64,000 nt of DNA. Origin: Edaphocola sp. GTDB lineage: Bacteria; Bacteroidota; Bacteroidia; Chitinophagales; Chitinophagaceae. Location: contig DASSSY010000008.1 in assembly GCA_035708205.1 (NCBI GenBank), forward strand, positions 88,314 to 152,313, written 5' to 3'. The position numbers were made by a program, and so were the translations under genes. Below, piece after piece: positions 1 to 64,000 of the stretch (position 1 is its first letter; each line of letters opens with the position of its first letter). The notes beneath the pieces were generated by a model. It was not told the DNA's origin and ran no database searches. It was given only the letters and a program-made list of their open reading frames with translations.

Positions 1-2
1 AT

Positions 3-1079
3 GTTGCTCAAGCGGTGGCCGGCTCTGATCATCCCCGATATTTAAGAGCGAAAAGCCAGCTCTCCGAACATTTGTATAAACAAATCGATTTGGTTGCCGA
101 CACGAACTTCAAGGTTGTCATTTACGGGGAGACGGGGACCGGCAAGGAATCCGTGGCGCGCAGGCTGTGCAATGGTAAATATAAGAACAAGCCGTTCGTC
201 CCGGTTGACTGTGGCTGCCTGAACCGGGAGCTGGCGGGCAGCGAATTATTCGGGCATGTAAAAGGCAGTTTTAGCGGCGCTTATAGTGATAAGAAAGGCG
301 CGTTTGAAGAGGCGAACGGGGGAACTATTTTTTTAGATGAGATCGGTAACCTGGATTATTCCGTGCAGATATTATTGCTGAGGGCCATTGAGGAAAAAAA
401 GATAAAAAGAGTCGGTAGCAATGAGGAAATAGATATCGACGTCAGGATTATTGCCGCCTCTAATGAAAAGCTTTCCGATGCCGTTCAGAACGGTAAGTTC
501 CGGGAAGACCTCTATTACCGGTTAAATGAATTCGAGATCGTTATTCCTCCTCTCAGGGAGAGAATGGATGATGTGGAGCTGTTTATAGATTTCTTTATTG
601 ATGAGGCTAACCGGGATTTAGGGAAAAATATTGCAGGCGTCCAACCTGATCTTCTGGAGAAGTTAAAATCCTATGACTGGCCCGGCAACATCAGGGAATT
701 AAAAAATGTCATAAGACGCGGAAGCCTGATGGCAACTGACAGGATCACCTTTTCCTGTATGTCCTCCGAGTTCTTGCACCGGCTGGAGAATCCGCAAACG
801 GAGCAGGACCTTCCGCTGTTAAACGCCGATACCTCTTCATCTTCAGCAGGGGAGAAAAAAGAAAGCCTGAAGGCGAAAAGCATTATTGCCGAATATGAAG
901 AAATTATTGGTATGCTTAGGAAAGTGAATTTTAATAAAACCAAAGCCGCTCAGCGTTTGAATATCAATAGGACAACGCTATATAACAAGCTACGAGCTTT
1001 TCATGAGCTTATCGCCGTTCAGGGTTTCTCAACGGTCGATGCGACGCCGGATATGCCTTTCTATGGCAGCATTGATTAA
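3..1079 (+). CDS. sigma-54-dependent transcriptional activator (bEBP), 5' end cut by window edge
   Basis: Frame is open back to nt 3. AAA+ motifs GETGTGKE, GAFEEANGGTIFLDEIG and WPGNIRELKNV. C-terminal Fis-type HTH NKTKAAQRLNINRTTLYNKL. The sigma54-contact loop reads GSFSGA instead of GAFTGA. Confidence 0.85.
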   Translation, partial: VAQAVAGSDHPRYLRAKSQLSEHLYKQIDLVADTNFKVVIYGETGTGKESVARRLCNGKYKNKPFVPVDCGCLNRELAGSELFGHVKGSFSGAYSDKKGAFEEANGGTIFLDEIGNLDYSVQILLLRAIEEKKIKRVGSNEEIDIDVRIIAASNEKLSDAVQNGKFREDLYYRLNEFEIVIPPLRERMDDVELFIDFFIDEANRDLGKNIAGVQPDLLEKLKSYDWPGNIRELKNVIRRGSLMATDRITFSCMSSEFLHRLENPQTEQDLPLLNADTSSSSAGEKKESLKAKSIIAEYEEIIGMLRKVNFNKTKAAQRLNINRTTLYNKLRAFHELIAVQGFSTVDATPDMPFYGSID

Positions 1080-1101
1080 AATGCCCTCAACTGAAGGCTT
1101 A

Positions 1102-1156
1102 ATGGCAACATAAATGCCGCCTGTTCGTTCGAAACAGGCGGCATTTATGTTGCCAT
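1102..1156. terminator. Palindrome with a perfect 24-bp stem (atggcaacataaatgccgcctgtt / aacaggcggcatttatgttgccat), 22 nt after the regulator stop; probable terminator
   Basis: Arms 1102-1125 and 1133-1156 are exact reverse complements with a 7-nt loop. There is no clean T-run, so the terminator call is tentative. Confidence 0.4.
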
Positions 1157-1185
1157 GAGAAGTTCCTCATAAAAATAATAATGGT

Positions 1186-1277
1186 GTTTAAGCGGAAACG
1201 GTTGGGTATTAACGCTGTAAGATCTCTTTGGCCAGGTTGAGATAGTTAAGTTTAAGCGGAAACGGTTGGGTATTAAC
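1186..1277 (+). repeat. Two exact 28-bp direct repeats (GTTTAAGCGGAAACGGTTGGGTATTAAC) separated by 36 bp
   Basis: Copies at 1186-1213 and 1250-1277 were read directly. No third copy occurs at the expected 64-bp period on either side. Confidence 0.8.
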
Positions 1278-1480
1278 CCGAGAAGAGAAATTTTAGCCTG
1301 GCTTTCCACGGAACATATAATGATGGCCAAGCGCCATAAGCTCATTTTCAAACGATAAAGACGAAGAATATAATGACCGTAATTTTTGATGGCGGCCGGG
1401 CCGGAACATGACAAACCTCCATAGTAAAACACCCGACGGTATATTTGAATATGAAATACCTGTTTAAATCCAGGCTTCCT

Positions 1481-2347
1481 TTAAGCGACGATTTCACCGC
1501 CGTTTGGATGTAATACCTGTCCTGCAATATAAACGGCGTCATCACTGGCTAAAAATAAAAAACAAGGCGCTATTTCATTAGGTTGTCCGGCCCTGCCCAT
1601 CGGCGTATCGCTTCCAAACTTCGAAACTTCCTTCGGACTTAATGATGATGCGATCAGGGGCGTCCAGACCGGGCCCGGCGCAACGGCATTTACCCGGATC
1701 CCTTTTTTGATCAGATTAATGGCCAGGCTTCTTGTAAAAGACAGGATAGCCCCTTTGCTGGCGGCATAATCCATCAGGTGCGGGCTTCCGCGAAAAGCGG
1801 TAACCGAGGTGGTATTGATTATCGAAGATCCCGGTTTCAAATGGGGAACCGTATATTTTGTCATCCAGAAGCATGAGTAAAAATTGGTCGCGAACGTTCT
1901 CATGAGCTGCTCGGAAGATATATTACCGATGTCATCAATTTCCCAATGTACCGCGGCGTTATTGATCAATATGTCAATACGGCCGAATGCATTCATAGTG
2001 GTCTCGACGACGTTTTCACAGTTCTGCTCGTTGCTTAGATCGGCCGCTATTACCCGGCACCGGCGCCCTGACCGCTCAATTTCATGTTTTGTTTCCAGCG
2101 CGTCATCGTTTTCGTTTAAATAAACGATGACGATATCAGAACCTTCACGGGCAAACAATTTTGCCGTAGCTTTGCCTATGCCGCTATCTCCGCCGCTGAT
2201 AATGGTCACTTTTCCTTTAAGCTTCTGGTGGTTTTGAAAATGTTCAGGATTTGATTCGGGAACAGGGGTCATGTCCGTTTCTTTTCCCGGTTTGGCCTGG
2301 GTTTGTGCTGGACGGACCTTTCTTGTTTCTGTGCTCATACCGTTCAA
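1481..2347 (-). CDS. SDR-family oxidoreductase (general-stress YhxC/YghA-like)
   Basis: Rossmann motif ISGGDSGIGKA, NNAA, and catalytic Y/K in DYAASKGAI. Length of 288 aa is typical. Confidence 0.8.
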   Translation of the reverse strand: MNGMSTETRKVRPAQTQAKPGKETDMTPVPESNPEHFQNHQKLKGKVTIISGGDSGIGKATAKLFAREGSDIVIVYLNENDDALETKHEIERSGRRCRVIAADLSNEQNCENVVETTMNAFGRIDILINNAAVHWEIDDIGNISSEQLMRTFATNFYSCFWMTKYTVPHLKPGSSIINTTSVTAFRGSPHLMDYAASKGAILSFTRSLAINLIKKGIRVNAVAPGPVWTPLIASSLSPKEVSKFGSDTPMGRAGQPNEIAPCFLFLASDDAVYIAGQVLHPNGGEIVA

Positions 2348-2355
2348 TTTTATTA

Positions 2356-2604
2356 TTATTTGTCTGACGGCTTTTTTGATTTTTTCCTTTTTGACTCATC
2401 TGATTTTTCAGACGGGTCATCTGAGGACTCATCTCTCTTTTTCGGAACCTTTGCCCCTTCCTCCCGGGCTTCCGACAAGCCTATTGCTATGGCCTGTTCG
2501 CGGGAAGTGACTTTTTCACCGCTGCTGCTTTTCAGCTTACCTTCCTTCATTTCATGCAATGCCTTTTCTACTTTTTCCTGGGCTTTTTTTGAATACTTTG
2601 CCAT
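2356..2604 (-). CDS. Small Lys/Glu-rich stress-type protein (DUF6496-like)
   Basis: MAKYSKKAQEKVEKALHEMKEGKLKSSSGEKVTSREQAIAIGLSEAR resembles the conserved core of this small-protein family as I recall it. It lies 9 nt upstream of the SDR gene on the same strand. Confidence 0.5.
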   Translation of the reverse strand: MAKYSKKAQEKVEKALHEMKEGKLKSSSGEKVTSREQAIAIGLSEAREEGAKVPKKRDESSDDPSEKSDESKRKKSKKPSDK

Positions 2605-3354
2605 GATTGATATTTTTTCGAATGAAACAATGATATCGTGTCAAAAATGTTTCCAAGATGTATGCCAAACCGTTTGCGCCGGGAAGGCTATTACCGTAAA
2701 AATCCTGTTTCTCGTTAGTATTTAAGCAAAACAAAGTCTTGAAAGCATAGCTAAGACACTATTTATACGATAACAAGGCTATGTGATAAGAAAAAGCTAA
2801 ATAGATATCTGCTTGGATTCATTTGTTTGGGCTTGTTTATTCCGTGTAAGTTGCTATACGCCTGTATAAGTTAATACACGCCTGAAACCTTATCCTGTTC
2901 TGGATAAGCAAAATGGACCCAGAAAAGCTGGTTTTACGCTATAACAAAATGCAATTGATAAGCTGCCAACCTACCGGCTTCCAGCCTGCAATTACTTTGC
3001 TGCCGGCCGGAAGCATTTGATAACCTGTGTTTCAATAGCGTTTCCGCTTCTCTTCAAAAGACAGGAAGATGTTATGTTAAATAAAAAGGACATAAGGATA
3101 TACATGCCGCTAACCGGAGGAGAGGAGGTCATGTCGCGACCGGGTAAATTGAATAGAAGCGCTGCGAAAAGCCTTTTCGCAACTTAATATATTTACGGAG
3201 ATCAAAGATGCGGATATCGTAAACTGTTGACGTTGGCCTAGGACGTTCGGCCAGTAAATTTCCAGCGATAACGTTTTGACTACAACAATCGCAGATCTGA
3301 TTACATCTGTTTCTCGAGGACGCCTCATCTTTGCATAAACGAAAAAGATAAAGA

Positions 3355-4269
3355 ATGAAAATTGTATTAACAGGATCATTAGGTCATATCGGCAAGCCCC
3401 TGGCACAAGATCTGGTTCAGAAAGGCCATGATGTTACGGTCATTAGCAGTCGTGCAGAAAAGCAAAAAGGAATTCAGGAAACGGGGGCATTTCCCGCTAT
3501 CGGCCATCTGGAAGATGCGGATTTCCTGGCGACGGTCTTTACGGGTGCGGATGCCGTATATTGCATGACCCCGACACCCGGTTCATTTTTTCATAATATC
3601 GATCTGGTGGCGCATTATCTCAAATTTGGCCCGAATTATCTGCAGGCCATTCACCGTTCAGGGGTAAAAAGGATCGTACAGCTCAGCAGCGTTGGTGCGC
3701 ATACGGACCAGGGTAACGGTATACTTCGTTACGCGTATGAGACAGAGCGTATTTTGAAACAATTGGCTCCGGAAGTTTCCATTACTTTTATGCGGCCCGT
3801 CGGGTTTTATTACAATTTGCTGGCTTTTATTCCGGAGATAAAAGAAAAAGGTGTTATGGTATCCAACTATGGCGGGGAGGATAAGAAACCCTGGGTGTCC
3901 CCGTTAGATATTGCTGCGGCCTGCGCAGAGGAATTAACTGATCTCCTGCCTGGAAAAAGAAAAATACGGTATGTCGCCAGCGATGAGCTGAGCTGCAATG
4001 ACATAGCCGGCATTTTGGGAGCAGCCGTCGGCCGTCCGGAATTAAAATGGCAGGTCATTTCCGATGGGCAAATGCTGGGCAGACTAACGGAAGCAGGTAT
4101 GTATCCGGATACGGCCCGCGGATTTGTAGAAATGAACGCCAACATGCAAAGTGGCAAATTATATGAAGATTATTATCGTCACAAACCTGTACTGGGCACA
4201 AGAAAAATGACGGATTTTGCCGGAGAATTTGCGAAAGCGTATTATCAGGAATCATTTCATAATAACTAA
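3355..4269 (+). CDS. NmrA-like / NAD(P)H-binding atypical SDR
   Basis: N-terminal MKIVLTGSLGHIGKPLAQDLVQKGHDVTVISS Rossmann fold, 304 aa. Confidence 0.7.
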   Translation: MKIVLTGSLGHIGKPLAQDLVQKGHDVTVISSRAEKQKGIQETGAFPAIGHLEDADFLATVFTGADAVYCMTPTPGSFFHNIDLVAHYLKFGPNYLQAIHRSGVKRIVQLSSVGAHTDQGNGILRYAYETERILKQLAPEVSITFMRPVGFYYNLLAFIPEIKEKGVMVSNYGGEDKKPWVSPLDIAAACAEELTDLLPGKRKIRYVASDELSCNDIAGILGAAVGRPELKWQVISDGQMLGRLTEAGMYPDTARGFVEMNANMQSGKLYEDYYRHKPVLGTRKMTDFAGEFAKAYYQESFHNN

Positions 4270-4277
4270 AAATAAAA

Positions 4278-5003
4278 ATGATGAGAACCGTATTGATCTC
4301 TGGAGCCAATCAGGGAATTGGCTTTGAAACAGCCCGGCAGCTGGCACGATCGGGCTGTTTTGTGTATTTAGGCAGCAGAACTAAAAGCAATGGCGAACAG
4401 GCCGTAAGTAAATTAAAAGAATCGGGAATTTCAAATATAGCATGGATGGAATTGGATGTTACGGACGTCCATTCCGTCAAGCGGGCCCGCCAGGAACTGG
4501 AAAGCCAAACGGGCGTTTTGGATGTATTGATCAATAATGCCGGCATCGCCGGAGAGCAGCCACAAAATATGTCTGCCGGTGACATGGGAAATTTGCGAAA
4601 TGTATTTGAAACCAATTTTTTCGGCGTCGTCCGAACTACGCAACAATTTATTCCGCTTTTAAAAAGATCAAGCCGGCCGGTCATCATCAATGTATCCAGC
4701 GAAATGGGCTCCCTGGCCACTCAAAGCCATACAAAAAATCCCAACCGTGGATCATATGACGCTTATAGTTGTTCCAAAGCGGCGTTGAATGCTTTTACGG
4801 TTATGCTGTCCAATGAACTTATGAGCGCCGGTTTTAGGATAAACAGTGTGACGCCGGGCTATACGGCCACTAACCTGAATCAGTACCAAGGCGCCAAAAC
4901 ACCTGAAGAGGGCGCAAGCGCGATCGTTAAATATGTCACCATGCCGGAAAGCGAAATGGCGTCCGGAAAGTTTTTTAATGGAGACGGTGAGATTCCCTGG
5001 TAA
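4278..5003 (+). CDS. SDR-family oxidoreductase (carbonyl-reductase-like)
   Basis: ISGANQGIGFETARQLA, NNAGI, and YSCSKAALN catalytic Y-x3-K. Confidence 0.8.
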   Translation: MMRTVLISGANQGIGFETARQLARSGCFVYLGSRTKSNGEQAVSKLKESGISNIAWMELDVTDVHSVKRARQELESQTGVLDVLINNAGIAGEQPQNMSAGDMGNLRNVFETNFFGVVRTTQQFIPLLKRSSRPVIINVSSEMGSLATQSHTKNPNRGSYDAYSCSKAALNAFTVMLSNELMSAGFRINSVTPGYTATNLNQYQGAKTPEEGASAIVKYVTMPESEMASGKFFNGDGEIPW

Positions 5004-5190
5004 AGATATTGCCCGGAAATCTTTATTTTCGTAGTGAACTACAAATTGTAAGCTATTTGCACGAGGAGCCATTCATCAAGAGATATTACGCGAACGTAAA
5101 TCCTTATCGTCAGGCTTTGAACCAAGTCGGAATGCTAAACAAGATATCAATTAAACTATTGCAAATTCTAAACGGAAAAACACGCATAAG

Positions 5191-5955
5191 ATGAGCACAA
5201 AAAATAAAACGGCTTTAATTACCGGCGGTAGCCGGGGCCTGGGGCGTAATATGGCCCTGGCCATTGCAAAAAAAGGGATCGATGTGGCGATTACCTATCA
5301 TACCAATCAGCCGGAGGCGGAAAAAGTAGCGGCGGAGGTCCGGGCGCTGGGACAAAAAGCCTGTATCTTCCGGCTCGATACCCGTAATACCCGGCAGTTT
5401 GATGATTTCGTTACACAGCTCACCGGAACCCTTCAGGAACAAAACGGCAACCCTAATATTGATTTCCTGATCAATAATGCGGGTACGGCGCTTTATGCAC
5501 CGGCTGGTGATACGACGGAAGAGCAGCTCGACGACATTTTCAATATTCATTATAAAGGGGTTTTCTTCCTGACTCAGAAGCTGTTGCCCCGTTTGAACGA
5601 TGGCGGCGGCATCATTAATATTTCATCAGGGCTGACGAGAATTATTATCCCCGGCTCTTCGGTATATGGCTCCGTGAAAGCCGCGGTGGAGGTTTATACG
5701 CGTTACCTGGCAAAGGAGCTGGGCGGGCGGAAAATCCGGGTGAATGTTGTCGCCCCGGGTGCTATTGAAACGGATTTCGGTGGCGGACATACCCGTGATA
5801 ATAAAGAGATCAATAGCCGGATCGCCGCCATGACCGCTTTAGGACGTGTTGGCCTGCCGGATGACATTGGCGGTGTGGTTGCCTTTTTGTGTACGGAAGA
5901 TGCTTATTGGATCAATGGACAGCGTATTGAGGCCTCCGGCGGACAATCGCTTTAA
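5191..5955 (+). CDS. SDR-family oxidoreductase (FabG-like)
   Basis: ITGGSRGLGRNMA, NNAG, YGSVKAAV, and a PGAIETD tail. Confidence 0.8.
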   Translation: MSTKNKTALITGGSRGLGRNMALAIAKKGIDVAITYHTNQPEAEKVAAEVRALGQKACIFRLDTRNTRQFDDFVTQLTGTLQEQNGNPNIDFLINNAGTALYAPAGDTTEEQLDDIFNIHYKGVFFLTQKLLPRLNDGGGIINISSGLTRIIIPGSSVYGSVKAAVEVYTRYLAKELGGRKIRVNVVAPGAIETDFGGGHTRDNKEINSRIAAMTALGRVGLPDDIGGVVAFLCTEDAYWINGQRIEASGGQSL

Positions 5956-5967
5956 ACCGATAGCTTC

Positions 5968-6879
5968 GTGATGCCGCATACAAGGCCCGTAAGGATAAAA
6001 ACGATCAGTGAGCTCCACCGTCTGCGCGGGTTGCCCCGGCCGGAACATCCGCTCATCAGCGTAGTGGATTATTCAGCCATGGGGCCGGGAGAGAATATGT
6101 CCATAACTATGGATTTCTATTCGGTCGCCGTAAAAAGAGGCGTAGGAAAGTTGTTCTACGGGCAGCAGCAATATGATTTTGATGAAGGTGTCCTGTATTT
6201 TTTAGCGCCTCATCAGGTCCTGCGGTCCAACCCTGAAGCGGGCAGCCTTCAAGAAAGATCAGGATGGATTTTATATTTTCATCCCGACTTTTTATGGAAT
6301 ACGCCTTTGGCCAGGACCATTAAGCAGTACGATTTTTTTGATTATTCGGTACACGAAGCGTTGTTCCTTTCTCAAAAGGAAGAAGAGGTCATTCATGGAA
6401 TTATCCGGAATATCAAACAAGAGTATCATTCCAATATCGATAAATTCAGCCAGAACATTATCATCTCGCAAATAGAGACCCTGTTAAGCTATTCTCAACG
6501 TTTTTACGAACGCCAGTTCATAACCCGGAAAGTAACCAACCACCAGATACTTGACCGGTTGGAAAGTTTATTGGACGACTGCTTCAACAGCGGTGACGCA
6601 GGAGCGAAAGGGCTGCCCGGGGTACGGTTCATAGCGGATACCCTGAATGTTTCGCCCGGATACCTGAGCGGGCTGCTCAAAAGCCTCACCGGGAAAAGCA
6701 CCCAGGAGCATATTCATGAAAAGCTTATCGAAAAGGCGAAAGAGAGGCTTTCGACGACTGCTTTATCGGTCAGTGAGATTGCTTATGAGCTTGGTTTTGA
6801 ACATTCGCAGTCTTTCAGTAAATTATTTAAAAGCAAAACCAATCAAACTCCTTTGGCGTTTAGACGGTCGTTCAACTGA
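5968..6879 (+). CDS. AraC-family transcriptional regulator
   Basis: C-terminal double HTH (IADTLNVSPGYLSGLLKSLTGKSTQEHI ... VSEIAYELGFEHSQSFSKLFKSKTNQTP). It directly follows three reductase genes. Confidence 0.85.
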   Translation: MMPHTRPVRIKTISELHRLRGLPRPEHPLISVVDYSAMGPGENMSITMDFYSVAVKRGVGKLFYGQQQYDFDEGVLYFLAPHQVLRSNPEAGSLQERSGWILYFHPDFLWNTPLARTIKQYDFFDYSVHEALFLSQKEEEVIHGIIRNIKQEYHSNIDKFSQNIIISQIETLLSYSQRFYERQFITRKVTNHQILDRLESLLDDCFNSGDAGAKGLPGVRFIADTLNVSPGYLSGLLKSLTGKSTQEHIHEKLIEKAKERLSTTALSVSEIAYELGFEHSQSFSKLFKSKTNQTPLAFRRSFN

Positions 6880-7059
6880 TGGAAAGGATCATGATCATAA
6901 AAACAGTATCCCGGACCTTGTTTCGATGCTGCCTTAATTTATAAAAAGGGCACATGGCGGTCGTAAATAGGTATAGCCGGGCATAACTTTTCCAAAACAG
7001 GTAAAGTTGTGGAGCGCCTGGTGGCGGAAGCCTTCATGAGGGTGAAAGGGTGATATTAA

Positions 7060-7097
7060 GGAAGAGGGTAGCTATCATGCTATCCTCTTCCTTTTTT
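7060..7097 (+). terminator. Rho-independent terminator-like hairpin plus T-run
   Basis: ggaagagggtagc tatca tgctatcctcttcc followed by tttttt. Confidence 0.5.
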
Positions 7098-7170
7098 ATC
7101 TGATCCGCTCTATCGGTGATCATTAATCGATTTAAATATCGTCGGCATAAGTGATGGATTATCCTCAAAT

Positions 7171-7202
7171 AAAAAGCCCCATGCTATAGCACAGGGCCTT
7201 TT
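7171..7202 (-). terminator. Hairpin flanked by A- and T-runs; likely the original tRNA-Pro terminator displaced by the island insertion
   Basis: aaaaagcccc atgctatagc acagggcctttt lies immediately outside the distal copy of the tRNA-Pro 3' end. Read on the minus strand, it follows that tRNA fragment. Confidence 0.5.
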
Positions 7203-7206
7203 AGAT

Positions 7207-7222
7207 GTCGGGAAGACAGGAT
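7207..7222. repeat. Distal att core (copy of the tRNA-Pro 3' end)
   Basis: Exact 16-nt match to 23994-24009. Near-match extends about 6 nt further outward. Confidence 0.85.
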
Positions 7223-7283
7223 GAATACCCGTCATTCTAAACCATTGATAATTAATTTCTTACTACCAAACCAAAAAAAAGAG

Positions 7284-7302
7284 GGCCACGAATAGGGCAC
7301 TA
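7284..7302 (+). repeat. 19-mer gggccacgaatagggcact, candidate integrase arm-type site (distal arm)
   Basis: Exact second copy at 23874-23892 in the same orientation. Both lie inside the island, about 60-100 nt from the cores. Confidence 0.6.
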
Positions 7303-7592
7303 AATGAACGGCCTCATCATGTTTGCCTTTATTTTGATGGTTTCAATGAGCATTGTAACAGCAAATGTAAGAAAAAGGATTCAAATCCTTCGGTTCGTGG
7401 CCATTCTGTCTGTGCCGCCAGCAGGCTGATCCAATACCGCTTGATGGCCTATTTATAGTTCTCGTCTGCGATAATATACGCATTTCGGGTATTAACGCAG
7501 ACGAAAACTTAGCGGTGAGGCGTTCTTTTCTGTCTGTCAGGAGCATCAATCCCGATAAATGATTGATGGTTTTCAATCCTTCGGTCAATGTT

Positions 7593-7759
7593 CCATTCGG
7601 CTCACCGATAGGCAGCCAAAATGCAGCGTGGCGGCAAACCCAAATTTTGCCAAAAAATACGATCCGCCGCTTGGCGGATGGAGATTTTTTGAAGCAAACT
7701 CGTCCCAATTTGGGTTTGCCTCGGGCGGCCATACCTTCGCCGGCGGGGGAGCCGAATGG
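7593..7759. repeat. ~170-bp imperfect palindrome (nested inverted repeats)
   Basis: Pairs found: ccattcggctc 7593-7603 with gagccgaatgg 7749-7759; ggcaaacccaaatt 7633-7646 with aatttgggtttgcc 7707-7720; caaaaaat 7651-7658 with attttttg 7684-7691; central hairpin ccgcc-gctt-ggcgg 7664-7677. Confidence 0.8.
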
Positions 7760-7796
7760 TAATTTTTTGAAGTCCTTTTACCCAGCTATCTTTGTT

Positions 7797-8540
7797 TCAG
7801 GCTAACATTTTTTCTAACTTCGTTTTCCACTTCTCCCAGTCTCGCATTTCTTTAGTTTGTAAATCGAAAAACTTCTGTGTATGGTCATGATGTATTAAAT
7901 GACAGAGCTCGTGTATAATAACATACTCAATGCAGCCCTTTGGGGCTTTAATCAGTTCAGGATTAATAATGATTTTGCCTTTAGCAGTGCAACTTCCCCA
8001 ACGGGTGGGCATTTTTCGAAAAGTTATGAGATATGAATTATGAGCTATGAGTTCAATATTGTGTTTAACCACAAACTTTTCAAGTAAGGGAGAGGCTATT
8101 TGTGGCAGGCGTTCCTTCGCTTTTTGCAAGTACCAATCTTCTACCAACCTTTTTGCCTTGCTTTTATCTTTTGTATAGACATTTAAAAAACCTCCGCTCA
8201 TTCTTACACAATCATTTCTAACCCCTAATTCATCATTCATAATTCTTAAACGGTATTGTCGACCCAAATAAAGATGGGTTTCCCCACTAACATATTTTCG
8301 CTTTGGCGTTTTTGGTTGAAAGGAAAGGAAAAAACTTTGCTGTTTGAGTATCCATGGCGCTTTCTTTTTTATTTTCTCTTTTACCTTCTCAATTGACGTG
8401 TCTGCCGGTGCTTTTACCAATACTTCCATTTCTGGGGTTACGGTAATGCCAAGAGATTTCCGGTTGGAATACACCAAACGAAAGTCAATAACCTTACTGC
8501 CAAATTGAATATTACTTAGTTCTTCTTTCCCTACATTCAT
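7797..8540 (-). CDS. YgjP-like / M48-family zinc metallohydrolase (DUF45), R-M associated
   Basis: HExxH motif in IIHELCHLIHHDH. It sits immediately downstream of hsdR, as is typical for this family. Confidence 0.8.
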   Translation of the reverse strand: MNVGKEELSNIQFGSKVIDFRLVYSNRKSLGITVTPEMEVLVKAPADTSIEKVKEKIKKKAPWILKQQSFFLSFQPKTPKRKYVSGETHLYLGRQYRLRIMNDELGVRNDCVRMSGGFLNVYTKDKSKAKRLVEDWYLQKAKERLPQIASPLLEKFVVKHNIELIAHNSYLITFRKMPTRWGSCTAKGKIIINPELIKAPKGCIEYVIIHELCHLIHHDHTQKFFDLQTKEMRDWEKWKTKLEKMLA

Positions 8541-8571
8541 AACTCATAATTCATCGTTCATAATTCATCGT

Positions 8572-11500
8572 TCAAATCTTATATCTCAATTTAGCTACCT
8601 CAATGCAGCCTTCTGCAATCTTGTCCATCTCATCGAATGACAGGTCAATATTGTATTTATCCCTCACTTCATCGATCAAATAGTCTCCTATTTCAATGAA
8701 TAACCTGCCGGTAATATTTGTCTTAATCTGCCAATCAACAATCGGTTTGCCATCATCCAATACGGAATGCTGAATAAAATCATCAATGTGCAAGGCCGTC
8801 TGCGTGGATATATTTTTGCAAGTTAACTTGTCTTGTATCTTTTCAGATAGAACCTCAACAGTCAATCCATAAAATGCCTTAGCGATATCTCTTTCCTTCA
8901 ACTGCTCCGGAATATCCTTGTCGGTATGAGCAAGAACATCATTCATAATTTCCTGAACCCTCTTCAGGTATTGTGCTTCATTGATGCGCTTAGCCTCATA
9001 ATCGGCAATAGCATCTTTCAACATTTGAGAGAACTTTTTATAAAATGCAGGGTCTTCATCCATTTTCTCCCGGATGTGCTTAGCTGTTCTGCTGGCAATT
9101 TTGTCAGCCTTGGCTGCTTTCCCCGTCGTGTTTTCCACTTCCTGCTGAAATTTGTCTTTGTCGAAAATGTTCACCAATTCGGTAATCGTCTCAATCTTTT
9201 CAGTAGTAATATGAGTATCAATCAGCTTTTGAATCTGACCTTCGTACTGTTTGTAATTTATGACATCGCTGTATCTTTCCACCACGGCCAGACGTAACTT
9301 CAAGAACATAGCCAGATCTTCCTTATATCGGTCAATGACCTTTTCCTCCACTTCATTGTGAAACTGGATGGAAGATAAAGCCAGTTTTAGACTTTTGGCG
9401 AAGTCGGCCAGTTTGTCATAAAACAAGACTCTCTTAGCTTCATCTTTCAATAACTGCTGATAGGCTTCTGCATCGCGTTTGTTGGTTATGGTCTTGAATA
9501 TATCCCATAAGTCGGAATGCTTTTGCGGAAGCTTCTTTATTTCCTCAGATATATTGGTAAGGGTACCGGCTAAGTCTTCTTCATCGAAATCTTCAAATGA
9601 GGAATACAACTTCAGCGCATCATCTAAATTTTCAATTACACCGTAGTAGTCAATAATATAACCAAAATCCTTGTCCGGATAAATGCGGTTAACTCTGGCT
9701 ATGGCTTGCAGGAGCTTGTGCCCGCGTAGGTTTCTGGTCAGATAAAGCACGGTATTTTTGGGCTCATCAAAACCCGTAAGCAATTTATCTACCACAATGA
9801 TAATTTCGGGGTCTCGTTGATTCTTGAAACGGTTAATCACATTCGTTTCATATTTTTTAGCATTGCCATGCTCCTCCATCATTCGCTGCCAAAACCGGTT
9901 GACCTTTTCCGATGATTTTTCATAGGCTGTTTCTTCTCCCTCCCGCTCGTCAATGGGAGAAATGAGTACTTCACTGGTTACAATACCAATTTCATCCAAA
10001 AACTCTTTATAGCGGATAGCATTTACCTTTTTATCACAAACTAACTGGGCTTTAAATGGCGTCCCCTGCCAATTACTGCGGAAGTGCCGGCTGATATCCC
10101 AGGCTATCGCATAGATTTTTTGTTCGGCGCCATTGAGTTGGTCTGCCCTTGCAAATTTCTTTTTCAAATCGGCCTTTTGGTAATCGGTCAACGGTTCGGA
10201 AACCATACCGAAAAAGGTGTCTATGGGGTTTTCATTGACCTTTTGACTGGCGACTCTTCCTTCGTACAACAATGGAACAACCGCCCTATCTCTTACGGCC
10301 TCATCAACGGTATAAGCATCAATAATGCCGCCGAATTTTGCTGCGGTACTCTTGTCTTTTTTGAAAAGGGGGGTTCCGGTCATGGCGATAAAACATGCGT
10401 TGGGCAAGGTTTTTTGCATGTCTATATTGAATATGCCATGTTGGGTTCTGTGGCCTTCATCCACCAGTACAAAAATATCAGGGCTTTCCAATGGTTTGTT
10501 GATTTTCTTTACCGCGGCCACAAACTTGTTGATGATTGTGGTAACTACGGCATCGCTTTTGCTTTCCAATAATTCCACCAACCGTTGGCCGGTCGTGGCA
10601 TTTTCTACAAACTTGCCGCATTTTCGGAAAGTCCCGGTGAGCTGGCGGTCTAAGTCAGTGCGATCGGTTACCAATATTATTTTCGGGTTCTGAATGCCTG
10701 GGTCCATTGCAATAGCCTGTGCCAACATGACCATAGTTAGTGATTTCCCGCTTCCTTGTGTATGCCAGATTACGCCACCTTTTCTTCTGCCATTTTCAAT
10801 ATGTTCAATTCGCTGCATTGTCTTTTTAATGGAAAAAAATTGCTGGTAACGAGTTACTTTCTTTTCTCCATTGTCGAACAGGATAAAATTGAAAATGATG
10901 TCCATTAACCTCTTGGGACGACACAATCCATATAAATACCTGTCTTGTTCCGTTGGTAAAATGGTCTCTTGTTTTAATGCATCGAAATATTGACGAACAT
11001 ATTTAAAGCGGTCTGCAAACAACTGATTTTTAATTCCATCAGACAGCGGTTCGTTTTTTATATCCTGTAATCTGGCCTTATAGGTTTGTTCCTCCTCAAC
11101 GGTTTCAAATTTTTCCTTCCATTTCGACCAGAATTCTTCCGGCGTGGCATTGGTTGCATAAAGGGCATCATTACAACTGATGGAAAGCAGTAATTGGGCA
11201 TATACATACAAGCTGCGAATGCCGTCTGCCTGCTGGCTCCTTAATTGCTGGCTGATTGCCTGCGAAAGCGGTTCTTTCCTATCCGGGCGCTTACATTCGA
11301 TGATGCAAAGCGGAATACCATTGACAAATAAGACCAGATCGGGCCTATAATGCTCTTTGCTGGTGCTCCGCATGACGCTAAACTCCTCGGTAACATGAAA
11401 AACATTATTGCTGATATTCTTCCAGTCAATGTATTGAAGCGTGAAACTTTTTTTATCACCGTCCACACTTTGCTCCAATGCCTGCCCCAGGGTAAGCAGG

Positions 11501-11799
11501 TTGTATGCTTTTTCACAGGCGGCAATGTAGCCTTCATTCATGGGCAGGTTTTTGAGCGCTTGTATGCCCCGCTCAATATTTTCATCTGTGAAAATGCTCG
11601 TCCGGGTAGCACTTACCCGAATACTGTTGATTTCCTTCAATTGCCTTCTCAGGATATCTTCCAGCAATACATTAGATGTTTTGCCACCTCTTTGCCGCTC
11701 AGCTTCTGCCGGACTAAGGTAACTGTAACCCAATTTCAGCAGCATTTGCAGCGCCGGAATCTGGCTGATATGATCTTCTTTGAAACTTGGTATATTCAT
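8572..11799 (-). CDS. hsdR: Type I restriction endonuclease subunit R
   Basis: 1075 aa. N-terminal nuclease-type region (MNIPSFKEDHISQIPALQML... CIIECKRP) and SF2 helicase motifs TQGSGKS and VLVDEGHR. Confidence 0.95.
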   Translation of the reverse strand: MNIPSFKEDHISQIPALQMLLKLGYSYLSPAEAERQRGGKTSNVLLEDILRRQLKEINSIRVSATRTSIFTDENIERGIQALKNLPMNEGYIAACEKAYNLLTLGQALEQSVDGDKKSFTLQYIDWKNISNNVFHVTEEFSVMRSTSKEHYRPDLVLFVNGIPLCIIECKRPDRKEPLSQAISQQLRSQQADGIRSLYVYAQLLLSISCNDALYATNATPEEFWSKWKEKFETVEEEQTYKARLQDIKNEPLSDGIKNQLFADRFKYVRQYFDALKQETILPTEQDRYLYGLCRPKRLMDIIFNFILFDNGEKKVTRYQQFFSIKKTMQRIEHIENGRRKGGVIWHTQGSGKSLTMVMLAQAIAMDPGIQNPKIILVTDRTDLDRQLTGTFRKCGKFVENATTGQRLVELLESKSDAVVTTIINKFVAAVKKINKPLESPDIFVLVDEGHRTQHGIFNIDMQKTLPNACFIAMTGTPLFKKDKSTAAKFGGIIDAYTVDEAVRDRAVVPLLYEGRVASQKVNENPIDTFFGMVSEPLTDYQKADLKKKFARADQLNGAEQKIYAIAWDISRHFRSNWQGTPFKAQLVCDKKVNAIRYKEFLDEIGIVTSEVLISPIDEREGEETAYEKSSEKVNRFWQRMMEEHGNAKKYETNVINRFKNQRDPEIIIVVDKLLTGFDEPKNTVLYLTRNLRGHKLLQAIARVNRIYPDKDFGYIIDYYGVIENLDDALKLYSSFEDFDEEDLAGTLTNISEEIKKLPQKHSDLWDIFKTITNKRDAEAYQQLLKDEAKRVLFYDKLADFAKSLKLALSSIQFHNEVEEKVIDRYKEDLAMFLKLRLAVVERYSDVINYKQYEGQIQKLIDTHITTEKIETITELVNIFDKDKFQQEVENTTGKAAKADKIASRTAKHIREKMDEDPAFYKKFSQMLKDAIADYEAKRINEAQYLKRVQEIMNDVLAHTDKDIPEQLKERDIAKAFYGLTVEVLSEKIQDKLTCKNISTQTALHIDDFIQHSVLDDGKPIVDWQIKTNITGRLFIEIGDYLIDEVRDKYNIDLSFDEMDKIAEGCIEVAKLRYKI

Positions 11800-11888
11800 T
11801 TTCCCTGTATCCTTATTGTCTTCTAATAATTTTCTTCACTCCAATTAAAATGAACCGCTCACATACTTATGATTATCAGTATATTGTA

Positions 11889-11924
11889 AATTCTTCTCTT
11901 AATTCTTCTCTTAATTCTTCTCTT
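11889..11924. repeat. 12-bp x3 perfect tandem repeat (aattcttctctt; minus strand AAGAGAAGAATT)
   Basis: Units at 11889-11900, 11901-11912 and 11913-11924. It lies in the 139-nt gap between the AlbA_2-like gene and hsdR. Confidence 0.9.
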
Positions 11925-11938
11925 AAATACTTGCCCAA

Positions 11939-13600
11939 TCACTTTTTAAGAGACCATTTGGGTTTACTATAAGTACCTGTATTTTCAATTCTTTCTTTCA
12001 TCCTTAATTCTGATAGTAGGTTCCCAATCTTGTTTTTCTTCTGCTTATCATCCATCCAGTCTGGTAGCTTCTTCCACAACAATTCGTCTATGTCACTCCT
12101 TTCCAGTATCTTATGTTCTCTGATTGCTTTTTCAATTAAATCCAGATAATAGCTCTTATCAAAAGCCTTGTTTTTAGAATAAGCGGCCTTTTGACCTGTT
12201 TTTGCGGCTACTTTTATTCCTATGTAATAGTTTGGCTTCCTCCCCTCAATCAGGTTTTTGTTCCGTAAGTGCTTCTCTTCAAAAGCCGATAAAGTTTGCT
12301 TCTTCTGAACTTTGTCCAGCATCATAATTTCTTCCAAAGTCAGGTCTTTATTCTGAGCAAGTAATCGGGCATAATTCATGTCCAGGATTTTTCCCGAAAT
12401 GGACACTTTTACTCTATCGTTAGACAAGTCGTAATCAGGTAAAGGAAAAAATCGCGCTCGCTGAAAATTAAATATTTTCTTAATGCCCCCGCCGGCAGTA
12501 TCTACCATTTTAAGATTAAACATAGCGGTTGCCAGGAAACGGTTTCGGTAATATTCTTCGGGTGCATCTTCTATAACCACCTTTTCTACGTTTCCGGGAA
12601 TAAAGGAACCCTGATTGGTGAATACCAGTTGATCGGGCATCTCTATGACGTTTATTCTCGCGTTTTTTGTATAATCCTGATGAGCAATACAGTTATTGAT
12701 GGCTTCACGGATGGAGAACGGCTCATACTTTGATACTTCTGTAGGAAAAATAGTTCCTTCCTGCATATAGCGATACTTGATATTCCGAACCTTTGCATAT
12801 ACCTTTTCTACGGAAAGAATGAAAGGCAACCCAAAAATCTCATAATCTATATCATTGTTCTTTTCATCAACCAACTTCCAACGAATTTTGATATCAGCAG
12901 GACTCAGAAAATGCTCGGATTCATCTTTTCCTAAAAGGATGAGTGCCGTTCGGGTAATTTTTCCTTTGATGGTTACTTTTGATTTATTGAGAAAAGCAAT
13001 ATCATCCCAGGCATCCACTTCTTGCGCTTTATCTGGAAATTTATTTTTAAAGTTTTTTCTGGCCAGCGCAATGGCATCTTCGTCCAAATCTTCCACTGAA
13101 GCACCGGAGACAATGGCCGCACTCCAGTCTTCTTTAATTGCCTGAGCACGAATACGTTCAATTTTTTCAAGATTCAGCGGGGCTAATTCTTCTCCGTCAC
13201 GGGCGTAATAATGCCCATCAAATGCAATTGGAATCCCCCGCGGAGCCGCCGGAATCTGAAACATAATAACACGGCCATCGGTGGTATTGAGCTCGTGAAT
13301 CTCAATAAAAGAAATCCGATTGGTAGTTTTATTGGCAATCTCACCTTTTAAGCTGTCAAGATCCTTTCGTAAAGTTCTAAAATTACTTCCAATAATAGAA
13401 TGATCTTTATCTCTTATACCAAAAACCAGCCAGCTATAAGGCTTGCCTTTTAAATTGGCCTCATTACTTAAGGCAGAAAAGTATTTCCCCAGTTTGGTAA
13501 AGTCATAACCTTTTTTAGCTTCCTTAAATTCAACAATTTCATTCTCGGCCGTGAGATCGAGGAGGCTTTGAAGGATATGTCTTAATTCTGTCATAGGCAT
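11939..13600 (-). CDS. AlbA_2 (Schlafen-like) DNA-binding domain plus HATPase_c_4-type ATPase plus C-terminal wHTH protein ('RecG-like' transcriptional regulator family)
   Basis: The N-terminus ENEIVEFKEAKKGYDFTKLGKYFSALSNEANLKGKPYSWLVFGI is typical of AlbA_2. The central region has NNCIAHQDY and MVDTAGGGIKKIF. Confidence 0.7.
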   Translation of the reverse strand: MPMTELRHILQSLLDLTAENEIVEFKEAKKGYDFTKLGKYFSALSNEANLKGKPYSWLVFGIRDKDHSIIGSNFRTLRKDLDSLKGEIANKTTNRISFIEIHELNTTDGRVIMFQIPAAPRGIPIAFDGHYYARDGEELAPLNLEKIERIRAQAIKEDWSAAIVSGASVEDLDEDAIALARKNFKNKFPDKAQEVDAWDDIAFLNKSKVTIKGKITRTALILLGKDESEHFLSPADIKIRWKLVDEKNNDIDYEIFGLPFILSVEKVYAKVRNIKYRYMQEGTIFPTEVSKYEPFSIREAINNCIAHQDYTKNARINVIEMPDQLVFTNQGSFIPGNVEKVVIEDAPEEYYRNRFLATAMFNLKMVDTAGGGIKKIFNFQRARFFPLPDYDLSNDRVKVSISGKILDMNYARLLAQNKDLTLEEIMMLDKVQKKQTLSAFEEKHLRNKNLIEGRKPNYYIGIKVAAKTGQKAAYSKNKAFDKSYYLDLIEKAIREHKILERSDIDELLWKKLPDWMDDKQKKNKIGNLLSELRMKERIENTGTYSKPKWSLKK

Positions 13601-13610
13601 ACGTAAAATC

Positions 13611-14384
13611 TTATGAGTTTATCAATTCAGCAATTTCATTGGCTATTTCTTCAACGGTAAAATTTGCCGTATTACGGGCAAGCTTATCAGCTATTGAAGG
13701 GGAAAAATCAACTACTTCCTGTTTTGTTATATTGTGCCAAATTGGGAGTAATACTTGTTCCCCACTTACAACCTTTGTAATGATTCCATCCAATTCGTAA
13801 TTTGTCCAACCTTTCTTAATAAAATTCCTTGATAATACAACTATTCCAAATTTACTTTTGGCAAGTCCTTTGTCTATCTTCTGCCTTAAACTGTCACCAA
13901 TTTTCAATTCAAACTCGTCATACCAAACGGATAGCCCTGCGTTTCTAAGTGCGATAGCTAATGGCCGAACTATTTCATCCTTATCTTCGGAGGCATGGGA
14001 AATAAATACATCATGCTCTCTGTAAGCCCCATTATCAAACCCAAATGGAGATTGCGCTCCACCCTGAACCAATGAAGGCACCGACGATAATGGAGCATCT
14101 TGATAAACTGGTAAAGCGGAAGGTAATATCTGTACATTAGCATTTGTGGAGCCTCTCAATCCTTGCATATCAACCGTTACATAGTAGTGCCCCGAACTTG
14201 GAACCCCTAATATAACTGGTGATTTTGTTACTAATCCGCCTACATAACGATGACTCCTTCCCGATTTATAATTATTGTAATTGGAGTTATCCATTAAACG
14301 AACATTCGCAGCATTTCCAGTTAATGTTACCTTAACTCGTTCACCTCTTTTAAGCTGTTTTAAGTCCCAAACTAAATATTCCAT
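13611..14384 (-). CDS. DUF1883-TIR domain protein
   Basis: N-terminal ~95 aa (LKRGERVKVTLTGNAANVRLMDNSNYNNYKSGRSHRYVGG) is DUF1883-like. C-terminal TIR has HDVFISHASEDKD and a candidate catalytic Glu in WTNYELDG. Confidence 0.75.
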   Translation of the reverse strand: MEYLVWDLKQLKRGERVKVTLTGNAANVRLMDNSNYNNYKSGRSHRYVGGLVTKSPVILGVPSSGHYYVTVDMQGLRGSTNANVQILPSALPVYQDAPLSSVPSLVQGGAQSPFGFDNGAYREHDVFISHASEDKDEIVRPLAIALRNAGLSVWYDEFELKIGDSLRQKIDKGLAKSKFGIVVLSRNFIKKGWTNYELDGIITKVVSGEQVLLPIWHNITKQEVVDFSPSIADKLARNTANFTVEEIANEIAELINS

Positions 14385-14406
14385 ATTTTTTATTTTACTT
14401 CTTTTT

Positions 14407-15273
14407 TCAACTTACAGGAAATTTATCTCCAAACAACTGCTTCCAGATATTCAGGGCATTTTTATTACTATTAGTTTGAATTGCTAACTCCGCATCTTTA
14501 AGCATTTGCCGGAACGTTTCTTTGAATTTAGTTCGTTGATCAAAATCCAATTTTAATAAATTATCTTGTGGTGTTGCCGGATTAATAACCTCAGTATCTC
14601 CGTTCCAAAACCCTCCAAAAGTTGATTCAATGGCTTTGGCTGTTTCAAAAAATGCTTTATCATCTCGGCTGTTTGGTTTGTAATTATTAGTAACCCAAAT
14701 CGTGAAAGAGATTCCATTTGGCATTTTTCTGCTCCGCTGATATGCCCATGCTTTAAAGTATTTCACCAGCCGTATTAGCTGCCCATTTTTATCTTTTCTC
14801 TTCTCAAACCAATCACACAGTTCTTTTGGATCACTTTGTAGCCAACCTTTCTTCGTAGCTAAAAAGGGATGTTTGTCATGGGGTGTTTTATAATACACAG
14901 GTAAGTCAATATCATAATCGCCTTGGTAAATGACTCGGATACATTTCTCTCTGTGCTCAACACCTCCTACAGTACAGCCATTTACAGCATTGTGAACATT
15001 TTTTTGTAAACTTAATGATTCAATTTTGGGTTTCTCCAGAAAATAAATTCCTAAGTCAACATCATAAGTGCCATTCTTTTTTACTACCATAGTTCCCATT
15101 TTGTAAGAACCCTGTATATAAAATCTTGGTGTAAGGAATTTTGCATGTGATTTAAAATGTTCACGAATACGATTCTCTAATGCTTTTCGTGAAGCAATCA
15201 GCTTTTTCTTTTTGGCAGGACTAAGCGAAATAGCCCGTTCAAATTGCAAAAATTGCTTATAAGTGTTTCCCAT
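14407..15273 (-). CDS. CD-NTase-like (cGAS/DncV-like) nucleotidyltransferase, short form (288 aa)
   Basis: Pol-beta NTase triad layout: IQGSYKMGT, YDVDLGIYF and DYDIDLPVYY, followed by WLQSDPKELCDWF and LIRLVKYFKAW. Confidence 0.75.
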   Translation of the reverse strand: MGNTYKQFLQFERAISLSPAKKKKLIASRKALENRIREHFKSHAKFLTPRFYIQGSYKMGTMVVKKNGTYDVDLGIYFLEKPKIESLSLQKNVHNAVNGCTVGGVEHREKCIRVIYQGDYDIDLPVYYKTPHDKHPFLATKKGWLQSDPKELCDWFEKRKDKNGQLIRLVKYFKAWAYQRSRKMPNGISFTIWVTNNYKPNSRDDKAFFETAKAIESTFGGFWNGDTEVINPATPQDNLLKLDFDQRTKFKETFRQMLKDAELAIQTNSNKNALNIWKQLFGDKFPVS

Positions 15274-15284
15274 TGCGCTATGAA

Positions 15285-16349
15285 TTACTTAGCATCAAAG
15301 AATTTACTGCCACTCCCAAAATTCTTAATAATATCGGTAGCATTTTTTTGAAATTCTATATTGGCTTTCTCAGCGAGTTTTTTAAGTTTTCCTTTATTTG
15401 TTTCGTCCATTTCAATAGGGCAACTTTCATCTAATTGTGTATCAATTCTTATGTAGTGAAAGTTATCCGGCTCTTGTTTGTCAATACCATTTTTTAAGAT
15501 GCTAATTAAGTTTTGCGCTTGTTGAGTTTGACCTTGCATAAAAACTTCAATCAGCCGTTTCTTTCCATCTCCAAGCATCCAGTAATAAATGCCATATTTC
15601 ACGCGATGTTTTTTCTTCTTGTCTATTCCGGCGTCACAAAAGCGTTGATGTCCCGTTCCGACGGATAAAACAGATAAGTCTTTTAGCTCAAGGTTGAAAG
15701 CTTTTTTTGCTTCGATAATTCCATTTAACGTTGGGTTATTTGCAAATACACCTCCGTCCACTTTATTTTGGAAAGGTTTTTCTAATCCATTCAAATCAAT
15801 GTAAGAAGCTGAATATGGGTCAAAATAAGTGGGGGCAGCTGAAGTCGCCAATGCGGCTTGGTATGCCGGAATATGAAAGTCTCTGACAAAGGCTGGATGA
15901 TATTTACTCTTTAGAACCGAAGGCCTTCCTTCCATTAAATCATAAATGGGAATGGCTACATGTGTTTTACAATGTTTTAATCTTGGGTCTTCTCCATCTT
16001 CTCCATTGTGATAAGCCTTGTATTTGTCCCGGATTAACTTTTCTAAAGCATCACGATTGTAAGCAGCATATTTAAATCGTTTCAGAAAGCCCTTTTTATT
16101 ACCAAAAATAGTCTCAGCATTATTCAAATAGAGTTCGTAAATCTCTTTTGCAGGAATACCCAAGGCCAAAGCAATTGCCATAATTCCGCCTGTGGAAGTA
16201 CCACAGATTAAATCGAAGTTCTGATAAACCTGCCATTTCTCAATGCCTTTGGCTTTGAGTTCTGCTTCATAGTTGGCTAAAAACATTGCTGGGAAAATGC
16301 CTCTGATTCCGCCACCATCTATGGATAATATTTTGAAGGGTTCTGCCAT
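15285..16349 (-). CDS. Patatin-like phospholipase (CapV-like)
   Basis: Oxyanion-hole motif DGGGIRG, nucleophile elbow GTSTG, and catalytic Asp in VDGGVFANNP. 354 aa. Confidence 0.85.
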   Translation of the reverse strand: MAEPFKILSIDGGGIRGIFPAMFLANYEAELKAKGIEKWQVYQNFDLICGTSTGGIMAIALALGIPAKEIYELYLNNAETIFGNKKGFLKRFKYAAYNRDALEKLIRDKYKAYHNGEDGEDPRLKHCKTHVAIPIYDLMEGRPSVLKSKYHPAFVRDFHIPAYQAALATSAAPTYFDPYSASYIDLNGLEKPFQNKVDGGVFANNPTLNGIIEAKKAFNLELKDLSVLSVGTGHQRFCDAGIDKKKKHRVKYGIYYWMLGDGKKRLIEVFMQGQTQQAQNLISILKNGIDKQEPDNFHYIRIDTQLDESCPIEMDETNKGKLKKLAEKANIEFQKNATDIIKNFGSGSKFFDAK

Positions 16350-16350
16350 A

Positions 16351-17607
16351 TTATTTGATTCTGATTTTACCAGTTAATAATTGCTGCATCAATCCTTTCT
16401 TCTGCATCCTTAGTTTCTCCGCTTTGACCTTGAGCAGGTTAATTTCTTTATCTGCTGCTCGCAAGATTTGGACAATCGCTGTTTGCTCCTTAATTGTCGG
16501 GATAAAAAACTTCATTGAACAAAGCCCATCAAAAGATAAGCTATCTCGTACACTACCTTGAACGAACATCGGGATATGGCCGTAAAACCATTGTGTTTTT
16601 AAGTGGAAGTAAAGAAAATCCGCCAGCAGACGTTTTTCGTCCGTTGCAAATATAATATACATCGGGCTTAAAATCCCAGCTTCCAAATTTCTTAGCAAAT
16701 CGAGCGAGCCAACATTAACCCTGGATGGATTGTAGGCAAATTGACCTTTCTTGACTATCTTATAATTTGAAGTATTCTCACTTGCAACGGTTCTATCAAA
16801 TTGGTCCGTTTGGTTAATAAATCCTCTAGAATTGGTTACAGATAAAATGTTTAAAACCTTTGCCTCTTTATTTCTTTCTGAAATTTCCCTTATAAACTGG
16901 CCAACGGCTTTTAGCTTAACTTCCCCACTAAACCCGTTCGACCGTATTTTCCCACTTAACAATTGCTGCATTAGCCATTTTTTGCGAAGTTCTTTTTGGG
17001 CTATGAGTTTATCGGTGGCCGCAATGACAGCATCGCATGATTTTAATATTCTTGCAATTGATTGTTGTTCAGGAATAGTTGGGAGTGGAATTTTAACTTG
17101 AGAAAGGTCTCCTTGTCCAATATTTGTTCTAACCGCACCTTGACCATTTCGTATAATTTGATTCCTTACAATACTTGAACGAAGACAATATCTTTTATAA
17201 AAATCATCTATTGATTTGTTCAATGGTCGCCCTCTTATCACAAAGCCTCCAAATACAACTTCATCTGTTCCATTATAAACGGCAGATAAACCAATTTCTT
17301 CAACCGTTTCCGATGTCCTGTTGAAAAGCACATCTCCATCTTTTACTAAGTATAGTTCTTTCTGCTCATCGGATATTTGGACTGTTCCGGGAATCAAGTC
17401 AGGTGTGATATAGTCATTATAAATAACTTCCATAACGTTAATAAACTTAACACCACTCCCATAACTTTCTTTTCCAGCATTGATACCGTTTTTAAAATCA
17501 AACAGTTTACCTAATTTAATTACATCCCACTCACTTGGAATTACGGCATCAAGGGAAGGCCTTTTTAAATTGCTGTTTTTATTTTTTACTTCTGGTTGCT
17601 TCATCAT
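16351..17607 (-). CDS. hsdS: Type I R-M specificity subunit, full length with two TRDs
   Basis: Two TRD halves, each ending in the conserved PLPTIPEQQSIARIL / IPTIKEQTAIVQIL motif plus a coiled-coil ending LMQQLL(S/T)GKIR. Confidence 0.9.
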   Translation of the reverse strand: MMKQPEVKNKNSNLKRPSLDAVIPSEWDVIKLGKLFDFKNGINAGKESYGSGVKFINVMEVIYNDYITPDLIPGTVQISDEQKELYLVKDGDVLFNRTSETVEEIGLSAVYNGTDEVVFGGFVIRGRPLNKSIDDFYKRYCLRSSIVRNQIIRNGQGAVRTNIGQGDLSQVKIPLPTIPEQQSIARILKSCDAVIAATDKLIAQKELRKKWLMQQLLSGKIRSNGFSGEVKLKAVGQFIREISERNKEAKVLNILSVTNSRGFINQTDQFDRTVASENTSNYKIVKKGQFAYNPSRVNVGSLDLLRNLEAGILSPMYIIFATDEKRLLADFLYFHLKTQWFYGHIPMFVQGSVRDSLSFDGLCSMKFFIPTIKEQTAIVQILRAADKEINLLKVKAEKLRMQKKGLMQQLLTGKIRIK

Positions 17608-18064
17608 TAGTTTCTTTTAGTTTGTTAGCTTGCTTTTCCGCTTCGGTTTCGTTATGAATACCGCCACCACGCCAAGTGCCGGTACATAGCCAAAGTTCAT
17701 AATGACACAGCCATTCGCAGGCCCAAGGAATTAATGTTCGAATATAAAGCATCCCAACATTCCACTCCACACGATTAGGATAATACAAGCACAATCGCTG
17801 GTCAGGTGTCGAATAGACGTGCGGTAAAGTCTTCTTCCCTTCAGCAAGAGCTAATGGTTTCGGTTCTATTACATATACCCTAATGCCGTTATTTCTAATG
17901 TATGTCAATTTTAATTTGTAAGTATTGCTTAGCGGTGATGGTGTAACTGAACCTGTCCAAGTGAGAGATTCTTCGCGGAAGCGTCTTATTGTACAATCAG
18001 GAAATATCTTTTTTAATGTTCCTTCCTGCACAATCAGTGATATCCTATTGTTCTTCTTTACCAT
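17579..18064 (-). CDS. Stand-alone UBC/E2-like protein (candidate catalytic Cys92)
   Basis: YKLKLTYIRNNGIRVYVIEPKPL...LPHVYSTPDQRLCLYYPNRVEW...TLIPWACEWL mirrors the E2 core pattern (beta-meander, His 10 residues before Cys-Leu, downstream Trp and helix). It overlaps the NTase gene by 20 nt and hsdS by 29 nt. The call is by eye only. Confidence 0.55.
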   Translation of the reverse strand: MVKKNNRISLIVQEGTLKKIFPDCTIRRFREESLTWTGSVTPSPLSNTYKLKLTYIRNNGIRVYVIEPKPLALAEGKKTLPHVYSTPDQRLCLYYPNRVEWNVGMLYIRTLIPWACEWLCHYELWLCTGTWRGGGIHNETEAEKQANKLKETNDEATRSKK

Positions 18065-19280
18065 AGAAGTTATGATTTTTCAAAGTTGTGCCAACGCTAC
18101 CTAACATTCCGGAAGATGCCGCCATTTTCAGTTCTCCGTTTTCCCGAAGCAATCTGGTTTTTTCGCTATAATTAGAGAATGCTTTTGCAACCACATTTTC
18201 TCCAAATGGTTTTGATAATGCTTCCTTAATAAAATGCAAGCCTCGTTGTCTTATGGCGTACTGTAGATCAAGTTTAACCTGCTTAATCCACTTATAGAAA
18301 TTTTCTTGCTTTTGCGGGTTCTCCGGCCATTTATCAGCAAAGTTCTCGGTATCATTTACCGGATTACCAATCCATTTGATATTTTTTCTATATTTCTCTG
18401 AATATCGTTCTTCTATGAAAGCTGACATTCTTTCAACTACCTTCAACAAGGCTTCTATAATATCAGTTTCCTTATGATAGGCTCTGGCAGCAAGCGTGGT
18501 AATAATGATGGAAATAGGTTTATCTTCATCCCCGTTGAACATCATATCTCTATGTCGTTTCAAAATTTGAACGACACGTTGTAGAGGTAATTTTCTTGTC
18601 TGGTATTTAGGAACCGGCTGTACCGCTTCGCTCATCAGGCGGAGTTCACTTGTAAGCAATTTTGCTCTGTTTTCGAACCAGATACCATAGCCGAAGGGGT
18701 TACTCTTAGGCCACCATTCCGGTTGGGTTTCCATCCTATAATTTATTTCGAGTTTATCAGTGATGCGAATGGCAAGTGTTTCAAAATCTACGGTGGAAGC
18801 TGAAAGACTTTTTTCTAACAGAACCCGGTATCCACTACTTACAATAGCGGGTAAAATGTCCAGATGGAATTTGGCTGAATCTGCATACTGTAATGTCCAA
18901 CATCTTCTTCCGTCTGGTATTTTTAGCAGACGTTTTAAAGTTCCATGGTTAACCAGTCGCTGACCAACTATTTGTTTCAGATTATATTGCGTCCATTCAG
19001 GCCTTTTACCTTCAAGCCTACAAACTAAGTCAATATCAAGTTCATCATCATCATGTATAGGTTTAATCATTGTGCCCAGCATAAATGAACCTTGTGGCAA
19101 TATTTCCGGGTTATACGGAGAAAGATTCGATTCTGGAGCGGAAAGCCATTCCCCCACAAACTCATAACTTTTAACCGCTGCGTCATGCTGTTCTTTGGTT
19201 ATATCAAGCGACTTTCCTAATTCTTCCAGTATATCACTAAATTGTTTTTTTTGTTCTGCTGTAAGCATATTAAATAGCAT
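18045..19280 (-). CDS. SMODS / CD-NTase-like nucleotidyltransferase (411 aa)
   Basis: QGSFMLGT, ELDIDLVC and FHLDILPAI form the catalytic triad layout. Downstream are WPKSNPFGYGIWF and LQRVVQILKRHRD helices. The start overlaps the hsdM stop by 11 nt. Confidence 0.75.
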   Translation of the reverse strand: MLFNMLTAEQKKQFSDILEELGKSLDITKEQHDAAVKSYEFVGEWLSAPESNLSPYNPEILPQGSFMLGTMIKPIHDDDELDIDLVCRLEGKRPEWTQYNLKQIVGQRLVNHGTLKRLLKIPDGRRCWTLQYADSAKFHLDILPAIVSSGYRVLLEKSLSASTVDFETLAIRITDKLEINYRMETQPEWWPKSNPFGYGIWFENRAKLLTSELRLMSEAVQPVPKYQTRKLPLQRVVQILKRHRDMMFNGDEDKPISIIITTLAARAYHKETDIIEALLKVVERMSAFIEERYSEKYRKNIKWIGNPVNDTENFADKWPENPQKQENFYKWIKQVKLDLQYAIRQRGLHFIKEALSKPFGENVVAKAFSNYSEKTRLLRENGELKMAASSGMLGSVGTTLKNHNFYGKEEQ

Positions 19281-20829
19281 TTAATTGTTTAAGGTATTTA
19301 TCCATTTCCGCTTGTACGGTTTTCAATTCGTCTTCTAATTGCTCTATCTCATTTTGCACCGCAGCAATATCCACTTCTGGTTCTTCTTCAAAAGTATCCA
19401 CATAGCGGGGTATATTCAGGTTAAAGTCGTTTTCCTCTATTTCTTCAAAAGTGGCTATATAACTATATTTATCTTCGACCACACCCGGTTGTAGTTTGCC
19501 GGCGGTAAAACCCCGGTAAGTATTTACAATATGGTCAATATCCTCTGGGCGCAGCTTATTTTGATTTTTGGCGCTTTCATAGTGCTTGCTGGCATCAATG
19601 AACAATACATTATTGCTGCTTTTCACCTTATTAAAGATGAGAATGGCCGCCGGAATACCGGTACCAAAAAACAGGTTGGCCGGTAAGCTAATAACGGCTT
19701 CCAACAGATTTTCTTCAATGGTTTTTTTACGAATCTTCCCTTCGCTGGCTCCACGAAATAACACACCATGAGGTACGACCACGCCCGCTTTTCCGTTCTC
19801 ATTCAACGTTTCTATCATGTGGGTAATGAATGCCCAGTCGCCTTTGCTCTTGGGCGGCACACCCCGCCAAAAGCGGTTGTACTTATCCGTTTCCGGGTCA
19901 TAGCTAACGGTAGTTTTTTCGCCGTCTTTATCTTCCACCTTTCCCCATTTGTCCAAAGAAAAGGGCGGATTGGCTACAACGGTGTCAAATTTCATCAAAG
20001 CATCGCCTTCTTTAAGCTTGGGGTTACGAATAGTATCGCCCCAGCGAATGGTGGCGTTGTCAAAGCCATGCAGGAACATATTCATCACCGCCAGCGCCCA
20101 GGTGCTGCCATTGGCTTCCTGTCCATAGAGCGAAAAATTATCGGAACCTACTTCTTCACCTGCTTTTATCAGCAATGAAGCAGAGCCGCAGGTAGGGTCG
20201 GCAATGCGAGACCCCGGCTTTGATTTAGTAAGTTTGGCAATGAGCGTAGATACTTCCCTCGGGGTGAAAAACTCCCCCGCCTTTTTCCCGGCATCGCTGG
20301 CAAAGTTTTCAATCAGGAACATGTACGCACCACCAATAATATCCACGCCATCTAAATGAGAGGGCCTTAAATCAAGATCTTCTTTATTAAAATCCAGCAA
20401 CAGGTTCTTCAATCGGATATTTTTATCCTTCGTTTCCCCCAACTTGCTGCTGTTAAAGTCGATATTCTGGAATATACCGGCGCCATCTTCACTGTATAAT
20501 TTTTCGCGATTGGCTTCTTCCAAATCCGCCAAGGCAATATTAATCAGTTCGCCGATATTGGCCTCATTACGATGGTCATATAAGTATCTAAAGTGACTTT
20601 GTTCAGGCACAATAAAGCGTTCGTGCTGCATGGCACGCTTGGCGCGTTCTGTATCCCCATTGTATTTTTTCAAGTAAGCTTCATACTTATCGTCATACAC
20701 ATCGCTGAGGTATTTGATGAACATCATGGTCAGCACATAATCTTTGTAAACACTTGGATCAATGCTTCCACGAAACGTATCGCAGGCTTTCCAGACGGCA
20801 TCATTGATTTTTTTTTGGGTTATCTTCAT
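19270..20829 (-). CDS. hsdM: Type I R-M DNA methyltransferase subunit M (N6-adenine)
   Basis: HsdM N-terminal domain, SAM motif DPTCGSASLL, and catalytic VVANPPFS. Confidence 0.95.
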   Translation of the reverse strand: MKITQKKINDAVWKACDTFRGSIDPSVYKDYVLTMMFIKYLSDVYDDKYEAYLKKYNGDTERAKRAMQHERFIVPEQSHFRYLYDHRNEANIGELINIALADLEEANREKLYSEDGAGIFQNIDFNSSKLGETKDKNIRLKNLLLDFNKEDLDLRPSHLDGVDIIGGAYMFLIENFASDAGKKAGEFFTPREVSTLIAKLTKSKPGSRIADPTCGSASLLIKAGEEVGSDNFSLYGQEANGSTWALAVMNMFLHGFDNATIRWGDTIRNPKLKEGDALMKFDTVVANPPFSLDKWGKVEDKDGEKTTVSYDPETDKYNRFWRGVPPKSKGDWAFITHMIETLNENGKAGVVVPHGVLFRGASEGKIRKKTIEENLLEAVISLPANLFFGTGIPAAILIFNKVKSSNNVLFIDASKHYESAKNQNKLRPEDIDHIVNTYRGFTAGKLQPGVVEDKYSYIATFEEIEENDFNLNIPRYVDTFEEEPEVDIAAVQNEIEQLEDELKTVQAEMDKYLKQLNAI

Positions 20830-20848
20830 TAGATATGAGTTATGAGAT

Positions 20849-21211
20849 TTAAGATTTGAGATTTTTTTGTTTGATCGTTAAGATAGTACTTCGAAGCATT
20901 TTCAAAATTTGAGTAGCCTCGTCAGATAGCTTTTCGAATGCACCCTTGTTAATATATTCGGTAAAATAAAGTAATTCCAACCAGTAAAGAGCCTCATCGC
21001 ATTCTTTTTGAGCGATACCAAGTTTATGCACAAAATCATTTTTGCTTTCAGCGTTTTTTGCTTCACGAATATTCGCACCGACCGAAGTACCTGAACGAAG
21101 TAGTTGTTTGCTCATTACAAATTCTTTCTTTTCTTCAGCCAGTGTTTTATACGCCTTCACCACTGAAATAGCAAAAGCAAAGGATTTTTCTTTTAGTATT
21201 GATTGGCTCAT
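20849..21211 (-). CDS. Four-helix-bundle protein (23S rRNA-intervening-sequence protein family)
   Basis: 120 aa with KSFAFAISVVKAYK...QLLRSGTSVGANIREA...SKNDFVHKLGIAQKECDEALYWLELL, typical of TIGR02436-type proteins. Confidence 0.75.
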   Translation of the reverse strand: MSQSILKEKSFAFAISVVKAYKTLAEEKKEFVMSKQLLRSGTSVGANIREAKNAESKNDFVHKLGIAQKECDEALYWLELLYFTEYINKGAFEKLSDEATQILKMLRSTILTIKQKNLKS

Positions 21212-21214
21212 ATC

Positions 21215-21781
21215 TTATCTCTCATAGTTTATAGCTTGAATAATTTGTTGTTGAATTTGTTGCTCCCGAAGTGAATCAATTTTCTGCTTCAGTACTCTTT
21301 CCCTATTCCGGAGTTTGGTAATTCGGAGGATTTTATTTTGTATTTCAATGTTGGGAATGGTAATCTCCAAGCCTTCTAAAACCGTTTTTGAGATAGAAGC
21401 CATCGAAGTTCCGATTGCCTGCTCTTTTAAAATTGTCCGAACAGCATGGTTATTAAGAAACCAAACCAAATATTCCGGCAGCACATTTTCGTCTTTAATC
21501 TTGATGACAAAAAAAGAGGTTGAAGCCACGGCGGGACGGTTATGACTTTCATAAATTGCCGCAAAATTCTTCGTGCCTTTAGCAGCAAAGAGCACATCGC
21601 CCGGCTTTAAAAGATGCCTTTCGGGAATGTCATCTGCAAATAAATCAGGAAAAAGCGTGGTTTGCAACTGACCATAATCGTCAAAATGCTTGACTTGTAG
21701 GTATAGTACATCACCTCTTCCCATTGGTTTTCCAAACAGCCCGGTTCGAATTTTAGCAATATCTTTGATGAGTTTTTCCAA
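21215..21781 (-). CDS. hsdS: Half-size type I specificity subunit (single TRD)
   Basis: 188 aa with one TRD, an ITIPNIEIQNKI motif and a coiled-coil tail. It is the first gene of the operon. Confidence 0.7.
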   Translation of the reverse strand: MEKLIKDIAKIRTGLFGKPMGRGDVLYLQVKHFDDYGQLQTTLFPDLFADDIPERHLLKPGDVLFAAKGTKNFAAIYESHNRPAVASTSFFVIKIKDENVLPEYLVWFLNNHAVRTILKEQAIGTSMASISKTVLEGLEITIPNIEIQNKILRITKLRNRERVLKQKIDSLREQQIQQQIIQAINYER

Positions 21782-21805
21782 ATTTATTCTTTTGTATTGA
21801 AGCTA

Positions 21806-21813
21806 CAAAAATA
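21806..21813 (-). promoter_or_regulatory. Bacteroidota -7 promoter motif TATTTTTG (TAnnTTTG) for the R-M/defence operon
   Basis: The minus strand reads TATTTTTGTAG, 25 nt upstream of the half-hsdS ATG. An identical 11-mer is repeated at 21867-21877. Confidence 0.45.
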
Positions 21814-22096
21814 GATAATGTTTTATAATCAACCAAATTTTTATAAAAAAATCCTAAGTAATTTTTCTACAAAAATACTTCTGCACCAAAAAAGGCCGAG
21901 TTCCGAGTGCCTTTTGTATCTCCGCCGGCGACTTTGGAGCTGGTGTGAAAGACGTTTGTCATACAAACGTACATCTTGTTGCCTGCGCTCCGAGGCAGGG
22001 TACGCTTAAAGTACCTGAGTTGGAGTCTTTCTTCAAATAAAGATATTTGGCCGCAAATTTGCTTTTAAAGTCCATTGTGGAAAGCCGGAAGGAAAA

Positions 22097-22320
22097 CGTT
22101 CCATTTCGTTCCGTTTTTCGTTCCATTTTTAGGAATAAACTATTTGAAAATAAACGGGTTATCCCTGTTTTTCGTTCCGTTCCGTTTTTGAACTGGGGCG
22201 TTCCATTTTCGTTCCATTTTACCGGAGAACGTTCCATTTTTTAAAACATTTACGTTGATAATCAAATAATTATAGACGCCTTGCGTTTCATTTCCGCATA
22301 AAACAAAATGGAACGGAACG
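22097..22320. repeat. Iteron-like cluster of at least 8 copies of CGTTCC(A/G)TTTT
   Basis: Direct copies at 22097, 22107, 22119, 22173 (doubled), 22199, 22210 and 22230. One inverted copy at 22305-22320. Confidence 0.85.
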
Positions 22321-22465
22321 ATGACTGAATTCAGGTGGCTGTGATGCAATATTTTCAATATTATTTGAAGGCTTTTGCGATGATTTATCTATTCGCCCCG
22401 AACTTTTGGGGAAATTGGCCAACGCCACTGAAATTCTCGCCTTTCCCATCCGGGAAAATGCCACA

Positions 22466-23719
22466 TCAAAGATGTAATTTTTTCTTCCTCTGATTCAATC
22501 TTCTTTCAACACTCGACATATCCGCGCCGATTTTTTCCTCATCTACTTCCGCATAAATTTGCGTTGTCGTTATTTTCGTATGTCCAAGCATCTTGGAAAC
22601 CGTTTCGATGGGAACACCGTTTTTCAGGGTTACCGCAGTGGCAAAAGTATGCCGGGCAAGATGGAAGTTCATCTCCTTGGTAATGCCGCAAACGGCACCG
22701 ATAATTTTTAAATTCCGGTTGACTTCCTGATTGGATATTGGTGGGAAAATGGTTCCGTTTTGTAATGCCCGCGGGTCATTTTTGTATTTATCCATGATAA
22801 CAATCGCAGCATTTAGAACAGGAACAGCAGACAATTCTTCCGACTTTTTCCGGTAAGTATCTATCCATAATTTTCCATCGTTGGCGACCAAAAGGTCATC
22901 TTTGGTGAGCTTGGCAACATCCGCATAGGCAAGGCCGGTGTAACAGGAAAATAAAAATAAATCTTGTACCAAAATCAATTTCGGATTACTGAATTGCTTT
23001 TCTTCTATGCTGATTAACTCCGGAATTTGTAATTTTTTTCTTTTGACTTTCTTTTTTTTAATCTGGTAATTTTCAAACGGATTATCTTTTATCCAGCCCA
23101 ATTTCTTCGACCATTTGACCATTTTCTTTAATCGTTCCAGATGTTTGGCAACGCCGTTACCTTTACAAACATCCCATTTTTTGATGGGGTAATGCCGTAT
23201 ATAATGCTCCAGCTCGGTAATAAATTGGTAATCCAGCTCGGAAAGAAAAATATCTTCCCGTTTAAAATTAACCTTCAGAAAACGCCGAATGTATTCCTCG
23301 GTGGTGACATAATTTTTCATTGTTCCGGGCGCCAATATATCGCGGTTAATGTCAAGATGGTATTTAAGCAATTGAAGAAGCGTAGGCGCAGATCGGTCTT
23401 GACCTAAAAATTTTTCTTTCAAAATTTCGGCGGATACCGGTTTTTGATGCAATACCATGTCATCATAAAAGTGATGAATCTTTAGTTTAACTTTTTCAAG
23501 GTAGAGATTAAGCTGTTTGATTTCCGGTGTTGCACCTTTAATTTTATCATCTTTCGCCAGCCAGATATTTACGGGAATTCTTCGTTTCAAGGAAATGTCG
23601 GCATTCTTTCTGTTGACGGAAATGAGCAGATAAAGGGGGGCCGTTCCTTCTTTGGTTTTGTACTTCTTTACAAAAAATGATACACCGAGTGTTGGCGTTT
23701 GTTGAGTCATGACATCCAA
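22466..23719 (-). CDS. Tyrosine site-specific integrase (Bacteroidota arm-binding type)
   Basis: N-terminal arm-DNA-binding-like segment (GVSFFVKKYKTKEGTAPLYLLISVNRK), HLARHTFAT, and LGHTKITTTQIYAEV with the catalytic Tyr. Confidence 0.9.
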   Translation of the reverse strand: MDVMTQQTPTLGVSFFVKKYKTKEGTAPLYLLISVNRKNADISLKRRIPVNIWLAKDDKIKGATPEIKQLNLYLEKVKLKIHHFYDDMVLHQKPVSAEILKEKFLGQDRSAPTLLQLLKYHLDINRDILAPGTMKNYVTTEEYIRRFLKVNFKREDIFLSELDYQFITELEHYIRHYPIKKWDVCKGNGVAKHLERLKKMVKWSKKLGWIKDNPFENYQIKKKKVKRKKLQIPELISIEEKQFSNPKLILVQDLFLFSCYTGLAYADVAKLTKDDLLVANDGKLWIDTYRKKSEELSAVPVLNAAIVIMDKYKNDPRALQNGTIFPPISNQEVNRNLKIIGAVCGITKEMNFHLARHTFATAVTLKNGVPIETVSKMLGHTKITTTQIYAEVDEEKIGADMSSVERRLNQRKKKLHL

Positions 23720-23873
23720 ATTTTAAGGTTTGTGATTAATCTGTTTCAAAAGGGCACGATTTCAGACGAAAAGGGCAAAACCAACATTAATTGAAACCAA
23801 ATAAAATTGAACTAAAAAATTGATAGTCATTGGGTTATCCTATTTTGTGCCCCCGAAGATAGGGCATAAAAAG

Positions 23874-23892
23874 GGGCCACGAATAGGGCACT
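23874..23892 (+). repeat. 19-mer gggccacgaatagggcact, candidate arm-type site (integrase-proximal arm)
   Basis: Exact copy of 7284-7302. A degenerate neighbour, ccccgaagatagggcat, lies within 23848-23868. Confidence 0.6.
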
Positions 23893-23993
23893 TTTTTAAT
23901 GATTTTGGATGGTAAGATTTGACTTGCAAAAAATAGAAAAGCCGCTAAAATCAATGATTTAGCGGCTTTCGGGTTTTGTTGAACCCTGTAAAA

Positions 23994-24009
23994 GTCGGGA
24001 AGACAGGAT
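23994..24009. repeat. tRNA-proximal att core
   Basis: Overlaps the last 15 nt of tRNA-Pro plus 1 nt beyond. Confidence 0.85.
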
Positions 24010-24068
24010 TCGAACCTGCGACCCCCTGGTCCCAAACCAGGTGCGCTACCGGCCTGCGCTACTTCCCG
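23995..24068 (-). tRNA. tRNA-Pro (anticodon TGG)
   Basis: Hand-folded cloverleaf: acceptor CGGGAAG/CTTCCCG, anticodon stem CCTGG/CCAGG with loop TTTGGGA, and T-loop TTCGAAT. 74 nt, CCA not encoded. Confidence 0.9.
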
Positions 24069-24106
24069 AAACCATTTTTGCCATCAACCTGCCGGTGTTG
24101 ACGGAG

Positions 24107-24193
24107 CGGTGAGGGCGGGATTCGAACCCGCGGTACAGTTTCCCGTACGGCAGTTTAGCAAACTACTGATTTCAGCCACTCATCCACCTCACC
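24107..24193 (-). tRNA. tRNA-Ser (anticodon GCT)
   Basis: Acceptor GGTGAGG/CCTCACC, anticodon loop TTGCTAA, long variable arm, and T-loop GGGTTCGAATCCC. 87 nt. Confidence 0.9.
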
Positions 24194-24223
24194 TCGTCTC
24201 AAGCCCGCTTCTGAAGCGGAGCG

Positions 24224-24231
24224 CAAAGGTA
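24224..24231 (-). promoter_or_regulatory. -7 promoter motif TACCTTTG upstream of the tRNA-Ser/tRNA-Pro pair
   Basis: Minus-strand TACCTTTG lies about 31 nt upstream of the tRNA-Ser 5' end. Confidence 0.4.
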
Positions 24232-24283
24232 ATGATTCTTTTTTTTATTCAGCAAGGAAATTTATCACTTTTTTCAAAAAATA

Positions 24284-25759
24284 TTACATGGCCGCCAGCT
24301 GTACTTTGTGTTGTAGTTCCAAAAATTTTTCCCGGTAATCAGGGTCGGTCTCTAACCTGTTTTTGACGGTCTGGCAGGAATGCATGACCGTGGTATGGTC
24401 CTTCCCGTTGAAATGTTCACCGATGCTTTTGAATGAGCTTTGGGTAAATTTTTTGGCTAAATACATCGTGATCTGCCGGGCCTGGACGATCTCTTGTTTC
24501 CGCGAACGGGACATGAGATCGCTGCTGGAAATATTGTAAAAAGAAGACACCATTTTCTGAATAGCCTCGATATCCAGTTCCCGGCTGCTGGTTTTGATAA
24601 AATTACGGAGTACCGCCTTGGCCAGTGCCAGATCGATCTCTTTTTTGTTGAGCGTGGCCTGGGCAAAAAGGGAAATAACAGTTCCTTCCAGGTCACGGAT
24701 ATTATCCTGGACATTATAAGCAATATATTGCACCACTTCATCTTCTATTTCCAGGCCTTCATTGTGCATTTTCATTTCCAGGATGGCTTTTCTGGTATCG
24801 TAATCCGGACGGGTAATTTCGGCATGCAGGCCCCAGCGGAAACGGCTTAACAGGCGTTCCTGCATCCCTTCTAAATTTTTAGGTGGCGTGTCGCTGCTCA
24901 ATACGATCTGCTTACCGTTTTGGTGCAAATGATTAAAAATGGCGAAGAACACGTCCTGGGTCTTTGCCGCACTAACGAAGAAGTGAATATCATCCAGGAG
25001 CAAGACATCGATCATCTGGTAAAAATGGATGAAATCGTTGATCTCGTTATTTTTGGAATGGTCGATGAACTGGTTGATAAATTTCTCAGCGCTGACATAC
25101 AAAACCGATTTTGCCGGATGCGCTCTCCTGATCTCGTTGCCGATGGCCTGCAGTAAATGCGTTTTTCCGCAGCCGGTGCTGCCAAATACCATTAGCGGGT
25201 TAAAAGCCGTTGTACCGGGCTTTTGCGCGATGTGCATGCTGGCATTCCTGGCCAGGCGGTTGCAGTCGCCTTCGATATAGTTCTCGAAAGTAAGATTGGC
25301 ATTCAATTGCGGGTCGATCTGCACCCGTTTCATGCCGGGAATGGTAAACGGATTCTTTATTTTATTGGGGTCTTCGACCACATAATCCATTTGTACATAG
25401 TTGCTCGTATTCTTTTTGGGATAGCTGCTCCCGGGCAGCTGCATAGTTGCCGGGGCCTGCTTCTGACGGGTATCGCTTTCCATCTGAATACGGTATTCCA
25501 GCCGTCCTTCCCGGCCCAGAACACGTTTTATGGTCTTGCCTACAAGCTCTACATAATGTTCCTCCAGCCATTCGTAAAAAAACTGGCTGGGCACCTGAAT
25601 GGTCAATACGCTGTTCTGTAAATGGACGGGTCTTATGGGGGCAAACCAGGTCTCAAATGCGCGCCAATTTACGTTGTCCTTAATGATCCTAAGGCAATCT
25701 TCCCAAGCTTTTTGCGAATCCAAAGATTCAGGTGAAGTTGTAAATTGTTTTGCTGTCAT
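24284..25759 (-). CDS. dnaA: Chromosomal replication initiator DnaA
   Basis: AAA+ Walker A GSTGCGKTHLLQAIGN and C-terminal DNA-binding signature (IVQARQITMYLAKKFT...GKDHTTVMHSCQ). Confidence 0.97.
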   Translation of the reverse strand: MTAKQFTTSPESLDSQKAWEDCLRIIKDNVNWRAFETWFAPIRPVHLQNSVLTIQVPSQFFYEWLEEHYVELVGKTIKRVLGREGRLEYRIQMESDTRQKQAPATMQLPGSSYPKKNTSNYVQMDYVVEDPNKIKNPFTIPGMKRVQIDPQLNANLTFENYIEGDCNRLARNASMHIAQKPGTTAFNPLMVFGSTGCGKTHLLQAIGNEIRRAHPAKSVLYVSAEKFINQFIDHSKNNEINDFIHFYQMIDVLLLDDIHFFVSAAKTQDVFFAIFNHLHQNGKQIVLSSDTPPKNLEGMQERLLSRFRWGLHAEITRPDYDTRKAILEMKMHNEGLEIEDEVVQYIAYNVQDNIRDLEGTVISLFAQATLNKKEIDLALAKAVLRNFIKTSSRELDIEAIQKMVSSFYNISSSDLMSRSRKQEIVQARQITMYLAKKFTQSSFKSIGEHFNGKDHTTVMHSCQTVKNRLETDPDYREKFLELQHKVQLAAM

Positions 25760-26421
25760 TTGTTTCTGATAATCATTTTAAAGTTTCCCTCATTCTTCCG
25801 TGACAATTATTGAGCCAAAAGTGCCTCAGGCAAGTTGCTGCCGGGGGGTGACGCGTTGTTTAAATTGTCGAGAAAAAATGTTGCCTCTGTCCGTTCAAAG
25901 GTATCCTATCCGGAAACGAAATTCTCAACATTTTGTTGAAAAAAAAAATCTTTTACCTATTGTTTGTTTCAAAAAAAATACAGTTAGGCGTTTGGGCAGT
26001 TTGGAATATTTTTTGCATGCCGGAAAAATCTTCTTTTGCGAACAAAATATTTTCGCCTGAAAGAAACGAAACGGATTTCTGAAGGCAGGAATCTTTATTT
26101 TATTGAATCCTTCCCTGCATGGGGCTATTTTTCTTTTCGTATTCCGGAATGGAAAGCCTGTTGAACGTATTTTTTGCAGTCCATTGAAAATGATGACCTG
26201 GCAATGCTTTGGATATATAAGCCTATGTTATTTGTTCCGGCAACCCGGTAAAGGCCTGCAGGCGCTCAGGGATGATGCGGGCTGGCAATTCCTGAGCAGG
26301 CAGGAATTGCCGGCCTGGAACGTAAGGTATAGCGAATGGTCCGGGATAAAACCGACCAGGACCTGAGCATAATTTTGCCTGTCCAGATGGCAATGATTAT
26401 CCCGGTTTGCTAATTTCTGAT

Positions 26422-26429
26422 TACTTTTG
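26422..26429 (+). promoter_or_regulatory. -7 promoter motif TACTTTTG
   Basis: 19 nt upstream of the ATG at 26448. Confidence 0.35.
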
Positions 26430-26447
26430 AGGCTAAATATATACTTT

Positions 26448-27401
26448 ATGAGTGTAAAAGCGGGAAAGGAATGGAAAATAGGATTGGTAGTCGTTATTGC
26501 CGTTCTCTTATTTATTTTCGGTTTGAACTTCCTAATGGGGAAGAAGATATTTTCTTCCGAGGATCAGTTTTATACTTATTACAGCAATGTCCAGGGACTT
26601 CAGGAGTCTGCTGCCGTTCAGGTCAGTGGGATGACGGTTGGCCGGGTATCAGGAATAGAATTGCAGCCTGACCGCCGGGTAAAGGTAACTTTTACGACAA
26701 ATGATGACCTGAAGATTCCCAAAGGTTCTTTTGCGAAGCTGGCGGCTGCCGATCTGATTTCCGGGACGAAGATCATTACACTTGAATTTTCAGACAGCAA
26801 CCAATATTATCCAGATGGCGCCATGATCCCGCCCCATAATTTTTCCGGATTGCTGGACAATATTTCGGAAAATGTTTCTCCTCTGCTGACATCGGTGCAA
26901 CATGCCGTTGTGACCCTTGATACCCTGATCAGTTCGGTCAATAGCTTGTTTAATACGGAAACCCAGAAGCATTTGAGCAATAGCCTGGCTTCCCTGGACC
27001 AGTCACTGGCACAATTGGCCATACTTTCCAAAAGCCTGAATGAACAAAGCCGGGACCTTGCGGCTGTGCTTCAGAATGTTAACAGCATTACCACTAACCT
27101 GGCCGGCAATAATGAAAATATCAGCCATACCCTGTCTAATTTAAACGATTTTTCATCTGAGCTGGCGGCTTCGGATGTTCAAAAGACCATGCAAAGCCTC
27201 CAGGAAGCATCCGCTAATTTAAAAGGGATAACCGAAAAGATCAATACTAACCAGGGTTCCCTGGGATTGATGCTTAACGATAAACAGCTGTATAATAACC
27301 TGACGCAAACCCTTTCCTCCATGGATGTGCTTCTTGATGATTTAAAGGCCCACCCGGCAAAGTATATTAATGTTTCTGTCTTTGGCCGGAAAGCCCGATA
27401 G
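26448..27401 (+). CDS. MlaD/MCE-family protein
   Basis: N-terminal TM segment, then the MCE domain (VQGLQESAAVQVSGMTVGRVSGIEL), then a long helical tail. The ATG at 26448 is preferred over the upstream TTG listed in the ORF track. Confidence 0.75.
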   Translation: MSVKAGKEWKIGLVVVIAVLLFIFGLNFLMGKKIFSSEDQFYTYYSNVQGLQESAAVQVSGMTVGRVSGIELQPDRRVKVTFTTNDDLKIPKGSFAKLAAADLISGTKIITLEFSDSNQYYPDGAMIPPHNFSGLLDNISENVSPLLTSVQHAVVTLDTLISSVNSLFNTETQKHLSNSLASLDQSLAQLAILSKSLNEQSRDLAAVLQNVNSITTNLAGNNENISHTLSNLNDFSSELAASDVQKTMQSLQEASANLKGITEKINTNQGSLGLMLNDKQLYNNLTQTLSSMDVLLDDLKAHPAKYINVSVFGRKAR

Positions 27402-27423
27402 GGCCGGATCGGCTGAAGGCGGC

Positions 27424-27900
27424 TCACAAATAGCCGTTGGTAATTAAATAGGTGGCCAGAATTTTAACGCGGGCGGTGTTGTTGATGACATTGATCTCCA
27501 CCTGCGCCATCTTATTGTCTTTAAAGGTCGTAATGCTGCAGGCGTCTTTTGAAATGCCCAGGATCATGGCTTCCGCAGCCTTTACACCGTTGGGCAGATA
27601 GAAGGTAAAGGTCTTGACCAGCTTTCCTTCCCAGCTGCCGTCGGTAATGGTGTAATTAGCGATCAGTACGCTGTCCTGCCGGATCTTTCCCGGGAATACC
27701 ATCACCGGCAATGTTGTATTCCGCTTTACGGGTTTAAACGATTGTTGAAGGCTGTCGGCGGAAGAGTATTTTTCCGGTTGGGCCTGGCTTTTTTGCCGGT
27801 CGGGAGATGAGGCGTGTCGCTTTTTCTTTTGCGCCTGCAAAGGATGTATGGCGGTAAAAAGCATAACGAACAGCAGGATAAATTGTGGCAAGCTTTTCAT
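27424..27900 (-). CDS. Hypothetical secreted protein
   Basis: Signal peptide MKSLPQFILLFVMLFTAIHPLQA. No recognisable domain. Confidence 0.45.
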   Translation of the reverse strand: MKSLPQFILLFVMLFTAIHPLQAQKKKRHASSPDRQKSQAQPEKYSSADSLQQSFKPVKRNTTLPVMVFPGKIRQDSVLIANYTITDGSWEGKLVKTFTFYLPNGVKAAEAMILGISKDACSITTFKDNKMAQVEINVINNTARVKILATYLITNGYL

Positions 27901-28218
27901 ATTTTCCGTTTTGAAACATTCAAATGTACCACTAATTACCGCTACTGCAAAGGCGGCGGCTTTGATTAAATGAGGCCTCGTTGCTGGTCCTCAAGTTGTT
28001 ATGTAGGATTTGAAAGCGTGTCGTTTGGTGAATTTTAACGCCATTGTGACACATGGTTTGGATGGTCCCCTGTGTTACATTTTCCCGGGATCCATCCTTT
28101 GAGATGACGTTGCTGGGTCGCCTGGCCGGTTACGAAGCTCGCAGGGATATGGCCGGCAGTAACGCCTGGCTTGATCTTATTGATGATTACCAGGAAGCAC
28201 TGTAACGGTTCATAATGA

Positions 28219-28959
28219 CTATGGCCTTTCCATAAGGGGCATTTTTTCCGTAACCGGCCGAATGCCGGCTTCAAATACCCGGGCGAATTTTTCTAAAAAT
28301 ATTCTTTCTACTTCTTTTTCATCTACCGGGATACCCAATTCTTTGTGCATACTGGTAACCCCTTTGTCGGAAATGCCGCAAGGCACGATATAATCGAAGT
28401 ATTTAAGATCAGTATTGATGTTCAGCGCCAGGCCGTGAATAGTGATCCAGCGGCTGCTGCGCACGCCCATGGCACAGATTTTCCTGGCTTTTCCGGGAAT
28501 GCCGGCATCTAACCAGACACCGGTTGAGCCGGGTAGGCGTCCGGCTTCAATGCCGTATTCCTGAAGCATCAGGATAATGGATTCTTCTAAAGAACGCATA
28601 TATCTGCCCAGGTCGGTAAAGAATTGTTCCAAATCTAAAATAGGGTAGGCCACCAGCTGGCCGGGGCCATGATAAGTGATATCGCCGCCACGGTTGGTCT
28701 TATAAAAGCTGACATCCAGGTCTTTCATACGCTGATCATTAATTAGGAGGTGTTCAATGACCCCGCTTTTGCCTAAGGTATAAACGTGCGGATGGCGGCA
28801 TAATAAAAGGTAATTCTGGATCTCGGCTTCCGGTTTTTTTTCGGGATGATGAAATAACTCGGCTTTGATATCCAGGCCTTTTTTCATCAGTGATTCCTGT
28901 AGCTCCCAGGCTTTGCCATATTCTATCGTTCCTAAATCTCTGAGCAGTATATTCTTCAT
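28219..28959 (-). CDS. lipB: Lipoyl(octanoyl) transferase
   Basis: RGGDITYHGPGQLVAYPILDL and the KICAMGV catalytic Lys/Cys region. Confidence 0.9.
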   Translation of the reverse strand: MKNILLRDLGTIEYGKAWELQESLMKKGLDIKAELFHHPEKKPEAEIQNYLLLCRHPHVYTLGKSGVIEHLLINDQRMKDLDVSFYKTNRGGDITYHGPGQLVAYPILDLEQFFTDLGRYMRSLEESIILMLQEYGIEAGRLPGSTGVWLDAGIPGKARKICAMGVRSSRWITIHGLALNINTDLKYFDYIVPCGISDKGVTSMHKELGIPVDEKEVERIFLEKFARVFEAGIRPVTEKMPLMERP

Positions 28960-28983
28960 GGTCAGTCAGTGTAACGGCGTTTA

Positions 28984-29382
28984 TTATTCTTTATCAACCG
29001 CCAGTACGGTGCGTACCTTTAATGCATGCGCGGCACGCATGACGGCAACAATATTATCAGCGGTTGCCTGTTTGTCGGCGTTAATGACAATGGTAGGCTG
29101 CGCCTCTTCATTTTCATGAAGCACTTCCGCGATAGTGCTTTGCAAAACATCTGCCTGAACGGGTTTGGTATTCACGTAAAACGCTTGCGTGGCGTCAATG
29201 GATACGACAATCGTTTGTTTGGCCCTGTCCTGGCTGGCCGCTTTGGGGATCGACAGTTTGATCACGTTAGGGTTGGCCAGCGTAGCGACGATCAGGAAGA
29301 AAAACAATAAAATAAAAAGGATATCGTTAAGCGCTGAAGTTTCCGCGCCACCTTCATCTCGTTTGTTTTTTCTTAAATTCAT
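28984..29382 (-). CDS. exbD: ExbD/TolR-family biopolymer transport protein
   Basis: 132 aa. An N-terminal basic segment is followed by TM ALNDILFILLFFFLIV, with a periplasmic domain ending in the typical ...VMRAAHALKV. Confidence 0.8.
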   Translation of the reverse strand: MNLRKNKRDEGGAETSALNDILFILLFFFLIVATLANPNVIKLSIPKAASQDRAKQTIVVSIDATQAFYVNTKPVQADVLQSTIAEVLHENEEAQPTIVINADKQATADNIVAVMRAAHALKVRTVLAVDKE

Positions 29383-29432
29383 GTTTTGCTTTTTTCACCC
29401 GTACAAAAGTACGTAATTATGGTTTACTCTTT

Positions 29433-30824
29433 CTAACATTCCTTCTGATGACGCTTGTCCCACATCTGGTTGAATGATCTTGGTGCGAAAACAATGGATT
29501 GCCGTCTCGGTCCCCAGGCGGTGGCAAATAATTTTTGGAAAACCTTGTTTTTGATCTTTCCGCTGGCCGCATTCATTAACGGGCGATGAAGCACGCCTTG
29601 CTTAAATAGCTTCCATGCAATTTTTTCAGTAATGTTGCCATAACCTTCTTTGATATACATCCGCCGATTTTCGAGCAACATGCCGTGGATATTGATATGT
29701 ACAGGACAGGTTTCCGTGCAGGCGCCGCAAAGCGAGGATGCATAGCTAAGATGTCCGTTGTGCTTTAAATCGGTCAAATGCGGGGTGATGACCGAACCGA
29801 TAGGGCCGGAATAAGTGCTGTCATAAGTGTGCCCGCCGATGTTCTTATAGACCGGGCAGACATTAAGGCAGGCGCCGCACCGAATACAGTACATCGCCTC
29901 GCGCACCCGCTTTTGCAATAAATTGGTACGGCCGTTATCCAGCAAGATAACATACATTTCATTAGGGCCGTCGGTTTCTTCCTGTTGCTTAGAACCTGAA
30001 AGAACGGTATTGTAGGTGGTTAAGGTCTGACCGGTGCCATAAGTAGATAATAACGGCCAGAACAGGTTAAGGTCTGTCAAGGATGGTAATATCTTTTCTA
30101 TGCCCGCAATGGCGATATGCGTTTTGGGAAATGTCGTGGTCAGCCGTCCGTTGCCTTCATTCTCCGTAATACAGACGGCGCCTTCATCGGCAATGAGGAA
30201 ATTCCCGCCCGTAATACCTATTTCCGCTTCCGTAAATTTCTTTCTTAGCTTTTCCCGGGCAATTAAGGTTAGCTTTTCGGGAGGCAGACCGGGCTCTGTG
30301 CCTAATTTTTCATGGAATAACCGGGCAATATCTTCCTTGCTCTTGTGCATGGCAGGCGTAACAATATGGTACGGCGGCTCGCCATCCAGTTGCTGAATAT
30401 ATTCGCCCAGGTCCGTTTCTATGGATTCGATACCCTGAAGTTCCAGAAAATGATTCAGGTGGATCTCTTCCGTGACCATGGATTTAGACTTAACCACCAA
30501 TTTAGCTTTTTTGACCTGGCAAATTTCCCGGATAGCCGCCAGCGCCTCTTCTGTATTTTCTGCCCAGATGACCTTACCGCCTTTTTCGGTAAATTTCTTT
30601 TCAAACTTTTCCAGGAGTTCGTCCAGATGCTCAATGGCATACCATTTGGTATTTTTAGCCTGGCGACGTGCCCGCTCTATATCGCTAAATTGCGTTTTTC
30701 CCTTCCTGACGGCATCATTATATCTGCCTATATTGAAGTTTATGGTTTTCTTATGGGCAAGATCATGCGCTTTAATGTTGCTTTTTTCAAGGAAAACTTC
30801 TTTTCGGGATAAGGGATGGCTCAT
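29433..30824 (-). CDS. lutB: LutB-like lactate-utilisation iron-sulfur protein (LUD domain plus 2x[4Fe-4S])
   Basis: CIRCGACLNVCPVY and CGACTETCPV ferredoxin motifs plus an N-terminal LUD/DUF162-like region. 463 aa. Confidence 0.75.
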   Translation of the reverse strand: MSHPLSRKEVFLEKSNIKAHDLAHKKTINFNIGRYNDAVRKGKTQFSDIERARRQAKNTKWYAIEHLDELLEKFEKKFTEKGGKVIWAENTEEALAAIREICQVKKAKLVVKSKSMVTEEIHLNHFLELQGIESIETDLGEYIQQLDGEPPYHIVTPAMHKSKEDIARLFHEKLGTEPGLPPEKLTLIAREKLRKKFTEAEIGITGGNFLIADEGAVCITENEGNGRLTTTFPKTHIAIAGIEKILPSLTDLNLFWPLLSTYGTGQTLTTYNTVLSGSKQQEETDGPNEMYVILLDNGRTNLLQKRVREAMYCIRCGACLNVCPVYKNIGGHTYDSTYSGPIGSVITPHLTDLKHNGHLSYASSLCGACTETCPVHINIHGMLLENRRMYIKEGYGNITEKIAWKLFKQGVLHRPLMNAASGKIKNKVFQKLFATAWGPRRQSIVFAPRSFNQMWDKRHQKEC

Positions 30825-31245
30825 GGTTAATAATTGCGTTTACGCTTATGGCGTAAAGATAGGCACAAAATTACTTATAGCCTGTTATGCCGAACCTAAA
30901 TAATTTTAAGGGATTTATCGGTCACTAACGGACATTCGTTTTGGGGATGCGCTGATAAAAGCGCAGGCGCTTGCTGTCGGCGCTTTTACCATGGACGTCA
31001 CTTGAGAGATCATCTTAAGTAAACCGCTTTGAAGTGGACAAAATGCTGTCACCGTTCATTAGCCGGAAGTCCCCCATCGTTTAAGTAAAAGGTGTTGGCT
31101 TCAGGCTGGGATTGTTACGGGACGGCCGGTAGATTGCAGCGCCGCTTGGTGGTTTATTGAATGACGGATTATCAAAAACGAAGCGATGTTGTTTAGGAAT
31201 ATAGCTTTACGGCGTGCCGTTAACGGATTTTTTGAGATTCCGGCT

Positions 31246-31253
31246 TATCTTTG
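31246..31253 (+). promoter_or_regulatory. -7 promoter motif TATCTTTG (4 nt before the ATG; implies a leaderless mRNA)
   Basis: Exact TAnnTTTG match ending 4 nt upstream of the ATG at 31258. Confidence 0.4.
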
Positions 31254-31257
31254 GAAC

Positions 31258-32445
31258 ATGTCCGCCAAAATTTTTTTAAGAAAGAAGATCGCCCCCCGGA
31301 TCGCCCAGGGACATCCTTGGGTTTTTGCCAGTGAAATCGGCGATGTTGCCGGGTTTGAAGATGATGGGGCGATTGTTTCCGTCTATTCCTCCAATGGTTC
31401 TTTTATCGGTAAGGGCTATTATAATCCGGCGTCAAAAATCAGCATTCGACTGCTGACACGCGGGGAACAGGTGGCTATCCGTCAGGATTTTTTCCTTGAG
31501 CGGATCCGTGCGGCGATCGGGCTTCGCCCCGGGTATCTTTTCCATTTGCCTTTTGTCCGGTTAGTGGCCTCAGAGGCTGATTTCCTGCCGGGCCTAATTG
31601 TCGATAAAATCCAGGATTATATTGTTTTTCAGATACATACTTTGGGCATGGAATTATGGAAAGATTGTATCGCTACATGCTTGCGGGCTCTTTTTCCCCA
31701 ATGCCATATCTATGAGAAAAATGATGGCCGGTTCCGGATGGCGGAACATCTTGGAACCATTCGCCAGTGCTGGTTTTCGGAATTCGGGGAACAAATCGTT
31801 ATTGAACATTCAGGGCTATTATCAACGGTTGACCTGGCCAGTGCACCCAGGACCGGGTTATATTGGGAACAGCTATTATTAAGCCGCTTTCTGGCCCCGT
31901 ATGTTCGGGGCAGGAAAATGTTGGATGCTTTTTGTTATCATGGTTACCTGGTGTTGTCCGCGCTGCGCGACGGAGCATTGGTGGCGGTTGGCCTGGATTG
32001 GTCGGAACAGGTCATTGACCTGGCGCGGCAACAGGCGGAAATGAACGGCATGGCAGGAAACGCCGATTTCCTTGTGGCTAATTCATTTTTGAGTTTGTCA
32101 AAAGCTTCTCTTAATGAGCAAACCTTTGACTTGATCATTCTGGATCCGCCATCCCTGAACGGTGTTGGCAAGAATGAGGAAACTGTTCTTTCAGGATATG
32201 AAAAATTATTGTTGAACGCCTTGGGTGTATTGACGAACGGGGGGCTGCTCTTATTAACCATGAGCGGTAAGTTATTGGCCGATGAGGTGTTGATGGAAAA
32301 GATTAATCAGATTGCCCAAAAACAGCAAAAGCGTTGGCGTATTGTTGAATTTTTCGGGCAGGGGCCGGATCATCCGGTATTGGCATTGGTGCCGGCCACC
32401 CGGTATTTTAAAGCATGGTTGCTGGCTTTCGATGCTGGAAATTAA
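31258..32445 (+). CDS. rlmI: Class I SAM-dependent rRNA (cytosine-C5) methyltransferase, RlmI-like
   Basis: PUA-like N-terminus (RIAQGHPWVFASEI) and SAM motif LDAFCYHGY...IILDPP. The start was chosen at MSAKIF because of the promoter motif. Confidence 0.75.
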   Translation: MSAKIFLRKKIAPRIAQGHPWVFASEIGDVAGFEDDGAIVSVYSSNGSFIGKGYYNPASKISIRLLTRGEQVAIRQDFFLERIRAAIGLRPGYLFHLPFVRLVASEADFLPGLIVDKIQDYIVFQIHTLGMELWKDCIATCLRALFPQCHIYEKNDGRFRMAEHLGTIRQCWFSEFGEQIVIEHSGLLSTVDLASAPRTGLYWEQLLLSRFLAPYVRGRKMLDAFCYHGYLVLSALRDGALVAVGLDWSEQVIDLARQQAEMNGMAGNADFLVANSFLSLSKASLNEQTFDLIILDPPSLNGVGKNEETVLSGYEKLLLNALGVLTNGGLLLLTMSGKLLADEVLMEKINQIAQKQQKRWRIVEFFGQGPDHPVLALVPATRYFKAWLLAFDAGN

Positions 32446-32506
32446 TGAATTATTGTAAGGTTTTGGTCATTTCCTGAATTCAATTGTCCGCCCGCTGATC
32501 CTTACT

Positions 32507-32514
32507 TATCTTTG
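32507..32514 (+). promoter_or_regulatory. -7 promoter motif TATCTTTG
   Basis: It overlaps the ORF-track start at 32512, arguing for a downstream start codon. Confidence 0.4.
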
Positions 32515-32535
32515 CAGCCTGAAATCCTTATCAAA

Positions 32536-33609
32536 GTGTCCGCTACAGAAATTTCCCGCAAAAAGAAAATCGTTGCCTGCTGGCTGCTCTTCGGCGTTTT
32601 TATGATTATGGTTCAGGTTGTTTTGGGCGGCATCGTCCGCCTGACGGATTCCGGCTTGTCCATGACGGAATGGAATCCGATTATGGGGGCCATTCCGCCG
32701 CTCAATCAGCATGACTGGCAGGAAGCTTTTCAGCGCTATCAGGGTATTGCCCAATATAAGTACGTCAACAACCATTTTACTTTACCCGACTTTAAATTCA
32801 TATTCTTCTGGGAATGGTTCCACCGGCTTTGGGCTCGGTCTTTGAGCGTGGTCTTTATCATTCCGTTTGTATATTTTCTTTTGAAAAGATATTTTTTAAA
32901 AGAGATGGTCTGGCCGCTGATTTTATTGTTCTTGCTGGGCGGATTGCAGGGCTTTATCGGTTGGTATATGGTTGAAAGCGGTTTGAATGGTTCCAGCCTT
33001 TTAAGGGTAAGTCACATCCGCTTAGCGATTCACTTTATTTCCGCGTTGGTGCTGCTGTGCTATACCTTATGGTTTGCCTTGAAACTTTTAATCCCGGATG
33101 AAAAAAGGGTAGTGGAGAAAAGCGCGAAGAATTACATGCTTCTGGTTATCGTATTGTTGACGATCCAGCTGTTCTACGGCGCTTTTATGGCAGGTTTGAG
33201 GGCCGCTCTTTCAGCACCTACCTGGCCAAAAATGAATGGTGTTTGGGTGCCGGCAAATATGTTTTTGCATAATTGGATAAACGATCCCGTTAATGTGCAG
33301 TTTGTGCACCGGGGCATTGCCTATACCCTGTTTATTTTAATCTTTTTCGGTTTTTTTAAAACCTGGAAGGCCGGTAAAGACGCTGGCTCTTCACTTTTGA
33401 AAAAAGCGGCCGGCTGGCCTTTGGTCCTTGTTTCTGTTCAGGTGGTTCTGGGCGTTTTGACGGTCGTGGAATCACCCCGTATCCTCAAAGGGCACTTCGG
33501 CATTTATGAAATCTTTGCCCAAAGTCATCAATTAGTGGCCATGTGTTTACTGATGGCGCTTTTTGTGGTATATTACCTGTTGCGGTGGACGCCGAAGCAA
33601 GCCAGTTAA
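32536..33609 (+). CDS. ctaA: Heme A synthase (COX15/CtaA family)
   Basis: Multi-TM protein with GGIVRLTDSGLSMTEW and conserved His residues (FHRLWA, VHRGIAY). The GTG start at 32536 is inferred and uncertain. Confidence 0.75.
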   Translation: MSATEISRKKKIVACWLLFGVFMIMVQVVLGGIVRLTDSGLSMTEWNPIMGAIPPLNQHDWQEAFQRYQGIAQYKYVNNHFTLPDFKFIFFWEWFHRLWARSLSVVFIIPFVYFLLKRYFLKEMVWPLILLFLLGGLQGFIGWYMVESGLNGSSLLRVSHIRLAIHFISALVLLCYTLWFALKLLIPDEKRVVEKSAKNYMLLVIVLLTIQLFYGAFMAGLRAALSAPTWPKMNGVWVPANMFLHNWINDPVNVQFVHRGIAYTLFILIFFGFFKTWKAGKDAGSSLLKKAAGWPLVLVSVQVVLGVLTVVESPRILKGHFGIYEIFAQSHQLVAMCLLMALFVVYYLLRWTPKQAS

Positions 33610-33644
33610 TTGATCTTTCAGGGAAAAATATTTTTGGCCTGATT

Positions 33645-34610
33645 ATGGAAAAAGAATTAATTATTATCGGCGCCGGGCCCATTGGGTTGGCTTGTGCTAT
33701 CGCGGCGCAGGAAGCGGGGCTGGATTATCTGATTTTAGAAAAAGGCACCCTGGTCAATAGCCTGTTTAACTATCCGTTACTGATGACATTCTTTTCGACC
33801 GCTGAAAAGCTTGAGATTGGTGGTGTCCCATTTACCTGTATCCGGCCTAAACCCGGCAGGCCGGAAGCCCTGGAATATTATCGGAAGGTAGCTGCGGATA
33901 AACATTTATCCCTGAAGCTTTTCACAATGGTGGAACGGCTGGAAAAATTAGCGGACGGCCGTTTTTTTATTCAGTCCGCCAATGGTGGTTATTATGCGCG
34001 CCATGTTGTGGTGGCCACTGGATTTTACGATATTGCCTATCCCTTAAATATTCCGGGAGAGCATTTGCCTAAGGTGCGGCATTATTATAAGGAGCCTCAC
34101 GGGTTCGCCTTTCAGAAGATAGTTGTTGTCGGCGCGCAAAACTCCGCCGTTGACGCGGCCTTGGAAACTTATCGGAAAGGTGCGGAAGTGACAATGGTGG
34201 TTCGCGGTCGGCAAATTGGCCAGCGGGTAAAATATTGGGTGCGCCCGGATATCATTAATCGTATTGAAGAGGGGAGCATAACCGCTTATTTTGGATCCTC
34301 GCTGTTGGAGATCAGGGAAAAATCCGTGCTCATCCGGAGCGATGATGGAATTGATGAAATTGATAATGATTTTGTCCTGGCCATGACCGGGTACCGGCCT
34401 GATAAAAAGCTCCTGGAAAGTGTGGGTGTCGCTTTTTCGGATGATGGAAAAGAACGGCCCTTTTACGACCCGGCGTCTATGGAAACGAATATTCCCGGTT
34501 TGTTCCTGGCCGGGGTCATCTGCGGCGGGGTTGAGACGCATAAATGGTTTATCGAAAATTCCCGCGCCCATGCCGGGTTAATTATAGATACTATCGTGAA
34601 GCGGAAATAA
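33645..34610 (+). CDS. YpdA-family FAD-dependent (putative bacillithiol) disulfide reductase
   Basis: MEKELIIIGAGPIGLACA dinucleotide fold and a second Rossmann motif VVVGAQNSAVDAA. The ATG at 33645 avoids overlap with ctaA. Confidence 0.7.
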   Translation: MEKELIIIGAGPIGLACAIAAQEAGLDYLILEKGTLVNSLFNYPLLMTFFSTAEKLEIGGVPFTCIRPKPGRPEALEYYRKVAADKHLSLKLFTMVERLEKLADGRFFIQSANGGYYARHVVVATGFYDIAYPLNIPGEHLPKVRHYYKEPHGFAFQKIVVVGAQNSAVDAALETYRKGAEVTMVVRGRQIGQRVKYWVRPDIINRIEEGSITAYFGSSLLEIREKSVLIRSDDGIDEIDNDFVLAMTGYRPDKKLLESVGVAFSDDGKERPFYDPASMETNIPGLFLAGVICGGVETHKWFIENSRAHAGLIIDTIVKRK

Positions 34611-34686
34611 TTTTCAAAGGAATTTGATTTTGGCGCTTTGCTGGCGCTGATTACGGTATTTTTGCCGTTTCGTAAAAATACAGGCG

Positions 34687-35967
34687 ATGAAACAAAATAA
34701 GGCTATCATCATTACCATTGGCGATGAATTGCTTCTGGGACAGGTCGTCGATACCAATTCTTCCTGGATGGCGCAGCAATTGGATGTCCTGGGCATTAAA
34801 ACTGTCAGGCGGGTAGCGGTTGCCGATGAGATACGACCGCTCAGGGATGAGTTGGATGCTGCCATTTCCCAGGCAGGCTATGTGTTCCTGACCGGCGGGC
34901 TGGGGCCTACCAAAGATGATTTGACCAAGCAGGCCCTTGCTGAATATTTTGATACCCCTTTGGTACAAAATGATGAGGTATTGCATTATATAGAGCAGAT
35001 TTTTGAACGGTCGGGCAGGGTATTGACTTTAGCTAACAAACGACAGGCATTGCTGCCGGAAAGCTGCCTGGTATTGCCTAATAAGATCGGTACGGCTTCG
35101 GGCATGTGGTTCCATAAGCCGGAGTGCCATATTATATCCCTTCCCGGTGTTCCTTACGAAATGAAGGCGATTTTTATTAATGAGGTCATTCCAAAGATCA
35201 AAGCCCGGCAACAGGCATTTTTTCGCGGTCACCGGCATTTTTTACTGATGAATGTCAGCGAAACCGTTATTGCCCAAAAGATTGCAGGCATCGAAACCGG
35301 CTTGCCGTCATTTGCCCGGATAGCTTACCTGCCGGGAATCGGCGCCTTGCGTTTGCGCCTGAGCGGCAGTCATTCGGATGAACGCTATCTCAATTCAGTC
35401 CTGGATGAGGCCGCCGCGCAGATTAAAGCTATCCTTGGCACGCTCATCGCGGCAACCGAAGATTTGTCGATAGCGGAAGTTGTCGGGGGGATATTAAAGG
35501 ATAAGGGACTTACGCTTGGCCTGGCGGAGAGCTGTACCGGTGGCCTGATAGCGAGTAAAATAACAGATGTTGCCGGTAGCTCGGCGTATTTTAACGGCGG
35601 CATTGTCTGCTATGCCAATGCTGTCAAAGAAAACATATTGGATGTTAGCCGGCAAACACTTGAGCATAACGGCGCGGTAAGCGAGGCCGCTGTTTTGCAA
35701 ATGGCCATTTGTGCCCGTCAAAGGCTTCGGACCGATTATGCACTGGCTGTTTCGGGCATTCTCGGACCGGATGGCGGCACTGAAGAAAACCCGGTAGGAA
35801 CGGTTTGGATGGCTATTGCCGGCAGCTCGGGAACGAAAGCAAAACGCTTTCATTTCAGGTTTGAGAGGCGGCATAATAAAGAGCTGGCCGCCAATACGGC
35901 TTTAGAATGGTTAAGGCAATATATTCTTATTGACAAGGCGTCAATTTCAGGATTTACGCAGTTGTAG
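34687..35967 (+). CDS. cinA: Competence/damage-inducible protein CinA (MoCF-binding plus PncC NMN deamidase domains)
   Basis: IITIGDELLLGQVVDTNSSWMAQ at the N-terminus and LGLAESCTGGLIASKITDVAGSS in the C-terminal domain. Confidence 0.9.
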   Translation: MKQNKAIIITIGDELLLGQVVDTNSSWMAQQLDVLGIKTVRRVAVADEIRPLRDELDAAISQAGYVFLTGGLGPTKDDLTKQALAEYFDTPLVQNDEVLHYIEQIFERSGRVLTLANKRQALLPESCLVLPNKIGTASGMWFHKPECHIISLPGVPYEMKAIFINEVIPKIKARQQAFFRGHRHFLLMNVSETVIAQKIAGIETGLPSFARIAYLPGIGALRLRLSGSHSDERYLNSVLDEAAAQIKAILGTLIAATEDLSIAEVVGGILKDKGLTLGLAESCTGGLIASKITDVAGSSAYFNGGIVCYANAVKENILDVSRQTLEHNGAVSEAAVLQMAICARQRLRTDYALAVSGILGPDGGTEENPVGTVWMAIAGSSGTKAKRFHFRFERRHNKELAANTALEWLRQYILIDKASISGFTQL

Positions 35968-36148
35968 CCTTTGGTTCGGACCCGACACCACTGGCAGGAG
36001 CGATCACGGCTGCTATCGTCTGGCCGGCGTTAGTCAAAAACAGGTCGCCGTATATATTAATAGTATTCAATGTGTTTAATGTATCAAAGCGGGCTGTCAT
36101 TTTGAAGCCGTTTGCTTTTATTGTCGGGGAAATGAAAACAATATGATC

Positions 36149-36156
36149 TATCTTTG
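36149..36156 (+). promoter_or_regulatory. -7 promoter motif TATCTTTG
   Basis: 82 nt upstream of the ATG at 36238. Confidence 0.35.
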
Positions 36157-36237
36157 AGGAATTAAAAGAAAAGAATGCTACCGGGTCGATCTATCGGGTC
36201 CACCTGGCAGGAATGACCGGAGAGACAATGGCATAAC

Positions 36238-36867
36238 ATGGACAAATACGAGGAAACATTTGAGACCTGGAACAATATAGCCGCCATATACCAGGACAAG
36301 TTTATGGGAATAGATCTTTATAATGAGACCTATGATTATATTTGTGACGTTCTTAAGCCCAACGCGAAATTGTTAGAAATTGGCTGTGGTCCCGGGAATA
36401 TAACAAAATATCTTTTATCCAAAAGACCTGATTTTAATGTTTTCGGAATTGACATTTCGCCAAATATGATCGAATTGGCCGGAAAGAATAATCCCGCAGC
36501 CCGTTTTGCTGTTATGGACAGCCGGCAGATCAGCCGTCTTAAAACAAAATACGATGGTGTTATTGGCGGGTTTTGCTTACCTTATCTGTCATCTCCGGAA
36601 AGCAGGAAGCTGATTTCTGACGCGTATGATCTGCTACACGGAAATGGCGTTATATATCTGAGCTTTGTTGACGGTGATCCCGGGAAATCGGGTTTTAAAG
36701 AAGGGCCGGCGGGCCGGGTGTTTTTTTATTTTCACAGATCGGGCAATTTGAAATCACAGCTTACGGCTAAAGGATTTGAAGACATCAAAACCTTTAAAGT
36801 GCCCTTTAGAAAAGCAAAGGCTGAATTTGACATGCATACCATATTGATAGCGAAGAAAAATAATTGA
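36238..36867 (+). CDS. Class I SAM-dependent methyltransferase
   Basis: SAM motif I LLEIGCGPGNIT. 209 aa. Confidence 0.75.
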   Translation: MDKYEETFETWNNIAAIYQDKFMGIDLYNETYDYICDVLKPNAKLLEIGCGPGNITKYLLSKRPDFNVFGIDISPNMIELAGKNNPAARFAVMDSRQISRLKTKYDGVIGGFCLPYLSSPESRKLISDAYDLLHGNGVIYLSFVDGDPGKSGFKEGPAGRVFFYFHRSGNLKSQLTAKGFEDIKTFKVPFRKAKAEFDMHTILIAKKNN

Positions 36868-36997
36868 AATGGTGCGTACATGCCTAAAATTCATCCTTTT
36901 TGTCACGCAGTATGACATTCTTTCACTATTTCTGTTTTGGCATATTCCTTGTTGCTCATATTAAGCAAGTAAATTTAAGTATTAAAAATTAATTAGA

Positions 36998-38917
36998 ATG
37001 AGTAAAATAATAGGAATTGACCTTGGTACCACAAACTCATGTGTTGCCGTAATGGAAGGCAATGAGCCGGTGGTTATCGCCAATGATGAGGGTCGTCGTA
37101 CCACACCATCGATTGTGGCTTTTTTGAAAAATGGAGAAAGAAAGGTTGGCGATCCTGCCAAGCGGCAAGCCATCACTAACCCTTCTAATACGATCATGTC
37201 CATTAAGCGTTATATGGGACGCCGGTTTGATGAAGTGCAGGATGAAATGACTCATAATTCTTATAAAATCGTAAAGGGTGATAACAATACGCCTCGGGTG
37301 GATATTGACGGCCGTTTGTATACGCCTCAGGAAATCTCTGCCATGATCCTGCAGAAGATGAAAAAAACCGCTGAAGATTTTCTGGGCCAGGATGTCACCG
37401 AAGCCGTTATTACGGTTCCGGCATATTTTAACGACTCTCAGCGTCAGGCCACTAAAGAAGCGGGGGAAATTGCGGGGTTAACAGTGCGTCGTATCATCAA
37501 CGAACCGACGGCAGCTGCTTTGGCTTACGGGTTGGATAAACAAAATAAGGATAGTAAGATTGCTGTATTCGACCTTGGTGGCGGTACCTTTGACGTTTCT
37601 ATCCTCGAATTGGGTGACGGCGTTTTCGAAGTAAAATCTACTAATGGTGATACCCATCTTGGCGGTGATGATTTTGATAAAGTGATTATGGATTGGTTGG
37701 CTGATGAATTTAAAAAAGATATGCCAACCATTGATTTACACAAAGATCCCATGGCCTGGCAGCGTTTGAAAGAGGCTGCCGAAAAGGCTAAAATCGAGCT
37801 CAGCTCTTCCCAGGAAACGGAGATCAACCTGCCTTACATTACCGCGGTCGACGGTGTTCCCCAGCATCTGGTCCGTAAGTTGACCCGTGCCAAATTTGAA
37901 CAATTGGCCGACAGTCTTGTAGAACGTACCCTTGAACCTTGCCGCAAGGCCCTGCAGGATGCCGGCATGCAAACTTCGGATATTGATGAAGTGATCCTTG
38001 TCGGTGGTTCCACACGTATTCCGAAAATTCAGGAAGTTGTTGAAAAATTCTTTGGCAAGAAACCCAATAAAGGCGTTAACCCCGATGAAGTTGTGGCCAT
38101 AGGTGCCGCTATTCAGGGCGGGGTATTAACCGGCGATGTCAAAGATGTTTTATTGTTAGACGTTACGCCGCTTTCTTTAGGCATTGAAACCTACGGGGGC
38201 GTGATGACCCGTTTAATCGAGTCCAATACCACCATTCCGACCAAGAAAAGTGAAACTTTTTCTACGGCCAGCGATAACCAGCCCAGCGTGGAAATTAATG
38301 TCCTGCAGGGTGAGCGCCCGATGGCTAATCAGAACAAATCTTTAGGCCGCTTTATCCTGGATGGCATTCCGCCGGCTCCCCGTGGCGTACCACAGGTAGA
38401 GGTGACTTTCGATATTGACGCTAACGGTATCATTCATGTGTCTGCAAAAGATAAGGGCACCGGAAAACAACAAAATATCCGCATTGAGGCGGGCAGCGGC
38501 TTGAGTAAGGAGGAGATCGAGAAGATGAAAAATGAAGCCAAAGCCAATGAAGATGAAGATAAAAAAGTGCGTGAAAGAGTAGAAAAGCTCAATACCGCCG
38601 ACGGTTTGATCTTCAATACCGAAAAACAACTGAAGGAATTCGGCGATAAAGTGCCAGCGGATAAGAAAGCGCCCATTGAAGAGGCTTTAAACAAGTTGAA
38701 AGAAGCCCATAAGAACCAGGATATGGCCGCTTTGGATAGCGCCACTGAGGCTTTGAATGCTGCCTGGACGGCAGCCAGTGAAGAGCTTTATAAAGCGCAG
38801 CAGCAACAGAGTGGCGGCGCTGCTGAAGGACAGGGACAGGCTGAGCAGCAGGGCCAGGCTACGGATGCCGGCGGTGGCGATGATGTTGCCGATGCCGATT
38901 TTGAAGAAGTAAAGTAA
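36998..38917 (+). CDS. dnaK: Molecular chaperone DnaK (Hsp70)
   Basis: [26 protein letters not shown] and [14 protein letters not shown]-type motifs. 639 aa. Confidence 0.98.
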
Positions 38918-38926
38918 ACATATATC

Positions 38927-38979
38927 AACGCATATTAAGAAAGGCTTTCCGCAACGGAAAGCCTTTCTTAATATGCGTT
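38927..38979. terminator. Bidirectional terminator: perfect 25-bp stem hairpin between convergent dnaK and rfbG
   Basis: aacgcatattaagaaaggctttccg caa cggaaagcctttcttaatatgcgtt, followed by atttcgttt. Confidence 0.6.
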
Positions 38980-39017
38980 ATTTCGTTTATAATGCCCGCT
39001 TACAAACGGAAGAAGTT

Positions 39018-40085
39018 TCAGGAGAAAAACGATATTATTTGTTGTCTCATCTTTTCCGATGCGCTTTGCTCTTTATTGGCATACCACTCGGCGGTTAAAC
39101 GAATAGCTTCATCCGCATGATACTTAGGCTGCCAGCCCAGATCATTTTGTAGCGCGCTGTTGTCCAGAAGTAAAGTGCCGGCTTCATGAAGTCTTTTGGC
39201 ATCTTCGGCCACTTCATAGTTTCCGGCACCGTAATATCGAATGAATTTCCGGGTCACCGTTTCAACCGTGAGCATATCTTTGGCATCCGGGCCGATATTA
39301 TATGCCGGCAGAAGCTTGTCAGGATCGTTGGTCAGGAGTGTTTGCGCGACTTCAAGATAGACGCCTAAAGGTTCTAGAACATGCTGCCAGGGCCGGATGG
39401 CGCCGGGATTTCTTAGCTTTACGGTTTCTTCATTAATGATGGCACGATAAATATCCGGAATAATGCGGTCATCTGAATAGTCCCCTCCGCCGATAACATT
39501 GCCGGCACGCAGGGCAATGACGGATTTTTGGTGCATGGGAAAGGCCTGTGGTGGAAAATAGCTTTTGCGATAGCTGGCAATGGCGATTTCCGCAGCGGCT
39601 TTGCTTGAGGAATAAGGATCATATCCGCCCAGCTTATCGGATTCAATAAAAGCTTTACCGTTTTCCGGGTTTTCATACACCTTATCGGTTGTGATCATAA
39701 TAGCGGCGCATGGATTTGTCAATCCCCGCATAGCTTCCAAAACATGCACCGTGCCCATGACATTGGTTTCAAAAGTATCAACCGGTTCATCATAACTTTT
39801 TCTGACCAGGGGCTGGGCCGCCAGGTGAAAAATGATATCCGGTTCAAAACGGACAATTTCCCCCATCAGGGAATGCTGGTCACGAATGTCGGCAATGACC
39901 GAAGTGTAACACATTTCATCGCCGTTCATCTGGTAATACAGGTCCGTACTGTTCCCGGGCGCTAAGGCATAACCTTTTACTTCCGAGCCAAGCAGATAGA
40001 GCATATGCAGCAGCCAGCTACCTTTAAAGCCGGTATGGCCGGTCAGAAAAATTTTTTTGCCTTTGAAAAAATCCGGCAATACCAT
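39018..40085 (-). CDS. rfbG: CDP-glucose 4,6-dehydratase
   Basis: FKGKKIFLTGHTGFKGSWL at the N-terminus and YSSSKAAAE catalytic Y-x3-K. 355 aa. Confidence 0.8.
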   Translation of the reverse strand: MVLPDFFKGKKIFLTGHTGFKGSWLLHMLYLLGSEVKGYALAPGNSTDLYYQMNGDEMCYTSVIADIRDQHSLMGEIVRFEPDIIFHLAAQPLVRKSYDEPVDTFETNVMGTVHVLEAMRGLTNPCAAIMITTDKVYENPENGKAFIESDKLGGYDPYSSSKAAAEIAIASYRKSYFPPQAFPMHQKSVIALRAGNVIGGGDYSDDRIIPDIYRAIINEETVKLRNPGAIRPWQHVLEPLGVYLEVAQTLLTNDPDKLLPAYNIGPDAKDMLTVETVTRKFIRYYGAGNYEVAEDAKRLHEAGTLLLDNSALQNDLGWQPKYHADEAIRLTAEWYANKEQSASEKMRQQIISFFS

Positions 40086-40260
40086 GGTTCGGAATTAATT
40101 TTATAATAATTAATAATGCCGGCCGGCGCGGATGGTTTATTTACGGCCGGCGCGGGATCAAAGATAATTTAATTTGCAGGAAATCCGGGTATGTCGGTGC
40201 ATGTTGTGTAAATATTAAGTAATAAAAACGCAACCCGCGCGCTAACCGTGTAAATATGGT

Positions 40261-40268
40261 TATCTTTG
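40261..40268 (+). promoter_or_regulatory. -7 promoter motif TATCTTTG for pnp
   Basis: 113 nt upstream of the pnp ATG. The leader contains mutually exclusive or pseudoknot-capable pairings (see findings). Confidence 0.4.
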
Positions 40269-40380
40269 CGCCGTTCAAAAGATTTTTAGTAAAAATTTAA
40301 TGTTTAACCGTCCTTTTAATTTTGAGGCAAAAGGACAACTGATGAATAAAGCCTCAAGCTGATTAGAAAAATATATAAAT

Positions 40381-42633
40381 ATGGCGTTGAATCCCATTTC
40401 CGTCTCTTTCCCTTTGACCAACGGCAGGGAAGTAACTATTGAAACCGGTAAGCTTGCCCGTCAGGCCGACGGAGCCGTTACCGTAAAATGTGGTAATTGT
40501 GTCTTGTTCGCATCTGTTGTAGCAAGCAAGGAACCCAAACCCGGTCAGAGCTTTTTCCCGCTGACCGTAGATTATCAGGAAAAATTTGCTTCCGCGGGGC
40601 AAATTCCCGGTTCTTTCTTTAAAAGAGAAGGCCGTTTGAATGATTATGAAATCCTTATTTCCCGCCTGATTGACCGTGCTTTGAGGCCTTTATTCCCTGA
40701 GGGTTATTTTTGTGATGTTCAGGTGATTGTCAACCTGATTTCTTCCGACCCTGAAGTGATGCCCGATGCCCTGGCTTGTCTGGCGGCTTCCGCGGCATTG
40801 GCTGTATCTGATGTGCCTATTCAGGAAATTATTTCTGAAGTGCGGATTGCCCGTGTCAACAATGAATTTGTGATTAATCCTGATCGGTCCTTAATCGAAT
40901 CTGCCGATATGGATTTCATCGTGGCGGCTACCGATAAAAACATCATGATGGTAGAAGGCGAATCCAAAGAATGTCAGGAAGAAGATTTAATTAAAGCGAT
41001 TGAAGCGGCTCATGAAGCCATCAGAATTCAGGTAAAAGCGCAGGAAGAATTAAGACAAAAAGTAGGCGCTCCGGCCAAAAGAGAAGTGGCCGCCCTTCCG
41101 GAAGATGCTGCTATCAAAGCTAAAGTTGAAGAAATTGCCGGCGAGAAAGTTAAGGCGATCATCCATGCGGCTTCTGCAAAACACGACCGCAGTGATGCCT
41201 TTGCACAGATAAAAGAAGAAGTGATTGCCGCTTTTGGCGAAGAAGCCGAAGAAGAAACCATTAGCCTGGCCAAAAGATATTATGAAGACCTGCTGTACTA
41301 TTCTGTAAGAAACATGATCCTGGACGACAAAGTTCGTTTGGATGGCCGTGCTTTAGATGTTGTCCGGCCGTTGGAAATGGAAACCAGCATTCTGCCTTCA
41401 CCGCACGGTTCCGCATTGTTTACCCGTGGTGAAACCCAGTCTTTGTCCACCGTTACCTTAGGGACTAAAAATGACGAGTTACTGGTGGAAACCGCCGGTA
41501 CTTCCAACTACGATACTTTTATTCTGCATTATAATTTCCCGCCGTTCTCTACCGGTGAGACCAAGCCGATGCGCGGCCCTTCCCGTCGTGAGGTGGGTCA
41601 TGGTAACTTAGCCAAACGTTCCCTGTATCAGATGATGCCGAAGGATTATCCCTACACGGTTCGTGTGGTTTCGGATATCCTGGAATCTAACGGTTCTTCT
41701 TCTATGGCCACCGTTTGTGCCGGTTCTTTAGCACTGATGGATGCCGGTGTGCCTTTCCCCAAACATGTCGGTGGTGTGGCCATGGGCCTGATCAGCCGCT
41801 CAGAAGATGGCAATTGGGCCGTGCTGACCGATATTTTAGGCGACGAAGACCACTTGGGCGATATGGACTTTAAAGTGACCGGAACGCGCGATGGTATTTG
41901 TGGTATCCAGATGGATATCAAAGTGGATGGCTTAAGCATGGACGTGATGCGTCAGGCATTGGCACAAGCGCATAAAGGAAGAATGCACATCCTGGACGCC
42001 ATGTATAGTTGTATGCCGGAATATCGTCCTGATTTGAAACCGCAGACGCCGCGTATTGAACAAATGATCATCGACCGCGAATTTATCGGCGCCATTATCG
42101 GGCCCGGCGGTAAAGTGATTCAGGAAATTCAGCGCGAAACCGGTACGGAAATCAATATCGAAGAAGTGGATGAAAAAGGTATTATTAAGATTTTCTCTAA
42201 GGATGCCGAATCTAATGCTAAAGCCATTCAATGGATCAGAGGTATTGTGGCCATTCCGGAAGTGGGCGAAACCTATGAAGCCGTGGTGAAATCCATTATG
42301 CCTTACGGGGCCTTTGTAGAGTTTATGCCCGGCAAACAAGGACTACTGCACATTTCTGAAGTGAGCTGGAAACGTTTGGACAATCTGGACGGTGTTCTAA
42401 CCGAAAATGATAATCTGAAGGTGAAATTGGTAGGTCTTGATCCCAAAACCGGTAAATTCCGTTTAAGCCGCAAAGTGCTGATGCCGAAACCGGAAGGTTA
42501 TGTTGAAAAACCGGAAGGTGAAGGCCGTGGTGGCCGCAGCAACAACAATCGTCATGGAAATGATGATTTTAAAGGCCGGAAAGAACGCCATAAAGCGCCT
42601 GAGCAAAATGAAGCCGGTGCTTCTGAAAACTAA
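40381..42633 (+). CDS. pnp: Polyribonucleotide nucleotidyltransferase (PNPase)
   Basis: Two RNase PH domains (GSSSMATVCAGSLALMDAGVP) plus KH and S1 domains, with a basic C-terminal tail. Confidence 0.97.
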   Translation: MALNPISVSFPLTNGREVTIETGKLARQADGAVTVKCGNCVLFASVVASKEPKPGQSFFPLTVDYQEKFASAGQIPGSFFKREGRLNDYEILISRLIDRALRPLFPEGYFCDVQVIVNLISSDPEVMPDALACLAASAALAVSDVPIQEIISEVRIARVNNEFVINPDRSLIESADMDFIVAATDKNIMMVEGESKECQEEDLIKAIEAAHEAIRIQVKAQEELRQKVGAPAKREVAALPEDAAIKAKVEEIAGEKVKAIIHAASAKHDRSDAFAQIKEEVIAAFGEEAEEETISLAKRYYEDLLYYSVRNMILDDKVRLDGRALDVVRPLEMETSILPSPHGSALFTRGETQSLSTVTLGTKNDELLVETAGTSNYDTFILHYNFPPFSTGETKPMRGPSRREVGHGNLAKRSLYQMMPKDYPYTVRVVSDILESNGSSSMATVCAGSLALMDAGVPFPKHVGGVAMGLISRSEDGNWAVLTDILGDEDHLGDMDFKVTGTRDGICGIQMDIKVDGLSMDVMRQALAQAHKGRMHILDAMYSCMPEYRPDLKPQTPRIEQMIIDREFIGAIIGPGGKVIQEIQRETGTEINIEEVDEKGIIKIFSKDAESNAKAIQWIRGIVAIPEVGETYEAVVKSIMPYGAFVEFMPGKQGLLHISEVSWKRLDNLDGVLTENDNLKVKLVGLDPKTGKFRLSRKVLMPKPEGYVEKPEGEGRGGRSNNNRHGNDDFKGRKERHKAPEQNEAGASEN

Positions 42634-42666
42634 GTCACAATAGCCGGGATAAGCTTTTCCGGTTAT

Positions 42667-42704
42667 CAAAATCGTCGCTGATACCCTTAGCGGCGATTTT
42701 TTAT
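42667..42704 (+). terminator. Rho-independent terminator after pnp
   Basis: aaaatcgtcgctg ataccctt agcggcgatttt followed by ttatt. Confidence 0.6.
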
Positions 42705-42772
42705 TGTAACAAATTCTTTAAGGAAAAGTCAGCGGCTTTGCTTATTTTTACCCACCTTAAATCAATAGCACA

Positions 42773-43987
42773 ATGGATCAGAATATCTTAGCCGCTGAAC
42801 CTGGAAACTTAAAACCGAGGAAAGGATTGGGCATTTATGTTTTACAATTCATTCGGATTGTTGTCGGTTTATTGTTCATTTTTTCCGGCCTGGTAAAGGC
42901 AAATGATCCTTCCGGCCTGGCTTATAAAATGCAGGAATTTTTTGAAGCCTGGCACATGACCGGTCTGTCTTCTTTTGCCTTGGCTTTAGCCATTATCATG
43001 ATTATTTTTGAGATCATTGCGGGCGTGGCGCTGTTGTTGGGTTATGCCTTTAAGGTGTTTTCTTTTTTGTTGCTGGTGCTGATGATTTTCTTCTGCTTCC
43101 TGACGGGCTACGCGGCACTTTCGGGAAGAATTAAAGAGTGCGGCTGTTTTGGCGATTGTATTCCCCTGCAGGCCATGCAGAGTTTCCTGAAAGATGTGGT
43201 ATTGGTTGTTCTGGTGGTCATTTTGTTTCTGGCCCGAAAGCATATTCATCCTTTGTTTAAACGGCATATCGGCACTTCGTTGATGATTTTATGCCTGTTT
43301 GCTTCCGGCTTTATTCAATGGTATGCTTTGCAGCATTTGCCTTTCGTGGATTGCCTGCCCTATAGGGTAGGCAATAATCTCTGGTCTGAAATGCAGCCAC
43401 CGGCCAATGCCACGCCGGATGTGTATCAAACCACCTATAATCTGAAAAATGAACAAACCGGTGCGACGAAAAGCATGAGCGACAAGGAATATTTAGATTC
43501 CGGCATTTGGAAAGATACAACCTGGGTGATTGACGGCGACCCGATACAAAAGCTGATTCAGAAAGGTAATAATCTGCCGGCCATTCAGGACTTCCATATT
43601 ATGGACTATAGCGGTAACGACTATACCGAATACCTTTTGAAAGAACCGGGCTATAACTTCCTGTTGTTTATTAAGGATGTGCAGGACGCGGATGCCCGTA
43701 ATGTGGCCCGTTTACAGCAGATCATTCAGGATTGCCAGAAGAGCAATGTGGGCTTTTATGTCCTGTCCGCCAGTCCCGAAAGCGCTACCCAGGAATTTTT
43801 GAAAGCCAATAATCTGTCGGCGCCTGTTTATGCCATTGACGCCACGGTTTGTAAAACGGCCTTGCGCTCTAATCCCGGTTTGATGCTCATTAAGGCCGGT
43901 ACGGTGTTAGGCAAATGGAGCTATAACGATTATCCCACAGGCTTTAGCTGGGAAAACGCCCAGAAGTTGAAACTGGGTTTTAAGTAG
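42773..43987 (+). CDS. DoxX-family membrane protein fused to a thioredoxin-like (TlpA-like) C-terminal domain
   Basis: N-terminal DoxX TM helices (IVVGLLFIFSGLVKANDP), a CGCFGDC motif, and a C-terminal soluble domain. Confidence 0.6.
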   Translation: MDQNILAAEPGNLKPRKGLGIYVLQFIRIVVGLLFIFSGLVKANDPSGLAYKMQEFFEAWHMTGLSSFALALAIIMIIFEIIAGVALLLGYAFKVFSFLLLVLMIFFCFLTGYAALSGRIKECGCFGDCIPLQAMQSFLKDVVLVVLVVILFLARKHIHPLFKRHIGTSLMILCLFASGFIQWYALQHLPFVDCLPYRVGNNLWSEMQPPANATPDVYQTTYNLKNEQTGATKSMSDKEYLDSGIWKDTTWVIDGDPIQKLIQKGNNLPAIQDFHIMDYSGNDYTEYLLKEPGYNFLLFIKDVQDADARNVARLQQIIQDCQKSNVGFYVLSASPESATQEFLKANNLSAPVYAIDATVCKTALRSNPGLMLIKAGTVLGKWSYNDYPTGFSWENAQKLKLGFK

Positions 43988-45106
43988 GGGAAGTTGCTTA
44001 GGGTTTGGTTGCTAGCGTATCTGTTTTCATTTTGTCACGGTTTTTTCCGGTTTCGAAAAAATGCACGCCAAAACCAAAGAGAGTGACGTTGTAATCTCCG
44101 GGTGTTCCCTCGGGATTATGTATAGGATATACGTGCCTGGTATTTCTTTCGCTTGATATTGTGGTGCCGAAAAAAACCTTGTGTCCCTGTGTCTTCGTGA
44201 GAAAAAATGAGTTGCTTTTAAAGAACCATTAAGGCATGGAGAGGCATTAAGAACGCTTCGCGCCTTTGCGAAAGCTTTGCAGCTTAATAAGAAATATGCC
44301 TTTTTGCCCGCTGTGTCACTGGGAGCGATAAGAAAACATGCTGTTCGGGGATGTTCCGCAGGGCATCCTGAACGGGAGATAATTAGGATTTTAATCCGGA
44401 AATATATTATTTTGCGGTATAGCGTTAACCTGTGTTTTATGCTTTCCATTCCTGCATTAATAACTATTTATATTTTTGCCTTATGGCAAGGTATTGATGG
44501 AAAATAATATCGAAAGCTGATTTTTATTGGATTTGCGACGAAGAAGAAGCAGTCCGTAAAAGGAATATTAAATGACATTTGCGAAGCAGGTGTATTATAT
44601 ATATAACAGTCTTTTTTTGCTGGTGTTTTTTTGGTGAAAAATATGAATCGTTTACCGTGTATTATCCTTATCCTAAGGTTTTTTAACCGTAACATCTCAT
44701 TGCTTTTTTAATGACGCCTTTATTGATTGTTCTGGATTGAAGTCTTTTCTGCTAAAAATCTTTGTATCCCCGCGGCTCCGTGGGAAAAAATTCGGTATTA
44801 TACACTTTAATTAGGCAGCAATTAACACAATGTCATTTTGATATAAATGTTTGTTTGGTTGTGAATGTTGCAAATAATGGATTTACAGTTAGTTGCGTTG
44901 TTTGTTTTCTTTCTGATAACTTTATTTTGTTCTGAGATTTCCGTAACTTTACGTCAATCCGTTTTTTCCAGTATCAAAGCCCTGAAACATAAGTGCTTGG
45001 TTGGTGGCAAACCAATATAAGCAGGCAATTAGAGTTTGTATGTGAGGGCTGTAGATTTCAGGAATGGTGAGGTTATTCTTTTTTTTGGCATTAAAATGCG
45101 CCGCCT

Positions 45107-45925
45107 ATGGCTAAGCGATTTATCGTACTCATTGATTTTTCGGAATATTCATCGCATTTGCTGCAATACGTTTATGCCTGGAGCCGTCGGGAGGATGCCG
45201 AACTGCTGTTACTGCATCAGAATTTGGTGATTTTTCCCGCTTTGGTAGATGCCGAGGTTAAGCAAAGCATTATCCGGCAAGCCAATGCGGACGCGCTTCA
45301 GCAACTCAAAACACTTGCTTCCGATCATATTTCGCAGTGTCCAAAGTTGTCTTTTGTTGTCAATGAAAAGCCTCTACCCACCTTGTTGTCGGAATTATTG
45401 TCGGAATCCTATGAGCATTTGATTTTTCTGGGTTTAAAAGGTACCGGTGTTTTGAAAAAATGGTTTTTGGGCAGTGTGGCGGTGGATGTTGTGGAAACAG
45501 TATCGGATATAATCGTGGCCTTACCCAAGGACGCACCGATGACTGTGCCGGAAACCTTATTTGTCGGCGTTAAAGAAGCACATCCACTGAATGTTCCGGC
45601 GTTGCAAAAGTTGTTGACGCATTTTTGCCATCTGCTACCGGCGATTCATTTTTTTACGATTGCGAAACCACAGGACGACCGGTTGACGGTTGAACGTCAT
45701 CTCAAAAGCCTTGTCAGCAGGTTTTCGGCGCAGACAATGACCACATTTTCCGTTTATGAAACAGGAAATACTCTTGACTTTATAAAGGAAATGATTGCTC
45801 ATAACCCGGATGTGCTGATGGTGATTCAAAAAGGCTCCCGGATGCTGAAAGACCATTTTATGAGACAATTCCTGACCAATGAACTGGTTTACGACGGAAA
45901 ACTACCTTTAGTTATTTTACCTTAA
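45107..45925 (+). CDS. Universal stress protein family (tandem USP domains)
   Basis: 272 aa. Pattern KRFIVLIDFSEYS...LLLLH, with a second half ending ...LPLVILP. Confidence 0.6.
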   Translation: MAKRFIVLIDFSEYSSHLLQYVYAWSRREDAELLLLHQNLVIFPALVDAEVKQSIIRQANADALQQLKTLASDHISQCPKLSFVVNEKPLPTLLSELLSESYEHLIFLGLKGTGVLKKWFLGSVAVDVVETVSDIIVALPKDAPMTVPETLFVGVKEAHPLNVPALQKLLTHFCHLLPAIHFFTIAKPQDDRLTVERHLKSLVSRFSAQTMTTFSVYETGNTLDFIKEMIAHNPDVLMVIQKGSRMLKDHFMRQFLTNELVYDGKLPLVILP

Positions 45926-45939
45926 TACACAAAACGCGA

Positions 45940-48216
45940 ATGGGACATTTACCGGATTTAATTTATGATCTAGCCCTGATTTTGATTACTGGCGCAGCGG
46001 CCACCATTATTTTCCGAAAAATAAGACAACCGTTAGTGCTGGGCTATATCATCGCGGGTTTTTTGGTTGGCCCCTATTTTCATTTATTTCCGACTGTTGC
46101 CGATAAGGATAATATCAAAATACTGGCCGAAATAGGCGTCATATTTTTACTGTTCAGCCTTGGTCTGGAGTTTAGTTTTAAGAAGCTGATCCGGGTGGGT
46201 GGTGCCGCTTCTATTACGGCTTTGGTGGAAATTGTAGTGATCACGGTGGCCGGTTATTATGCCGGTAAATTTCTCGGATGGTCCACCATGGATAGCCTTT
46301 TTCTCGGGGGTATGCTGGCCAGTTCGTCAACAACGATTATTATCCGTGCTTTTGAGGAGTTGGGTATTAAATCAAGACCTTTTGCCCGTATTGTATTTGG
46401 CGTTTTAATTGTAGAAGATATTGTGGTCATCCTTCTGATGGTGCTTCTGTCCACGATTGCGGTGACCCAACAAGTGGAAGGCGCGGAAATCGTTTTTACC
46501 ATTTCCAAGCTGCTCTTTTTTCTGGCCATCTGGTTTATTGTGGGCATCTACCTGCTGCCGACTTTTCTCAAAAAAGCAAAATCGCTTTTGAACGAAGAAA
46601 CCATCTTGATCCTGTCGCTGGGCCTTTGTCTCGGTATGGTGGTTCTGGCCACAAGAGTTGGATTTTCGGCAGAATTGGGCGCCTTTATTATGGGTTCTAT
46701 TATGGCTGAAACCACAGCGGCAGAAAAAGTGGAACATATTACCAAACCGGTGAAAGACCTCTTTGGCGCGGTGTTTTTCGTTTCTGTGGGCATGATGATT
46801 GACCCGCGGGCGATGGTGGAATATGGCATACCGGTCATTATCATTACACTGCTGACTTTGTTTGGTAAACTTATCAGCACAACTATTGGGGCTTTGCTTT
46901 CCGGCCAGCCGCTGAAACAATCCGTACAGGTGGGTATGAGCATGGCACAGATTGGAGAATTTGCTTTTATTGTCGCCACTTTAGGCTTGTCATTGGGTGT
47001 GATTTCAGAATTTTTATTTCCGGTTGCCGTCGCCGCTTCCGCCATCACGACTTTCAGTACGCCGTATCTGATAAAATATTCGGGGCCGTTTTACGACTTT
47101 ATTGAGCGTCGCCTTCCGGCAAAATGGGTGGATTATTTGAATAGTTATACCAGAAGTACGCAGACTATTCAGGCGGAAAGTCACTGGAAAAAAGCGTTGG
47201 TTGGCTATATAAAAATCATCGCGGTTAACGGCATTATTATTTTGAGTATTGTTTTGTTGTCGGTTAATTTTTTAGTTCCCTTTTTGAGGGAGACGATTCC
47301 GAATAGCCTGCTGGCCGGGGTTTTAGCTTTGGTCGTGACACTTGGGGTATGTTTGCCTTTTCTGTATGCCCTGATGGCCAAACGTTCCCGGAACATGGCC
47401 TATAAAACCCTTTGGACGAAGACTAAATACAGCCACGGCCCCTTGCTGGTGCTGGAAGTGGCCCGGTTGGCCGCGGGCGTGTTGCTCATCGGCTTTTGTG
47501 TGTCGCAAATATATAACGATCTCACGGCGCTTATTGTGTCCATTCCTTTAATCGTGGTCATCATTTTTGTCTTTTCTAAAAAAGTACAGGGCATTTATCA
47601 ACGCATTGAAGAACGGTTTTTCGGGAATCTTAATGCCCGGGAATATGCGGAATATCATACCCTTTCCGCACATGTCAACCGGAAAGCCAGCGAAATTCAA
47701 AGTGAACTGATGCCCTGGAATGCCTCCATTATTTCCTTGACAGTACCTCAAATGGCGGTTTATATCGGCAAAAACTTAGTGGAACTGGCATGGCGGGAAA
47801 GGTTTGGTATCAATATCGTTTACATTAAGCGCGGTGAAAAAATCATTCATCCACCCGGAAAAGCGGATGTTTTGCTGCCTTTGGACACGATTGGCGTGAT
47901 TGCGACGGATGAACAAATGCAGGTGTTTAAACCTTATTTTGATACTGAGGAAAAGGTTGTGACCAACGAAAAACTGTTAGATACAATTGTTTTGGACAAA
48001 ATACTCGTGAAAGAAAATAGTCCATTGATTGGTATTGATATTCATTCTTCGGGCATTAAAGAAAAAACCGATGGTCTGGTGATTGGTATTGAGCGGCAAA
48101 ATGTCCGGTTGCTAAACCCCGAATCCACAACCGTTTTTGAAAAAGACGATTTAGTCTGGATTGTAGGTAATAAAGAAAAAATCATGGCTTTCAAAAAACC
48201 GGGAATGGTTGTGTAA
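45940..48216 (+). CDS. CPA2-type cation:proton antiporter with C-terminal RCK_C (TrkA-C) domains
   Basis: Na+/H+-exchanger TM core (QPLVLGYIIAGFLVGP) and two C-terminal TrkA-C-like repeats. Confidence 0.8.
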   Translation: MGHLPDLIYDLALILITGAAATIIFRKIRQPLVLGYIIAGFLVGPYFHLFPTVADKDNIKILAEIGVIFLLFSLGLEFSFKKLIRVGGAASITALVEIVVITVAGYYAGKFLGWSTMDSLFLGGMLASSSTTIIIRAFEELGIKSRPFARIVFGVLIVEDIVVILLMVLLSTIAVTQQVEGAEIVFTISKLLFFLAIWFIVGIYLLPTFLKKAKSLLNEETILILSLGLCLGMVVLATRVGFSAELGAFIMGSIMAETTAAEKVEHITKPVKDLFGAVFFVSVGMMIDPRAMVEYGIPVIIITLLTLFGKLISTTIGALLSGQPLKQSVQVGMSMAQIGEFAFIVATLGLSLGVISEFLFPVAVAASAITTFSTPYLIKYSGPFYDFIERRLPAKWVDYLNSYTRSTQTIQAESHWKKALVGYIKIIAVNGIIILSIVLLSVNFLVPFLRETIPNSLLAGVLALVVTLGVCLPFLYALMAKRSRNMAYKTLWTKTKYSHGPLLVLEVARLAAGVLLIGFCVSQIYNDLTALIVSIPLIVVIIFVFSKKVQGIYQRIEERFFGNLNAREYAEYHTLSAHVNRKASEIQSELMPWNASIISLTVPQMAVYIGKNLVELAWRERFGINIVYIKRGEKIIHPPGKADVLLPLDTIGVIATDEQMQVFKPYFDTEEKVVTNEKLLDTIVLDKILVKENSPLIGIDIHSSGIKEKTDGLVIGIERQNVRLLNPESTTVFEKDDLVWIVGNKEKIMAFKKPGMVV

Positions 48217-48244
48217 GCGATAAGTCATCACTGTTTTTGTGTTC

Positions 48245-48285
48245 GAAAATGGAAGTCGCCGGTTTACCGGGCGACTTCCATTTTC
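48245..48285. terminator. Bidirectional terminator hairpin between convergent genes
   Basis: gaaaatggaagtcgcc ggtttacc gggcgacttccattttc. Confidence 0.6.
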
Positions 48286-48306
48286 ACAACTATAAGCGTC
48301 ACTTTG

Positions 48307-48879
48307 CTATGATGCTTCTCCCATAATAATATTCTGAAGTTTGTAAGCGAACTGGGCATTCAGGATGCCATAAAGAATGGAAAAACCGCCGATAATAACA
48401 AATGAGGCCGTCGGGCCGAATTTTCCCGAAATTAAACCTACGGCAATGATACAGCCTACATTTAATGAAACGAACCGGGCAATTAGGTTCTTGGCATGAA
48501 AGATATCCGCCAGCAATAAAGTAAACCCGTAAATAAATTGTACAATAACAATAAACAGGATCCCGTAACTCATGAAGAGCAAAAAATGCTGAAGGTCATG
48601 AACAAAAAAAGTAAAGGTAATGCCTGCGGCAAATTCTACCAGGGATTCTAACAACAGCCATTGCTTTGAAATGCTTAAATGGGCGTTTTTCAGGCTGAAC
48701 AACAGTGTCAGTATACCGGCCAGAATGTTGAGAACGCCAAAAGTATAAACTAAAATAAGCGGATTGCTCATCGTGCCGGCAAATAATGCAAAAATACCCC
48801 ATAAAATGGCCAACGCTCCTTTAATGACCAACAAATTGTTTTGTCGGGTCTCGATTTGATTATGAATGACCGTTTCCAT
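48307..48879 (-). CDS. HdeD/DUF308-family membrane protein
   Basis: Six TM helices with a repeated ~60-aa pattern. 190 aa. Confidence 0.55.
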   Translation of the reverse strand: METVIHNQIETRQNNLLVIKGALAILWGIFALFAGTMSNPLILVYTFGVLNILAGILTLLFSLKNAHLSISKQWLLLESLVEFAAGITFTFFVHDLQHFLLFMSYGILFIVIVQFIYGFTLLLADIFHAKNLIARFVSLNVGCIIAVGLISGKFGPTASFVIIGGFSILYGILNAQFAYKLQNIIMGEAS

Positions 48880-48957
48880 GACCTTATAGTTTTAGTGCAT
48901 AGACATAACAATCGGGAATGCTAAAATGTTTTGACCTGTACCGGGTTTAAGATTTTA

Positions 48958-51213
48958 TTATCTTATCAGCGTAATATCGCCCTGAAGATGAAGTTTGGTG
49001 CCATCGGCAAAACGGATATCGAGAAAATAATAGTAAACTCCTGCCTCCGCCGGCTGACCGTTGGCGTAAGTGCCGTTCCAGCCATTCGTTAAGCTTCTGT
49101 CTGTCCGATAGACCAGTTGCCCGTAGCGGTTAAAAATTTTAAAAGTGCCTACTTCAAATCCGCTCTTGTTCACAAAATAAGGCCTGAAGATGTCATTAAG
49201 GCCGTCTCCATTGGGTGAAAATGCCGTAGGCATAAAAGCATTCGGATACAAACTGTCTACTGATACATTCAGGGTATCGCTGGCCGGACAGCCGTCGTCG
49301 TCCTGACCGGACACGATAAATGTATATATGCCGGGGTGAAGAGGGATGAAGTGTTGATCGTAGGCATTTTGAACCGGGAATTCACTTACTGGCTGCCAGG
49401 AAAGCACCTGGTAACTATTGTCGTTGGCATGGGTTTTCAAGCGGACAAAGACATTGGTCGCCGGCGAATCCGGATCGGCAGTCAGGCTGATCTGGAAATG
49501 TACGGGACTGATAGTGACATATCTAATAGCGCTGTCACAGCCCATCGTATTTTGGAAAGTGTCAATGAGGGTAATATTATTGTAATAGGTTTTTCCTTCG
49601 TAAATCACGCTGTCACAATTAACCACACTATAATAATGAGGCTCGTAATGATTCGGGTAAACAATAATATGAGTGATCCGGTAAATGCTGTCGCAGCCGT
49701 ATTGATTGCGGATGGTGTCTTGTAGCGTTTGCGTGCTGTGATATTGCTTGCCATTAAACCATACCAGCCCGCAGCCCGCAGTGTCTGTAATTTCAGAAAC
49801 GGTATCGATGGGATGGACAATAATATCTAATTGCGCGTAAACGCTGTCACAGCCATAGCTGCTGATGATCGTGTCTGATGCGGTTTGTGTCTGGGTGTAG
49901 GTCTGATTGTTGAATACGACTTCGCCGCAGCCTTCCAGATGATAGGAAGTTGCTGTAGGATATTGAACCGTAAGGTTGAGATAGGTCAAAGAGTCACAAC
50001 CGGCAGCAGACTGGGTGAAATAACTGGCGGCATGCGTTCCGCCGGCGTTAACGACAATGCCGTTCCAGGTATAGGGCAAGGCGTCCGGGCAAATGGTAAC
50101 ATGCTCGTTGGCCAGGATGGTATCCGTAACGATCAGGTTGAGCGTCACCACCGAATCGCAACCGCTGACGTTTGGAAAGGTGGCCTGAGCGACGGCCTGG
50201 CCGCCGTGTGTGATGATCTGGCCATACCAATGATAGGGTAGCTGGTTTTCGCAAATATGATCAGTAACGGTGGAATTTAGTTTATAGACCTGCATGTTCA
50301 GGGAATCCGGCAGCATTAACGGGTTATCGCATAAATCCAGCAACGTGTTGCCGTCAGTGCCATTTTGGGCATGAATGATGTATTGTCCCGGCAAAAGCGG
50401 GTTGTTGAACAATAATTTTACCTGATTGGTATAGCCCTGGCTGCCGGTGCAGTTTATACCTTGTGCGGAAGCAATGCTGCCGCTGCTAAGAGAAAAATCG
50501 CTGCCGTCAGAGGCGATCGAGGCGCAGGTTACCGGTTTATTGAGGGTAATGATGGCGTAATGGCTGTCAGTGCATGGATTTTGGATGCTGTCCAATGTTG
50601 GCGGAGCAGCATTATTGAACGTGGCGGTGGAGCCTGAAAAATCTATCGTAAAACCGGAACTTGGATTGCCGTTATAGCCGAAATTATTGATCATGATCAG
50701 GTACACATCTCCGGCCTGGGCGGAAATATATTTGCAATAGTTATGGCCAATGGTGCCGGCGGTAACACCGGTTTCGGCGGAGACCATATTTAAGCCGGTA
50801 ATGCCGTTATTGGTGACCTGCGCGTTCTGATTAAAATTGCAACGTACCACCTGTGAAGGACTTAGGTTGTTGCAATTGCTACTGGTAATATTTAAAACCG
50901 CCCAGTCATAATCGTCCAGGTAATTAGCCGGTGTGATCTCAAAGACAATAGTGCCCGGAGTGCTGACCTCTAAGCGCAGCCACATATCATTACCTTCTCC
51001 CGTACTGGAGCCAAAGGAAACTTCACAGGGCGTGGTGCTGAGATCTTTTTTTGTGCCATGTCCGACGTAGCTGTAAGGCGTATGAAAACTGTTCCCGCAA
51101 AGCAGAAGTGCATTGCAGGCATCCTGTTCCGGCTGATCGGGAGGCAGTTGTTGTCCTATAGCCGAAAGGCTTACCGCTAAATAGCAAAGCATCAGTATAC
51201 AGACTTTTTTCAT
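48958..51213 (-). CDS. T9SS type B sorting-domain (gliding-motility C-terminal domain) secreted protein with internal Cys-containing repeats
   Basis: Signal peptide. C-terminus reads FSPNGDGLNDIFRP...NRYGQLVY...WNG. There are five or more ~50-aa modules ending in GCDS(V/L/I/A). Confidence 0.8.
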   Translation of the reverse strand: MKKVCILMLCYLAVSLSAIGQQLPPDQPEQDACNALLLCGNSFHTPYSYVGHGTKKDLSTTPCEVSFGSSTGEGNDMWLRLEVSTPGTIVFEITPANYLDDYDWAVLNITSSNCNNLSPSQVVRCNFNQNAQVTNNGITGLNMVSAETGVTAGTIGHNYCKYISAQAGDVYLIMINNFGYNGNPSSGFTIDFSGSTATFNNAAPPTLDSIQNPCTDSHYAIITLNKPVTCASIASDGSDFSLSSGSIASAQGINCTGSQGYTNQVKLLFNNPLLPGQYIIHAQNGTDGNTLLDLCDNPLMLPDSLNMQVYKLNSTVTDHICENQLPYHWYGQIITHGGQAVAQATFPNVSGCDSVVTLNLIVTDTILANEHVTICPDALPYTWNGIVVNAGGTHAASYFTQSAAGCDSLTYLNLTVQYPTATSYHLEGCGEVVFNNQTYTQTQTASDTIISSYGCDSVYAQLDIIVHPIDTVSEITDTAGCGLVWFNGKQYHSTQTLQDTIRNQYGCDSIYRITHIIVYPNHYEPHYYSVVNCDSVIYEGKTYYNNITLIDTFQNTMGCDSAIRYVTISPVHFQISLTADPDSPATNVFVRLKTHANDNSYQVLSWQPVSEFPVQNAYDQHFIPLHPGIYTFIVSGQDDDGCPASDTLNVSVDSLYPNAFMPTAFSPNGDGLNDIFRPYFVNKSGFEVGTFKIFNRYGQLVYRTDRSLTNGWNGTYANGQPAEAGVYYYFLDIRFADGTKLHLQGDITLIR

Positions 51214-51397
51214 TTTATATCATACTTTCTGTAAAAAAAATAACTTAACGAAGCGGGACCGGGATTATTTCAGTAAAAATATAATTAATTCTTAAAATAG
51301 AAGCATAGCTTTTTCCTATGGATTGTTTATTTTCGTTAATCAGGCTTATTCCCGGTAAAGAATGAAATTGTACCTTTGCTAAAGAAAAATTCAAATT

Positions 51398-52345
51398 ATG
51401 TCTGAAACTGCATTGAACGATAAATTCTTAAAAACCATTGCGGATGATTCTAAAATAGAACCCCGGGACTGGATGCCGGAAGACTATCGTAAAACGCTTA
51501 TCCGCCAGATTTCCCAGCATGCGCACAGTGAAATAGTGGGCATGCTGCCCGAAGGCAATTGGATCACCCGTGCGCCGTCGTTGCGTCGTAAAGCCGTTTT
51601 GCTGGCGAAGGTTCAGGACGAGGCCGGGCATGGCTTATATCTTTATAGCGCTGCTGAAACTTTAGGCATCAGCCGGGATGAGATGCTGGAACAATTGCAT
51701 TCGGGTAAAGCAAAGTATTCCTCAATTTTTAATTATCCTACCATTACCTGGGCTGACATGGGAGCTATCGGATGGCTGGTCGATGGCGCGGCCATTATGA
51801 ACCAGGTGCCGTTGTGCCGTTGCTCTTACGGGCCTTACAGCCGGGCCATGATCCGGGTATGCAAGGAAGAAAGTTTTCATCAACGCCAGGGCTTTGAGAT
51901 ATTACTGAGCCTTTGCAGGGGAACGGCATTGCAGAAGAAGATGGCGCAGGATGCTTTAAACCGCTGGTGGTGGCCTTCGATCATGATGTTTGGGCCCAAC
52001 GATGAGGATAGCCCCCATTCCAAACAAAGCATGGCCTGGAAAATCAAGCGCTTTAGCAACGATGACCTGCGCCAGAAGTTTATTGATGTGACCGCCGAAC
52101 AGGCTAAGGTCCTGGGGCTGACTATCCCGGACAAGGACCTGAAATGGAATGAAGAGCGCGGGCATTACGATTTCGGTGATATCAACTGGGACGAGTTCTG
52201 GAATGTGGTCAAAGGCAACGGTCCCTGCAACAAAGAACGCTTAGCCGCCAGGAAATCAGCTTGGGAAGAAGGTGCCTGGGTGAGGGAAGCAGCGGCCGCT
52301 TTTGCAGAGAAACGCGGAGCTAAAAAACGTAAGGAGGCCGCGTAG
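51398..52345 (+). CDS. paaA: 1,2-phenylacetyl-CoA epoxidase subunit A-like di-iron protein
   Basis: Ferritin-like di-iron motifs ([28 protein letters not shown]). Confidence 0.75.
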
Positions 52346-52410
52346 TATTTTTTCATGAATTGTTTGTTTCTGTAAATAATTGATTATCTTTAAACTAAAG
52401 TTTTATTGGA

Positions 52411-53022
52411 ATGGAAATCGACAAAATAAAGAATAAAGGTCAGGCCAGGCTTTTTAAAAGTGAATATATGGAAATGATGACCAAGACACATCCTATTGTT
52501 ATTTACAGCATGTATTTTCCGGTTATTTTTTTCCTGCCTTATTATGGTCATTTTTTTCAGGAATTATCCTGGGGCAGAATAGCCTGGGTTTTTATTGCCG
52601 GCATCTTTGTCTGGACGTTTTTGGAATATATCCTGCATCGTTTCGTATTTCATATGACCTCGGAAAATCCCCGGATAAAAAGAATCGCTTATACCATGCA
52701 TGGTGTCCATCATGAGTATCCGCGGGACAGGGAACGCTTGTTCATGCCGCCGATCCCAAGCATTATCGCGGCTTCACTGTTTTTCTGCCTTTTTTACCTG
52801 ATTATGGGCTGGAACGCTCTGGCATTTTTCCCCGGCTTTATGCTGGGCTATATTTCTTATGGCTCCATGCACTATGCCATCCATGCTTTTAAACCACCGC
52901 ATTGGTTAAAGGCGCTTTGGCGTAATCATCATTTACATCATTATAAATATCCTGAACTGGGTTTTGGCGTGAGCTCGGTGCTTTGGGATCATGTTTTCCG
53001 CACCATTCCCCCTAAAAAATAA
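52411..53022 (+). CDS. Fatty-acid hydroxylase / sterol desaturase family membrane protein
   Basis: His boxes HRFVFH, HGVHHEYP and HHLHHY. Confidence 0.75.
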   Translation: MEIDKIKNKGQARLFKSEYMEMMTKTHPIVIYSMYFPVIFFLPYYGHFFQELSWGRIAWVFIAGIFVWTFLEYILHRFVFHMTSENPRIKRIAYTMHGVHHEYPRDRERLFMPPIPSIIAASLFFCLFYLIMGWNALAFFPGFMLGYISYGSMHYAIHAFKPPHWLKALWRNHHLHHYKYPELGFGVSSVLWDHVFRTIPPKK

Positions 53023-53251
53023 GGGAAAATGAGAAATTTTATCCTGACCGGCTTTATGAGCCGGTCTTTTCATTATCTTTCACGGGAGCAGGGACTATGC
53101 TCATGCCGTTATGAGTTATGTTAGCGATCCTTGTTGATCCTCGTGCTTTTGAAAGCTATTGAGCAAAATTAAATTATTCGGTAACCTATATTGAGAAGAA
53201 TAACTTTAATGTTCGAATGCTATTATGGCCCATAGGTGTTACTTTCTTTTG

Positions 53252-53259
53252 TAATTTTG
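53252..53259 (+). promoter_or_regulatory. -7 promoter motif TAATTTTG (5 nt before the purB ATG)
   Basis: Exact TAnnTTTG match. It supports the ATG at 53265 as the start and a leaderless or near-leaderless mRNA. Confidence 0.35.
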
Positions 53260-53264
53260 TCCAC

Positions 53265-54617
53265 ATGAATTTTTCTTCGCTTACCGCAATTAGCCCGGTT
53301 GATGGCCGGTACCGTCAAAAAACAGCTGCTCTGGCGCCTTATTTTTCTGAATTTGGATTGATCCGCTATCGGGTGCGCATTGAGATTGAATATTTTCTGG
53401 CCTTGTCTGAGGAAGGCATTTTCCAATTGCCCAAAAGTTTTTCTCCGGTAGTGCTGCGCCGTCTTTACCAGGAATTTTCTGAAGAAGACGCACAGGTGGT
53501 CAAGGATATTGAACGGGAAACGAACCATGACGTCAAAGCAGTTGAATATTTTATCAAACGGCAATTAAAAGCTATTGATGCCAAAGATGCTGAAGCAGCA
53601 GGAGAGTGGATACATTTTGGCCTAACCTCACAGGACATCAATAACACTGCAATGCCTTTGTTGTGGAAAGAGGCCATCGAGGAGGTGTATTTACCATCCC
53701 TGCTAAACGTATTGTCCGCTTTGAAACGCATGGCTAACGACTGGATGGCTGTTCCCATGCTGGCGCGTACCCACGGCCAGCCGGCGTCCCCCACAAGACT
53801 GGGTAAAGAAATCATGGTTTTTGCGGAGCGACTGGACAACCAGATCCAGCAATTTTCACATGTGCCGTATGAAGCTAAATTTGGCGGGGCGACCGGTAAT
53901 TTTAACGCTCATGTCGTCGCCTTTCCGGAAAGGGATTGGGTAGCGTTTGGCAATCGTTTTGTGGATGAGAAGTTAGGTTTGGAACGGCTGCAATACACGA
54001 CCCAGATCGCTCATTACGATAATTTAGCCGCGCAGTTTGATGCTTTAAAGCGGATCAATACCATTGTCATTGATCTCTGCCGGGATATCTGGACCTATAT
54101 TTCCATGGAATATTTCAAACAGAAAACCAAGGCCGGAGAAGTAGGCTCCAGCGCCATGCCCCATAAGGTTAATCCCATAGATTTTGAGAATGCGGAAGGG
54201 AATCTGGGCTTGGCCAACGCTCTTTACGAGCATCTTTCGGCCAAATTGCCGGTTAGCCGTCTTCAACGTGACCTGACCGATTCTACCGTTTTGCGGAACG
54301 TTGGTATTCCACTGGCGCATAGTCTGATTGCCTTGCAATCCCTGGACAAAGGCTTAGGTAAGCTGATCTTAAATGAAACGGCTCTTGATCATGATCTGGA
54401 AGCCAATTGGGCGGTAGTGGCAGAAGCTATTCAAACTATCCTGCGCCGGGAGCAGTATCCGCGGCCTTATGAAGCCTTGAAAGCCCTGACCAGGGGAAAA
54501 GACGGCATCGATAAAAAGGCGATCCAGGAATTTGTGAAAGGATTGGAAGTATCCGACAAAATCAAAAAAGAGCTGTTAGCCATCACACCCCGGAATTATA
54601 TCGGCGTATCTTATTAA
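53265..54617 (+). CDS. purB: Adenylosuccinate lyase
   Basis: MNFSSLTAISPVDGRY at the N-terminus and the fumarate-lyase signature GSSAMPHKVNP. Confidence 0.95.
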   Translation: MNFSSLTAISPVDGRYRQKTAALAPYFSEFGLIRYRVRIEIEYFLALSEEGIFQLPKSFSPVVLRRLYQEFSEEDAQVVKDIERETNHDVKAVEYFIKRQLKAIDAKDAEAAGEWIHFGLTSQDINNTAMPLLWKEAIEEVYLPSLLNVLSALKRMANDWMAVPMLARTHGQPASPTRLGKEIMVFAERLDNQIQQFSHVPYEAKFGGATGNFNAHVVAFPERDWVAFGNRFVDEKLGLERLQYTTQIAHYDNLAAQFDALKRINTIVIDLCRDIWTYISMEYFKQKTKAGEVGSSAMPHKVNPIDFENAEGNLGLANALYEHLSAKLPVSRLQRDLTDSTVLRNVGIPLAHSLIALQSLDKGLGKLILNETALDHDLEANWAVVAEAIQTILRREQYPRPYEALKALTRGKDGIDKKAIQEFVKGLEVSDKIKKELLAITPRNYIGVSY

Positions 54618-54735
54618 GTGCTGAATATCGGGAGCAGCTCTCCGGCATTAGGTCATGTGGTACTTTGGAAGGTATTAAGGCCTCCCGGCTTTCGGTAATT
54701 TATGCGAATTATTTCTCAGGTGTCAGATATTACTT

Positions 54736-54743
54736 TATCTTTG
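54736..54743 (+). promoter_or_regulatory. -7 promoter motif TATCTTTG for rlmN
   Basis: 19 nt upstream of the ATG at 54763. Confidence 0.4.
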
Positions 54744-54762
54744 CAAAAATTTTAATACACAG

Positions 54763-55809
54763 ATGCAAAATCTGCGACATATTCCAGCTGAAGAGTTGAA
54801 ACTGAAGTTGAAAGAATGGAATGAACCTCTATTCCGGGCAAATCAGATCCGGGAATGGCTTTGGAAGAAGCACGCTGCCTCGGTTGAGGACATGAGTAAT
54901 TTGCCTAAATCATTACGGCAAAAGCTTTCCGGACACTATTTTATTCCCAAGGTGAAAGTGGATCACAGCCAGTTTAGCGCTGACGGTACGATTAAAAACC
55001 GTCTTCGTCTCCATGACGGGCAGATCATCGAAAGTGTTTTGATCCCCACCGAAAAACGGATGACGGCTTGCGTGTCTTCCCAGGCAGGCTGTAGCCTTAA
55101 TTGCAAATTTTGCGCTACCGGCTATTTAAAAAAAGGCCGGAACGTGGACTTTGATGAGATTGTCGATGAGGTGTCCCTGATTAATCAACAGGCCATTGAT
55201 CATTATGGCCGGCCATTGACCAACATTGTGTATATGGGCATGGGCGAACCTTTGCTGAATTATAAAAATGTGCTGCGTTCCATTGATATTATTACCGGTG
55301 CGGAAGGTATGGGGATGAGTCCCCGACGGATCACGGTTTCGACTTCCGGCATTGCCAAAATGATCAAAAAATTAGGCGATGATGAGGTGCGGTTTAAGCT
55401 GGCATTGTCCCTGCATTCGGGCAATGATGCAGTGCGCAGCGGGATGATGCCGTTTAATGATGCCAACAATATCCAGTCGCTGGTAGAGGCATTGAATTAT
55501 TTCTATCAGAAAACGAGGAATGAGATTACACTTGAATATATTTTGTTCAAAAACCTGAACGATAATGCTGAAGCTGCCACTGAACTCACAAAAGTCTATC
55601 GCCAGATTCCCGCGGACCTGGTCAATGTGATTGAATACAACGCCATTGACCAGGCTGATTTTGCGAAATCTGACGAGCGTACCACACAGGAATTTATGAA
55701 TTATCTTGAGCGGAACGGGGTCAATGCTCGCTTACGGCGCAGCCGCGGAAAAGATATTGACGCGGCTTGCGGCCAATTAGCGGACATCAACCGGCAGCCG
55801 GCGCTCTGA
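54763..55809 (+). CDS. rlmN: 23S rRNA/tRNA adenine-C2 methyltransferase RlmN (radical SAM)
   Basis: Radical-SAM CSLNCKFCATG, plus MGMGEPLLN and a C-terminal Cys (DIDAACGQL). Confidence 0.95.
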   Translation: MQNLRHIPAEELKLKLKEWNEPLFRANQIREWLWKKHAASVEDMSNLPKSLRQKLSGHYFIPKVKVDHSQFSADGTIKNRLRLHDGQIIESVLIPTEKRMTACVSSQAGCSLNCKFCATGYLKKGRNVDFDEIVDEVSLINQQAIDHYGRPLTNIVYMGMGEPLLNYKNVLRSIDIITGAEGMGMSPRRITVSTSGIAKMIKKLGDDEVRFKLALSLHSGNDAVRSGMMPFNDANNIQSLVEALNYFYQKTRNEITLEYILFKNLNDNAEAATELTKVYRQIPADLVNVIEYNAIDQADFAKSDERTTQEFMNYLERNGVNARLRRSRGKDIDAACGQLADINRQPAL

Positions 55810-55897
55810 GGGATCCGACAGGGTTTTTCCCTATTTCCTTTTCTGTTTCAAACATTGTTTTAAAGACATTATTTACATTATTAATAACCCTTGCGCT

Positions 55898-57103
55898 ATG
55901 CGTTCAACATCCAAAGACCATAAGAAACCCAAGCCTTTCCAGAAATTCTATAAGGATAATAAGAAAAGCGGGAAGCCATTCCCTAAAAATGAAAACCGCT
56001 TTGACCGGGAAGAAGATAAAAAAGAGCGCGATGGAAAGAAGGCGGAGCGCCCTAAGCCCCGTAAATTTGAAGAAGAGGATTTATCATTTGGTCGCCAAAA
56101 AAAGGTTCCCGGCACCCATAAAGCCAGGCCAGAGGAAGAGATTACCTTTACCAAGGAACTGATGAACAAATGGGCGGAGAAGCCCGTGAAACCGGCGATA
56201 TTTCAATCCAAAGGCAACAGAAATAATGCCAAAGGAAAAGGAATGGACGACCAGAAACGGCATCAGCACAAGCGTAAAACCATAGAACGGTATATGGATG
56301 ATGAGGGCGATTTTGAAAAAGCTTACAGCCACCATTCCGGAGGTAAAAGGGACGGGCAGGAAGATCGGAACTATTACGGCGCACCCGCAGAAGATGTATC
56401 CATGCCTTTGAATAAGTTTATCGCTCATTGTGATGTTTGCGGCAGAAGGGAAGCGGCCCAGCTGGTGCGCGAAGGAAAGGTCAAGGTTAACGGCGAACTG
56501 ATTACCGAACCGGGGCATAAAGTAACGCTTAAAGACCAGGTCAGCCTGAGCGGGAAAAAACTTCAGCTCCAGGAAAACCGGATTTATGTATTGATGAATA
56601 AGCCCAAGGGCTTTATTACCACGATGGATGATCCGAAAGGCCGTCGAACGGTTATGGATTTAGTGGTCAACCAGATTGATGAGCGCATTTATCCTGTGGG
56701 ACGCTTAGACCGGAATACAACCGGTTTGTTGTTATTAACCAATGACGGTCAGCTGGCGCAAAAGCTTTCTCATCCCAGTAATGAGATTAAAAAGGTCTAT
56801 CAGGTGGTGCTGGACAGGCCGGTATCCGAAGCTGATTTCACGAAGATTAAGAATGGTGTTGTTTTGGAGGACGGCCCTGCTCCCGTTAATCAGCTGGCTT
56901 ACCTGGAGTCTAAAAATGAAATTGGCCTTGAAATCCATAATGGCCGTAATCGTATTGTCCGGCGCATCTTTGAATCTTTGGGCTATACGGTAGAAAAGCT
57001 GGATCGCGTGGTTTACGCGGGGTTGACCAAAAAGAATATTCCACGCGGTAAATGGCGTTTTTTATCTAAGCAGGAAGTGATCAACTTGAAGCATTTACGT
57101 TGA
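55898..57103 (+). CDS. RluB/RsuA-family pseudouridine synthase with ~165-aa basic low-complexity N-terminal extension
   Basis: S4 domain (MPLNKFIAHCDVCGRREAAQLVREGKVKVNG) and catalytic VGRLDRNTTGLLLLTNDG. Confidence 0.85.
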   Translation: MRSTSKDHKKPKPFQKFYKDNKKSGKPFPKNENRFDREEDKKERDGKKAERPKPRKFEEEDLSFGRQKKVPGTHKARPEEEITFTKELMNKWAEKPVKPAIFQSKGNRNNAKGKGMDDQKRHQHKRKTIERYMDDEGDFEKAYSHHSGGKRDGQEDRNYYGAPAEDVSMPLNKFIAHCDVCGRREAAQLVREGKVKVNGELITEPGHKVTLKDQVSLSGKKLQLQENRIYVLMNKPKGFITTMDDPKGRRTVMDLVVNQIDERIYPVGRLDRNTTGLLLLTNDGQLAQKLSHPSNEIKKVYQVVLDRPVSEADFTKIKNGVVLEDGPAPVNQLAYLESKNEIGLEIHNGRNRIVRRIFESLGYTVEKLDRVVYAGLTKKNIPRGKWRFLSKQEVINLKHLR

Positions 57104-57131
57104 ATGATCGATCATATCATTAACCGTAAAT

Positions 57132-57168
57132 AAAAAGCGCCCGGAAATTGAATTTCGCGGGCGTTTTT
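57132..57168. terminator. Bidirectional terminator between convergent genes
   Basis: aaaaagcgcccggaaatt g aatttcgcgggcgttttt. Confidence 0.55.
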
Positions 57169-57190
57169 ATGTCGTGTCGTGTGGGCTTAT

Positions 57191-59182
57191 TTATTTCCGG
57201 ATCACGATTTTATGGGTGCTCAGCGCATTAATGCCTTCATTGATGAGACGCATGGTGTAAATGCCATTGGCCAAGCCTTTTGTACTGATATTTAAGGCCG
57301 TGTTTTGTGTGCTGGTTTGATAAACCTTCTGGCCCAGGATGTTGAACAGCTCAATGGTAACAGCCTGTGCGGACGGGTTGCTGAACGTTACATGAATGAA
57401 ATCCCTGGCCGGGTTAGGGTAGATACTCAGGTTATTGCTCAGGCCTATTTCATTGACGGCGGAAGTGCCGGGGGCAGCTACCGTAAAGTATAGTACATAT
57501 TCGGTACCGAAATCATCATGAGGCGTACCGGAGTAGGCATAGTTGCGCATCGGAATCTTCGTGCCATCCATCTTTGCTGCGGTAAAATACCCGGAGTGTA
57601 ATTGCGAATATTGATCAAATGCCCACCAATGTAAGCCTGCGCCACCCGGGCTGGATATGGTTAATTTATACATTCCGGCGGCCGGCAGGGCAACGGTATC
57701 CACGTATTTGGTATCTGAAGCCGTATTATCCCGGGCAACAATGTAATTACTGTTGACATCAGTGATCGCCCATTTTTGATCGGGATTTGACAGCGTTATG
57801 CTGCCATCGTCATGCAACATGAAATTGCTGGTTTTTAAAGTCAGGATCAGGTCACCGGGCCAAAGAGGCGCCACATTGAATGTGGAGGACAGCGTATTGT
57901 TAGTGCTGTCTTCGTCAGTTTGCCCGTTTACGCCCGTAATGGACACGTTGAACTGGTGTGGGCCGCTAAGTTCCCGGATGGACATATTGGTTATTTCGGA
58001 AAGCGCCGGTAAGCTGATGAGCGTATCCGCCAATGGTGCAAGTGTACCCTGCCAGCTATAGCTGTGTACCGAGGAATCGGCAATGCCATAACTGAAATCA
58101 ATGCCGGTAATGGTTGTGCTGCCGGAATTGTGTACCAGGATTTGCGGAATATCTCCGGACGGGTTGGCGCGATAGTGTTCCGGGTTGTTGGTCGGCGCGA
58201 TAATGTCCTCTAATGATGCGTCTAAGGATTTGTTCATGCCGCCGTAGTAAAATACGATAGCGTTTGAGGTATAGCTCCCAAAGTTGGAGCTGGCACTATA
58301 GTTTTCAAACTGGATATTAATGTCATATTGTGTGCCGGCGGCGACGTTAGGTATATTGTGGTAGATCGGGCGTACTAATGCCCCCGGACACCAGTTGCCA
58401 CGGTTAAACACCCAGGTGCCGCCCTGGGGGTACAGGTCGTTCAGGCCGCAGTCATCCCGCCAGAGTAAGTGGTGCGCAATCGAGCTGCCGTTGACATTGA
58501 CGTCGTAGGCATGCGCCGCGAATTCGCAGCAGCCGTTATCATCATTGCCATGACCGGTGACAATATATTTCAGTGTAGCGCTTTGTGTTCCTGCAGGCGC
58601 GGTTTCCGTCTTGGTGGGGAAATAGTTGTTGATGGGAGCGGAAGAATCGCCGTAGGAATGGGAAAAGTCGTAAAGCGGTGCAATGCCGGTCACCTCCCTG
58701 TCCGGAGTTCCTTCAATAAAGGCGAATTTGACATCCGCGGTAAAGCCTCCCGAATACCCCGAATAGTGAATACGAACCCCGGCCGTATCTTTTAATAAAG
58801 GATAAAAATCGGTAACGTCAAAGACATAAGGCTGTTGCCAGGAGTTGCCGAAACGGGACCATCCCGAAGTGGCAAAAGGCGTAATGAAACGGCCTAATTC
58901 AACAGTGTCGCCCGTCCTGGTCATTAAATAGTTCTGTACGGTATAATCCCATTGGTGGCAGTATTGGGACCCTGAAGGGCAATTATACTGTCCCAGGGTA
59001 AAGATCATATATATTTTGCGATAGGTCTTGCTGCCGTCCGGGAAGGCAACCGTAGTGTCAAAGTTGTTGTAGTAATCTAAATTGACGTGGTTGGCCTGTA
59101 CCCATGTTGTGTCCCCCGGACCTGCTTGCGCCATGCCTGCGCCAAACAAAAGGCATACCAGAAAGAGTAAAATCTTTTTCAT
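57191..59182 (-). CDS. T9SS type A sorting-domain secreted protein (catalytic region not identified)
   Basis: Signal peptide MKKILLFLVCLLFGAGMAQA and C-terminal Por_Secre_tail (LSIYPNPARDFIHVTF...GIYTMRL). Confidence 0.75.
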   Translation of the reverse strand: MKKILLFLVCLLFGAGMAQAGPGDTTWVQANHVNLDYYNNFDTTVAFPDGSKTYRKIYMIFTLGQYNCPSGSQYCHQWDYTVQNYLMTRTGDTVELGRFITPFATSGWSRFGNSWQQPYVFDVTDFYPLLKDTAGVRIHYSGYSGGFTADVKFAFIEGTPDREVTGIAPLYDFSHSYGDSSAPINNYFPTKTETAPAGTQSATLKYIVTGHGNDDNGCCEFAAHAYDVNVNGSSIAHHLLWRDDCGLNDLYPQGGTWVFNRGNWCPGALVRPIYHNIPNVAAGTQYDINIQFENYSASSNFGSYTSNAIVFYYGGMNKSLDASLEDIIAPTNNPEHYRANPSGDIPQILVHNSGSTTITGIDFSYGIADSSVHSYSWQGTLAPLADTLISLPALSEITNMSIRELSGPHQFNVSITGVNGQTDEDSTNNTLSSTFNVAPLWPGDLILTLKTSNFMLHDDGSITLSNPDQKWAITDVNSNYIVARDNTASDTKYVDTVALPAAGMYKLTISSPGGAGLHWWAFDQYSQLHSGYFTAAKMDGTKIPMRNYAYSGTPHDDFGTEYVLYFTVAAPGTSAVNEIGLSNNLSIYPNPARDFIHVTFSNPSAQAVTIELFNILGQKVYQTSTQNTALNISTKGLANGIYTMRLINEGINALSTHKIVIRK

Positions 59183-59314
59183 AAGTAAAAATGAATGTGC
59201 AAAAAAAATAATAAAACTAAAGAGCGGTAAAAATAATCCTTTTTAATTATTCTTAGAGATTTAATGACCTACATTTCTATGTTTATTCATTAATGCATGC
59301 TCCTTTGACAACGT

Positions 59315-61504
59315 TTACTTTTCTTCACGGTTGGGCTTTGATTTATTTTTCCACAGGTTATTGAACATGCTTCCCGCACGTTCCGCCATTTTCCGTCCTT
59401 CCGTGAAGAGGTCGATTAAATTGCCCTCTTCCTGATGCAGGTCGCCCAGCTTGGAATAAGACATGGTCTGCTGGGGATAGATGACGATATTGCTGTTTTT
59501 TTGAAAATACCGGGACAGGTAATAAGCTGTTTTTTCAAGTTTCTTATGGTAGGTCAGGTAGCCGGCCCTCGACGATATAATAATCAGTAAATCGTTGGCG
59601 TTTAGCTCCCTGCCGACAATAAGAAAGTCATCCCAGTCCTCAAACGTGTTGAAACCAAGAGTTAAAGGTTTAGCGGTATTATTGTTGATGATCTGGATGC
59701 TGCGCTCGGTGCTTTTGCCCGCATAGAACGATAAGGGCAAGCCGCTTTCCCTCGACAGCATAAAGAGTTTGTTGACCCAATGACTGAAACCGTCCTCCAT
59801 TTCGGCGTGCATATTGACGGCTACAACGATTTTTTTCAGAGTATTAAAAGGCTGAATGGGATTATAGACATACACGGTTTCATTGGTGCTGGCTAAGATT
59901 TGAGCGGTTGTGGCGCCTATTTTTTTGTTTTGAATGCCATTGGGAGTGGTGACGCCAAGGATGAGGTCTGTTATTTTGTGCTCCCGGCAGGTAAACAAAA
60001 TGCCGTTAGGAACGTTTTTATCGAAGCGGGTTAACGTTTTGATCTCTACATCCGACCCGGCGCCTTTGTCCCTCACGGCATTGAGCATTTTCTCGGACGA
60101 TTTCCTGGTAGTTTCCTTGTCTTCATCGGCTTCAACCACATTAACGGCAAACAAGGCTTCTTTGCTTTTCTTTGGCGTGATCATCATCCCTAAATCGACC
60201 AGGCTGCCAATGGACTCCGGGTTGTTGACGGAAATAAGCGTTTTGCCCGTGGATTCGGTGTCATTATGGTCTTCTGAACCCTCCTGCGCCACTAATTTTT
60301 TAGAAGATCTTTCCACGACAAAAGAGCTGACGGTACAGGAGACTAAAATTAAAAGTATAGAACCATTCAGTATGTTTTCATTAAGCAAGCGTATCGGCTC
60401 GCCGGAAGGTGTTTCGCCCAAAATCACATTGTAGCCCACCAGGACCGTGGCTAATGTGGCTGCAGCCTGTGCGGAACTCAGGCCAAAGATCAGCGAGCCT
60501 TCTGCACGGGAGAGCTTAAAGGTTTTTTCCGCAAGAAAACAGGCTAAGAATTTACCGGTCAGGGCGCCACCGATCATGATGGCCGCTACTTTTATTGTTT
60601 CCCAGTTCATGAATGCCGCCCGGATATTGACCAGCATACCTACCCCGACAAGGAAGAAGGGAATGAACAGCGCATTGCCCACAAATCCGATCCTATTCAT
60701 CAGCGCGGAGTTATGGGGAATGAATTTATTAAGCGCCAGGCCGGCCAGAAAGGCCCCGATAATGGCTTCAATTCCCGCCAGCTCTGCCAGGAAGCCGCCC
60801 ATGAAGACCATGGCCAGCACAAAAATATATTGACCTATACCGTCTTCAAAGCGCTTAAAAAACCAGCGGGCGATGACCGGAAAAATGAAAATAATAATAG
60901 CGGAAGCCAGTATTACGGAAATGGAAAGCCTTGTCCAGAAGGCCGGGGTCAAGCTGCCCTGCGCCATGCCCACAATAACCGCTAACACCAGGAGGGTCAG
61001 CAGATCCGTGATCATTGTGGCGCCAACGGTTATCGTGACCGCCCTGTTGTTGGCCAGACCGTATTTACTGATCAGCGGATAAGTCACTAAGGTATGCGAG
61101 GCGAATGTACTGGCCAGTAAAATGGAAGTCGGTAACGAAAAGGCCAGAAAATAATAGGAAACAGCGAATCCTATGGAAATAGGAATGATGAATGTATAAA
61201 GGCCTAAAAGCAGGCTTTTCAGCGTATTCTTCTTAAATTCCGCCATATCAATTTCCAGGCCGGCCAAAAACATGATATAGAGCAATCCGACTGTTCCGAA
61301 CAAAACAATGCTGCTGTCCCGTGACAGTAAATTAAAACCATAAGGCCCGACAATGATGCCGGCAATGATTAAACCGATAATATGGGGTACTTTTATTTTG
61401 TTCAGTAAAATGGGAGCGAATAAAATAATAAATAACACCAGTGAGAAAATGATCACCGGGTTGGTAAACGGAAGTGAAAAATTCAGATCGGCCAATAATG
61501 TCAT
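59315..61504 (-). CDS. Cation:proton antiporter with large cytoplasmic C-terminal (USP-like) domain
   Basis: N-terminal 11-13 TM Na+/H+-exchanger core (HIIGLIIAGIIVGPYGFNLL). 729 aa. Confidence 0.75.
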   Translation of the reverse strand: MTLLADLNFSLPFTNPVIIFSLVLFIILFAPILLNKIKVPHIIGLIIAGIIVGPYGFNLLSRDSSIVLFGTVGLLYIMFLAGLEIDMAEFKKNTLKSLLLGLYTFIIPISIGFAVSYYFLAFSLPTSILLASTFASHTLVTYPLISKYGLANNRAVTITVGATMITDLLTLLVLAVIVGMAQGSLTPAFWTRLSISVILASAIIIFIFPVIARWFFKRFEDGIGQYIFVLAMVFMGGFLAELAGIEAIIGAFLAGLALNKFIPHNSALMNRIGFVGNALFIPFFLVGVGMLVNIRAAFMNWETIKVAAIMIGGALTGKFLACFLAEKTFKLSRAEGSLIFGLSSAQAAATLATVLVGYNVILGETPSGEPIRLLNENILNGSILLILVSCTVSSFVVERSSKKLVAQEGSEDHNDTESTGKTLISVNNPESIGSLVDLGMMITPKKSKEALFAVNVVEADEDKETTRKSSEKMLNAVRDKGAGSDVEIKTLTRFDKNVPNGILFTCREHKITDLILGVTTPNGIQNKKIGATTAQILASTNETVYVYNPIQPFNTLKKIVVAVNMHAEMEDGFSHWVNKLFMLSRESGLPLSFYAGKSTERSIQIINNNTAKPLTLGFNTFEDWDDFLIVGRELNANDLLIIISSRAGYLTYHKKLEKTAYYLSRYFQKNSNIVIYPQQTMSYSKLGDLHQEEGNLIDLFTEGRKMAERAGSMFNNLWKNKSKPNREEK

Positions 61505-61538
61505 ATGGATAATTTTGGTCGTGTGCTATTAAGTGAGA

Positions 61539-62138
61539 TTAATTTTGTTTCTTTAGGTCCAGGGTATAGGTAATGTGGCAGCCTTCGGGCTGGATAATGT
61601 CCCGTTGGCCTTGCATGACATCATTTTTGGTTTGTTTCAGCTGGATAGTGATTTGTGCATATTGGGCAATGCTCAGGCTGTCTTCCGGAGCTTGCGCTTT
61701 GAGAGAAAGCTGACCGTCAGCGGTAATAGAGCCGGTATAAATACGGGTTAGCTGGAATTTATTATTCATGGCTTTGACTACTACCATATTATTTTGAAAG
61801 GTTATCGCCCATTGCTCCACTTTAGTATCGCCTAAGGCAGAGCCTGGACAGGTAGCTTCCGTACAAACCATTTTGACCAGCCAGCGGCCGGGAATAGCCG
61901 GATAAATGGTTGATAGTGTATCTTTCCCCACTAAAACACTGTCCATTTTTTTTTGCCGCTCATTCAGGATCTGCTCCCTGGCGTCCAATTCCTGCTTCCG
62001 AAGCATTAATTCCTGCTCTTTTTGTCTCAGAACAATAGCTTCCTGTTTTAATTTATCCCGTTGTTCCTGAAGTCCGCAACTGGACAATAACAATAGACTT
62101 AAACCTGAAAAAACGGTAAAGCATTTGAATACACGCAT
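61539..62138 (-). CDS. Hypothetical lipoprotein with coiled-coil segment
   Basis: Lipobox LLLLSSC after MRVFKCFTVFSGLS. The start was moved to the internal Met at 62138. Confidence 0.45.
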   Translation of the reverse strand: MRVFKCFTVFSGLSLLLLSSCGLQEQRDKLKQEAIVLRQKEQELMLRKQELDAREQILNERQKKMDSVLVGKDTLSTIYPAIPGRWLVKMVCTEATCPGSALGDTKVEQWAITFQNNMVVVKAMNNKFQLTRIYTGSITADGQLSLKAQAPEDSLSIAQYAQITIQLKQTKNDVMQGQRDIIQPEGCHITYTLDLKKQN

Positions 62139-62815
62139 AAAATTATCCTGGATGAAAAACGAATTATACAATATGGATACTGGTAAAGATACGGATTTGA
62201 AAGGAATGATCACCATTGTTCCATAACAGGCCGTAATCGGGTAAAGCTAAAGGATTCCGGTGTGACGCCTGAAACGCGTGGCCTGATTTATGATTTTATC
62301 TTTTGAGGGGTAAAGGCTGGCTGAATCATATGTGACCTGTTGCTATTGTTTGCTTTTGATCTCAATTTTCAGTATCAGGAACAAAAGCCTGATAAGAGGG
62401 TTGCCTTAAAATGGTATGTTTGGACATGGATGCTTTTTATGGACTGGTGGAGTGGCTTGAATGGGCCACAGCAAGTGATGAGCGGGACTTCAGTGGTCAT
62501 TCGGGATGCCTTCTGGAACCGCCGCACAGTGGTTATGCCCGGATGTTATTTTTTTATATCATATATTATTGATCTTCGTCCATAAAAAAGCATCCCGGGA
62601 AATTTATGAAATCTTCCGTAGAAGGAAGAAGACCAGACCAAAAATGGCGCTTGCTTCTGGCGCTGAATGTCCTTTTTGGCGTCATGAAGGATGCGGTTGC
62701 TCATTGGGATTATCCGGATGTGATCCTTCTCAGGCGGACAGATTTTATGCCTTATGACTTTTTTAATGGCTGGAAAATTGCTTCTTTTGCAGGAAATGAA
62801 AAACTTTAAAAGAAA

Positions 62816-63691
62816 ATGATGAAAATATTTATTTCAGGTGCTTCAGGTCTCGTGGGTGGCAATTGTTTAAAACATTTTACTGCAAAAGGTTGGATGGTAA
62901 AAGGGTCTCACCGAACCTTTCCGACGGCGGAAACCGTATTTTTTGATACGCTGGACCTGGTTTCGGAGAATAATTTTGATCTGGAAGCTTTCGGCCCTGA
63001 TGTTATTGTTCATTGCGGGGCGCTTACGCATGTGGATTATTGTGAAAATAATCCGGATGAAAGTTTTGAGAAAACCGTGACGTCGACGAAAAACCTTTTG
63101 GAAATCGCGGTCCGTTGCCGGGCTAAATTTGTTTTTTTATCCACTGATTATGTTTTTGACGGTAAAGAGGGGCCTTACCGGGAAACGGCTGACGTCAACC
63201 CTTTGAGCGTGTATGGGAAGCATAAGCTGGCGGCAGAGCAGTTGGTACAACAAATGTCACCGGACCATTTGATCCTGCGGGTGACCAATGTTTATGGCCC
63301 TGAAATACGGATGAAAAACTTCGTGGCCAGGATTATCAGCCAGTGCGAAGAGGAAAAGGTATTGGAGTTGAAATTACCTTTTGATCAGTTTGCCAATCCA
63401 ACCAATGCTTTTGATATTGCCCGGGCTATGGGGCTGCTCTTGGAGCATCAGAAATCCGGTATTTACCACGTTGGCAGCACCGATTACATGAACCGGGTAA
63501 GCTTAGCGCTCCGGGTGCTGAAATATTTTCCCGGCGCCAAATATAACCTCCAGCCCATCTCTACCGAAAGCCTTTCTCAGCCAGCCGCCCGGCCTTTATT
63601 TGGAGGCTTTATAACCGCTAAGTTTTTATCAGAGTTTCCTGACTTTTTGTTTAGTACGGTGGATGAATATTTAAAAGACTGCACCCGATGA
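62816..63691 (+). CDS. RmlD-like NAD(P)-dependent sugar reductase (dTDP-4-dehydrorhamnose reductase family)
   Basis: MMKIFISGASGLVGGN Rossmann fold and YGKHKLAAE catalytic Y-x3-K. 291 aa. Confidence 0.6.
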   Translation: MMKIFISGASGLVGGNCLKHFTAKGWMVKGSHRTFPTAETVFFDTLDLVSENNFDLEAFGPDVIVHCGALTHVDYCENNPDESFEKTVTSTKNLLEIAVRCRAKFVFLSTDYVFDGKEGPYRETADVNPLSVYGKHKLAAEQLVQQMSPDHLILRVTNVYGPEIRMKNFVARIISQCEEEKVLELKLPFDQFANPTNAFDIARAMGLLLEHQKSGIYHVGSTDYMNRVSLALRVLKYFPGAKYNLQPISTESLSQPAARPLFGGFITAKFLSEFPDFLFSTVDEYLKDCTR

Positions 63692-63763
63692 TCATCAACG
63701 TTAAAAGAAATAAGAGGCTATCAAAATGAGGCCGATTATTTCTTTTTAATGCTTATGGCTTGA

Positions 63764-64000
63764 TTATTGTACCTGTACTTTTTGCGTTATTGTTCCTTCT
63801 TTTGTCTTGACTTGCAATAAATACAGGCCTGCCGCCACGCCCGACAGATTCAGCGTTTTGCTTTCTGCCGAAAATGTTTTGACTTTCCTGCCGGAAAGGT
63901 CGGTTAATGTGAGGCTTTGGATTTTTAAATTGTTGTCTTGCAATAAGAACGTGTTTTTAGCCGGATTGGGGAAGATCTTTAATTTATCCTTGAAAGAAGA
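63764..64000 (-). CDS. 3' end of a T9SS type A sorting-domain protein (5' part lies outside the window)
   Basis: Hand translation of the minus strand gives ...KIFPNPAKNTFLLQDNNLKIQSLTLTDLSGRKVKTFSAESKTLNLSGVAAGLYLLQVKTKEGTITQKVQVQ*. It is absent from the ORF track because no Met start lies inside the window. Confidence 0.7.
   Translation of the reverse strand, partial: SSFKDKLKIFPNPAKNTFLLQDNNLKIQSLTLTDLSGRKVKTFSAESKTLNLSGVAAGLYLLQVKTKEGTITQKVQVQ

Follow-up and report, generated by a model that had tools for sequence, protein, structure and literature searches.

A CBASS with a stand-alone E2 protein and a probable patatin effector, interspersed among type I restriction-modification genes in Edaphocola

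In the type II CBASS of Vibrio cholerae, the cyclase is regulated by a ubiquitin-like conjugation enzyme: the CapV-DncV-Cap2-Cap3 system consists of a clade-A cyclase, an E1-E2 fusion, a JAB protease and an effector encoded upstream, and it has no second cyclase. This effector, CapV, is a characterised patatin that responds to 3',3'-cGAMP. The characterised CdnG cyclases produce 3',2'-cGAMP. CBASS with an E2 protein only is already known, and its mechanism has been worked out (Yan et al. 2024 Nat Microbiol; Xiao et al. 2026 mLife, PMC12948482), and structures are available for the Serratia marcescens representative, SmCdnG-SmE2 (PDB 8HSB, 8YJY and 9KKB). Covalent adduct formation between CdnG and E2, poly-conjugation and defence against phage have been shown only for this Serratia homologue. 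Clade G accounts for 74% of E2-CBASS cyclases. CdnG-Cap5 systems are represented by those of Asticcacaulis, V. cholerae (VcCdnG, PDB 9WOO) and E. coli TW10828 (Cap5-CdnG-Cap2-Cap3). Defence genes inside type I restriction-modification (R-M) operons are exemplified by PrrC and by TgvAB in VPI-2 of V. cholerae (PMC11411939), and 'guilt by embedding' in such operons has been reported (Payne et al. 2024, bioRxiv 10.1101/2024.01.29.577857). CBASS is absent as embedded cargo from these two sources, in which the word 'CBASS' occurs 0 times.

We examined a 64,000-nt stretch of an Edaphocola (Chitinophagaceae) genome (the window), in which a preliminary description had noted, between hsdM and hsdS, a 411-aa ORF with a 20-nt overlap onto a 161-aa ORF. 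This arrangement was confirmed in the sequence, and the operon containing it is carried on a 16.8-kb island at tRNA-Pro. The features are as follows.

23994-24068, minus strand: tRNA-Pro (ARAGORN)
22466-23719, minus strand: island tyrosine integrase (Pfam Phage_integrase, Phage_int_SAM_5, Arm-DNA-bind_5)
21215-21781, minus strand: half-size HsdS with a single TRD, 188 aa (Pfam Methylase_S)
20849-21211, minus strand: 23S rRNA-IVP-type four-helix-bundle protein, an optional small cargo (Pfam PF05635, 5.2e-28)
19270-20829, minus strand: HsdM, type I R-M methyltransferase, 519 aa (Pfam N6_Mtase, 7.7e-101, and HsdM_N)
18045-19280, minus strand: CdnG, CD-NTase, 411 aa (Pfam DncV-like_NTFase and SMODS; PADLOC Cyclase)
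17579-18064, minus strand: stand-alone, UBC-like CBASS E2, 161 aa (PADLOC E2; SmE2 homology)
16351-17607, minus strand: full-length HsdS with two TRDs, 418 aa (Pfam Methylase_S in two stretches; PADLOC Specificity_I, 1.7e-85, full length)
15285-16349, minus strand: CapV-like patatin phospholipase, putative effector of CdnG-E2 and CdnB (Pfam Patatin, PADLOC, NCBIfam)
14407-15273, minus strand: CdnB, short second CD-NTase, 288 aa (Pfam, PADLOC, NCBIfam, PDB)
13611-14384, minus strand: DUF1883-TIR protein (Pfam DUF1883 and TIR_2; PADLOC PDC-S66, ThsB-like)
11939-13600, minus strand: 553-aa protein with a HATPase_c_4 domain, directly upstream of hsdR (Pfam HATPase_c_4)
8572-11799, minus strand: HsdR, type I restriction subunit, 1075 aa (Pfam HSDR_N, SWI2_SNF2, T1R_D3-like, T1RH-like_C)
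7797-8540, minus strand: YgjP-like metallopeptidase, the conserved last scaffold gene (Pfam YgjP-like, 4.2e-49)
7207-7222: distal copy of the 16-bp att-like repeat, GTCGGGAAGACAGGAT (exact 16-mer repeat)

The island ends are marked by a pair of repeats: the 3' 16 bp of tRNA-Pro (23994-24009) is exactly repeated at 7207-7222, where about 1e-3 matches would be expected by chance, as estimated from the sequence lengths. On the minus strand, the genes are ordered as half-size hsdS, the IVP-type gene, hsdM, cdnG, E2, hsdS, the capV-like patatin gene, cdnB, the TIR gene, the HATPase_c_4 gene, hsdR and ygjP. The cdnG start is overlapped by hsdM by 11 nt. At the cdnG 3' end (aac ttc tat ggt aaa gaa gaa caa tag, encoding NFYGKEEQ and the stop), the E2 ATG lies within tat-ggt; the 29-nt overlap of the E2 3' end with the hsdS start (atg atg aag caa...), which had also been noted previously, was found in the sequence as well; and the patatin gene starts 1 nt past the hsdS stop. 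From half-size hsdS to ygjP, every junction is an overlap or a gap of at most 31 nt, except for 139 nt before hsdR, and the terminator-like sites inside the operon are weak ones only, with no strong internal terminator. We infer a single transcription unit from half-size hsdS to ygjP from this packing and the missing terminators, the two features to which the evidence for co-transcription is confined because the promoter scan is not applicable to Bacteroidota promoters. HsdM, HsdS and HsdR are all present in full length (Pfam, PADLOC), and thus the type I R-M set is complete.

The 411-aa protein matched the PADLOC Cyclase model PDLC00780 (E = 8.9e-134), a match that, like that of the E2 below, lies well outside chance expectation. 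It carries, as previously described, the CD-NTase motifs QGSFMLGT (63-70), ELDIDLV (80-86) and FHLDILP (138-144). It has GS 64-65 and the catalytic D82/D84 and D141, which align with the motifs of SmCdnG and VcCdnG, and the D82/D84 numbering is identical in EcCdnG. In a PDB search, all three matches at E ≤ 0.01 were CdnGs: VcCdnG (9WOO, 1.8e-60), which is the closest solved cyclase, SmCdnG (8HSB_A, 1.6e-34) and 7LJN, the Bradyrhizobium CdnG. By these matches, the cyclase probably belongs to clade G. The C-terminus reads NHNFYG407 followed by the tail KEEQ. Among 48 CdnG homologues, an H-x-x-[FYH]-G motif with an invariant Gly is followed by a tail of 1-6 residues; Q63, G64, S65 and G407 are invariant, and G407 is the counterpart of SmcGAS G406.

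The 161-aa protein, annotated by NCBI as 'hypothetical protein', had been proposed to have a UBC-like fold with Cys92 and His82 as the catalytic pair, and both proposals were borne out. The AF2 model (pLDDT 84) retrieved, in Foldseek, 8hsb_B (SmE2) with E = 4.9e-8 and a TM-score of 0.65, followed by weak UEV/UFC1/UBC matches, and the sequence matched 8HSB_B at 5.5e-18. His82, Cys92 and Trp101 are located at the positions given previously, and GGG133-135 and His137 form a GGGxH motif in the C-terminal loop; H82, C92, W101 and the GGG were invariant in 25 diverse homologues. C92 and H82 align to C101 and H87 of SmE2, which, together with cGAS G406, are experimentally essential (Xiao et al. 2026, PMC12948482). 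Since the Pfam scan of the 161-aa protein gave no match, it might be supposed that this protein is a structural or adaptor subunit rather than an active E2, or that the pair has nothing to do with defence. This is hardly credible: the PADLOC E2 model PDLC00863 was matched over the full length (E = 1.4e-51), Pfam PF26395 'E2-CBASS' was found on all 120 listed homologues among the 256 found, the Cys, His and GGG are invariant, and the homologous SmE2 has activity and a role in T4 defence shown by experiment. The E2 also stands alone, as previously claimed: no ThiF/E1 or JAB domain was detected by Pfam in the 16 minus-strand island ORFs that were scanned, all of them beyond position 7796.

The locus resembles Serratia E2-CBASS in several respects. 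Its cyclase, probably of clade G, has an extended C-terminus in which a Gly is conserved; its E2 stands alone and has the catalytic Cys/His pair and the GGGxH loop; E1 and JAB were found in neither system; and the two show direct sequence and fold homology, although the E2 proteins are only about 32% identical. The pair itself, which had been thought undescribed, therefore adds little, since its components are those of a known system with a recently elucidated mechanism (Yan et al. 2024; Xiao et al. 2026, PMC12948482). The differences are that the probable effector here is a patatin phospholipase where Serratia has 2TM-SAVED, that no exonuclease gene but a second cyclase (CdnB) is present, and that hsdS interrupts the operon, which is itself embedded among type I R-M genes. 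A patatin effector, presumably cGAMP-activated, and a ubiquitin-like conjugation enzyme that would regulate the cyclase are shared with the V. cholerae type II CBASS (the CapV-family assignment is that of NCBIfam), from which the locus is distinguished by its 161-aa, stand-alone E2 and by the lack of detected ThiF or JAB. As for the CdnG-Cap5 systems, the Cap5-type HNH-SAVED effector is used by close relatives of the Edaphocola system; here, a patatin replaces Cap5, and the regulator is E2 only instead of none or Cap2/Cap3.

The preliminary description found no adjacent effector, but the patatin gene next to hsdS contradicts this. Its product matched Pfam Patatin (3.1e-25), PADLOC CBASS Effector Phospholipase (2.5e-96) and NCBIfam CBASS_lipase ('CBASS cGAMP-activated phospholipase'; 254.6 bits, cut-off 200), and orthologues with 54-66% identity lie directly after E2 in non-R-M loci. 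The following 288-aa cyclase matched PADLOC Cyclase (6.5e-99) and NCBIfam cGAS ('CBASS cGAMP synthase'; 183.6 bits, cut-off 150). It probably belongs to clade B (CdnB), as suggested by its best PDB match, 7LJO (BfCdnB, 2.8e-52; the next ones are 1e-9 or weaker). The catalytic residues G55/S56, D71/D73 and D123 are intact and are invariant in 22 homologues.

The adjacency survey recommended earlier was performed using 52 species-representative genomes with an E2 of this kind, and the hsdM-cdnG-E2-hsdS layout was found in 23 of them. The same position of hsdS was seen in these 23 genome loci and in 4 metagenome loci, and the same placement of cdnG-E2, with overlapping or abutting frames, in the 23 genome loci, 5 metagenome loci and L135. 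A CBASS effector lies within two genes of hsdS in all 22 R-M-embedded loci with sequence past hsdS: 12 have patatin, 9 have Cap5 HNH-SAVED, and one has both. In the nine loci where Cap5 is the sole effector, it has no cyclase beside it, and thus CdnG-E2 and Cap5 would each be orphans unless they work together. Moreover, among 80 hsdM-anchored metagenome loci, patatin comes first in the second slot (hsdS|hsdR) in 3/3 loci with CdnG-E2 in the first (hsdM|hsdS) and in 1/43 without it (Fisher p = 2.6e-4). Away from R-M systems, the pair occurs with the same effectors and the genes are contiguous; contiguous forms are found as cdnG-E2-patatin(-cdnB) in L019, L022, L026, L027, L032, L037, L039, L041, L051 and L098, and as cap5-cdnG-E2 in L023, L028, L029, L031, L033 and L049; the gene maps may mislabel small or divergent genes, since they rely on a simple ORF caller and BLAST labels.

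These comparisons indicate that the CBASS straddles hsdS and that the patatin is the system's own effector, set apart by hsdS. The earlier suggestion of a borrowed effector was thus right in that a neighbouring effector is used, but not in regarding it as borrowed. With a probability of roughly 0.75, we regard the locus as an E2-CBASS (type II 'short') whose genes alternate with those of a type I R-M operon and whose effector is the patatin; gene identities, intact catalytic residues, tight packing and co-occurrence across hsdS constitute the demonstrated part. Alternatively, two systems may simply adjoin: capV-cdnB, which looks complete when taken alone, would be a self-contained type I CBASS, cdnG-E2 would be an effector-less remnant or signal elsewhere, and their proximity would reflect hotspot cargo. 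Patatin-CdnB does stand without CdnG or E2 in L138 and L139, so that the patatin may belong primarily to CdnB here; CdnB enzymes are reported typically from type I CBASS; the NCBIfam scan names CdnB and the patatin above the cut-offs and CdnG below; and both scaffold slots are hypervariable. Nevertheless, this alternative is unlikely in view of the 22 of 22 loci, the cyclase-less Cap5 and the independent hsdM-anchored sample. In addition, conservation of the catalytic and conjugation residues is complete in both CdnG and E2, which would not be expected of a remnant, and patatin without CdnB follows E2 in L037, L039, L041, L042 and L051, indicating that patatin alone can serve CdnG-E2.

The other earlier suggestion was a functional link between the module and the type I R-M complex. 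In this explanation, the E2 could, for example, attach CdnG to subunits of the Hsd enzyme, or the trigger could be restriction that stalls or fails, and the location between hsdM and hsdS would be the mark of a physical or regulatory partnership. The recurrent placement with overlapping or abutting frames agrees with it, the conjugation targets of CBASS E2 and Cap2 besides the cyclase are poorly defined, and the NJ tree of CdnG, in which R-M and non-R-M members are mixed, may point to recurrent capture at one site. However, the hsdM|hsdS slot in the same R-M lineage, defined by hsdM homologues at 82-91% identity, is either empty or occupied by one of a dozen or more unrelated cargos, and such hypervariability of both slots argues against a mechanistic tie. 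Furthermore, 29 of the 52 loci lie outside the hsdM-...-hsdS layout, with the same effector types adjoining the pair wherever the flanks are readable; L098 has the entire cassette placed after hsdS; and no R-M-specific clade of CdnG or E2 was seen, the CdnG tree having no support values and the region being mosaic. The tie is therefore very unlikely. That the interleaving itself is functional, CBASS and the R-M enzyme forming one coupled unit (e.g., by conjugation of CdnG to an Hsd subunit), is likewise quite improbable; if this were true, stalled or failed restriction complexes could be the cue for CdnG-E2, and selection would keep hsdS inside the CBASS operon.

Homologues characterised in Serratia, Vibrio and E. 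coli suggest a mechanism for the interleaved E2-CBASS. CdnG would synthesise a cGAMP-type signal, probably 3',2'-cGAMP. The E2 would dock on the C-terminal region of CdnG, cut after Gly407 by means of Cys92 and His82 to release KEEQ, and hold CdnG as a thioester or isopeptide adduct. Upon infection, it may build poly-CdnG conjugates that switch on synthesis, and the nucleotide would activate the patatin phospholipase, which would destroy the membrane and abort the infection. A match between the CdnG product and the patatin ligand is assumed here, given that CapV uses 3',3'-cGAMP and characterised CdnGs make 3',2'-cGAMP. CdnB, which is short and has no E2 docking tail, would most likely be a second input to the same phospholipase, and the R-M enzyme would act as an independent first line of defence.

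That the two differently regulated cyclases, CdnG-E2 and CdnB, form an OR gate on one phospholipase effector is a tentative idea, about as easily doubted as accepted. The locus differs from the two-gene type I CBASS in that patatin-CdnB is joined, here and in most relatives, to a second, regulated cyclase, which is CdnG-E2, CdnG-AGS_C or a CdnB paralogue with E2. Such two-cyclase, one-effector operons recur in at least three architectures, which suggests multi-input sensing by one abortive-infection effector. Both this recurrent design and the split-operon topology look new, no description of either having been found in the literature. Because one CBASS is reproducibly divided by hsdS, operon-based detection can call cdnG-E2 'effector-less', and annotation of this kind may also split such a CBASS into an orphan cyclase-E2 and a type I CBASS.

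The R-M operon is a scaffold that accommodates cargo in two slots (hsdM|hsdS and hsdS|hsdR), both filled here by the CBASS. As in the PrrC/TgvAB-type embedding, independent, co-oriented defence cargo lies between hsd genes; unlike there, one multi-gene system is shared by two slots with hsdS in the middle. This highly conserved Bacteroidota R-M lineage carries very diverse defence cargo in its two slots and is, as such, a good source for new systems by 'guilt by embedding'. The DUF1883-TIR protein is an independent single-gene defence cargo outside the CBASS: its orthologues (72-73% identity) occur alone after hsdS in L096, L111, L125 and L128, without CBASS. The IVP-type gene was found only in some related loci. 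The half-size HsdS lies upstream of hsdM throughout the scaffold lineage (a 185-188 aa orthologue in nearly all related loci), and ygjP follows hsdR in related loci too. The 553-aa HATPase_c_4 gene, which is labelled 'AlbA' in the gene maps with no AlbA domain match, recurs across many scaffold loci.

The preliminary description had placed two coupled ORFs, one for a cyclase (CdnG) and the other for a small UBC-like protein (E2), between hsdM and hsdS. Both the ORF positions and the overlaps read in the sequence confirmed this pair, and the motifs cited for the two proteins were found at the residues named. The genes of the pair and the inferred effector gene are located as follows.

15285–16349, minus strand, patatin (capV-like phospholipase), 354 aa
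17579–18064, minus strand, E2, 161 aa
18045–19280, minus strand, CdnG, 411 aa

Direct reading of the sequence revealed three overlaps. One is that the cdnG start shares 11 nt with hsdM (19270–20829). Another is the 20-nt overlap of cdnG and E2, in which the E2 ATG lies inside the Tyr-Gly codons of the cyclase end (NFYGKEEQ-stop). The last is that the 3′ codons of E2 run 29 nt into the hsdS start (ATG ATG).

The 161-aa protein was matched along its full length by the PADLOC model 'E2' (1.4e-51), and by sequence it matches the Serratia E2 structure 8HSB_B (5.5e-18). It has 256 homologues, and the Pfam family PF26395 'E2-CBASS' was assigned to all of the 120 listed. The UBC fold proposed from the sequence was borne out by the AlphaFold2 model (pLDDT 84.3): it matches the Serratia structures 8hsb_B and 8yjy_B (E = 4.9e-8; TM 0.65), followed by weak matches to UEV, UFC1 and UBC E2 folds. 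The proposed key residues Cys92 and His82 also proved to be invariant, as are W101 and G133–G135, across 25 diverse homologues. A local Pfam-A scan of this protein gave no family; this was not counted against the E2 identity because the library used apparently lacks PF26395. An annotation based on Pfam only would leave the gene 'hypothetical', which is also the NCBI label (HET8574330.1, 'hypothetical protein').

The 411-aa protein matches the Pfam families DncV-like_NTFase and SMODS and the PADLOC CBASS cyclase model (8.9e-134), and it is predicted to be a clade-G-type CD-NTase because of its solved relatives: VcCdnG (9WOO, 1.8e-60), SmCdnG (8HSB_A, 1.6e-34) and 7LJN. E2-only CBASS is a described class comprising 616 operons (Yan et al. 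2024; Xiao et al. 2026, PMC12948482). According to the same studies, the Serratia E2 cuts its cyclase after the conserved C-terminal Gly406 and binds it through a thioester at C101, for which H87 is also essential; the E2 turns this thioester into an isopeptide and assembles poly-cGAS, so that 3′,2′-cGAMP synthesis is activated, and the defence against T4 needs all these residues. Equivalents of these key residues are present in the window: C92, H82 and GGGxH137 in E2, and Gly407 in CdnG. None of 48 homologues lacks this glycine, and in them the motif H-x-x-[FYH]-G is followed by a tail of 1–6 residues, and the coding sequence of the putatively removed KEEQ tail is exactly the overlap with the E2 start. 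Therefore, the cdnG-E2 pair belongs to the known E2-CBASS family as an ordinary member and does not represent a novel type of enzyme pair.

The pair had also been described as effector-less, with no effector nearby; this is wrong, since the patatin gene begins 1 nt past the hsdS stop. Its product matches the PADLOC CBASS phospholipase (2.5e-96) and the NCBIfam model 'CBASS cGAMP-activated phospholipase' (254.6 bits; cut-off, 200), the latter being also its NCBI label. In the E2-anchored survey (one genome per species; 52 loci, almost all from Bacteroidota), the adjacency seen in the single locus recurred: the order half-hsdS, hsdM, cdnG, E2, hsdS was found in 23 of the 52 loci, and in two of these 23 cdnG is preceded by an additional Fic-like gene. 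The Lacibacter cauensis locus L020 shares the layout of the window. A CBASS effector occurs within two genes of hsdS in all 22 R-M-embedded loci with sequence beyond hsdS: a patatin in 12, a Cap5-like HNH-SAVED effector (PADLOC, 2e-151) in 9, and the two together in 1. Where Cap5 is the sole effector (nine loci), it has no adjacent cyclase and CdnG-E2 has no adjacent effector; therefore, the CBASS must span hsdS. The other 29 loci lie outside the hsdM-to-hsdS layout and show three recurrent arrangements: cap5-cdnG-E2; cdnG-E2-patatin with or without cdnB (the second cyclase gene); and cdnG-E2 followed by a SAVED-peptidase. E2 is followed by patatin without CdnB in L037, L039, L041, L042 and L051. 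One Tenacibaculum sp. chromosome (L050) carries two CdnG-like and two E2-like genes within about 8 kb, interspersed with minus-strand ORFs of about 406–415 aa.

In the window, the operon continues beyond CdnB with genes for a DUF1883-TIR protein and a 553-aa HATPase_c_4 protein, hsdR and ygjP, in this order. From the half-size hsdS to ygjP, the junctions are overlaps or gaps of at most 31 nt, with the sole exception of 139 nt before hsdR, and no strong terminator was found inside the operon. A sigma-70 promoter scan (53 sites versus 44.8 expected) was uninformative, as Bacteroidota promoters lie outside its model. The DUF1883-TIR protein was considered as a CBASS effector and rejected: it is separate cargo, because it is found alone in slot 2 (between hsdS and hsdR) in four loci without CBASS. 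Its position directly after CdnB is occupied in many relatives by a protein of 253–269 aa with an N-terminal membrane segment and a GGDEF domain (L020:13631–14392; L001, L003, L006, L007, L009, L016 and L136), which may represent a third nucleotide cyclase linked to the CBASS.

In a comparison anchored on hsdM, 80 metagenome loci (L053–L132) with hsdM 82–91% identical were sampled. The order half-hsdS, hsdM, slot 1, hsdS, slot 2, hsdR, ygjP is conserved there, whereas the content of either slot varies extremely. In slot 1, 9 loci have no cargo, 5 have CdnG-E2, and the others have many different cassettes. Patatin-cdnB comes first in slot 2 in 3 of the 3 CdnG-E2 loci with a visible slot 2 versus 1 of the 43 others (Fisher p = 2.6e-4), and in L098 the entire cdnG-E2-patatin-cdnB cassette is contiguous within slot 2. 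This pattern speaks for the R-M operon being a carrier and against CdnG and E2 being subunits or regulators of the R-M enzyme.

Several further features of the scaffold were observed. Besides the full-length hsdS, practically all scaffold loci keep a half-size single-TRD HsdS (188 aa, 21215–21781 in the window) upstream of hsdM; this implies that one R-M enzyme can use either of two specificity subunits. Across the scaffold (7797–21781 in the window; L053–L132), the two slots hold dozens of different cassettes, many without a family match. One recurrent three-gene cassette encodes a calcineurin-like metallophosphatase of about 250 aa (weak PADLOC PDC-S10) and proteins of about 330 and 260 aa, for which no Pfam or PADLOC match was obtained; it occurs at L002:7064–9690, at L043:10032–12621 and in slot 1 of L087, L091, L102, L103, L111, L114, L125, L127 and L129, and is a candidate for an uncharacterised embedded defence system. 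In slot 2 of ERZ1426823, patatin-CdnB is followed by DUF4917 and this by a Pycsar-like pair (Guanylate_cyc and PycTM), so that this R-M operon contains at least three nucleotide-signalling modules.

The whole R-M/CBASS operon of this Edaphocola sp. MAG lies in a low-GC stretch bounded by a direct repeat, one copy of which adjoins a tyrosine integrase gene.

7207–7222 and 23994–24009, perfect 16-bp direct repeat GTCGGGAAGACAGGAT, whose second copy coincides with the 3′ end of tRNA-Pro
22466–23719, tyrosine integrase
23994–24068, tRNA-Pro
24106–24193, tRNA-Ser

The repeat, the tRNA-Pro 3′ end and the integrase define a 16.8-kb integrative island, which immediately adjoins dnaA (24284–25759). When related islands are compared, the identity is 80–91% for hsdM and hsdR but only 53–66% for CdnG and 46–83% for E2; it is about 30% for most hsdS genes, a few reaching up to 82%, and 54–92% for patatin, and the combinations are mutually discordant. 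In the NJ tree of CdnG, which carries no support values, R-M and non-R-M members as well as patatin and Cap5 members are intermixed, even among close CdnGs. Thus, the idea that the effector type tracks CdnG phylogeny was rejected, the scenario of a single clean insertion in an ancestor followed by vertical inheritance was dropped, and the region was treated as a mosaic, which is most simply read as the outcome of recombination between islands.

The second cyclase, CdnB (288 aa), starts 11 nt past patatin, matches BfCdnB (7LJO, 2.8e-52) and has its GS and Asp residues intact. Five contexts were found in the CdnB-anchored comparison.

Gene contexts of CdnB
Context 1 (L135): CdnG-E2, hsdS, patatin-CdnB
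Context 2: CdnG core fused to AGS_C in place of the E2 pairing, then patatin-CdnB
Context 3 (L136, L137): patatin, CdnB paralogue with ...HKNFGG tail, E2, CdnB
Context 4 (L138): patatin-CdnB alone
Context 5 (L139): two unannotated genes, then patatin-CdnB; no CdnG or E2 recognised

The core of the CdnG-AGS_C fusion (514 aa) is 58% identical to the window CdnG over residues 5–370, and the fusion with patatin-CdnB stands free in L133 and L134 and is divided by hsdS in ERZ1426823. The window could alternatively hold two adjacent systems with nothing in common, and patatin-CdnB does stand alone in L138; the same patatin subfamily (54–88% identity) is common to the CdnG-E2, CdnG-AGS_C and CdnB-only contexts. 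From these sequence comparisons, we infer a recurrent design in which a regulated cyclase and a short unregulated CdnB would converge on one phospholipase. The C-terminal FG-x-K-F-P of CdnB was discarded as a sign of a second E2 substrate, the motif being equally present in CdnBs from E2-less loci.

Defence genes embedded in type I R-M operons are established (PrrC; TgvAB, PMC11411939; Payne et al. 2024). The literature searched yielded no report of a CBASS split by hsdS or embedded in a type I R-M operon, nor of two-cyclase CBASS operons; for both, a mention in Millman et al. (2020) is possible. The remaining interest lies in the conserved split-operon topology within a two-slot R-M scaffold and in the dual-cyclase design.

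Variants of the cyclases were also seen. In CdnG-AGS_C (L133:4409–5953; L134:45–1589), the AGS_C sensor domain replaces the E2-docking tail. The longer CdnBs P0195, P0201 and P0215 (312–318 aa) have an N-terminal hydrophobic segment, probably transmembrane, which the window's 288-aa CdnB lacks. Finally, an E2-CBASS layout of patatin, a 336–338 aa clade-B-like cyclase ending in ...HKNFGG or ...HKNYGG, and E2 was found at L136:4541–7864 (Cryomorpha ignava), L137:4534–7957 and L127:7194–9641; L136 and L137 carry another CdnB behind E2, so that each of these operons has two clade-B cyclases.
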